Below are positions 1-64,000 of a DNA stretch of 64,000 bases, one piece after another. Both the position numbers and the translations under genes were made by a program. Position 1 is the first letter of the stretch, and each line of letters starts with the position of its first letter. The notes beneath the pieces are model-generated. The model saw nothing but the letters and a program-made list of their open reading frames with translations. It had not been told where the DNA came from and made no database searches. Source of the DNA: Zootoca vivipara (taxonomy: Eukaryota); the NCBI RefSeq assembly GCF_963506605.1, contig NC_083281.1, positions 14,012,001-14,076,000 of the forward strand. Reading direction: 5' to 3'.

Positions 1-510
<510 letters not shown>

Positions 511-1239
511 GAAGAGACAAAAGGTAAGTGGGAAACCGTAAGCGCCTGCTTCTCTCAGAGGTAAAACAGTGCATCTCTAAGTACGGATGGGGCTTCGTCG
601 AAGTCTCCCCTGCTAGCTTCCAGTTCCGCTCTGCCTTAATGGAGGTACAGGGATCGTTGGCAAAAAACAAAGATGATTGTGAGTAATTCTCCTTGCAAGT
701 TCCCCCCAGGGACGGGGGAAACAGGCTTCACTCCCAGATCGTCTGGGTACTTGGCTCTCGCTCCGACATGGATTGCAGGAGGCAGGGAGGTGCTGAGTGC
801 AAAAGCCCTTCACCTGCCCCAAACCCTCCTTCGCCGCAGAGGTTCTCCTGTCCATTAGAGCTTAATTTGGACTAATGTACAGCCGTTGCTGGAAGAGATG
901 AGATCCTAAACTGTGGAATGGAACCAGCTGCAAGGTATTTAAGGTTTGAATTTGAAAAAAAGACTTCATTTGGTGCAAAAGACCGTGAGAGGGGAGCCTA
1001 CGGCTTTATATAAAGTTTTCTTCTCTTCATTTATGATTTGGCAACCCTCCCTTGAATATTGGTTCAATATATATATATATGTATAGGTGAGCAGAGATGA
1101 AACTGGACTGCAGATAAGGAATATAACATCAAATGGAACTGTGTGTGTAAGAAAAGGGAAAAGGGAGGGAAGCTCTATTTTGCAAAAAGTTTACAATGGA
1201 AAATTAGAGCTAACTCTTCCCCATCCTTAATTACTTACG

Positions 1240-1870
1240 GAGTTGTGAAGGAACTGATAAGGTTCCTTACTGAGTCATTTGCAGTTTGACAGATCACCTC
1301 CTTCCCAGGCTGAGAAAAAAATTGCCCAAACAGGTTATTTATTGGGACAGTGTGATTTTTGCAGCTGCTGTTAAAGTTGCAAAACAACGAAGCACGGGAC
1401 AGAAGGATGGAGAATTTCTGAAACCACAATGGGATATTAGCACCGCCCAAGGAATGATGGAGAACAGCAACAACCAGGAAAAGATAGACAGAACATTTTA
1501 CAAGGACAGGAAGAAACATCATGAACAGAAAATTTGTCACACACAGGAAGAATAAGGATATAGCTGGAGTGCCTCAGTTTTAGTTTTATATATTATTTGA
1601 TGTGTCAATATGATTGGGCATCATGAATACTGCAGTTGTTGTAAAAAGGATTGTTATCTTGACTAGAATGGAATTGAACTTAAAAAGATTTTGGAATGCA
1701 GAAATGAAGAAAATCATGAAACCATCAGTTTTAGCATGCGAGGGGCCACCTAAATTATATAATTTGGTATCTTAAAGATTGGTATTAGTAATTGTATTGT
1801 AATTTGACATTGTTATCATGAGGCTATTATTGGACTGTAATTGTAAACTACCGTAATAAAAATTATTATC
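1240..1870 (+). mobile_element. possible degraded L1-type LINE 3' end
   Basis: Purine-rich pseudo-ORF (VIYWDSVIFAAAVKVAK...EFLKPQWD) followed by an AT-rich tail with AATAAA; resemblance only. Confidence 0.3.
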
Positions 1871-2062
1871 GTAAAAGTCTGCCCTGCTGATTACATTTGG
1901 ACATTTGTACCCATTTCATATATTAGTTGTGCAAAAATACATCTCCCCTCCTTTGAGCTCTGGGCTCCAGGTGTCTTCACCGAAAAGATGTAAAGAACTC
2001 ACAGATTAGTTTCAAAACCAAGTGAATGTGACAAAACGCAGAAAATACTCCTTCCTCCTTAC

Positions 2063-2126
2063 CCAGAGGCCTCACTCTGGTGTCCAACAGAGTCTTCTCT
2101 TCCTCAGAAGAATCAAGATCCTTCCC
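2063..2126 (-). CDS. SCAN zinc-finger-type gene, short linker exon (GKDLDSSEEEKTLLDTRVRPL)
   Basis: ctctttcag acceptor, gtaagg donor, phase 0 start matches the phase 0 end of the SCAN exon. Confidence 0.6.
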
Positions 2127-2182
2127 CTGAAAGAGCAACAAGGATTCAAAACAGAGAATGGGGAGAAGGATTAGAAAAGGAA

Positions 2183-2645
2183 TGGCAGAGGCAAGCGCTT
2201 TCAGGGGACAGAGGTGAAAGCTGTTTCCTGCTTCTGCTAGACTGGTGTCTGGGATCGGCTGCCAGGACCATATAACATTGGTCCTCAAGGATCTTCACTG
2301 GCTCCCTGAATGTTTCCCAGCACAATTCAAATTGTTGGTGCTGAACTTTAAAGCCCTAAACGGCCTCAAAGGCCCAGTATACCCAAAGGAGCGTCTCCAT
2401 GAACTGAGGTCCAGCTCTGAGGGTCTTCTGCCGATTCCCTCATTGCAATAAGCAAAGTTACAGGGACGCAGGCAGAGGGCTTTCTCAACAGTGGCACCCA
2501 CCCTTTGGAAGGCTCTCCCATGAGATGATAATTAGATAAAGAACTGCGTAACTTCTAAAAGACATCTGATGTCTTATTATGCTTTTATATGTGCTGGAAG
2601 GCAACCAACCACATAGTTGTGATTAATTATAATAATAATAATAAT
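2183..2645 (+). mobile_element. L2-clade LINE 3' fragment
   Basis: HITLVLKDLHWLP...FKLLVLNFKALNG motif typical of the L2 ORF2 end, plus (TAA)n tail. Confidence 0.8.
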
Positions 2646-2754
2646 CTGTTCCTAGATGATTTCCAAAAAGGATGGGGCATTAGTAAATAATTTGGGAATA
2701 CTCTCTCTCCTGTTTAGAGCCCCTTTGCAGTATCCAGAGGAAAGTCTCTCTCAC

Positions 2755-3159
2755 CTGCTGCTCTGCCTGCTTTCTCTCCTCTGCCTGACTCAGGAGGAAT
2801 CCTTCGGCCAGGGCCACTGCCTGGGAACTGGTCTCCACTCTACATTCCCTCACCCAGCTCTCCATCTCTGGAGGAAGGACAGCCAGGAACTGCTCCAAGA
2901 TCAGCAGGTCCAGCATCTCAGCTTTCGTGTGCCTTTCTGGCCTCAGCCATTGATGGACAAAGTGGTAGAGTTGACTGCAAACCTCTCGGGGTCCTTTGGC
3001 CTCCTGGTAGCAGAACTGCCTGAACAGCTGGCTCTGCACAGCTGAGTAGAGGGTGTCCTCCTCACTCAGAATCTTCTGCATGGAGTTTCTCCCACTGCTC
3101 TGAGTTTCCAGGGCATGGCCTCTTCCTGCTTCAGGGCCAGCTGAGTCTTGCTCATCCAT
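2755..3159 (-). CDS. SCAN domain exon of a ZSCAN/ZKSCAN-like gene (first coding exon; gene continues left of the window)
   Basis: MDEQDSAG...[62 protein letters not shown] is a SCAN domain; acceptor at 3250, CAG|gtgaga donor at 2755. Confidence 0.9.
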
Positions 3160-3455
3160 CTGTGCTCCTGGGAAGTCTCCAAGAGATCGGAAGGAGCCCC
3201 TTGGTCCTCTGCCAAGTTCAGTGGGTCCTAATGCGAGGTGCAACAAATCCTACAAACACATTCTTCTATTATAAGACTAATACGCAGCCAAGAGAAGAGG
3301 AATGTTCCCTGAGGAAGCGTGGATGAGTCTTGCTAGGAACAGCACTGGATTGCACCACAGCTCAGACTCCAAGCTGTCTGCAAAACTGCAAAAAAGGACT
3401 GAGGAGAAGGAAGAAGCAATAACTGTAAATGACAAGTGAGTCATTTGTATCAAGT

Positions 3456-3859
3456 GTAATTTTTACCGAAGGCAATAGTGGGGGTCCCTCCCAACCCCAC
3501 TTCATAGTTCCAGAGCTTCACCCCAACCCAGCCATATCTGTTTGGGTGGCCTTGGTGACCAGGAGGGCCCAGGTCTAGCTCCAGCCACCGTCCCTTGGCA
3601 TAGAGAGGATGTGGCCATGGGATTTCCTGCTCTGGATCCGATGGGATGTTTGCCCTGGAAGACGGCTCGGAAACTGGCCCCAAATGCAGCGGTTGCATGG
3701 GGTGGGACTTTGCTCAGAATAACACCATTACTGCAATGGAGAGGCGCTTTTCACAATCTCTCTCTGTAAATATTGAATAAAGGACTCGGTAGCAACTCCT
3801 CTTGTTATCTACTTCTCGGTTGGCCACTTTGGAGGGATCGGATTCCCTGAAGCCCGACA
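3456..3859 (+). mobile_element. possible solo LTR
   Basis: TGTAAT...GACA ends and AATAAA near 3776; no TSD found. Confidence 0.3.
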
Positions 3860-4049
3860 GGTGGCATCTACCCCTCCTCATTGAAGACCCACAAAAATGC
3901 TTTGGAATACATGTAATTCTTTTTTAAAAAATACCTGCATTGGTTGCCAGTTCATTTCTGGGCCTAAGTATTTCAGTTCAACCCTGACTTGCATAAAAAG
4001 GTACATCTCTTGCGAGGGGCCAATGGCTGGAGATCCCTCTGGGCTCCAT

Positions 4050-4845
4050 CCCTGACCCGCCAGCATCTCTTCGCCCCCCAAAGGGCAGCTGGACCTGGCC
4101 AGGGCCCCCTTCCCCCTCTCTTCCGCCCGGCCCGGCTTGGCCCCCCCTTCCTGCCTCCCGGGGGAGGGAGGTCCACAGGCTTCACCGCAGCCCCCTCTCC
4201 CGCCTTCCCATAGCGGAGCAGAGAGGAGACCCACCAGATCCCGGCAGGCGAGAGGAACAGGCAGCTCTGGCCGAGCAGACCCTCTTGCAGGAAATGACGT
4301 CAGAGGGGAGGAGCGGCTCCGCGTTTATTTCCGGTCCCCTCTAGGAAGCCAGTTCAGCGCCACTTAACCCTTGGCGACCTGCTCCCTCCGTGTGGAAGAG
4401 GCCGGACTTGGGCCCGCCTGGCCCCGGAATGGGTGGGGCCCCGGGGGGGGCTGGGGAGGGTGCTGGGGCCCCTGGGCCGAGAGGAGGGGCGGCTGGCAGG
4501 GATCCCCCTCCCAGAAGCCGGGACTGGGCGCGTGTGCGTGGGAAAGGGGAACCCGTGTCCGGGAGGGAGGAGGAGCCCGTCTGTCTGCCTGGGGCTCCGG
4601 GGCTGGGAAGGGGAGTCTGGGCGGAGGAGCGGGGAGCCTTCCAGGGCCGGGCAGGGAGGGTGGAGTCCCGCCTGACTCTCTTGGGGACCCCCTGGGCAGC
4701 TCTGGTGGTGGTGGGCTGTCCCTCTGGAAGGGGCTGCCGGGGTCGGAGGTGGGGGGGGGTCCAGGGCAGAGAGCCCTGTACCAGCAAGAGGGGGTCCCCG
4801 GGGGCTGCAAGGGGGGCCGAAAGGACAGGTCGAGGGGGGAGACAG
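4050..4845. promoter_or_regulatory. GC/CpG-rich promoter region of the SCAN gene
   Basis: High GC; perfect CRE TGACGTCA at 4295-4302; ETS-like TTCCGG at 4329-4334. Confidence 0.65.
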
Positions 4846-5159
4846 GGTGGTGTAGTGGGTAAGAGCGGTAGACTCGTAATCTGGGGAACCGGGTTCGCGT
4901 ATCCGCTCCTCCACATGCAGCTGCTGGGTGACCTTGGGCTAGTCACACTTCTCTGAAGTCTCTCAGCCCCACTCACCTCACAGAGTGTTTGTTGTGGGGG
5001 AGGGAGGGAAAGGAGAATGTTAGCCGCTTTGAGACTCCTTCGGTAGTGATAAAGCGGGATATCAAATCCAAACTCTTCTTCTTCTTCTTCTTCTTCTTCT
5101 TCTTCTTCTTCTTCTTCTTCTTCTTCTTCTTCTTCTTCTTCTTCTTCTTCTTCTTCTTC
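4845..5159 (+). mobile_element. tRNA-derived SINE with long (TTC)n tail
   Basis: A-box (gtgtagtgg) and B-box (gggttcgcgt)-like head, second copy at 53965-54200, (TTC)n at 5074-5159. Confidence 0.85.
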
Positions 5160-5978
5160 GACATGGGATACAAATGGAGTTATTCCGGTTGCTGGGGGAG
5201 GAGCATCTGTATCGTAGCATATGTTGTTTTGTCTCCCTATTTCAGCAATAAATATACGGTATGTTCTTAGTGAAGTCCCATTGGAAACAATCGGACTTGA
5301 TTATTGCACTTTATACTGGACCTTAAGACTCCGAGCATGAGATTTTGTACACATTTTTTAATCTCTTTGTATATGTGAAGGTTGTTGGTGCATATACATT
5401 TAAATATTTGCACTTCACAGTTGTTTACCTTTTCATTGTTTTGCTAACATTACCGTGTTGTCTGTTTGTTGCTGCAAACTCTCTGGGGAGCTAGGAGAGT
5501 ACTATGTAAGGATACTGGCCAGCAAATATTGCCGTCTAATAGCTCACGTGATACTTTTTCCTGATCTTTTTCAATGCACATTATAGGTAGGTGTGTGTGT
5601 GTGTTTGTGTTCTGAATGCAGGCTATTTATTCCACATTTTCCATCCCACAGAAGTAAGAAAATGTCACCCTAGAATAATGTTGGTGATGGGATGGTCTGC
5701 AGGGGTTTGGCAGGCCACCCACCTCTTTGCCAACCAGGTCAGGAAGCGGAAAGGCCTGGCTGCAACTGTTGGCACCTGAGGATGTCACCCGCAGATGCCA
5801 TTCACTTGCCCACAGGACCCACAGCTACAGTGAATCTGGAAGTGGGGGAGACCCAAAGATGAAGCCATTCTCTCATGTTAGCATGTGGATTTAGTTCCCT
5901 CTGGTGCCCAAAGGCAGGGAATGCTGGTCTTTTCCTCCCCCTTTTGATCAGTCCGTCTTGGGCTCAGAAGAGAACCAT

Positions 5979-5979
<1 letters not shown>

Positions 5980-6022
<43 letters not shown>

Positions 6023-6023
6023 T
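5980..6023. repeat. (GT)n microsatellite
   Basis: Direct reading. Confidence 0.95.
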
Positions 6024-6595
6024 CCCAATTCGTCTCCTCAGGCTTGTCTCAGTTTTCCTTTGTGGAGAGTCTGGACTGAGCCAGCATCTAACTGTGTAAT
6101 TGTAGAAGTTTCTCATTTCGGTTTTCCTTTAAGGTTTTCCATTAAGGTTTACAGAGAAGGTTGCAGCAAAGGGAGCTTGAGTGGGCACCCACTAAATTGC
6201 AGGAAACTGAACAGGTAATAATGACACACTTGTATTGTGTTGACTCTCAAGGGACCAACTCAATATCACCGGTTTAGAGCACCCTGGCACCCTGTTGGCA
6301 GAACGTCTCCACTTCACGGGCTGCTCAACTCTGTCAAAGAAAGAGAGGGGATGAATAGGTCCCCCTCACAGGCTGACCTCCAGTTTGACCTGCACCAAGC
6401 TCCCTGGATTGCAGGGGGTTGGACTAGATGACCCTCAGGGTACCTTCCAACTCTACATTTCTATGAAAAAATGGGTCGCCAGCAAGTCCCATGGCTCCCC
6501 ACAAATTCCTTTTGCCTCTCAGTTGGCAATGTGGAGTGTGTGTGTCAGGTGTTTTTTTTTTAAAAAAAAAATTGTTAGCTTATAGTTAACATATA

Positions 6596-6777
6596 CCGTA
6601 TATTCCGGCGTATAAGACGACTGGGCGTATAAGACGACCCCCAACTTTTCCAGTAAAAATATAGAGTTTGGGATATACTCGCCGTATTAATAAAACGACT
6701 CTGCGTATAAGATGACTCCCGACTTTTGAAAAGATTTTCCTGGGTTAAAAAGTAGTCTTATATGCAGGAATATACTG
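6596..6777. mobile_element. Tc1/mariner-type MITE
   Basis: TIRs ccgtatattcc / ggaatatactg flanked by TA; internal tataagacgac repeats. Confidence 0.8.
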
Positions 6778-7332
6778 TACTTAACCAGAGTAAAAAAAAA
6801 TAGCTTGGAAGCTGGACCGACCACCTATCATCTCCCTCATTCACTCATCAGTAGCATTGCTTGAAAAGATAAAATAAAATATGCAGAATTCCCAAGGATG
6901 GCTTTGGATTCTAAGCCTACGTTGTGAGATAGAGTTTATCCTGGATTGTTTTATTCGATGCTTTAATGTGTTGTTAACTGCTTTGATATATATATTTTAA
7001 AAATAAAAAGTATAAAAATGGAATGTATTGTTATTATTATTTCCAGTACTCTCAAGGTTGCCTGGAACAATATTCTTCAACCACCAAATGCCAGTGAAAT
7101 GGAAAATGCTTTTTAACCCCCCCCCCCAATTCATAAGGGTGGGGAAAGATGGAGAATCACTACTGGACTGATCACTGATCCTGTTGTGGATCAGTGCCAA
7201 TCAGGCAGTCCATGGTAGGGGCATCAGAAATCACTGCTACCTAAGCCTAGCATCATCCCGTTCCTGTGTCTGCTATTCCCTCCAATTCTGGAGATAAGAA
7301 ACCTAGGAAGTTGCCTTTCAGAGCCTCTGGAC

Positions 7333-7571
7333 CAGGGGTCAGCAAACTTTTTCAGCAGGGGGCCGGTCTTCTGTCCCTCAGACCTTGTGGGGGACCAGAC
7401 TATTTTGGGGGGGGGGGTGAACGAATTCCTATGCCCCACAAATAACCCAGAGGTGCATTTTAAGTAAAATGACACATTCTACTCATGTAAAAACACGCTG
7501 ATACGCTGGATTGAGAAGGCAATTGGGCCGGATCCGGATCCGGCCCATGGGTCTTAGTTTGCCTACCCATG
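7333..7571 (+). mobile_element. non-autonomous hAT element
   Basis: caggggt...cccatg ends with a perfect 8-bp TSD CTCTGGAC. Confidence 0.9.
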
Positions 7572-7632
7572 CTCTGGACAGGCAGAGATTCAGTAGAGCA
7601 AGAGTTAGTCACTGTGAGGAGACGGCATAGAG

Positions 7633-7768
7633 CAGGCATCCCCAAACTGTGGCCCTCCAGATGTTTTGGCCTACAACTCCCATGATCCCTAGCTAACAGG
7701 ACCAGTGGTCGGGGAAGATGGGAATTGTAGTCTAAAACATCTGGAGGGCCAAAGTTTGGGGGTGCCTG
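7633..7768. mobile_element. 136-bp palindromic hAT MITE
   Basis: Long TIRs; perfect 8-bp TSD GCATAGAG. Confidence 0.92.
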
Positions 7769-8792
7769 GCATAGAGTTTAACCTGCTGCACTTCATACAG
7801 TCAGACAGCTGTTAAGCTGTAGGAACATCATCAGGGTCAGGGAAAGAAGTCTGTTGAGATGACCTGCTAGGCACCCAGCCCCACGGTCTGAGCCCTATAT
7901 GCTGTTCTCTGTTTGCTTCACAAAAGTGCCAAGTGCCACCCAAAAATTCATGGAAACCAGAGCTTTGGAGCAATGGGTGCCAAGTACACACCATTTTATT
8001 TTATTCCAGTCATACATTCAAAGGATCTGCACTGATTTTGAGAAGGGGCAAGGGGGGGGGGAGTTTTGAGCTGCAAACCTAAGAAGAAAATCCTAGTGAA
8101 TTGGGGATTATCTGATCCAGATCATCTGCAGATGAAAAAGATAATCCCACCCTTTTTTATCCCTTACCTGGCAAAAAGCCTACGTGAGCATGGATGAAAC
8201 ATGTCTGGATCCTTCAGCAGAAAGACTTGTCATGCATTTAGCTCTTGGCTCTGAGTTTTGCAAACTCTATAAGGGGTGTGGCTAATCACTGTACGATCTT
8301 GGGCGTGGCTTTGAATAATTGTGATAAGATGCAAATATTATGCAAGCCCAATTTCCTTGGTTATAAATTATGAGGTTTATTTTATAATAATAATTTATTT
8401 ATTTATACCCCACCCTTCCAGGTTTAAAAACCAGGCTCAGGGCAGCTAACAGCAAATACAAAACACTGATTAAAATGCGACTTAAAAACAGCATAAAATA
8501 CAACATAAAATGCAGCATCAATATAAAATTCAGGGGTCATTTTGGGGGGGGCGGGAATAAAAATCAAACACTATATAAATTTTATGAAATAGATAAAAAT
8601 AAATGCAATGCCACCAATTGCCATGTCATTTATTGTCGTCTTGTTGTTTGCATCCATTTTTCTCTGGAGACAAAGGAGGAGTGTGCCTTTCAGAGTGAAG
8701 TCAAGCTGTTGGATGGCTGCAGCGCCTGCTGTGGAGAGACATGTTTTGTTGCAGCTAGGGCAGATGAAGGAGTCTGGTTGTGTTGCTGCAGA

Positions 8793-8910
8793 TGCACTTA
8801 ACCTCAGGGTCATGGGTTCGAGCCCCACACTGGGCAAAATATTATTCCACTGCAGGGGGTTGGGCTAGATGACCCTCTTGGTCCCTTCCAACTCTACAAT
8901 TCTAGGATTG
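8793..8910 (+). mobile_element. short tRNA-derived SINE with CR1-type tail (Squam3-like)
   Basis: B-box gggttcgagccc followed by the CR1-like end tagatgacc...ggtcccttccaactct. Confidence 0.7.
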
Positions 8911-9203
8911 ATGTAGCATTTCTTCACACAAGAGACCGAAGCTCCATGTTCTATAGCTACCCTACTAGCCCTGACAAAAGTCCATTGTTTTCTTTTATTG
9001 ATCCAATGGCATTTAGATCCAACTGGAACTTTTGCTGCTGTTAAAGCGCTTACATCTTGATGGTCTCTCATTTAAGGGATGCCGCTATATGGCAACAAGT
9101 TGTTTATGGTGTTGAAAGAGATCGATGATACCATGTCAGAGGGGAAGAGGGGCTCAGGGCTCTATGAATGCCACAACATGCAGGCCTCCACAGTCACTTA
9201 CGG

Positions 9204-9341
9204 CAGTGTTTCTCAACCAGTGTGCCTCCAGATGTTTTGGGACTACAACTCCCATCATCCCTAGCTAGCAAGACCAGTGGTCAGGAATGATGGGAGTTGT
9301 AGTCCCAAAACATCTGGAGGCACACTGGTTGAGAAACACTG
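9204..9341. mobile_element. palindromic hAT MITE (second subfamily)
   Basis: TIR cagtgtttctcaacc / ggttgagaaacactg; perfect 8-bp TSD ACTTACGG. Confidence 0.92.
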
Positions 9342-10086
9342 ACTTACGGACTCATTGTTAAAACCATGTTTATGGAAGACAATCTTAGTCGTCTATGAGG
9401 GATCGCCAAAGAAGAAGAAGATTCCTGCGGCAACTCCCTATCAAAAATTCTGATATGTGTACATTAACTTGATGAAGGCAGCTGGATGATGAAGGCAGGA
9501 TCACAAAGGAATAGGCAAATAGCTTCACATAGCAGGTATTCCTTCCTTGGCAGCTTCTAGACATATGCGTAGGCTTTTCTCAGGAAATCTTACATCTGAA
9601 AAGGCAGCACTTGCCAAATAAATGTACTCTCTTCCGAGGAAAAGACCTGCTTTCTCAGCAAAGTGTGAATGCTGTCAGTGAGCCAAACATCCCTAATGAT
9701 ATTTCAGTAAGCTGTTGGACCTGTAGAGAGGTGTAGTAAGCAGGACACTATTATTTCTTTTCCAGAGAGGCCACGTAAAACCAGGTGTTAGGTTGGTGAA
9801 GGCTACACAGTGGGGCGTGTCATTTAAGGACGAAAAAAAATTTTTTTTTTATTTCCTCAATGAGGGGTTCTAAAAATATGTTATTGCACATGAGGAATCC
9901 AAATCTGCAATTATTTTTATGATTGGTTGATGTTTAGCTTGGTAAATTGAGATCTGTTTGAAATACACTAAAAAAAAGCCAAAAACTCGCATTTTGAAGC
10001 GAAGTTAAAGTATTTAATCATTTTATACAAGCGAAAATATAAAGAAATTTTGTTTCCAGCTGTAACAACATATCATTACTTTATCT

Positions 10087-10221
10087 TAGGCATCCCCAAA
10101 CTGTGGCCCTCCAGATGTTTTGCCTACAACTCCCATGATCCCTAGCTAACAGGACCAATGATCAGGGATGATGGGGATTGTAGTCCAAAACATCTGGAGG
10201 GCCGAAGTTTGGGGATGCCTG
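10087..10221. mobile_element. palindromic hAT MITE
   Basis: Same family as 7633-7768; TSD CTTTATCT. Confidence 0.9.
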
Positions 10222-11329
10222 CTTTATCTTATAACGTCCTATTATAGTAAATAATAATAATAAATTAACAACTTCAAGGGCTGGTGTCACATGATCATGT
10301 ATCTGCTGAGGGCCCACATCTGAGTAGGAGAGCCACTGGCAGAAGCCCCCTGGACCATGCTCTTCAAAAGAAGTGTACACTGTTAAAATTTGATTCCTGT
10401 AGAATCTAAAGGCCTGCTCTTGATCCTCACAAAGATGGTGTCAGACTTAGAGAAACCATATTCCATGCAGGTCAAGACTTCTGTTCATTTAATGGTTCTG
10501 AAGCAGGAGAATATATAGTATTTCCATCCTTCCATCACTGTGATAGAAGGGTTACCATAATGCTTATTATCCATGCTACTATTGAAGGAACTAAAATCTT
10601 GTCTTTCTTAAAATGTGGCAATCCTTATCTTAAGATTGGGTGCCTGCCCAACAGCCTTAATCCTACACTATCAGAATGCTGTTTTTGCACCCCCAATTTA
10701 TCCAATAAGGAAAGACCGTCACTCGACTGAACTTTGGTAGCTCTACTTTACAGTGTACCTATTTTTAACACCTCCAAGTAGTTTATCCAGTCCTCTGCAT
10801 AGACTTCCTTATCGTGTTTATCATCATAGCTATTCTTCAAAGAAAACATGCTTTTCTCCTTCATGGGAATAAAATTCTGTTTGCAAAGGGTGGGAGTGAG
10901 CAACAAAAGGACACAATTCTCTGCTGAATATAGTATATATATATAGAATATAGTATAGTATAATAAAATGATGTTGGTGGGTGAGGATCCCAGCTCCTTT
11001 GATGACCACACAATTGTTCTGCTACCAGAGATGCTCTGTAACATATTCAAGCAAGACCCCAGCCCCCAGTCTCCAATGCAACACAGAAGACAATTGCTAG
11101 GGCTGGTTAGATGTCCTCATGCCACCCCATTCTGTCTATCTCGGATAGATGAGAAATCTACTTGTCAGAGCATTTCAGCTTTGAAACCCCAACGACCTCA
11201 GTGGGTGGACTGGTGGTAGAAAGCAAAAAAGATATCACATACTGTTGTTTAATATTAATAATACAGTAATATTAATATTAATATTAATAGTACAGATAAC
11301 TACAATACATATGTAAGAGAACTACAATA

Positions 11330-11581
11330 CAGTGGTACCCCACAAGACGAATGCCTCATGCAACGAAAAACTCTCAAGATGAAAGCGTTTTGCGTTGCGT
11401 GAGGCAACTCGCAAGACAAAGTTTCCTATGACCGCGCTTTGCAAGACAAATAGGAATGCATTAACTAAATGGGTAGACCGGGTAAACCGGGAAAATTTTA
11501 AACCATGCTTTGCAAGATGAGTTTTTTGCTATACGAAGCGACTTGCAGAACAAATTAATTTCATCTTGCAAGGTACCACTG
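11330..11581. mobile_element. Tigger/pogo-like MITE
   Basis: TA-cagtggtacc...ggtaccactg-TA. Confidence 0.85.
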
Positions 11582-12076
11582 TATCTTGTAATCAATTTTA
11601 GGCACTTATCAACATCTGTTTTCATCAAAATTGGGGAATAACCTATATGTTTATAAATGACGGAAATTTGAAAAATGTTAAAAAGTAGGAACTTTTCACA
11701 TAGAGATTTACCAAGCAAGACCTCAATATTTACAAGGAACCAAAATAGATTTCAAATTACCTCATCATACCACAACTTTTTAACACCCCTCAAATCAGGA
11801 TTTTTAAAGATGAAAAATTCAACACGCCCTACTACACAGGCTTCCATTTCTTTCTGACTTTAGGGCTGGTCAAGAAACTGTTGAGGTTTAATCACTGAAT
11901 CAAATGCAGCTGGCTCGCAGTTGGATGTTGCCAGGATACGGGTGGCACTGCCCCTAAACTTCGCACAACATTACTGAGAATTTTGGGGGGTTTTTTTGTA
12001 GATAAGATCCTTTCTCATAAATGGAATCGATCCTCAGTGAATTCAGCAGATGTAAGGCTCACGTGCCTTGCCCCCA

Positions 12077-12112
<36 letters not shown>

Positions 12113-12842
12113 GCATGCTCTTAGGTGACCCACCTTGACCCTGATATAAGCTGGAGAAAAGGGACATTCTAGGAAGCATCGATTGTCCTCTCTGCTGCTC
12201 CAACTGCCACTCCCTGTTTGGTTCCTGTACTTCAGAAGTTACGTGGGCAGCCACATAGGTAAGAATTCAAGAGGTTGCCTATTGCCTCGCCCTGAGTCCA
12301 GGCCTGTTGGTCCACCTGGCTCAGCATCGCCTTCAAAGACCAGCTATGGGTGGCTCTCTAGAGTTTCGGACAGACACCTTTTGCCAGCCCTATCTGGAGA
12401 TGCTCAGGATTGAACCTGGCAAGCAACACATGTGCTCTGCTGCCCCTGACTTGTGGCCAAGAGGGAGGGTCTCCTAGGAGGGGATGCCTAATATTTTTAT
12501 TTTTATTTTTTAAAAAACGACAACCTCTAAGCATTGTACAAGGCAGCAGCTGGAACATCTGGTAGGTGGTGCGGTGGGAAAATCTCCCACCAGAGGTTTG
12601 CGCACCGGCCGTGTCTTTCCTGAGGCCAAAACTCAGAGGCAAGGCACATTAAAGCAAAGAAAACAGGAATTACCAATTTATTCCATGCTCAAGCCTAGAG
12701 GTCCAGCTACTAACCATCTGGAAAGCTAGCAAAAAAGAAAAGAAAAAAGGACAGGACTCCAAACAAAGGGCTCGAAGGATTTTTATACCCATTTTGAAAC
12801 AAGCAGGTTTTTACTTGCAGGGTGGGCTATCTGTCTTCCTCG

Positions 12843-12955
12843 TAAAGGTAAAGGTAAAGGCAAATGGACCCCTGACAGTTAAGTCCAGTCACGAACGACT
12901 CTGGGGTTGCAGCACTCCTCTCACTTTACAGGCCTTGGGAGCTGGCGTTTGTCCG
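12843..12955 (-). mobile_element. Sauria SINE 3' fragment
   Basis: (TAAAGG)n tail and body matching other copies in the window. Confidence 0.8.
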
Positions 12956-13769
12956 CTCTGCAATTCTGGCTAGATTTCATTTCTTTTCCTGCTGTCTCTA
13001 GTTACTACTATTCGGCCGGCATGGCATCGTTCGTTCTGCCTAAACATGTGTGGCCTTGAGCTCCTTATGGCGATGGCTACTTTTTCTTTCGGTTCATTGT
13101 TCTGCACACATCAGCAGTAAAGGATGAAGCATCACACATGCAGGCCCCCACAGGCGTGAACTGCCACCTCCAGCTTTTACATGCCCATTCAGCTCAGCCA
13201 TTTTTATTCATTTATCTTATCAATTATATAGGCTGCCTAAAATATATATTTTTTAAAAACGGCAACCTCTAAGCATCGTACAAAGCAAAAACCGTAAAAT
13301 TGCAGGACTAGAAGGCAAATAAAGCAAAAATGCATACAGGCAACCAACTCCCCGCTTACACGCACTCAAGGCACATGTGAGTGCCTCACCACGAACCCAG
13401 AAGTGGCATGAAATGTGACAAATACAGCCCTAAAAGAGCACAAAAATGGTACGAAAACAGCCTCTAGCCTTTGCACCAACCGCTGAGGCTTGGGGAGGGT
13501 TAGAGTTTGAGCGAGGTTTGGAGAGAGCGATTGTAGTGGAATTGGGTGGGGTTTTTAAAAATTTTGGATGGCTTTTTTCCAGGGTGTCCAGTGGTTTAGA
13601 GCACGTTTGCAGTTTTCTCAATGGTGTTTCTGATATACATGATTTCACTTAAATGCCTGGTGCCTCGGAATGCAACCCCCACAAAATATCTGAAAATGTA
13701 TGGGAACTATTTGTTAATAGGCATCTAAAACTTGCCACAGTTGCCAGCCCAGAAGCAAATATGGCTATA

Positions 13770-14138
13770 CCTATATACCTGAAGGAGCGTCTCCACCCTC
13801 ATCATTCTGCCCGGACACTGAGGTCCAGTACCGGTTCCCTGGACCTGGCGGGTCCCTCCCTCGTTGCGAGAAGCCAAGTTGCAGGGAACCAGGCAGAGGG
13901 AGGGCCTTCTCGGTGGTGGCGCCCGCCCTGTGGAATGCCCTCCCATCAGATGTCAAAGAGAAAAGCAGCTACCAGATATTTTAGAAGACATCTGAAGGCA
14001 GCCCTGTTTAGGGAGGCTTTTAATGTTTAATAGATTATTTTATTTTATTTTTCTGTTGGAAGCCGCCCAGAGTGGCTGGGGAAACCCAGCCAGATGGGCA
14101 GGGTATTAAATAATAAATTATTATTATTATTATTATTA
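13770..14138 (+). mobile_element. L2-clade LINE 3' fragment
   Basis: YLKERLHP...RRHLKAALFREAF then a (TTA)n tail. Confidence 0.85.
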
Positions 14139-14430
14139 TGGCTAGGAAGCAGCGATGGTAGCCATGACACAGGGAGTTGAGCTGTTGACTTCTGCCTCCT
14201 TCATCTCAGTGCTGCCCTCGTAGCATTCAGCAGGGAGGAAGATGGGGGCAAAACCAGAATTAGTTGGCTATGTTCCTGTGCCACCTTCGGTTCTGGTGCC
14301 AGCTTCTGTTGACCTCTCTGCCCCCCCACCCTACCAGTGCCAAGAGGTGGAGACATTACTCTACTCATTATCCTATCCTTCTTTGGCAGAGTTAAGCAGC
14401 CTGTGGACTGGGAACTTTTTAAACGCCACG

Positions 14431-14500
14431 ATGATGAATAAGCCCATTTACATTTCGCTCCAGCGGAAGGGAGAGGCACCTCCGCATAAAGAAAATCGGG
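14431..14500 (+). CDS. NKPD1-like gene A, putative first coding exon (MMNKPIYISLQRKGEAPPHKENR)
   Basis: Strong Kozak context gccacgATG, upstream acceptor, phase 1 donor G|gtgtgt compatible with the next exon; no homology support. Confidence 0.5.
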
Positions 14501-14637
14501 GTGTGTAAGGTACTTTCCTAATCAGCGTCTCAGATTTCAGTTCTCTTCTCCGGTTCTTCTTGCTGCCGGTCCTCATAGTCTGGTGAAATTCAAAAATAAA
14601 TAAAAATCATTTTGATTTCCTTCTATTTGTTTTACAG

Positions 14638-14772
14638 AGGAACCAGGAACAAATGAAACCATTTACTGCCAAGCCTTGGCTGAGACTCTGCACCACATTG
14701 CCCTGCCTGTGACTGTGGGACTCTACGCCCCCTGGGGGCGAGGCAAGAAAAGGCTCTTGTGTGAAATTGAAG
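14638..14772 (+). CDS. NKPD1-like gene A, Walker A exon
   Basis: ttttacag acceptor and gtaagg donor; ETIYCQALAETLHHIALPVTVGLYAPWGRGKKRLL matches the KAP NTPase N-terminus; phase 1-1. Confidence 0.88.
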
Positions 14773-15093
14773 GTAAGGACCACCCATCCATCAGACGTGA
14801 GCAGTCGTCACAGTTCAAAGAGAGAATTCAGTGCGTATTTAATTATACAACAGCGAGAGGGTCATTCACCGTTTTGGCAACCCCAGTGCCCAAGGCAGCT
14901 TTCCCCAACCTAGTGCCCTCCATAAGTTTTTGGACTGCAACTCCCATCAGCCCCGGGCAGTCCAAAACACACAGAGGCCACCCGATTGGAAAAGGCTGCT
15001 GTAGATCTCCAAGCAGGACCTGCTGACTGCCAGAGGCCCTCTGTGATTCAGCTGGAGCACCTGAAATCCATTTCCCCATATGGCCTCGGCAGG

Positions 15094-15433
15094 ACTGAGG
15101 GGTGATATGATAGCCATGTTCAAATATATGAAAGGATGTCATATGGAGGAGGGAGAAAGATTGTTTTCTGCTGCTCCAGAGAAGCGGACACGGAGCAATG
15201 GATTCAAACTTCAAGAAAAAAGATTCCACCTAAACATTAGGAAGAACTTCCTGACAGTAAGAGCTGTTCGGCAGTGGAATTTGCTACCAAGGAGTGTGTG
15301 TACTCTCCTTCTTTGGAGGTCTTTAAGCAGAGGCTTGACAGGCACATGTCAAGAATGCTTTGATGGTGTTTCCTGCTTGGCAGGGGGTTGGACTGGATGG
15401 CCCTTGTGGTCTCTTCCAACTCTATGATTCTAT
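15094..15433 (+). mobile_element. CR1 LINE 3' fragment
   Basis: [11 protein letters not shown]...[28 protein letters not shown]; attctatg tail. Confidence 0.92.
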
Positions 15434-15519
15434 GAGGTGCAGCACTAGAATGGGTCCTCATTGCCCTGCAACCTGGCCAACCATTATGAGAGATTATGGT
15501 AGCAGTGTGTTGTGTATGG

Positions 15520-16080
15520 TGTGTTAGAGGAGGGGTAGTACCTCTAGTGGGGGATACATCATGCTCCTTCTGGAGTAGTTTTTCCACCTTTGGTCCCCAC
15601 CCTGCACTCAGGTCTCACTTGGGGCTCCTAGAAGCTGTCCGCAGGTGACAATGGCCACACCCTAGGAAACGGCTTAGACTGGCCAGCTAAACCAGGCAAA
15701 GACAGCTGATGGGTCTCAAACCCTCAATGAGTTAGGGGCTTCCCCTGAATGAGTGGGTCAAGAAGGCAGTTTCTGCATGTGCTGTAGAAGGAAGTGAGGG
15801 GCGGGTGGTCAGCAAGCCCATCTAGGAGAAGGAAAATTCTGATCCTAAACCAGAGGTCGGCAACCAACTGGCCCATGGCCGTTCTGGAGATCTGCATGGG
15901 GATTCTGTGCTTTTTTTCGCGGCACCATTTTTTCCCTTGCCGCTGGGACTGACCTCCGGGGTTGTCTGGGCAGCCCAGGACCTCCAGACACACTGCCCAG
16001 GTTTGTGCCCTGGGGAGGTCATTTCAGTATGCTTCACCCCCTGAGGCGCACTCCAGTGTCTCCACCGGGGTATCCAATAC
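15520..16080. mobile_element. interspersed repeat, probably RTE-LINE 5' region derived
   Basis: Reverse-complement matches at 24650-24965, 27965-28050, 30535-30845 and 50545-50757; ggagaaggaaaa motif recalls RTE 5' UTRs. Confidence 0.6.
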
Positions 16081-16307
16081 ATCTTTCCTGTTCAGGCGGA
16101 CCTTGTATCCCAAGAGCGTGGTCTGCAGCAGCATGCTGATGAATTGGGAACTGGGGTGAGCACAAGGTGTAAGAACCTCTGCAGAGTCTGCTGGATCAGA
16201 GCAATGCCCCATCTAGTCCAGTGAGTTTCATAGTTTACCCATGCGCCACATGAAGGACTTTCGTTCATTTTGTCTGGAATTTTCCAATGTGATGCTCTCC
16301 ATTGCAG

Positions 16308-18055
16308 ATCACATGCGCTGGCTAAGCAAACAAACCAGAAACAAAGCTGGAAGGACCACGTACTCCCTGCTTTCGTTCCTCTGGCACATCATCTTCGCTC
16401 ACCCCCTTCTGCGCTCAGCAAAGCCTGAAGGCACCCACTATATTTTTATCAACTTCAACGCCTGGGAATATGCAGGATGCGATCATACCTGGGCCGGCAT
16501 CATCACAACACTGCTGGATGAAATCGAAGGCAATTACAGGATCCCATTCAGCACTTTTCGGTCCTTTGGTGTGCAATTCAAGGAAGAGCCGGTTACGCGG
16601 AAAACGAAATGGGTTTTGAAAGGATGGAGCAAGCTCTTCTGGTTTTGCCTCTTGTGTCTGATCCTTGGATTGTTTCTGAGCACAATGCTGACGAGGCTGA
16701 AATTGGGCAGCAGTTTTTGGGAAAGCATGGCATACACAACAGCAGTAGTGCTGGGCGCATTTTCTCTGCCTTTCATGTGCTGCACGAAAAACATTTTCTT
16801 CACCCTGAAAAAGAAACTCCAGTTGAAGATGAACGCCAAGGACCAACTGGGCTTCATGCACCTTGTGAAGAAAGAGGTGAAAACAATCACTCATTTCCTA
16901 CAATTCATGGCGTTCGAGGAGGACCGAGAGATCCGGGTGGTCCTGAAGATCGTCAATTTAGACCTCTGCACTCCGGACAAAGTGGTGGCCGTCCTAGACG
17001 CCATCAAAATCCTCCTTTCAGACGAAGACACTCCATTTATCACCATCTTGGCTGCTGACCCAGGAATCCTCGTGGAGAGCATTCAGTTGTCAAATAACAC
17101 CTGCAGCAATGGCTACTTGTACTTAAATCGAATCATCTCTCTCCCCTTCTCCCTGCCCCGAATGAGCTGCAAAGGCAAGAGGCGGATGCTCACAGGGATT
17201 CTGAATGGAAAAAGGAAACGGGGGCAGGATTGTGCTACTAATCAGGAAACACGGGCTCACAAGCAAAACAGCAAAGGGGTCCAAGAAGCCAAGGGCTCGT
17301 TGGCCACAGAGGAAGTCCAGCACATCTTCCAAGACATGAGCCATGAGAATTTTGAAGACTACATCCCAGGAAATTTTGTCCAAATGAACCGGGTCGTCAA
17401 CACGGTGCTGACCATTAGGTCCATGCTTGACCTAGGATATAAGCCCCACCCTGGGCTGAATTTCAGTAGGGAAGATGGCAGGTTGGTGACCAAAGAGGTG
17501 GTCGATTGGGTTATCCTCGCCCATTTTTGGCCTTGCCGCCTGAGCTGGATTTTGCAGTGTGCGGAAGACGAGCAGCAGCAGGAAAAGCTCGCCGAAAGCC
17601 GGGCAAGGGGCTCACAGCTGAAGCAAGGCCATGGCAGAGGTGGAGGAGGAGATCCGCAGGGCAAAGCATTGGAAAGAGACAGCAAGGCATTGTTGCCGTT
17701 TTATGAGGACAATGCTTTGGAGCTGGACAAGATTAAGAACGACATCAGAAAACTTTTGGAGCTCGATGGAGACCCTGACCTTTTCCGAACCTTCTTGCAG
17801 AAGAGCCATTTTACGGTGGGGCGGGCCAGATATTTTTCCAACTTCCTCATCAATTTAGACTTCTCTCTGAAGAGGCAGTTTGAGTTGCAGCGGAGCCTGA
17901 ATCATATAGTCCGGAAGGAAAACAGGGAGGGCGAGTCACCATCTGGGGAGAAAAGTGCTGGGTTTAAAGATGAAGGAAAACTCCAGAGCAGCTCGTTGCA
18001 GCAGAAAGATAACGCCCAAAAAAGAGAGGATCCTAGACACCCTTCAGTAGCCTAG
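16308..18055 (+). CDS. NKPD1-like KAP-family P-loop NTPase A, large terminal exon (total about 650 aa)
   Basis: FNAWEYAGCDHTWAG, two TM helices, DQLGFMHLVKKEV, VVLKIVNLDLC, YLNRIISLPFSLP, WPCRLSWILQ, LLELDGDP; ttgcag acceptor at 16307, phase 1. Confidence 0.93.
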
Positions 18056-18755
18056 CGTCCTTCAGATGTTTTGGACTACAATACTGAGATCTGATGGATT
18101 CAACTGAATTTCACTGCAGATATTTGTGGGGTTTTGTGGGGTTTTTAAAAAAAGCCTGCATGGGACAGGAAGAGAGGAATGAAGTGTGCTGTATATGATA
18201 TGCATTTGTTACAAATACCAATCTCACCCCCAAATTAAATTATGTCTTATGAAAACACTACATTATTTTGTCTGTCATTTACTCTGGTCATTTCATGAGT
18301 TTGGATCATTTTCGCCACCACCACCACCTCATTCTACAGCTCCCAGAATCTCAGCTCTGCAGCCTCTTTTTCAGTGTTGCACAAAAACCACAGTCTGACT
18401 TTGGCTTCTCTCCCCTACACCTAGGTTCAGACTTATCACCTTAACCTTTTTTTTTAAGCCATCCAAGTTTGTGGCCATCACTCCCGCTTGTGGGAGCAAA
18501 TGCCATAATTTATTTATGTATTTCATGCCGTGCTTTTTTCTGGGGGGATGCATGCCCCAAACATTTTGTGAATCTAAGTTTGTCCTCATTGAGGGACAGT
18601 ATTTCATCATGAGTAGGAAAATGAGAGCACCTCCTAAACATATTTTTTAAGGAAAAAAACCACTGATTTTATGTATATACTGGCTCATTTTTTTTAAAAA
18701 AAAAACCCATCCTCAATGCAATTCACTTTGTGAATTACATTCTTTTGCTTCTCCC

Positions 18756-18792
<37 letters not shown>

Positions 18793-18793
<1 letters not shown>

Positions 18794-19076
18794 TGCCTGT
18801 TGTCTTTGTCCATGGAGTTTTCTTGGCAGGGATACTGGAGTGGCTTGCCAGTTCCTTCTCCAGGTGGATCACGTTTAGTCAAAACTCTCCACTATGACCT
18901 GTCCATCTTTGGTGGCCCTGCATGGCATAGCTCATAGCTTCTCTGAGTTATTCAAGCCCCTTCGCCACGACAAGGCATTGATCCATGAAGGGGATCTGTG
19001 GTCCATGGGGTCACGAAGAGTCGGACACGACTAAACGACTAAACACCACCACCAACACCAACAACAACAACAACAA
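18793..19076. mobile_element. BovB/RTE LINE remnant: inverted 5' piece joined to the 3' tip
   Basis: 18793-18995 reads as a BovB-like 5' region on -; 18997-19044 is the BovB 3' end gtccatggggtcacgaagagtcggacacgact on + with a (CAA)n tail. Confidence 0.75.
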
Positions 19077-19364
19077 TATAATTATTTATACCCCGACAAT
19101 CTGGCTGGGTTTCCCCAACCACTCTGGGCAGCTTCCAACAGAATATTAAAATCTTCCAGCTGATTAAGTAGATTGTATCTTATGAAGATTATGGGTAAAT
19201 AAATCACACCAGTGACCTGAGGATTTCAGGCAGAGTTGCTGAACTTTTATTTCTGGAGTTAGGGACCACAGTGCTTCCCTGCTATAAGAAATAAATAAAT
19301 GTTGAAGTGGCCTTCATCAAGTCCACCTCTTGCTCCAGGTTCCAGTAGCAATTTCCAGCACGCC

Positions 19365-19688
19365 TCAGGTGCACAGAACCTGGTTGAGCTGGTTATTTTC
19401 CCTGGAAAAGTTCACGGACCAGGTGCTTCCTCTCGGCGTGTTCTCTTGCACGCCTAAATAGGTCTTATTTCTGAAGACCACCATGGGAGATGATGCCGAA
19501 GGGGCCTGAGAAGGCCCTGACCCAAGGAAATAGGCACTGAAGGTCACCCACTCCCCGAGACCCATGCCAAGGACATCTCTGATTTCGTTCCTGTCGCTGT
19601 AGGCCAGGGCGCGTCCGTTCAAATGGTGCTGCTTCAACCTCTCCTTGTACTGCTGGGAATTTTCCTCTTTAAAGCCAAGCTGGTCCAT
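19365..19688 (-). CDS. NKPD1-like gene B, last exon carrying most of a SAM-like domain
   Basis: ttttccag acceptor, phase 0; MDQLGFKEENSQQYKERLKQHHLNGRALAYSDRNEIRDVLGMGLGEW; AATAAA on - at 19246-19251. Confidence 0.85.
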   Translation of the reverse strand: MDQLGFKEENSQQYKERLKQHHLNGRALAYSDRNEIRDVLGMGLGEWVTFSAYFLGSGPSQAPSASSPMVVFRNKTYLGVQENTPRGSTWSVNFSRENNQLNQVLCT

Positions 19689-20238
19689 CTGGAAAAGAAC
19701 AAAAAGCAGAGGCGGAAACTCACAGCCACGTCCCTCAACATTGTCCCACATATAGGGAAGGCAAGGGGATTTTTTTTTCCTGTCTGGGGGCCATATTCCC
19801 TGTTGGGCAACCTCCCAAGGGCCACATGACCATGGTGGGAGGGGCCAGAGGCAATAAGTGGGTGGAGCAACTAGGGCCTAAACACACACACACCCCACTC
19901 CTCCACCCAGACAGGCAAGAGGCAGAATTAGAATTCAAGGCCAAGGAAAAACACCCGAGGTACAAAACGAGGGCTACTTCTCTAGAGTGTATTTCTAGTC
20001 AGGTTGGGATAGTTCTGCAGGACATGACTGCAGTCCAACCAGCAATCCATGTTTTGCCCGACAGGCACATGAAAGGAATGAAGCTCACAGAGCTTCCCTG
20101 CAAAATTTGCTAGAGAGAACTCTGTGTGGTCACTTCCTTTGTTTGCCGTAACACTATGCACTTCCTCCCCACTTGGGCAGACTCCTCTTTACTCAACATG
20201 CTTCCAAGCTGACCCTGGACAAGGCAGTGCTCTCCTAC

Positions 20239-22034
20239 CTCCTTGCAGACCTCATCCACCGACAGCCCCAGCAGAATGCATCTGGAGATCCCGTGGCCCC
20301 GCTTGGTCCTCCGCTTCAGGCTGCGGCTGCCCCGGAGCAGCTCCATGTGCCTCTTCAAGGAGGAGTCCAGGTTGACCGTGTAAGGCAGGAAGAAGTTGGC
20401 GTCCTCCACCTGGAACCTGCGGCACAGGAAGCTGTGGAAGAGCTCGGGGTCCCCGTCCAGTTCCAAGAGCTTCTCCAGCTGGCCCTTGAGCATGCCGAGC
20501 TCGTCCATGTACTTCTCGTACACCTCCCACAGGAAGTGGTCGGGAGCCAGCTGGCAGCCTTGGCCCAGGCCCAGCCGGCCCACCTGCTCATCGTCCTCAA
20601 TGCACTGCAAGATCCAGCTCAGCCGGCAAGGCCACTGGCTGGCCAGCAGCACCCAAGAGGCCACTTTCTGTGGACACAGCTTTTCCCGGGGGACCTCCGT
20701 CGCCATGAGACGCACAGTGACAGAGATGGTATTGATGATGCGTCTCATGTGCACCATGTTGTCCGTCATGTACTCCTTCATGCTGTCATCCAGCAGGAAC
20801 TCAAAGGCCTCCTGGATCAGGTCCTTGGCTTTGAAGCCTTTCTTGCACCTTTTTTGGGGAGGTGCTTCCAGCCTGGGACTCACGACAACCAGAGGCACCC
20901 GGCTGCCATCAGCGTGTCGCTCGGGGGCCTTCCGGCTGGCGGAATTGCAACACAAGGGTGACCCAGTGTTCAGCCTCTTCTGGTTTTCCTGTGGAAAGTC
21001 CACTTCGCCCTCCTCGTCCTCCAGGCTTTTCTCCTGCTCCTCCCGGCAGTCGACGGCACACTTCACCAGCTGCATCTTGGTGTGGGTGTCCATCTTGGGG
21101 ACCGAGAACGGGAGGGTGATGATGCGGTTCAAGAACTCGTAGCCATTGTTGGCCATGCCTTTCATGTACAAGGAGCTCTCCACGCAGTCCACGATCACGC
21201 TGGGGTCAGCCACCAGGATGGAGATGAAGGGTGCCTCGTAGTCCGAGAGGAGGATGTTCATTGCGTCGAGGACGCCCACCACTTTGTCTGGGCAGCAGTT
21301 GTCCAAGCTGGTGATCTCCAGCACCACCCTGAGCTTCCTCCGCTGGAAGATCTCCATGAACTTCAGGAACTTGGCAATGATCTTCACCTCCCTCTTGACA
21401 TTGCTCATGAAGCCCAGCTGGGCGCTGAGGTCCGTCCGGTTCATCTGCCTCTCTAGCTGGGCCCTCTGGGTGACGATGACGTTCCGTAGCACCAGGACAG
21501 CCATCCGGATGGACGCCGCCGCCGTGATCCCAACCGCCGTGGCCCCGAGGCCCTCGACAACAGCAATGGCGTCCCCAGAAGCGTTGCCAATGGGGACACC
21601 GAAAACAAAGATGAGGGCTGCGAGCCCGACAGCCACCGCCGCCACCAAGAGGATGGCAGCCCACAGCGGCAGGCAGAGGTACTTCTTGCTGATCCACTCC
21701 TGGCGCAGAGGGGCCTCGACAAGGCCACACTTCCTGCCCACAGCTCTGTAGACACTCACAGGGACCAGGCCAAAGTGGCTCTCGATGCCATCGCACAAGG
21801 CAGTGATGAGACCTGCCCAGAGCTGGTCACTCCCGGCGTATTCCCAGGCACTGAAATGAATGAAGATGTGCTGGACGTTTTTTCTCTGCCGGTGTTGCAG
21901 TGTCAGGACGGGGCGGTAGAAGATCATGAGGAAGACGGCGGAGACCAGATCCCACCCAGAAGTCCCTCGCTGTTTCAGTCTGGTCCGCTGGAATTCCTGC
22001 TGGTCTTTTTTCCATGACTGAAGACGCATGTATT
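20239..22034 (-). CDS. NKPD1-like KAP-family P-loop NTPase B, large exon (total about 756 aa)
   Basis: FSAWEYAGSDQLWAGL, two TM helices, SAQLGFMSNVKREV, VVLEITSLDNC, FLNRIITLPFSVP, QWPCRLSWILQ, ELDGDPELF; ctctcag acceptor, GAG|gtagga donor. Confidence 0.95.
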
Positions 22035-22541
22035 CTGAGAGGGAAAGGAAGAGAGCCAGACCAGAGATGGGTCTACTGTACCCCAGCCAACCAGGGTGTG
22101 TCCTGGTTTCTGTTGATCACACAATACTTTGATTAAATACCCAAACGTTAAGATCCCCTCTGGAGTCCTCGCTCCGTGTGCGACCGCCAAGTGAATTGAG
22201 GTGCATGGCAGCAAAGGAGAGGGCCTTCTCGGTGGTGGCACCTCAAATTTGGAATAGCCTTCTCAGAGAGACTCACCTGATGCCTGCTCTATGGTAAAAC
22301 CCAATTTTCATTTAAAAGGCTTCAAACCAAGTTTAGACAACTTTTTTGAGGATAAGGCAGAGAATTGCAGGTGGGGAAAGTGCTAGAGCACTCATATCCT
22401 TGGGCTTTCTCTTGAGGCATCTGGTGGCCACTGTGAGAACAGGATGCTGGACTTTAGTTGATGTAGCTATAGGGCAGCTCATATGTTCCCATTCTGCAAG
22501 TTCCTTTACATGTCGTGCTTTAAATACGGTAAGCCATACAC

Positions 22542-22677
22542 CAGTCATCCCCAAACTGTGGCCCTCCAGATGTTTTGGCCTACAACTCCCATGATCCCTA
22601 GCTAACAGGACCAGTGGTTGGGGAAGATGGGAATTGTAGTCCAAAACATCTGGAGGGCCAAAGTTTGGGGATGCCTG
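22542..22677. mobile_element. palindromic hAT MITE
   Basis: Same family as 7633-7768; TSD CCATACAC / CCATACAT. Confidence 0.9.
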
Positions 22678-24115
22678 CCATACATTCTCAGCCTCTGGTG
22701 TGATTTCAAGCTGATCTATAAATTGTTTCGTTGCTTTATTTTCTGAGAGTTCCATGCTATTTATTTAAAACATTATTCACTGAATGATTTCCATCTCTCT
22801 AAGCAGTCTGTTTTGCCTCCGGTAGGGGAAACCGAGAATAGTGAGAAAGCTACTTGGTGCAGCAAATAACTGAAATCCAAGCATTGCACCAGTGAAACTC
22901 AAATTCTACGTCAAGAAAAGCAGATGCTGAAAACCAGCATGTGCCCACTTACTTTGCAGGGGCGTCTCTGGAAATGGAGGTAAATGCGTTTTGCTCTCCT
23001 GACACATAGCCCTTGATAGCCCTGCCCTCCACAGTATTTAACTCATCCCCCACCTTCATAAAGCCACTCCTGTTCTTCTTAGCCATCGCCTCATCCAGTA
23101 TGAATGAGTTCCGCAGGCTACACTTGCATTCTGTGAACAAGCACCAGAGGCAGATTTAGGGCAGTGTGAACAGAGCGGTTGCACCAAGCATACAACCATG
23201 GGGGCTGCCTTCTCAAAGCCCGGTGAGCAGTTCCCTAGCTTTGGGGAGGAGGTGTGAGGGCCCTGACCAGGTCCTAGAACCCTCTTCCTCCTTCCCAAAG
23301 CCAGGCAAGCACTGTGGGATGTGACACACAAGTAGCAGTCAAGTACAACATTCCTTGTTTTCCTAGAGTGGACATGCAAGAGGATGTTTGGTCCAGCCAG
23401 TTGGAACTTCCTCTTTCCTCCTGGCTGGGACATACTTCCTTTGCATGTGACTAGAGGTGGGCGTGACCTTACCTGTGCAAGTAACAAAAGCACATGGCAC
23501 GCAACACACTCTCTTTCTTTTACTTCCTCTGTCGTTGGAGCAGCTTTTTAGCTAGAGATGCTCTGTTAGCTTCCAGCCAACAGAGGACAATGGGATTATC
23601 CCCATATGGGATAGATCCACATGTATATATTTTGTAACTAAGTCTGCCTTCAGGGATCCAACTGTGAACTGATGATGTGAGTAAACTTCTTTTATTTACT
23701 TTTAAAAAGATTGTGGCGTGTTTATTCTTTTAAGAGGGATATAAGGAGACTTACCAGGAACCTAATAGTGAGAGGCTTACACAAGCCTGCAACCAGTTAT
23801 CTGCTGTGCATTTAAAAGGGGAATGTGAAACTCTGCTAAGTAAAGGAACTTGCTAGCGCAAGTTAGGAAGGATATTAATAAACAATATATCCTCTCCTGC
23901 CTCCCTGAACATTCCCACAAGCGCTCTTTGGGAAGGAGATAGGAGGGCTCTAGGACCCTGCCAGAGCCTCACACCACCTTCCTAAAGCCCAGCTTAAGAC
24001 GGCACTATGAGGGCTACAGGGAGGGTGTCAAGTGGCCTTGCACAGGGTGGATTATTACCAAGGTCTGCCCTTGTTAGCCCTTCCTTTCCTGGGTCTTCAC
24101 CTTATGAGCACTCAC

Positions 24116-24247
24116 CTCGGATCCTGTCCAGGAGAAAGGCTTTGCAGTGCCCCCACGGTGCATAAAACCCAACCGTCACTGGGGAGGACACGCAGTAGAG
24201 GGCCTTGGCTAAGGAGAAGCAGTAGGCGTCATCTTTGTTCTGGAACT
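24116..24247 (-). CDS. NKPD1-like gene B, Walker A exon
   Basis: ttttgcag acceptor and gtgagt donor; DDAYCFSLAKALYCVSSPVTVGFYAPWGHCKAFLLDRI; phase 1-1, paralogous to 14638-14772. Confidence 0.9.
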
Positions 24248-24649
24248 CTGCAAAAGGAAGAGCAGGGGAGCAGCCAAAAGGCAAATCCCACATCAGATGC
24301 CAACAGCCGCTGGTAGAATCAGCGGCGGCTGATCCTTTAGGGTGAACGGGGACCCTGGCCCACCGACCTCAGGGTGCCTTCAGCCAGCCCCAGCTGCCTG
24401 CTTTCAATTTGCAACAAACACAGTCTGTCAGCTTCCTCCTTCCTCCTTAGACCATGTGGAGGATGGGGATAAAACTAGTGTTCCTTGGCTCCACCTGTCC
24501 TTGGCTCTGGCTCCACCTGCTCTTTGGGCTCCCCGCTTTCCAACTTTACAGTCCCAATGGGCTGGTGGGGGGGCGGGTTGAAGTCCAAAAACATCAGGGG
24601 TGCTGCAGGTCCCCTTTTCCTGCTGCACTCCCTTGGGGGAATCTTGTTG

Positions 24650-24965
24650 GCATCCGTCTGTCTCAAGAGACAATGAAGTCAAACTGCTGTGTTAGCAGCA
24701 CTGAAGTGACCTCCCCAGGTCGTAAGCTTGGGCACTGTGTAGGGAGGTCCCGGGCTGCCCAGACGACAAGGCCCGCCCCCCTCGGCCAAAGGAAAGCAGA
24801 GCAAGACATTTGGCATCAGCTTGGCTGCAGGAGTTGCCAGAAGGAGGTGTACAAGGCACCATCCAACCGCCTTAGGGACTCTGCTCCGGATTTGAGTAGG
24901 GTTCGCTCCTGAGCCTTTTCTTCTCCTGAAGCTGTTCCTCAAGGCAGCGGAGGTTTCCTTCTCTT
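24650..24965. mobile_element. RTE-like interspersed repeat copy
   Basis: Matches 50545-50757 and the reverse of 15840-16050. Confidence 0.6.
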
Positions 24966-25390
24966 AGATGGGCTCCCTTCCCAGGTGGCCGAACCCCCTC
25001 TGCCCCCCACTTCCCTCTGCACCATGTACAGAAACCGAGGGGGAAACTCATGTACCCTTTCAGGAAGTGGGGAGATATGGCTGACACAAAAAAGGGCACA
25101 CCAGCCAATATGACTAGGACTGAATTCCACCTAGCCAAGAGGCAAGGCCTGTGAGGACCAAGTTATCTTACCCTCTCTCTCTCTCCTTCCTTCCCTCCCT
25201 CTCCTTTCTTTGCAACTGGTGTTATGTGGGGAAGTGATGTTTAATATTCCTGAAGAAATCTACCCAGCAGCAGACACCCTTCTTCACGGAATGGTTCACA
25301 GTTACTAACTTGGGCTATGATCCTGAGATAATAACCTCTGGATCCTTCGGGTAAGTACACCCATCCTAAAACCCAAATTATTCCACTTAC

Positions 25391-25409
25391 CTCTGGTCAG
25401 GGAGAGCAT
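25391..25409 (-). CDS. NKPD1-like gene B, putative start exon (MLSLTR)
   Basis: ATG followed by a perfect phase 1 donor G|gtaagt; acceptor near 25465; the frame is also open upstream of the ATG. Confidence 0.5.
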
Positions 25410-27390
25410 CGCTTTTGTCAGCCACAGGGTATTAAAAAGGTTGAAGATGCACAGGTGCTGGTAGCTAAGAAGAGGGAGAAAATGTGGAGGCTTTTCAAAC
25501 TATTCCTGGGCCTGGGACTAAATATATGCAAAAGTTTGCTCTCTGGAAGGTTGGCAGCTCATCACGTGTAAATAGACAGAAGGAAGGTGTCAAGGACTGT
25601 TTCCCATCAAAAAATGAGGATTAAGACTTCCTCCTCTGTACAGTTGAAATCTTCAGTACATAGCATTGGAGAGGTGGTCTTCCTTTGGCCCCTATTCCTG
25701 CACAACTGCTTCTCGTAAGAAATGGACACTCCAACCCGATCTTTACCTTCCAGGTGTTTTGGACTCCCATCAGCCCCAGCAAGCGCAGTCATGTGATGCT
25801 GGTGTTGATGGGAGCACAGCCAGGGTGATTAGGGCAGATGTTCGTTGCAGCTCCAGAACATCTGCAAGGCGCCAGGTTAGGAAAGGCTGGCCTACAACCC
25901 TCTCCAGCTTCCTCTGCTCTGGAATTCTCAGCTGACCGACAAGTCAAATCTGTAACCTGCAGCAACAGGTTGGTAGCACTGCTTTCTGGGTGGCACCGCT
26001 TCAAGCTACAGAAGCTGCTTGGCACCCAGTCTGGTGATAAAACTATTCCAAATATGTAACGGAAGAAGAAGGGAAAGCCAGCCTTTCCCTTAGCAAGCTG
26101 CTTGGGGTCTTATTTTTCTCCCCTGAGCCAGCATGCAAACATGCAGAGCTTCACGAGCCCAGCTCTTACAGGTGGCTGTTTCTGACACAGCAGACACAAC
26201 ATGAGCATGCAAGCTTTTCCGCCTGGCTGCAGCAGAAAGTGGGAGGCGAGATGACGAGGTCTCCCCCATCGGCTCTCTCCTTGCCTTCTCCCCTCCCAGA
26301 ACCTCCTCCCACCCGTGTCTGCTCCACCTGGCCATTTTAACAATTACGTAATATTACGTCAGAATCAAGGATTCAACTCGCTTTCCTCCACCCCGGCCTT
26401 CCTTTCCCCCACCCATAATGTACTTATTAGCTTCAGGGGCGCCAGCTCGTGTGTGCTGGGCCAGCCCCCCTATATTTCAGGGGCAGGGGCCAACCCCCCC
26501 CCAAAAAAGTTCAAAAAGTGTGGAGGGGAAGCAATTATTTTAAACTGTAAACACCCGTTAGTGAGTTGGCAGAAGAGGGACACATCAAAAGGTCGCAGGT
26601 AGGTAGTTGGCAAGCAAACAACATCTCTCTTTCCCCCCGAAGCAGTTTGTACTGTAATCGCACAGTCTATGCCGGGCAGGTGGCCCGTTAATAAAGCCTG
26701 TTCCCCAACATTAACAGCAACCACACTGTTTGCATAAATGGCTCAAAGGCGACAAAGACTCGTGGGCAGAATTTCTTTCTAAAATAAGAACAGAGAAAAG
26801 CAGGTGGGCTCCAAGAGGGTCAGAGGAGACAAGTCCAGGATCCTCTTTCCAGCAGCAGGTAACACTCACCTGGCATGCGAAGGCTGCCAAGGCTACACCC
26901 ACTGAAATCAGCGGGGCTTATTTTTGAGTAAGCTGCGAGCCTGAAAATGAGCCCTGGGGCCATAAACAGGACTCACTTCCGAGCTTGCGTGAGCCAAGCT
27001 GGTGAGCAATAAACCTTAAGCGAATGCAATGTTTATAGGCACAGCCAGCCGCCACTCAGCCCAAAGGGGTGTATTTGCAGGAGGATTATTCAGAGAGCCA
27101 AGGTTCAAGAACAGGCTCCTTCTCCCTCCCTCCCTCCCTCCCTCCCTCGCCAGCAAAGCAGCAGCACCCAGAGAAGGCAAGGGCAGGTGGTCTACTTACA
27201 TGCAGGAAGCGCGCAGAAACGTCAGCACCGTTCCGGTTGCGGCAGGCCTCTGCCAGCGCGAACTTTCCCTTCCTCCTTCTCAGATAGGCTTATCAATTCC
27301 CATTACACCTTTATAGACTTAAGGGTGGTGAATTTCTCAGGCGAGGCAAGCTCACGCCATCTGTAACTTTGGCTGGGTGAGGGGTGGGTT

Positions 27391-27740
27391 ATACCTGAAG
27401 GAACGTCTCCACCCCTATAGTTCAGCTGGTACACTGGGGTCCATCTACCAAGAGGCTTCTGGCAGTTCCCTCACTGCGAGAAGCAAAGTTACGGGGAACC
27501 AGGAAGAGGGCCTTCTCGGTGGTGGCGCCCTCCCTGTGGAACACCCTCCCGTCAGATGTCAAGGAAATAAACAACTATCCGACTTTTAGAAGACATCTGA
27601 AGGCAGCCCTGTTTAGGGAAGTTTTTAATATTTGATGTTTTATTGCTTTATTATTATTAATAACATTCTGTTGGGAGCCACCCAGAGTGGCTGGGGAAAC
27701 CCAGCCAGATGGGTGGGGGTATAAATAATAAATAAAATTA
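27391..27740 (+). mobile_element. L2-clade LINE 3' fragment
   Basis: Same family as 13770-14138. Confidence 0.85.
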
Positions 27741-28800
27741 TACAAAGACTTGGGGGAAGTGGAAAGCTGATGAGTGAGGCTGCAGAAGTCAGGGATCAGG
27801 ACTGGTGGTCATGAATATTAGTGTCAGATCCCCACTTGGCCATGAAACTCATTGGGGGATCTTGAGCCCACCACTGCCACTTAGCCTAACCTACCTAAGA
27901 AATAATGAGACCCATGCATGCCAACTTGGCCCCCTTGACAGAGGGATGTAAAACAAATAAATTGCTTTAGCAGTGCAGCACTGAAGTGATCTCCCCAGGG
28001 CGCAAGCCTGGGCAGAGGGCATGGAGGTCCTGGGCTGCCGAGAAACGAGCCTGCGACCTTCTGCAGCCAAGGAAGCTGCTCTGCCGCTAAGCTACTTCCC
28101 CAATTGATTGCCTTAAATTAGCTTAGGACTCAAACCCATTTTTTTGTGGTTTCCCTACCCCACCTGACCCTGGGACCCCCATGCCCTTCCCCATGTTGTT
28201 CAGGAGAGCCCAGCAGCCTCCAGAGAGGCACCATCAGAATGTGAGCGGCTGCACGGCAGTTGCAAGGGGAGAGAAGGAACTGCAAAGGTCATTTCCATGT
28301 ACTGCCCTTTCATCTATTTATAATCTTAGGATCCAAGCATAAGTCTTTAAGGTGCTGTGGGCCTCCTTGTTAAATCTACCACCCATGTTCCCAAAATTAA
28401 ATACAAATATGCACACATAGCTAAAGCAGTTTTATTTCAGCTGCTGTGTGATCAACAGCAGTGTTTAGAAAAACACATTTTTAACACAATACCATTTCCC
28501 TTTCTTTCCTTTTGCGGGGCCGGGAGGGAGGGAGGGAAGAGATTTTTTCCCCAATTTGCCACTATCTGATGGTAGCACTCGAGGAACAAGTTCTTAGATG
28601 AAGCGTTAAATGGTAGCCCAAGAATGACAATCCACTTTCAGTATCTAAACATCGGACCGTTCAAACATGCAGGAGTGATGTGCAGTCAGGAATAAGGAAT
28701 GAGATGATGCCCTTTGTCTCTTCAGTTAACACCATAAATATTAAGTGGAGAAGCAGTAGCTTAAAGGCTTCAAGCTGCCAAACTGACTCTCCCTTAAAAT

Positions 28801-29190
28801 GCAAAATAAAAAAATTCATTCAGTAGCACCTTAAAGACCAACTAAGTTTTTATTTTGGTATGAGCTTTCGTGTGCATGCACACTTCATCAGATACACTGA
28901 AACAGAAGTAACCAGACCCTTATGTATATTCAGAGGGTGGGGGTGATGGGAATGGGTGATGGGCTGATAGGGGTGGTAAACCTGTAGATGACTGTTAACG
29001 ACTGTTAATGACTGCAATTGGTCTTGGGGGGGGGAGCAAGGGCTGAGGTGCTAAGGAAAGCTTGATCATGTATAATGAGATAAGAATCCTATGTCTCTGT
29101 TCATTCCAGGTGGCTCCATGGTTTTAAGCTTGCTAATGAGTTGCAATTCAGCAACTTCTCTTTCCAGTCTGTTTCTGAAATTTTATTTGC
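28801..29190 (-). mobile_element. Penelope-like element 3' fragment (GIY-YIG C-terminus plus pLTR)
   Basis: 29066-29182 encodes NFRNRLEREVAELQLISKLKTMEPPGMNRDIGFLSHYT*, typical of the PLE endonuclease end; terminal sequence shared with three other loci. Confidence 0.85.
28858..28895 (-). ncRNA. minimal type I hammerhead ribozyme motif (Penelope-associated)
   Basis: GUAU-CUGAUGA-AGUGUGCAUGCACAC-GAAA-GC-UC-AUAC: canonical core, palindromic stem II, AGCU mini stem III. Confidence 0.8.
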
Positions 29191-30037
29191 CTAAGCAGGA
29201 CATCTGATCTCTGTTACAGACAAGAGGTCCTCTGCTGTCACCCTGTACAACCCCCCCCCCAAAAAAAAACTACAGTTAAACATTTGCACAGGAATATGGC
29301 AGCATCAGTTCCTTCTCCTGCCTTCAGGGCTTGATGTGGATCCTTGCAGCTATGATCTGGTGGAAGTGATTTGGGTGACTGACAGAAAGGCTGTTAGAAC
29401 AGGGCTCATCCTAAACAGTAATAAAAAAGCAGCTCACAAAGAGCTGTCTGGCAATTTTAGTTTATTCAAATTCCTGCCAAGACAGAATAACCAAGGTTAC
29501 AAGGAAAAACTGAGAAAGTGGGTTTAAAATGCGTCTACACAGGGCACCTAAACCGGTTCAACCGCCATGTGAGTGTGTTGACGATCTCCAAAACCGAATT
29601 CCCAACTTCCACACGGCACGGCAACCCCCAGAGCCTCTTGAGGTGAGCTGCGTCAATCAGACCTGCTCAAAGCATCCTCACATCTGTAGGGAGCAAGTGT
29701 TTTTAGTTCAACTATAAAAAGGAGGAGAAAAATGTGATGGGAACAGAATGATTATGTATTTTTGAACTGTGCCCTCAAGTGGCAGCTGTGGGCAGCTCTG
29801 GTCAGTCATTTCTGAGAGGGCACCCAGATCTGTATTCCGGGTTTGCTAAGCTCCTGTCCACCCCGTAGCAACTCCCATCTCCCTTGACCACTGGCCATGC
29901 TCACGAAGCAACAACTGCAAGGCCACAAATCCCCCACCTGCAATACCAGCTGTGCTAAAATCCAGCAGCTAGGAGAAAGGACCAGTCCATTAAAAACGGG
30001 CAGGAAACCCTTTCCAAAAAGTAAAATTCCCGGCTCA

Positions 30038-30286
30038 TCATTCCTCCTGTTCCGTCCTGACGAAGGCACCCATCTGCTTGGTGTGGGCGTCTCTGAGTTG
30101 TTCCAGCTGCCTCTGCCCACGCCGGACGAGGTACTCTATAATCATGACATCTGTCCGGGGGATCTGGGCATTTTTCCTGAACTCGGCCTGTATCCGAGGA
30201 AGGAAGCCAGGCTTGTCCTTGCCAGCCCGGAGGAAGCTGCGGTAGAGGCCGAGCACTTGCTTCTGAAGTTTGCTGTGGCGGGCCAT
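30038..30286 (-). CDS. SDHAF1: succinate dehydrogenase assembly factor 1 (LYR-motif protein), single coding exon
   Basis: [20 protein letters not shown]...[16 protein letters not shown]...MGAFVR matches vertebrate SDHAF1; an in-frame upstream ATG exists at 30301. Confidence 0.95.
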
Positions 30287-30534
30287 GGGGCGTTCGGACA
30301 TCCCTTCTGGTCAGCCAGGGAGGATCACCCAAGGAGCAGAGCAGGGGCTGGGGAACCAAAAGGAGCAGTGTCAGAACAAAAGCTGGTGGGAAAGTTTGGG
30401 GGGGGGGGCAAACAAGGCTGGAGGAGGGCGGGAGCCTTTCTGAGAGAAAATCAGCTCTGGGTCCGAGTTCCAAGACCTGCGTCAGGGGTGCCAAATTGAA
30501 TAAAATATGGGGGGGGGGTGCAAAAAAAATGCAC

Positions 30535-30845
30535 AGATGCGAACTGGCCCACAGAGCAATCTCCGCAGGAGTGAACAGACCCAGGCGAGTTAAACCTTGC
30601 CGACCCCTGCTCTACAGCATGTGCAGAAACTGCCTTCTTGACCCTTGGTCTGCCCACTCAACTGGAGCTTGTCTTTGCATGCAGGGCAAGTCCCTAACTC
30701 ACCGAGGGTTTGAGACCCATCAGCTGCCCTCACCTGATTTAGCTAGTCAGTCGAAGCTGTTTCCTGGAATTGTGGCCGCTGTCACCTGCCGACAGCTTCT
30801 AGGAGCGGCAGGTGAGAGCTGAGTGCAGGGTGGGGACCAAAGGCA
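30535..30845. mobile_element. RTE-like interspersed repeat copy
   Basis: Reverse complement of about 15588-15790. Confidence 0.6.
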
Positions 30846-31105
30846 GGCAACCCCCCCCCCCAAGATTAAGCACTGCAGCCTTAGCAAAAGGCTCCACAGC
30901 GAGGAGAATGAAAAGTACAAAATCAGAGGCAGTATGTCTAGTTATTAATGGTCAGCGATGTTTCAAGCAGGGGGGCAGGAGTTATCTTCAGGAGGGAGGG
31001 GAGGCTGGCAGGAGCACATGGGCCACCAGAAGCTGCCCACCCCCCAACCCAGTGCCAGAATTACATATAAGCTAAACTAGCTATAGCTTAGGGCCCCACT
31101 CTCTT

Positions 31106-31440
31106 AAAGGTAAAGGGACCCCTGACCATTAGGTCCAGTCGTGGACGACTCTGGGGTTGCGGTGCTCATCTCGCTTTACTGGCTGAGGGAGCCGGCATAC
31201 ATGTGGCCAGCATGACTAAGCTGCTTCTGGCGAACCAGAGCAGCACACAGAAATGCCGTTTACCTTCCTGCTGGCGCAGTACCTATTTATCTACTTGCAC
31301 TTTGATGTGCTTTCGAACTGCTAGGTGGGCAGGAGCTGGGACTGAGCAACAGGAGCTCACCCCATCGTGGGGATTTGAACTGCCGACCTTCAGATTGGCA
31401 AGCCCTAGGCTCAGTGGTTTCTTTAGACCACAGCGCCACC
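31106..31440 (-). mobile_element. Sauria SINE
   Basis: Near full length; TSD CACTCTCTT. Confidence 0.92.
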
Positions 31441-31618
31441 CACTCTCTTGGAGACCCCCCAAAAAATTAAAAGGAAAAAAAACACCTTGGTGTACATTTC
31501 AAAAATACAAGATAAAAAACAAATAAAATAAAACCTACATACAGCAACAGTGTTTATTGTTTGAAACAAATTTAAAAATTGTCCAGTAGCACCTGAGAGA
31601 CCAACTAAGTAGTTCTAG

Positions 31619-31656
31619 GTATAAGCTTTCGTGTGCATGCACACTTCTTCAGATAC
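31619..31656 (-). ncRNA. minimal hammerhead ribozyme motif (Penelope end fragment)
   Basis: GUAU-CUGAAGA-stem II-GAAA-GC-UU-AUAC. Confidence 0.65.
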
Positions 31657-31929
31657 TTTTGTGTTGCATAGGCTCCTATGATGTAAGTCATGAGTCCCCA
31701 ATCATTTTAAGTTAGAGCTTAATAATTATTTCACTATAAATATACTTCTTAATTGTATTTCACTATTAATAAACTTAATTGTATTTCAGTTCAACCATGA
31801 CTTTGATAAAATACATATTTTGTGATGTGCCAATGGCTTGAGATACCTATAAGGTCCATCAATGACCATATATCCAACACAAAAAACAGCAAAGGACAGC
31901 TGGACATATAAACCTAAATCCGGCCCTGC

Positions 31930-32340
31930 CCACCCCCCCGACCCGACGCCACTCGGGCGTGGCAACAGAAACAGCCCCCAATTCTCGTGGCCTTGAAGCG
32001 ACCGCCCTGAAAACGCAGTTCGAGAGGACCTCCCGCCGCCGCGCCAGGGGCCTGGTTACCCGGCGCCTGACCCGCGATCCCGCAACGCTCCCCGCCGAAG
32101 CACCTCTCTCAACGGCTCCACCGTTCCATCCGGACTCCGGCCAAAGGAGGGGATCCCGCCTCTGTGCGTCATAAGCCGTAGAACGTTGACACTGCCTCGC
32201 TTCAAAATCTCGCTTTCCATTGGCTCGTCGCTCGCAAGGGGGCGTTCCCAGGAAGTTCCCGGCCGCTGCTGGAAGCCACGTGGGCGGGGAGGCCGAGCGT
32301 CTTTGTCCTTAAGAAGACCCCAAGGAAGGGCAGGCGATCC
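31930..32340 (-). promoter_or_regulatory. CpG island, probable SDHAF1 promoter and non-coding first exon
   Basis: CpG-dense; CCAAT on - near 32220; candidate donor gg|gtaacc near 32059 and acceptor ttttctctcag at 30440. Confidence 0.6.
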
Positions 32341-34092
32341 CCAACCCGAGAAGGTGCCCCAAAGGGGGCTCCACGTTGGCGATTGTATTTGGACTCACTG
32401 ACTGGGAGTGAATGGAAGCTCGTTTTAACTAGAGCTTTCCGTTTGAGCCGAGCCGGAAGGAATGCCTCGTCTTGCAAGAAATTTATTTTGTTTTGAAAAA
32501 ATAGTGAGTGTGCATGTGCGCTGATTGCGGTTCCCCTATCCGCTGCTCCAGCTGTAACCGCAACCTAGGCTTGATTAAGGCAGGGGAGTTAAAGGCTTCG
32601 TCCCTGGCGCGCCCCAAACGACCTGCCTGCCCCCTGCATCCGCTAAATAATTGTTCCTGTAGGTCTTGGAGGACCATACGGAGAGCAGCCCATGTTGCTT
32701 CAGACAGAGATAGGGAAACTGTGGCCTTACATATACCCAGGGCCGGTGCTATCACAGAATTGTACAGCTGGGACCACGAGGATCATCTAGTCCAACCCCC
32801 TGTAATGCAGGGCTCTTTTGCCCATGGTGGGGCTTGAATCCGTAAGTCTCACGTTCTACCTAGGGTGCAGTACTGACCTTTGAGGGGCTGAGTTTTTATA
32901 CAGATTAGTTTTTGTTTATCCTACGAATTTCTGATCATATTTTACTTCTACATTTTGAAGAATTTTTATCATTTCTACAAGATGGGTTTTTGAAATTTGA
33001 AGTTAGTGATTTCCCTAAGGCACAAAATAGCCTGGCACCAGCACTGCATACACCTCCTCTCAGCCAACTATGCTGCCTGGCACTGACAGGAGGTGGGAGC
33101 CCAGCGTCGGGGGGGGGGGGGCAGATGTTATGGTTTAAGGGAAAGTACGGTAATTCTCAGAATGAAGTTGCAGGACTTGGGAGAGGCAACAGTTCAGGCA
33201 CTGTTCACTTGGTGCTCCCCACCACCTGCCCCCCTGACTTCGCTTCAAATGCACCAAGGCCGCCTTTGTTAAGAAGGCTAATGACACGTACTCCAAACTT
33301 GTTTCCAAAACAAATGTATAGCTTTGCAGCTTGATGGCTTTAAGCAGCAGATTGGGGGTTGTTGTGTTTTTAAAATCCACTCATTTTTGAGGAAGAACTA
33401 GAACAGGGAATATGATTACTATCATAGTAATCTATGAAAGGCAGTATACTGTAGTTTGAGCCCACTATCTAACCTTCCCAGGCAAGGGACACAAATATAT
33501 AGAGTAGGTATTTTGCAAGCTTGCAGAATGCTGCAGCCACAAGATAGAGGGCTTAAGTTTTCACTCACGTTCTTTTTTGCTCAACTACATGAAAAGCTCC
33601 CCCAATTACTACTGCACATTTATCCAGCCCAGCCGTGAACGAGATGCAACAGCACCCTCCTAAATGACGTGGCCTTTGACCACAGAGCTTGAGATTTGGG
33701 AAGGGCTGGGAGAGAAACCAGGGTGAACAAAGGAGGCGGGAGAAAGATGAGTCGGATGATGAGCAAAGGAGTTGAGTCCTGGGCGATGAAGGATTTTGAA
33801 GGGAAACAGGACCAGCTGAGCCAGACTGAGGGATAGCGTTACCGGCTGAGGGAGGAACAGGCTGTGAAGATGAGAAAGGAGAGCAGCAGCGGAATTCCAC
33901 TTATGCGGAAGGATAGAGTGAAAGCAGCGCAGGGGGCAGATAACTAGCAGCTTGAAGCAGATGCAGAGAAAATCAGTGTTAAGTGCTTAAGGAGAGGGAG
34001 AATATTAGCAGATGCTTCCCTAGAAGAGCAGAAACAAAGCAGTCCTTGCAGTCAAGGCAAGAGAGGAGCTGAGCATGGAGATCACACTAGAG

Positions 34093-34228
34093 CAGGCATC
34101 CCCAAACTGCGGCCCTCCAGATGTTTTGGCCTACAACTCCCATGATCCCTAGCTAACAGGACCAGTGGCTGGGGAAGATGGGAACTGTAGTCCAAAACAT
34201 CTGGAGGGCCTAAGTCTGGGGATGCCTG
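34093..34228. mobile_element. palindromic hAT MITE with displaced TSD
   Basis: Family TIRs; CACTAGAG at 34085-34092 recurs at 34248-34255. Confidence 0.88.
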
Positions 34229-35249
34229 AGCTACGTCCTATGTCCTGCACTAGAGGCAGGTTGGGGAATCTGTGGTGGTCCTAATGAATGCTGGACTAAA
34301 ACTCTCACCCACCACGGGCCGTGCTGGATGGGGCTGATGGGAGGCCACATTGGTACCAATGGGTCACACCCACCCCACCAGTATTTGTAATATTTAGAGG
34401 CAGGGGGAGAAGAACCCAGTGGCACTGCTACACAAGGTTTCCCTCCTTGCACAAGGTTCCAGGTTCCATCCCTGGAATCTCCAGCTGAAGTGATCTGGAA
34501 AGCAAGGCAAGGAGATCCAAGGATCTGGAGAGCTGCTGCAAGACGACCTCCCATACCTCCACCCAGCCGGGATCCCCAGGATTTTGGCGTGCAAGATGGA
34601 AGAAGCTCACACAGAAGCAGCACTCGTGTCTGGAATGTATATATTCCCACCAACTTTTTTAATTTATCGTATTCACATAGCATCGGCCAGCAGCACAAAA
34701 AAAAAAACAAAAACAACTTTTCACAACGGGGAAAAAATGCATGGTCATAGAAATGTCTGCATTTACTTTAAAAAAAGCAGGAAGGGTCTTGTACAAATCT
34801 GCTCAGAGGTTCTCTTTTCATCCTGCTCAACTAACTGCTTCTGCAACCAGCAGGCCTTACTACCGGGGTGGCGTGGGGTGGGGGAATCAGGAGCGACTTT
34901 GCTGCCACCCCCAGGCCCCACCCCTTCAAGGATTGCTACAACAAGGCAAGGGCACTCCAGTTTTCTCTGGGTTAACTGAGCCGGCAAAGAAGGGTGTGAA
35001 TGTGAGAAAAATCATGGGGATGTAGCATCTTCACGGAACAGACGAGACACAACCAGGAGAAAGGGAAGGGGGGAAGGAAACCACCAACACAAGTCGAAGA
35101 ACACACAGCGGCTTTTCGCGCCTTCTCCCTTTGGCTTGCTCAAGTGACCTCGCACATGGGATCAGAGCGCAACAGCCAGCCATTAACAGAGGCCGCATGG
35201 CGACCCGCTCCGCTTCCTTCAGCCACCCCTGCACCTCTTCCTCTCCCCG

Positions 35250-35370
35250 TCACATTTCGTCATCCAGGCCATAGTCCACCACTTCCGGGAAATCCCCCAC
35301 GGTGACGAAGCGAGGCTTCACGAAGGCGCCGTACTTGAGCTGGCACTCAAAGTACTGCTTTCCGTTGACG
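35250..35370 (-). CDS. TBCB: tubulin folding cofactor B, exon 6
   Basis: [39 protein letters not shown]; end of the CAP-Gly domain. Confidence 0.95.
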
Positions 35371-36172
35371 CTGCCAAGGAGAGGAAGAGCAGGAGAGAGT
35401 CATACACAGGCTGGGGGGGTTTCCAGGGACAGCGGCCTGAGGAGAATCCCAGCTGGTCAAAGGGTGGCCTAAGCCCCAATCCTCAGCATACGCCGCTGAC
35501 TTTTTTTTTTTTAAAGGAATGCTTCTGCACCAGGGCAATCTACATTCTGTGCCCTGTATAAATTATAGGAGTTTCCTGTTTTGCACAGTTTCTTGCTCTG
35601 CATTATTTATCCTGCTCCTGCCATTTTAAAAATCTTTAAAACAACTATTTGACTTTTAGAAGTCATCTGAAGGCAGTCCTGTTCAGGGAAGGTTGAGATT
35701 TTACTGTGTTTTTGATATTTTGTTGGGAGCTGCCCAGAGTGACACCCAGAGTAAAATATTATTATTTTACATTTCAAAAAAATATTTATTCTTGTTTTGC
35801 TGGCTATTAAGAAGGGGCGGGAACTATGCAGGACTCTGACATTCTGCCCCCAACCGCTGGAAATGTTATTCAGTCAGCCCTTCTGACAGAATTCTGTACC
35901 CAATACAACATTCTGCACTACAGAGGAAGACTTGAAGCAAACTCAGACTTGTTTTTATCTTTCTGAGGCAGCCTAAACTGCAGACTGCCTTTAGACGTAG
36001 ACATAAAACATGTGCAGACAATGTGCCAGAAGTTAAGGTGGGAATATGCTGATGCTTCAATGTGAAGCTATGAAGCTACCAGAGCCACCCAGATCCCATT
36101 ATGACCCACTTTGGGGGCCTAGGCTAGGCAGAACTGCACAGCAAGAGACGTCAGGTGGAGGGAGCGCTTTAC

Positions 36173-36245
36173 CTTCCGTCGTGCTTCCCCACAGGCTCAT
36201 CATACTTGATGCCGACCCAGTAACCAGGCTTGAACTCCGTTAAGC
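36173..36245 (-). CDS. TBCB: tubulin folding cofactor B, exon 5
   Basis: [26 protein letters not shown]-Gly motif; AG/GT boundaries. Confidence 0.95.
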
Positions 36246-36474
36246 CTATGGAGAATAAAGGAAAGGTGGAAAGCTTACAATCCTAAGTCAGGCACAAGTG
36301 CAATGGGCCTTACTTCCAAGGAAGCGTGCTTTGGACTATAAGTCTCACTGGGACTTGAAGCAACTTATCTGTTTTTGCAAGGAGGGAGGGACACTCATAA
36401 TCCCTGTTCAAGCTGAAAAGCACCATCAAATTTCATAGAATCATAGAGTTGGAAGGGACCCTGAGGGTCATCTA

Positions 36475-37010
36475 TGTTGGATATTCTCTCTCTGTGTGTG
36501 TGTGAATCATTTGTTCCAGAAACAGAGAAGAACAGAGAAGAAGCTTCAAGAAGCAGAAAGCTGGAGTTTTTTGTGTGTGTGTATGGAAGGACTTTATCTA
36601 TGGGAACTGTTCTTTGGACATGCGCAGTGTGACAGGAATTACTGATAAAATGGTTCTGTTGTAACTTGTCTTTTGCTTGCGTCTTGCAGTTAAGAGAGAG
36701 AGTGTCTTGGACTCTTGCTGGACTCTAAGCATGCCTTGACCATGGCAGTAGTGAATGTCTGTATATATTTCCTACCAATAAGGTTTTATGCCTGTTAAGT
36801 AAACCTCTACACTTGACTGAATCTTTATGGCGTCCATGAGTGTTTATTGCCTACTGTGTGTACGTTCAACCCCGAAGACACTTCCAAGGATGGAGCTGCG
36901 TTGAGATGTAACTCTGCTGAGTGTGGATACTGACACACACGCACAGCAAAAGTGATGCCAGACAGAATCCTACTAAATCATCCATCAGAAGTTGATGGAT
37001 TGATCCAACA
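36475..37010. mobile_element. solo LTR inserted into a Squam3-like SINE
   Basis: TGTTGGAT...ATCCAACA inverted termini; flanks CATCTA / AATCTA; the SINE resumes on both sides. Confidence 0.8.
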
Positions 37011-37296
37011 AATCTAGTCCAACCCCTGCAATGCAGGAATATGCAGCTGTCCCATATGGGGAATCGAACCTGCAAACTTGGTGTTCTCAGCACTGCGCTC
37101 TAATCAACTCATCTCCCCAGTGGTGCCAAATGTGTTAACAGAATTTTTCACTTTTTTATAAAGCAAAACCAAATAAAACTTCAAACTGCTCCTCACACTG
37201 GTTTCTGCACCGTATTTTAAATGCCCCCCCTCCAATCACTACAAAGTGATTCTCTTCTACAGTGCAGGAAGTAGGGACATGAGCCCAGGTACTCAC

Positions 37297-37488
37297 CAAC
37301 GTACATCACTGTCCCTCGTTTGTTGGGCTGCCCTGCTGCCCGCACCTCACACCTTGACCCCACGGAAATGGCTTCCGCCAGGGCCTTCTCCTCCACCAGC
37401 TTCTGCTCCCTCTCTGCTTCCTTCTTCATCATTTCTTCCGCATTGTAGTGCCCCAGCTTACTTGTTTTCATGAAGGAGCGTGCTGTAT
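37297..37488 (-). CDS. TBCB: tubulin folding cofactor B, exon 4
   Basis: [18 protein letters not shown]...[22 protein letters not shown]; 192 nt. Confidence 0.95.
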
Positions 37489-37780
37489 CTGCAGGACACA
37501 GACAGTGGCGGGAATCCGTTCAAAAGGAGTAAACTCGCTTCTCTTCAAGCAGCAAACAGGAAGCTGAGCTCCCCCAAGAAACACTCAGGCTGAAACAAGG
37601 CAATCTACAACGGTACCTGTGAGCCCTCTATGAATTAGTTCACTCAAGTTCACTCAAGCAGAGGTCTATCTAGCCCAGCAGCCCGATCTCAGTGTGGCCA
37701 ACCTGAATGGGAAGCTCACAAGCAGGGCCTGAGCACAACACTTGAGATTCTCAGCAATGCCACAAGACATGGAATCTTAG

Positions 37781-38118
37781 AATCACAGAACTGTAGAGTT
37801 GGAAGGGACCTTGAGGGTCATCCAGTCCAACTCCTTGCAATGCAGGAACAGATGGCCATGATAGATGGCCATCCAACCTCTGCTTAAAAGCCTGCAATGA
37901 AGGAGAATCCACCACCTCCTGAGGGAGACCGTTCCATTGTCAAATGACTCTTACTGTCAGAAAGTTCTTCCTGAGGTTTAGTTGGAATCACCTTTCTTGT
38001 AGCTTGGTTTGAGTCCTGCCCTCTGTAGTAGCAGAAAACAAGCTTGTTCCCTCTTCCAAGTGACAACCCTTTAGATATTTGGAAATTGCTATACTATCAG
38101 TCTTCTCTTATCCAGGCA
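37781..38118 (-). mobile_element. older CR1 3' fragment
   Basis: Reverse of the CR1 tail and ORF2 end. Confidence 0.75.
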
Positions 38119-38120
38119 AA

Positions 38121-50790: not shown

Positions 50791-51652
50791 ATTTATACCC
50801 CGTCCACCTGGCTGGGTTTCCCCAGCTACTATGGGCGGCTTCCCTAAACAGGGCTGCCTTCAGATGTCTTCTAAAAGTCAGATAGGAAGATAGGAGGGAG
50901 TGAGGAATGGAGCGGGGTGGAGAGGGGGCTCTCAGACGCGTCAGAGCCTAGGCACCGACCCAGCTGGCCAGAGGGGGAAGGACAGCACAGCGAGGTGCTG
51001 GAGCCTCTGCAATGCTCCAACCAAAGGACGGGAGAAGGAACGCAGCCCCTTCCAGCGCCCGAATTGAGGCGCACGCCCACACGCAGGGCTAGGGGGAGGC
51101 GCTTTGGGGTGCCCAGGCTTTTATGCTGGCTGAAGAGCCGGAAGCAGCCATTGCCGGGTTCTGAATTGGACTGGGCAGTCATGTTTTCTGATATCTCTGC
51201 ACTGTAAATAATATGCACAATAAAACTCTGAAAGACAGAGCGGAATGGAGCGTCTTTACTCGAGAGTAGCCACAACAATCCCCTGACAGCCTGGTTCACT
51301 GTAACCTCACTTCTCGCAGTAAGGAAACCGTCAGAAGGCCCTCGGAGCTGGACCTCAGTGTCCAGGCTGGACGATGGGGGTGGAGACGCTCCTTCAGGTC
51401 TACTGGGCCATTCAGGGCTTTAAAGGTCAGCACCAACACTTTGAATTGTGCTCAGAAACGTACTGGGAGGCAATGTAGTTCTTTCAGGACCGGTGTTATG
51501 TGGTCTCGGCAGCTGCTCCCAGTCCCCAGTCTAGCTGCCGCATTCTGGATTAGTTGTAGCTTCCAGGTCACCTTCCAAGGTAGCCCCACATAGAGCGCAT
51601 TGCATAGTCCAAGCAGGAGATAACTAGAGCATGCACCACTCTGGTGAGACAG
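50791..51652 (-). mobile_element. L2 fragment split by a GC-rich LTR-like insert (about 50890-51288)
   Basis: L2 3' end at 50791-50885 and body at 51289-51652; the insert has AATAAA near 51219 and ends ctgaca. Confidence 0.6.
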
Positions 51653-51957
51653 TCAGAAAGAGGTGTACATGGTGCCATCCAACCGTCTTAAGAGATTCTA
51701 CTCAGGATTTGTACAAGGTTTTCTCCTGAACCTTTTCTTCTCCCAAAGATACCCCACAAGGCAGCAGAAGTTTAGTACCAGAGCTTTCCATCTCCACACA
51801 CACACACACACACACACACAAAGACAAAGCTCAGGATTTTGCTTTGTTGCCCTGCAAGGTGGCAGAAAAATCAAGACTTCAGAAGAGCTAAAATTGATTA
51901 CGTTGGACTGTATGTCTCCCACCTTTAGGGTGCCAGGATGTATGCAGAATCTTATTA

Positions 51958-52105
51958 TAGAATCATAGAACTGTAGAGTTGGAAGGGACCACGAGGGTCA
52001 TCTAGTCCAACCCCCTGCGATGCAGGAGTCTTTTTGCCCAGCATGGGACTTGAACTCACACCCCTAAGATCAAGCATCTCCCAGGCAGCTCAGTCATATC
52101 GGCAG
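51958..52105 (-). mobile_element. Squam3-like SINE
   Basis: CR1-type tail plus tRNA-like head on -. Confidence 0.7.
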
Positions 52106-52904
52106 GAAGGATTATGCTAAATTGACAGGAGGCTGAATCAATCAATTGGGAGGCCACTCTGTCCACCCTGTTATTTCCCCAACTTTCGAAATACCAGGAA
52201 ATTCCAATGCTTGTCACACATACCTTTTGATTATTTCGAAACGTTATCTTTCCTGAACTAGTTGGTCCTGCTTCTGATCTCTTAGTAAAGTACTGTAGTT
52301 GTAGTTGACAGTTTGAGGTGTTAGCATGGAAATAAAGCCAAGGAACCTCCCCTGGTGCAACAGAAAAAGTACCGTAATACGTACTTGTACATTCGTTTGT
52401 ACAATGAAACCACCCTTCTTTGCCTCTAAGAACTGGACCTTTAACGCAGCAGCAGTAAAGACCTCCCTTTTCATGGAATCTCTGCTTTGATTCCTGGCCT
52501 TTGTCTATTTCAGGTAAACCTTTCCCACCTGAACCGCAAGGTGAATTGATTTCCCCCTCAACAGTGAACGACACCTGGACAGCAGGCAGGAACACAAACC
52601 ACCTGGCTTCAGCCTTTCCCTCTGTGGCGAAATGCAGTATATTTCCAAATTTGCATCGCCTTATACATTAGCATATTCAAATTGGATGTAAATTTGTGCC
52701 CTCTTTTTCAATGTGGTGTGTTTCTTTTCCCTGTTGTTGTTATTATTTTTAGCAATGCAGAAGCGGACACGCTAGTTTTTGGCTATTTCGTGATGAATGT
52801 GACTTTTTCTTCTTCTTAATAATAATAATAATAACAATAATAATAATGGGTTCAGTAGCTTGAGAGCTGCCTTGGGCTTGTTCTGAAAGGCAGCATGCAT
52901 GAGA

Positions 52905-53060
52905 CACAGTGTTGCGTAGTGCTTAGAGTGCTGGACTGGGACCTGGGAGATCTAGGTTTGAATCCCCACTCAGCTATGAAGCTCACTGGGTGACCTTGGG
53001 GGCCAGCCACCATCTCTTCACCTACCCTACCTCACAGGGCAGTTGTGAGGGTGAATAAAT
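52905..53060 (+). mobile_element. MIR/CORE-type SINE
   Basis: tRNA head, ctgggtgaccttggg core, cctacctcacaggg..gttgtgagg. Confidence 0.75.
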
Positions 53061-53087
53061 AATAATAATGTTGTAATAAATAATATA

Positions 53088-53462
53088 GGGACCCAGGTGG
53101 CGCTGTGGGTTAAATCACAGAGTCTAGGGCTTGCTGATCAGAAGGTCGGCGGTTCGAATCCCTGCAACGGGGTGAGCTCCCGTTGCTCGGTCCCAGCTCC
53201 TGCCCACCTAGCAGTTCGAAAGCACATCAAGTGCAAGTAGATAAATAGGAACCGCTCCAGTGGGAAAGTAAACGGCGTTTCCGTGCACTGCTCTGGTTCG
53301 CCAGAAGCAGCTTTGTCATGCTGGCCACATGACCCGGAAGCTGTCTGCGGACAAACGCTGACAAACGCCGGCTCCCTCGGCCTATAGAGCGAGATGAGCG
53401 CCGCAACCCCAGAGTCGGACACGACTGGACCTGATGGTCAGGGGCCCCTTTACCCTTTACCT
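53088..53462 (+). mobile_element. Sauria SINE, full length
   Basis: gggacccaggtggcgctgtgg...cctttacc; TSD TAATAAATAATAT. Confidence 0.93.
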
Positions 53463-53818
53463 TAATAAATAATATGTTGAAATATTATCACCATTATCAT
53501 TATCTGTTGTAGTAATAAGGATGCCCTTTGCATATTCTTTTGGACTGTGGGATGGCAGGCAGGGACTATATTGTATGCAGATAATTAGGGTGGGGTTTTT
53601 CCAAGAATATTGCAATATATGATCAACAGGCAATGAGATCAAACAGGTGGGTGTTCGAACAGCGCACTCATCAACTTCTGAATTGTTTATATACGTGTCA
53701 TGTGCCCTGCTTTTTGAAGGCACGCAAAAGTTTCGCTAGGTCAGGGCGGTCCAACACCCATGCGGCCCCTTTTAAGTAACCCAGTGTGCATTGCTGGTGG
53801 CGACGGAAGCCCCAGCGT

Positions 53819-54783
53819 CAGTGCCTGATTTACATATAAGCTAAACAAGCTATAGCATAGAGCCCCACTCTCTTGGGGCCCTCCAAAAGATTGAAAGGAG
53901 AAAAAACCCTGGATGTACATTTCCAAAATATAAGATAAAAAACAAATAAAATAAAACCTACATAGAAGAGTTTGGATTTGATATCCCGCTTTATCACTAC
54001 CCGAAGGACTCTCAAAGCGGCTAACATTCTCCTTTCCCTTCCTCCCCCACAACAAACACTCTGTGAGGTGAATAGGGCTGAAAGACTTCAAAGAAGTGTG
54101 ACTAGCCCAAGGTCACCCAGCAGCTGCATGTGGAGGAGTGGAGACACGAACCCGGTTCCCCAGATTATGAGTCTACCGCTCTTAACCTCTACACCACACC
54201 ACCATACAGCAACAGTGTTTTGTTTTGTTTTGTTTTGTGTTGTGTAGGCTCCTGTGATGTAGGTCATGGGCCCCACCTGCTAGCCTACTCCCTAAAGTAT
54301 CACTGGTTTGCTCATTTCTCTATATAGGGTGCCTACATTCTGCTATTTATAATTATTAGTAGTTTGCATCATACCTATTACTGAGGTGCCTATTAAGTCC
54401 ATAAATTACCATCTAGCATATAGTTACAGGTAGGTAGCCATGTTGGTCTGATGTAGTCGAAACAAAAACTTTAAAAAAAATGCCTTCCAGTAGCACATTA
54501 GAGACCAACTAAGTTTGTCATTGGTATGAGCTTTCGTGTGCATGCACACTTCTTCAGAAGTGTCCTAGCGAAACGTTTTGCGTGCCTTCAAAAGGCAGGG
54601 TACATGACACACATATACTGGAAGGAATTTTTTTTATTTTTTGTTTCATCTAGCATATATTCAACACACACACACACAAAAAAAACCAGCGACCATTTGT
54701 TGTGGACAAAGGATAGCTGGACATAGAAAGGGCCCCATTACCTTCAGGAACTGAGGGCCTCATCAAACCTCAATCCGGCCCTG
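53819..54783. mobile_element. hAT-like element with nested tRNA-SINE (53965-54200) and Penelope end (54423-54558)
   Basis: cagtgcc...ccggccctg ends; TSD CCCAGCGT / CCCAACGT. Confidence 0.85.
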
Positions 54784-55193
54784 CCCAACGTCCAGGATCC
54801 CTCCCACGACCGGTTTGATCTCTCGCGGCAGAAGCAGCAACAAATCCTTGCACTCTGGTGTTGTCCGAAAGTCCCGCCTCCCCACTTTCCCAGGAGCGTT
54901 CAGAGGGATGGAAGGCAGGGACCTTCAGTCCCAGCAGCAGCTGCTCTGTAGGGGCAATACTTGTTGGGAAGGGCGGCCGGGTCACATGCCATTTCCTGGA
55001 CTAAAGAGTTCACTTTGCCCACAACTGACTCCGCCTCTTCGTTCTGAGCTGCATCTGACTCCAGCCTTGGCAAGGGCTGAGACAAGTCTGCAGTTGGTGA
55101 GACCCCACGCGCCCTCGATGGATCCCCCCCTCTGCTACACCGAGCCGGGAAGGCTCTACGCAACGGCAACCCGAGAGAATCTGTTGGCCTTAC

Positions 55194-55936
55194 CAGTGGC
55201 AACCTGCTTCCTGGGATGCTGGGGAAGTCGTGGTGTTCCATGTGGTAACCCACGTTGAAGGTGACCCAGTTCAGGGGCCCGTAGTAGGAGACAGTGTCGT
55301 AACCCTTGGCATACATGTAATGCTCAGCGATGAAGTGCCCAGCGAAGGGGTGGAGGCCCATGGCCAAGAAGGAACCGGCCACCATGTAGACCAGGGGCTT
55401 GGATCCCCATAAGCTGTATATGAGGAGGTTGTAGCCCATTTGGACAGCCAAGTTAATGACCTCCATCTTGGAGAGAGGCTTGGGGTTGATGCAGAGCGGC
55501 CGCAGGACGTAGAAGAGAGGCTGCAGGAAGAGCCAGAGGACCTTCCTCAGCGGGGTGTTGAAGAAGTGCCCCTCAAACTCGGTGGGGACGTCGACGTCCA
55601 GCCCTTCCATGGCCAGGAAGCGGTGGTGGTCGACGTGGTACTTCTTGAAGGAGGTGGCATAGGGGAAGCCGATGGGCAGGTTGGCGAACATGCCAAAGAA
55701 GCGGTTCCACTTGGCCCTCTTGTTGCCGAAAGGCACGTTGTGGGCGATGTCGTGGATGGCCAGCGTCATCGAGTGGTTGAGGCAGCCCCCGAAGGCGTAG
55801 GCCCAGAAGAAGACCCACTTCCAAGGCAAGCCCTTCACCAGGTAGCAGGCGAGAATCTGAGTCAGGACCATGAGGGTCACCACCCACTTCATGTTGGGAT
55901 CGGGGCCCATCAGCTTCTTGATCTCCGGGTACTTGG
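55194..55936 (-). CDS. DEGS2-like sphingolipid desaturase/hydroxylase, exon 2 (743 nt)
   Basis: His boxes HDIAH, HVDHH and HMEHH; [24 protein letters not shown]; acaacag acceptor, gtaagg donor. Confidence 0.95.
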
Positions 55937-55978
55937 CTGTTGTGGAGGGAAAGAGGGGTGAGAAGGGGAAGCAATGGC

Positions 55979-55980
<2 letters not shown>

Positions 55981-56054
<74 letters not shown>
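55981..56054. repeat. (AAT)n(AAC)n compound microsatellite, tail of an L2 fragment (56058-56275, -)
   Basis: Direct reading. Confidence 0.9.
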
Positions 56055-56056
<2 letters not shown>

Positions 56057-57864
56057 ACTTATTATTTATACCCTGCCCATCTGGCCGGGTTCCCCCAGCC
56101 ACTCTGGGCGGCTTCCAACAAAACACCAAAATACAGAAATCCATCAAACATTAAAAGCTTCCCTAAACAGGGCTGCCTTGAGATGCCTTCTAAAGGTCTG
56201 GTAATTGTTGTTCTCTTTGACCTCTGGTGGGAGGGCATTCCACAGGGTGGGCGCCACTACAGAGAAGGCCCTCGGTAGTGGCACCCACCCTTGGTGTGGC
56301 AGTGAATCGCAAGCAGAGAGAGGGTGTGATTAACACTGGTGTCCTGCTGGGAATTTATTTATGTATGCTACTACTGCGGCCCGTGTTTCATTAGCCCAGA
56401 AATGTAAAACCAGCAAGGTTCCAACTAACAAAGAGTAGCAACTTAAGTTGACAGAATATGCACAACTCGCAGACTTAGCATATAGAATAAGAGAACAAGA
56501 AAAACATGTAAGCTGCAACATCTCCTAGTGTGTCACATAGTAATAAAGTTGGGCCATTCAGGGGCGAACGAAGGTATTGTGTATATCGCTATGTAGGGTG
56601 CATGTGCGGCGTCGCTATGTACGATGCCTGCACCGTACGTAGTGACGCTGCACATGCGTTGTACATAGTGGTTTGCCGCTGCCGGCGTTCCAGCATGGGG
56701 TGGTGGAAAGGCTAAATAAAAATAGGTTGTGCATAGTCTGACATGCTTTAATTTAATTAATCCATCCATCCATCAATCAATTAAATGAAACAGAGATCTG
56801 CAGGCACACCCTTCTTGAGAATGTTTATATCTGATTTCATGGGTACATATCGGTGTGAAAGATTGGAGGAGAGATAGAGGGATTATATATGCTCACCTTT
56901 TGCTCCGGGTTTTTAAGCTCCGGGTTCATGTGGTCTTTTTCCCCCACCCTGGAGCTTTCCCTGCAAAAACCCGCTTTTTAATTCAGAAGGGGCCACCCAC
57001 ACCATACGTTTGAAGCGCTGTGACACCGCTTCATAAACAGTTGGGGCTCCCCTCCAGCCAATAATCCTGGGAGTCGTGTGTCACTTTCTGTTTCAGAAAG
57101 AATTCTGTAGATTTTGGCCATCTTTATAGGTGCTTGAGTTAAGATTCCTGTATTGCGGGGGGGGGGCTAGATGACCCTCAGGGTCCCTGCCAACTCTACA
57201 GTTCTATGTTTCTATGACTAGGCAGCAACATGTTTCCACCCAGACACGAAAGATGAGTTCCAGGAACCTTCTATAACATTCCTGAGAAATCCAGTATTTA
57301 TAATTATTAGTAGTTTGCATCATATCTCACCTATTATTATTTTATGTTATAGCAAGTTTCTAGAGACTAGATTATGAGTCTTTGTAAATGGCGTTTCTAA
57401 AGGAACTTTTGTTATTGCCAACTGCCAATGTGTTTGCATTATTAAGTTTGTTACCAATAAAAAAATCATTTCAAGTTAGAGATTCATAATTATTTCACTA
57501 TTAATATACTTCTTCTTAACTGTATTTCAGTTCAATGATTACTTTGATAAAATACATATTTTGGGATGTGCAAATGGCTTGAGATACCTATTAGGTCCAT
57601 AAATTACCATCTAGCATCTATTAAAAAAACAAAAACAAAAATAACCCAGCACCATTTGTTGTTGGCAAAGGGCAGCTGGACATAGAAAGGGCCCCATTAC
57701 CTTCAGGAGCTGAGGGCCTCATCAAACCTCAGTCCGGCCCTGCTTGTGGCTGGTAGCCATGTCGGTCCAGTTCCCTGCCCGCCTGGTCCCGGTTCACCCA
57801 CTTTGCCCTTCCCCCCACCCCTCCAGTCTCTGCCCTTTGCAGCGTCCTCCACCTGCAACCTCAC

Positions 57865-57946
57865 CTAGGATCTCCTTCCTTCTGCTTGTGTGGGGCTGCT
57901 CCGTGTAGACCCACTCGAAGTCATCTCTGCTCCCGGTGTTGCCCAT
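57865..57946 (-). CDS. DEGS2-like gene, exon 1 (82 nt; total 969 nt, 322 aa)
   Basis: [27 protein letters not shown] then G|gtgagg; DEGS N-terminal motif with Gly2. Confidence 0.95.
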
Positions 57947-58637
57947 GGGGAGGACCTCTCTGAGCCTGACTCAAGAAGACTCTCCCCGCTTTTATGGAGA
58001 GTCTCTTGGGGTGTGCTCCCTACAGCCACCTTCTGAGAGTGCGGTGATGGCTCTGAGACTACCCCCGTTGAACCCAAACCCTGCCCAACCTGCTGGGCTA
58101 AAGCACCTGCTCAACCAGTTTGCCCTCCCTGAGGAATTCCTAATTCTATGGGCAACGGTGGCCGAAGGGGTGAGCCGGAATAGATTTGCGCTTTACAAAG
58201 TGTGTCATTATCACATGGAACGAACTCCTCTGTGGTGAAGAGGATGACTTGCTATCTTTGAAGGGGACGTAACTGTGGGATGCTGTGTGCGGTTCTGGTT
58301 TGCGTCGTCTGGAAAAAGGAGGGATTGTCATGCCAGGAAAGCTGTAGCAGCCAGTCAAGGGTAATCGTTAAAATCAAGAGGCTGTAGCAACTCTGCTCTC
58401 TGAAGAAAGATTTCAGCGAACTTCTGGGCCATGTTTAGGAAGGTGTGCTTTGCATCTACCTGTATACTGCTGTAGTTATTTTTCCAATTACTCTTTTGAG
58501 CGATGGGTGGTTTTATTTACCGTTGGTGCAGATCATTACAGGCAGTGTGACCATGAGAACTGCATACAGTGGGAAGGGTGTTTCTCTCTCTGAAACGTGA
58601 AGTACACTGAGCATTTTCTTTGTGTTTGAGGCTATTA

Positions 58638-58841
58638 CAGTGGTACCTCTACTTACGAATAACTCTATTTACGAATGTTTCTACTTACTCCGTCCGCCAT
58701 CTTGGATGTGGTTTAGATAGGATTTTTTCTACATACGAATTTTTTCTCCCAATGCATTCTAATGGGATTCGACTTACAAATTTTTTCTACTTAAAAATGT
58801 GCGTTTGGAACACATTAAATTCGTAAGTAGAGGTACCACTG
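58638..58841. mobile_element. Tigger/pogo-like MITE
   Basis: TA-cagtggtacctctacttacgaa...ttcgtaagtagaggtaccactg-TA. Confidence 0.9.
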
Positions 58842-59092
58842 TAAATCAAATGGGGGGGAGGGATGAAGGTTTTGTGGTCAAATTTGCAGGGGGTGGGCTA
58901 GAGGACCTTTGGGGTCTTTTCCAACTCTACAATTCCATGGTTTTTTTATTCTATGATATGGGGGGTGGGGGGGTCATACTGATGTATATTTGGCTCTAGG
59001 TTACAGGTAGGTAGCCGTGTTGGTCTGGATCGAAGTAAAATAAAAAAAATTCCTTCAGTAGCACCTTAAAGACCAACTAAGTTTTTATTTTG

Positions 59093-59130
59093 GTATGAGC
59101 TTTCGTGTGCATGCACACTTCTTCAGATAC
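59093..59130 (-). ncRNA. minimal hammerhead ribozyme motif
   Basis: GUAU-CUGAAGA-AGUGUGCAUGCACAC-GAAA-GC-UC-AUAC on -. Confidence 0.75.
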
Positions 59131-59334
59131 AGTGAAATGGAAGTACATTCACTGTATAAAGCGATCTTCAGCCATCTCAACCCTTGCTTTTTCATGCAAA
59201 ACCATTTGCAGTCGTTTGCGGTCATCAACAGCTATCAGTCAGTCAATCACCCATTTCCACCACCCTTCTGAGTGATCCCCCCTCCCCATCCCCACCCCTT
59301 CTCTACATAAGTGCCTGGAAACTTCCATTTCACT

Positions 59335-59372
59335 GTATCTGAAGAAGTGTGCATGCACACGAAAGCTCATAC
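59335..59372 (+). ncRNA. minimal hammerhead ribozyme motif
   Basis: Same motif on +; predicted cleavage after C59368. Confidence 0.75.
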
Positions 59373-59749
59373 CAAAATAAAAACTTAGTTGGTCTTTAAG
59401 GTGCTACTGAAGGAATTTTTTTTATTTTGGCTCTAGGTTGTTTAGTTTGGTCAGAATCGAGTATACACTCCCTGAGTAAATGCTAAATACATGACTTCTG
59501 GTCAATGAACCACCATAGCTTCTAGAGGGCCATGAACATTTCTGTCCTGGGCTTTTTAGACTCATCTACCCATGTACTACGGTATCTGAAACCAAAGTGG
59601 TGCATTGGTTGCCATATGTGACTCCCCAGCTCTCCCACCCCACTACCAGGCGCCTCCTTGCCTCTGAAATGATCTTTATAGGGACAGCTGTTTGGAAATC
59701 AGTGCCTGAGTTTTGATTTTGGTTTTCCTCTTCCCTCCCTGTTCTCCAT

Positions 59750-60100
59750 TTCTGAGCGCACAGACTTCGGAGCGGCCGCGCTCGAATCTATTCTGGCCCC
59801 TGACGGCTGCCGTAGCCGAAGCGCCGAAGAGAAGAAGAGCGGATGCGTGCGGCGGACGCCAGCAGCCGCGCCTGCGCAGCCCGAGTCCGAGTCCGGGAAG
59901 CCAAGCCTGAGACGGGATACGGGCGGGAGGACCGCTTTGTGCCTGCGCAGTCCGGATGGTTGCCATGGAGTCGGAAGGGGCCTACGAGCCGGGCTTCGTG
60001 GGGATCCGCTTCTGCCAGGAATGGTGAGGAGGCGCCGGGAGGCCGGAGGGGGCGGTGCAACAGAGGGGGGCGGCGGCGGGGAGAGACGGCGGGGGCCCTA
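59750..60100 (+). promoter_or_regulatory. POLR2I CpG-island promoter
   Basis: CpG-dense; NRF1-like GCCTGCGCA at about 59870 and 59941. Confidence 0.7.
59965..60023 (+). CDS. POLR2I: RNA polymerase II subunit I (RPB9), exon 1
   Basis: gccATG; MESEGAYEPGFVGIRFCQE(C) then gtgagg donor; not shown in the ORF track. Confidence 0.95.
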
Positions 60101-60379
60101 TTGAACGACCCCCCAACAGTCTCCTTAGGGGGCTGGGCTAGATGAACCCGGGGGTTCCCCTTCCAACGCTGCAGGTCTATGATATGCCGAGAAGGGGAAT
60201 CGATACTCAATAACCGAAAATAAGCAGGGACTGGGATGGTTTTCCAAAACACAGTCAGGGGTCAGGGAGAGATGCACGTGGTGGGGCAGCAGCAGCAGCA
60301 GCGATCATAGTAAGGGGAATAATAGGAAATAATAACAGCAACAGCAACATATACAAGTACTACTACTACTACTACTTAT

Positions 60380-60428
<49 letters not shown>

Positions 60429-60480
60429 CTTATACACCAGTAAGGGGAATACCGGTAGTAGGAAACAACAACAACAACAA

Positions 60481-60881
60481 GGCTGATCCCCGAAGAATGG
60501 ATGCTTTTGAATTCTGGTGTTGGAGGAGACTCTTGAGAGTCCCATGGACTGCAAGAAGATCAAACCTATCCATTCTGAAGGAAATCAGCCCTGAGTGCTC
60601 ACTGGAAGGAAAAATCCTGAAGCTGAGGCTCCAATACTTTGGCCACCTCATGAGAAGAGAAGACTCCCTGGAAAAGACCCTGATGCTGGGGAAGATGGAG
60701 GGCACAAGGAGAAGGGGACGGGAGAGGAGGAGATGGTTGGACAGTGTTCTCAAAGCCACCAACATGAGTCTGACCAAACTGCGGGAGGCAGTGGAAGACA
60801 GGAGTGCCTGGCGTGCTCTGGTCCATGGGGTCACGAAGAGTCAGACACGACTAAACGACTGAACAACAACAACAACAACAA
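60481..60881 (+). mobile_element. BovB/RTE LINE 3' fragment
   Basis: DAFEFWCWRRLLRVPWTARRSN...LQYFGHLMRREDSLEKTLMLGK...; (AAC)n tail. Confidence 0.95.
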
Positions 60882-60907
60882 AGGGGAATAATAGGAAACA
60901 GCAACAA

Positions 60908-61258
60908 CTTATACCCCACCCATCTGTCTGGGGTTCCCCAGCCACTCTGGGCAGCTTCCAACAAAATATTAATAATGCAATAAACCATGAGACATAAAAA
61001 CCTTCCCTAAACAGGGCTGCTTTCAGATGTCTTCTAAACTTCAGATGGTTGTTTATTTCCTTGACATTTGAAGGGAGGGCGTTCCACAGGGTGGGCGCCA
61101 TCACCAAGAAGGCCCTCTGCCTGGTTCTCTGTAACTTGGCTTCTCGCAGGGAGGGAACTGCCGGAAAGCCCTCAGAGCCAGACCTGAGTGTCCGGGCTGG
61201 ATGATGCTGGTGGAGACGCTCCTTCAGGTGTACTGGGCCTTTGAGGCCGTTTAAAGGT
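60908..61258 (-). mobile_element. L2-clade LINE 3' fragment
   Basis: Same family as 13770-14138. Confidence 0.85.
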
Positions 61259-62290
61259 CCAGTTTGGGATGTGAGCACCCAGGGCCACCCTAAAGCAGGG
61301 GTGGGTTGACTTTGAAATGAATGAAGCTTAAGCTCCAGGGACCCTGATCTGAGAGGCGCCCCAGAAAGCGACTTTGCATAAAAGTTTGGGTCTAGCAAAC
61401 CCAACTGGAGTCGCATTGAATCAAGCCAAATTGATTTTTGTTGTTGCTGCTGTATGTTTCCACCATCTCAGTAAGTAGCCCAGATGTGGTAATGGTGTGG
61501 TGATTTGTCGTGGAACAACCCTATGGAGGAAGAGAACAGTGAAAGGGCCCCCATGACAGTTCAGGCTTCAGGGCCCCCAGAATGTGGGTCTGCCACTACC
61601 CTAAAGCCATGTGAACTGAAGGGTGAGGCCCCCTGCCCTGCCGCTGCCACAAGGAGCCTTTGCCATGTTTCATGCAGGAGATCCCGTGGGAATGGAGGAG
61701 GAAGGTGGGAGAACAAGCCCCGCTCTCTCTGTCCTCTTAATCCTTCTCTCATGGGGTTGTGGAAAGGCTAAAAATAGGTTGTGCGTAGTCTAACATGCTT
61801 TAATTTAATCAATCCATCAATCAATTAAATGAAACAATAATAGAATTGTGGAGTTGGAAGGGACTCCCGAGGTCCTGCTAGGCCAACTCTTTGCACGGCA
61901 GGAATCACAGCTGAAGCATCCCTGACAAGTGGCCATCCAACCTCCGCTTAAAAGCCTCCATAGAAGGAGAGTCTGCCATCTTCTGAGGGAGTCTCTTCCG
62001 CTGCCTAACAGCTCTTAGCATCAGAGAAAGCTATCCTGCCATTTTGACGAGGGACTTGGACACAGGAATCACTAAGCCTTGTGCTGAGTCAGACTTATGG
62101 GTCCATCTAGCCCAATATTGTCTACACTGACTGGCAGCAGTGGTCTCCAGGATTTCGGGCAGTGAGTACCTCCCAGCCCTACTGGAGATGCTGCAGAGAA
62201 TTGAACCTGGGACTTTCTCCATGCAAAGCAGCTGCTCTCTACCACTGTGCCACAGCCCCTTGTAGCCTTGGGCTTCAGCTCCTGTCATTT

Positions 62291-62824
62291 ACCACTGTAT
62301 TCTGCTCTGGTCAGACCTCACCTGGAGTACTGTGTCCAGTTCTGGGCACCACAGTTCAAGGAGGATACTGACAAGCTGGAACATGTCCAGAAGAGGACAA
62401 CCAAAATGGTCAAAGGCTTGGAAACAATGCCTTATGAGGAACGGTTTAGGGAGCTGGGTATGTTTAGCCTGGAGAAGAGAAGGTTAAGGGGTGATATGAT
62501 AGCCATGTTCAAATATATAAAAGGATGTCATATAGAGGAGGGTGAAAGATTGTTTTCTGCTGCTCCAGAGAAGCGGACACAGAGCAATGGATTCAAACAG
62601 CAAGAAAGAAGCTTCCACCTAAACATTAGGAAGAACTTCCTGACAGTAAGAGCTGTTCGGCAGTGGAATTTGCTACCAAGGAGTGTGGTGGAGTCTCCTT
62701 CTTTGGAGGTCTTTAAGCAGAGGCTTGACAGGCATATGTCAAGAATGCTTTGATGGTGCTTCCTGCTTGGCAGGGGGTTGGACTGGATGGCCCTTGTGGT
62801 CTCTTCCAACTCTATGATTCTATG
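62291..62824 (+). mobile_element. CR1 LINE 3' fragment
   Basis: [24 protein letters not shown]...[14 protein letters not shown]; attctatg tail. Confidence 0.95.
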
Positions 62825-63033
62825 AATTTAAGCCAGAACAGCTGTTGCTGCCCACAACATCTGGAGGGCACCAGGGCTGGGCAAGGCTGCTCTCAGCTGT
62901 TGACAGCCCGCTCCCCACTCCCCATTCAGCTTCAATGGATGTCTGTCTACTTGTTCTAGTTTTACATTTGCATCTCACCTTTTCTCCAAGAAACCCACTT
63001 AAATCTTTCTCTCTCTTCTCTCTTTTTTAACAG

Positions 63034-63088
63034 CAACAACATGTTGTACCCTAAAGAAGACAAAGAGAACAGGATCCTTCTCTATGCT
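63034..63088 (+). CDS. POLR2I: RNA polymerase II subunit I, exon 2 (gene continues past the window)
   Basis: NNMLYPKEDKENRILLYA; ttttaacag acceptor, gtgagt donor; phase matches exon 1. Confidence 0.95.
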
Positions 63089-63318
63089 GTGAGTGTTAGG
63101 TGGCAATACTCGCTTCAGGTAGACTCTCTTGAGTGCAGAGTTTCACCGTGAGCTGTTGTGGCTTTGTGGCAGTCCTTTCCCAGCTCAGCTGCCTGGGTGG
63201 GACCTTGGGGCCTGGAAACGGGTGAGCCTGGTCATTTTGCCCCGTGTTTGCTAGCTTAGAGCTATGGACCTTGGGAGGCAGCCTTTGAGATTGCTGGGCA
63301 CTGATCACGGGTGTGCAG

Positions 63319-63983
63319 TGTCAGGAGCGAGACAGCAGTGATTCACACAGAGCAGGTGGTTAACTCTTTATTAGAAAAACAGGATCCACACAGGAATGCC
63401 AGGCCTAATGAGCACAGCGACTCTTCTTTGGTAGTTCTTGTCCTTTATGAAGCAGTTGCGGAGACTGAAGGCCCCTGCCTTCCCACAGCCACCTAAGTCT
63501 CCTCTTCCAGGTCTTTCCTAAGCAATCTGAGACTGTGCCTGCAGGTCTTCCTTTGCTCCTCGCCCTTCATACCTCTCCTGGTCCTGGGAGCCCAGGGAAG
63601 AGGGGCACTTGTCACAGCAGGAGGGGGAGACACCTGTGCTGCTTCACCAGCCTGACTCATCTCTGCCTCTTGGCCTCCCTCATCCTGCTCTGCCGTTTCC
63701 GCCTCTGTCTTGGCTTTTCTCTGCCACAGACTCCAAACTCACTAAGCCCTGCTACATCTTCAGCTTTGACACCACCTCCTCCCCATCTTCTCCCTCTGAC
63801 CGCTCGTGGTTGTCCCACCACCAATCCCCATGCTCAGAGCCGCCTTCCCTTGGGGGTTCCCTAGCTGGTGCCTCCCACCGTTCCTCTACGTCCAACCAGT
63901 CCGTGACATCCAGGCAGTTTCTCCCTCCTGGCATCAGTCTTGTAGGTCATGTTTTGCCCCAGGGCTTGCTGGGAACGTGAACA
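63319..63983 (-). mobile_element. LTR-like repeat in POLR2I intron 2
   Basis: Starts TGTCAGGA, AATAAA on - near 63368, similarity to 1-510; no TSD found. Confidence 0.45.
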
Positions 63984-64000
63984 TGTGACCACTCTTCTCT

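Follow-up and report, generated by a model that had tools for sequence, protein, structure and literature searches.

The reading that we favour, and hold to be probable, is that two genes of the lizard Zootoca vivipara, A (+ strand, 650 aa) and B (- strand, 756 aa), are old paralogues on the NKPD1 branch of the KAP NTPases, likely catalytically dead, predicted to be membrane-anchored scaffolds and probably acting separately. They form a tail-to-tail pair in a 64,000-nucleotide stretch of contig NC_083281.1 (the window). Their stop codons are located at 18053-18055 (A) and 19365-19367 (B), and the 1,309 bp between them agree with the gap of about 1.3 kb given in the first-pass annotation of this DNA. 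Both proteins matched the KAP_NTPase profile PF07693 above its curated cut-off of 20 (A, E 1.4e-17, 87 bits; B, E 6.1e-20, 93 bits), which confirmed the family assigned there, and the strong divergence of the two genes (33.7% protein identity over 647 columns) and the lower GC content of A (GC3 of the large exon 0.63, against 0.83 in B) were found as described. The claimed SDHAF1/TBCB neighbourhood also held: a Complex1_LYR match fits the neighbour that we take to be SDHAF1, and Ubiquitin_2 and CAP_GLY matches fit the one that we take to be TBCB. The common exon plan stood for the short phase-1 start exon, the Walker A exon (135 nt in A, 132 nt in B) and the large exon, but B has a fourth exon, and the motif encoded by the Walker A exon is degenerate in both genes. 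Both genes had been called intact; their frames are open, which for A requires the start-exon donor after 14500. A recent origin of the inverted duplication was rejected: blastn aligned 323 bp of coding sequence at 69% identity and gave three further short matches, of 24-68 bp. Antisense overlap of the 3' ends was rejected with predicted ends about 1 kb apart. The databases already annotate both genes as NKPD1-like.

Table 1. Features of genes A and B, in positions of the window.
Feature	Position	Strand	Remarks
A, candidate upstream 5' exon (predicted, non-coding here)	9696..9791	+	tblastn with the P. lilfordi N-terminal extension P0286; GT donor at 9792
A, candidate 23-nt 5' UTR micro-exon (predicted)	12236..12258	+	weak tblastn match, E 0.11; AG/GTAAGA ends
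A, start exon	14390..14509	+	ATG at 14431 in good Kozak context; two competing donors
A, Walker A exon, 135 nt	14638..14772	+	motif 14718-14750 ending G-K-K, without Ser/Thr
A, large exon	16308..18055	+	rest of KAP domain, helical hairpin aa 174-232, degenerate Walker B, helical C-terminal part, stop TAG; no SAM
A, 3' UTR	18056..18259	+	ATTAAA at 18234; contig end at 18259
B, start exon, 19 coding nt, phase 1	25391..25409	-	model equals P0274
B, Walker A exon, 132 nt	24116..24247	-	motif ending C-K-A: no Gly, no Ser/Thr
B, large exon	20239..22034	-	KAP domain, hydrophobic hairpin aa 167-238, degenerate Walker B
B, exon 4 (aa 650-756)	19365..19688	-	most of the KIDINS220-type SAM (aa 638-701), tail, stop TGA
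B, 3' UTR	19246..19364	-	candidate AATAAA at 19251-19246, motif only; predicted not to overlap the A transcript

Gene A is transcribed, as seen in one spliced contig of run X18, which has about 31 unplaced letters at its 5' end. In this run, the depth was about 11-12 over exon 3 of A and 0 over the large exon of B, and in X21 there were only traces of B (depth 0.36-0.92) and no exon 3 of A. The contig used the donor after 14509, with which the TAA at 14506-14508 stays in frame before Walker A. Full-length A needs the donor 9 nt upstream, after 14500, which is in frame, yields the 650 aa product and is used by the RefSeq-named model P0121; cutting after 14502, 14504 and 14509 gives 48, 30 and 25 aa, respectively, and the next in-frame Met is at 16313. 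The productive 14500 donor was used by none of the transcripts in the expression data, which comprised one contig run (tissue unlabelled) and three raw runs read at about 6%. In three Podarcis species, A isoforms of both 625 aa and 555 aa are annotated, the latter without Walker A. The A-type and B-type Logan proteins P0131, P0134, P0139, P0017 and P0019 were rejected as transcript evidence because they start inside the large exon or run into the intron. In the same genome, dN/dS of A against two further copies, C and D, was 0.26-0.28, with dS near saturation (1.3-1.5), and 101 columns were at least 95% conserved across 27 A-type rows. Both values mark A as constrained.

The four coding segments of B in Table 1 give a protein letter-identical to RefSeq P0274. 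Its SAM domain matched SAM_KIDINS220 (PF23307) with E 7e-8 for exon 4 alone and 2.5e-10 for the whole protein, and had pLDDT above 90 in the AlphaFold model. The domain was not found in A or in any of the A-type rows (0/27), and a six-frame scan covering the window, 100 kb round C/D and 100 kb round E (the copy described below) gave no SAM match, although the profile also missed KIDINS220's own exons within the 30 kb scanned there. Ankyrin families were matched on neither A nor B and are present on P0389. The SAM domain of B and the loss of catalytic residues were absent from the first-pass annotation.

The NKPD1 orthologue of this genome is a different gene, copy E (XP_034976354.1), at C6:20.64 Mb, 6.6 Mb from A and B. 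Gemin7 lies at C6:20,567,428, with E 75 kb and the window 6.5 Mb away, the gene beside E is presumably PPP1R37, and among six matches there was no TRAPP match near E; the order round human NKPD1 is GEMIN7/PPP1R37/TRAPPC6A. Trees were built from hand-picked sets of 100, 51, 30, 23 and 29 rows, drawn from 273 (later about 460) proteins, and one with KIDINS220 outgroups was built under LG+G4. Three clades were recovered: NKPD1 proper (support 100/100), the SAM-less reptile A (100/99) and the SAM-bearing B (tetrapod B 94/87). Copy E, and neither A nor B, was placed inside the first of these together with mammalian NKPD1, and the view that neither gene is the NKPD1 orthologue was upheld by this position and by the GEMIN7 locus of E. 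A grouped with tetrapod B with UFBoot 97 in a tree including a long Antechinus row and with aLRT 73 in another, and a mixture-model tree made no choice at A's fork. The AU test rejected a sister relationship between A and B within this genome (p 2e-64) and a duplication confined to squamates (p 3e-7), which bears out the proposed old duplication; a grouping of A with NKPD1 (p 0.32) and an origin on the amniote stem (p 0.26) were not rejected. Derivation of A from B is what the best tree indicates, short of proof. One FastTree, for which four distant ENA rows served as outgroup, had its root on the long A branch; this was taken for long-branch attraction, and the tree was rebuilt without those rows.

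Closest to A in this genome are C and D, tandem copies at C6:19.8 Mb, 5.8 Mb from A, with 45-47% identity to A against 35% for B. B is conserved, with orthologues in lizards, turtles, crocodilians, amphibians and the platypus among the matches listed, the B homologues being the best 120 of 490 matches. The platypus orthologue carries the SAM domain, as does a marsupial SAM-bearing copy. B is therefore not a non-mammalian paralogue, as had been proposed, because the platypus carries its orthologue. The A lineage is reptilian, faster-evolving and multi-copy, with three copies in this genome and at least five in Heteronotia. In P. lilfordi, Varanus, Eublepharis, Heteronotia and the turtle Platysternon, the accession numbers of A-type and B-type proteins follow one another directly or nearly so, and the G. 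kuhli locus tags of the two types are close. Accession order would thus place A-type beside B-type in five lizards and a turtle; their orientation was checked in this genome only. The idea of A and B as a closed pair did not stand, given that A is nearest to C and D, that A-type copy number varies among species and that X18 has A without B.

The AlphaFold models of A and B (pTM 0.73 each) contain a helical hairpin between strands, at aa 174-232 in A and aa 168-237 in B, with hydropathy peaks of 2.5 and 3.0; the second hairpin helix of A is weak, below the hydropathy cut-off. Residues 24-378 of A aligned with the P-loop cores of Cdc6/ORC (Z 11.8, rmsd 4.0, 193 aligned) and RdrA (Z 11.2, rmsd 4.3, 205 aligned). 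Foldseek gave no match at E <= 0.001, its E values being no better than 0.014, with RADAR RdrA among the top matches. A sequence search of solved structures gave 0 matches for P0001, and a profile search gave 3 at E 0.4-0.9, two of which were the Polyhomeotic SAM. An A-B complex prediction (B 10-535, A 28-497; alignments not used) scored 0.00, which speaks neither for nor against a complex.

The Walker A residues GK[ST] occurred in 0/77 alignable motifs among 96 vertebrate proteins, and the first Asp of Walker B in 0/96; four outgroup rows keep this Asp. Walker A reads G-K-K in A and C-K-A in B, and the Asp position of Walker B is occupied by Val in A and Thr in B. KIDINS220 of this genome has intact GSGKS and IIDGLD. 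Among 134 new representatives, 68 had both motifs intact, 11 had neither, and 0 had GK[ST] without the Asp. One report (PMC9599734) describes the Ser/Thr of Walker A and the Asp of Walker B as strictly conserved and states that replacing either abolishes activity. A and B are likely catalytically dead because they lack both residues, and the motif comparison suggests that the whole vertebrate NKPD1 group is dead, its proteins likely being pseudo-NTPase membrane scaffolds. Nucleotide binding by A may persist, as its Gly-Lys is kept and an Arg (R430 in A) is invariant.

Copy E resembles A and B in its KAP domain with an inserted hydrophobic hairpin, degenerate Walker motifs, absence of ankyrin repeats and exon plan (132-nt Walker A exon and large exon). 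It differs in its separate clade, its other locus and its low identity to A (28%) and B (37%); compared with it, B has the SAM domain, and A evolves faster and is multi-copy. KIDINS220/ARMS (C3:26.64 Mb) is like B only, in having KAP followed by SAM_KIDINS220, and unlike both genes it has ankyrin repeats, four TM segments, many exons and intact Walker motifs. Its membrane scaffold architecture (PMC4632323) is likened to that predicted for A and B. Bacterial KAP/YobI NTPases (PifA, Tmn) and RdrA share with A and B the Pfam family or P-loop fold and membrane association, but Tmn is an active ATPase in phage defence, and the catalytic residues are missing from A and B.

Other readings of the pair have to be weighed. 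That A and B assemble into a hetero-oligomeric membrane complex, in which SAM-less A would be a cap or modulator of B assemblies, is consistent with a neighbourhood that by accession order appears kept from turtle to lizards, and with the rings or hetero-oligomers formed by the P-loop folds nearest the model. However, in X18 A was seen without B and in X21 only traces of B without exon 3 of A, tail-to-tail genes have no common promoter, the number of A-type copies is variable, and amphibians, crocodilians and the platypus have B and no A-type protein among the 88 matches listed; we regard such a complex as improbable. Slightly more room is left, though we still think it unlikely, for the A lineage as a fast-evolving family of reptile innate-immune sensors or decoys, echoing bacterial KAP defence. 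The identity of A to its Rhineura and gecko relatives (60% and 51%) is below that of B (82% and 73%) and NKPD1 (79% and 75%), the A group expanded repeatedly, bacterial KAP and related NTPases function in phage defence, and one close non-vertebrate-type relative (P0355) is fused to NACHT-LRR. Yet pairwise dN/dS of 0.26-0.58 showed no positive selection, A has no effector or sensor domain, and relaxed constraint after SAM loss accounts equally well for its rate.

A could also be a decaying or mostly unproductive duplicate, leaving B as the only functional gene here: the sole spliced contig has an in-frame stop at codon 26, and the productive donor GGG/GTGTGT, as we read the sequence, fits the consensus less well than AAG/GTACTT. 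We consider this quite improbable, since three other lacertids have the 1,748-nt exon open and at 88% identity, dN/dS is about 0.27, full-length models exist in three Podarcis species, and contigs drop minor splice variants. Least of all do we expect still-active NTPases with a non-canonical site, for example one that an adjacent subunit completes in trans. In favour of this, 39/77 Walker A motifs retain the Lys and 92/96 proteins the distal LD Asp, and the invariant Arg would fit as well, but both strictly conserved residues are absent clade-wide, and NKPD1 proper and the ray-finned fish copies have lost the Lys.

In the favoured reading of separately acting scaffolds, the helical hairpin inserted in the P-loop fold would anchor each protein in the membrane, and the dead fold would provide a platform for oligomerisation or binding, to which the SAM domain of B may add contacts, as is thought for KIDINS220. 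A probably arose by local duplication of a B-type gene before the turtle/squamate split, and would then have dropped the SAM exon, evolved faster and given rise to more copies (C and D; gecko arrays). The choice between donors 9 nt apart may tune its output, giving either the full-length protein or a long frame starting after Walker A. If human NKPD1 is a guide, a barrier epithelium such as skin would be the likeliest setting. A more far-reaching version, which we doubt, is that the NKPD1-type proteins of vertebrates are clade-wide pseudo-NTPases of ancestral KAP+SAM form, and that reptile A proteins are fast-duplicating barrier or immune sensor-decoys in which a conserved splice choice deletes the P-loop; if true, the A branch would be an animal echo of bacterial KAP defence proteins.

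A and B are new members of a known family, and databases list both already. Our literature searches found no study of the A/B paralogues; the motif loss may already be described in the founding paper on KAP (Aravind 2004). The comparison also suggests that NKPD1 derives from a KIDINS220-like scaffold and is a form of it without SAM. Human NKPD1 is a skin gene routinely called an NTPase, and is reportedly, from a paper title, tied to dominant lamellar ichthyosis. If the group is dead, partner finding, not ATPase inhibitors, becomes the sensible experiment. The lizard locus has kept B, likely the ancestral form, alongside A, an offshoot that is fast and multi-copy.

The convergent KAP P-loop genes A and B are a genuine, already annotated pair of old paralogues, and they are new members of an already known family whose founding paper is said to be Aravind 2004. 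The 756-aa B model was identical to RefSeq XP_034975378.2 and included an additional exon encoding a SAM_KIDINS220 domain. For A, read from the ATG at 14431, a 650-aa frame arose only with the donor after 14500, and the frame shrank to 48, 30 and 25 aa with those after 14502, 14504 and 14509. The first-pass description of two intact genes with one exon plan holds, except that B has the extra SAM exon and A is intact only with the right donor. The stop codons are separated by 1,309 bp, the proteins share 33.7% identity over 647 columns, and GC3 of the large exon is 0.63 in A versus 0.83 in B.

Features of the A/B locus (window positions)
Feature	Positions	Strand	Remark
Gene A, exons 2 and 3	14638-14772, 16308-18055	+	
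Gene B, exons	25409-25391, 24247-24116, 22034-20239, 19688-19365	-	open 756-aa frame
SCAN-domain exon	2680-3249	-	
DEGS-type gene	47661-57970	-	Lipid_DES and FA_desaturase matches

Genes near the pair comprise a cluster of SCAN/C2H2 zinc-finger genes, one Complex1_LYR gene, a gene combining UBL and CAP-Gly domains, a sphingolipid desaturase and a WD40 gene of WDR62 type; by name, we take the neighbours to be SDHAF1, TBCB and OVOL3. The SCAN exon and the zinc-finger genes (L039-L043) lie directly upstream of A. The desaturase, of the sphingolipid delta-4 type, adjoins the TBCB-type gene. Because human DEGS1 and DEGS2 presumably sit outside this gene block, it may be a third DEGS paralogue, and it is possibly a lipid-barrier neighbour of the KAP pair.

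Protein and PF07693 searches of the 1.44 Gb genome found at least five NKPD1-type large exons on C6, the contig of the window (14,012,001-14,076,000), and, on C3, a KIDINS220-type gene of several exons, these counts being lower bounds. Copies C and D stand in tandem at C6 19.81 and 19.83 Mb, adjoining an EHD gene, and copy E lies at 20.64 Mb, with Gemin7 75 kb away. A is closest to C and D, at 45-47% identity, against 35% with B and 28% with E. Neither A nor B is the plain NKPD1 orthologue, as both the NKPD1 name and the NKPD1 clade (100/100) belong to E. None of the genome's 6 TRAPP matches (PF04051) fell near E (C6 20.60-20.70 Mb); TRAPPC6A may have been missed through short exons, or relocated. 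Between C and D, in opposite orientation and beside repeat sequence, lies a lone C-terminal NKPD1-like fragment (L030, C6:19,820,118-19,820,291, forward strand; 58 aa, 62% to A), indicating birth-and-death turnover in the A lineage.

The vertebrate group formed a single clade (100/100) when KIDINS220 and ankyrin-poor KAP proteins served as outgroups. The LG+C20 tree of 30 rows resolved three groups, namely NKPD1 including E (100/100), tetrapod B (94/87) and an A-type group of squamates and one turtle (100/99), and left open the fork of A, B, coelacanth, lungfish and ray-finned fish. A joined tetrapod B in the JTT+F+G4 tree of 51 rows (together with a long marsupial row, UFBoot 97) and in a quick tree of 23 rows (aLRT 73). 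AU tests on the 23 rows rejected A and B of this genome as sisters (p 2e-64) and a grouping of squamate A with squamate B (p 3e-7), which bears out the old duplication proposed in the first-pass annotation; an amniote-stem origin of A (p 0.26) and A with NKPD1 (p 0.32) were not rejected. Separate fast-evolving duplications also affected the other branches, namely NKPD1 proper in snakes (P0155, P0200, P0225) and B in Anolis sagrei (four copies: P0071, P0072, P0092, P0094) and frogs (P0098, P0103, P0153).

As the relatives' DNA was not at hand, accession order served as a proxy for gene order, orientation being seen in this genome alone. A and B accessions adjoin in P. lilfordi (A CAI5780617-19, B CAI5780620-22), Varanus (B XP_044291462-3, A ...464) and Eublepharis (B XP_054855940, A ...941), and run close in Heteronotia (A-type XP_060113760, 761, 763; B ...765); locus tags are close in G. 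kuhli, and the turtle Platysternon has A (TFJ98641) and B (TFJ98644) on one 850,349-bp contig. For three of the nine species checked, Rhineura, Hemicordylus and Elgaria, the A and B contigs agree in length but the accessions do not follow one another, which does not bear on adjacency. Overall, the accession order favours an old local duplication.

Walker A ends in G-K-K in A and C-K-A in B, and in place of the Walker B Asp they have Val and Thr, respectively. Walker A was alignable in 77 of 96 vertebrate rows (Lys kept in 39, Ser/Thr in 7, GK in 3, GK[ST] in 0), and no row of the 96 kept the Walker B Asp. As a control, KIDINS220 of this genome has GSGKS and IIDGLD. Among 134 new ids from the best 150 representatives, scored by regex, 68 had GK[ST] with Asp, 11 had neither, 2 paired Asp with a degenerate Walker A and none had GK[ST] without Asp; one or both matches were missing in 53. 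Both residues are strictly conserved and their replacement abolishes activity, according to PMC9599734. Since they are missing clade-wide here, we infer from sequence that A, B and NKPD1 are pseudo-NTPases. Predicted models of A and B (mean pLDDT 73.8 and 78.4) have a P-loop alpha/beta core, a helical hairpin that follows the second strand and precedes Walker B, and a helical C-terminal part; B alone has a well-predicted SAM. By VIA, A 24-378 matched Cdc6/Orc1, ORC and RdrA (Z 11-12), which speaks for fold, not function. P0355, among the closest motif-intact relatives, fuses KAP to NACHT and leucine-rich repeats in an NLR-like architecture.

Run X18, of assembled contigs and with no library on record, yielded a 2,238-nt contig that matched A with zero differences, carried junctions 14509>14638 and 14772>16308, and terminated at 18259, just past ATTAAA. 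The first junction retains an in-frame TAA (14506-14508), so the long frame of this transcript would begin at Met 16313 and give 580 aa, past Walker A. Three Podarcis species have annotated 625-aa and 555-aa forms, the donors behind each not being given; the 555-aa form begins at the Met equivalent to 16313.

Identity to Podarcis, Rhineura, gecko and turtle relatives was 86/60/51/44% for A (orthology among A copies being uncertain), 94/82/73/70% for B and 97/79/75/64% for E. Nei-Gojobori dN/dS over 436 codons was 0.28 for A-C and 0.26 for A-D, with dS near saturation, and 0.58 for C-D. Judged by these comparisons, A is fast-evolving yet constrained.

Our literature search found no study of the A/B paralogues; Komlosi 2024 reportedly concerns lamellar ichthyosis. 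We lean towards A and B being pseudo-NTPase membrane scaffolds that act separately, B being conserved and SAM-bearing and A a fast SAM-less offshoot with a leaky start-exon splice. That they form a hetero-oligomer, as suggested at first pass, seems improbable. X18 had depth 0 over the B large exon, though contigs show presence, not absence. In the raw runs X19-X21 (about 6% read), the main bins of A exon 3 had no reads and traces of B appeared in X21 only. An immune-sensor role of the A lineage is likewise unlikely. Bacterial KAP and related NTPases act in phage defence (PMC13552941), as does Tmn, an active ATPase by its preprint. PMC4632323, which covers KIDINS220 domains, gives KAP proteins a proposed part in the assembly of membrane signalling complexes. 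Of related proteins, NKPD1 appears in a skin proteomics table (PMC13400667) and its variants are treated with depressive symptoms (PMC5984098), and a preprint deals with XPR1-KIDINS220.

Among the best 120 of 490 matches, SAM-carrying B-type proteins occurred in lizards, turtles, alligators, frogs, salamanders and platypus, and SAM-carrying relatives in lungfish, sturgeon, gar and chimaera; SAM was found in 0 of 27 A-type rows. Given this spread, SAM was likely ancestral and then lost in NKPD1 and in A. A marsupial KAP and SAM protein of Antechinus (P0156/P0302), on a very long branch, grouped loosely with the A lineage (80/68). If this placement is true, the A lineage would be amniote-wide and SAM would originally have been present in it.
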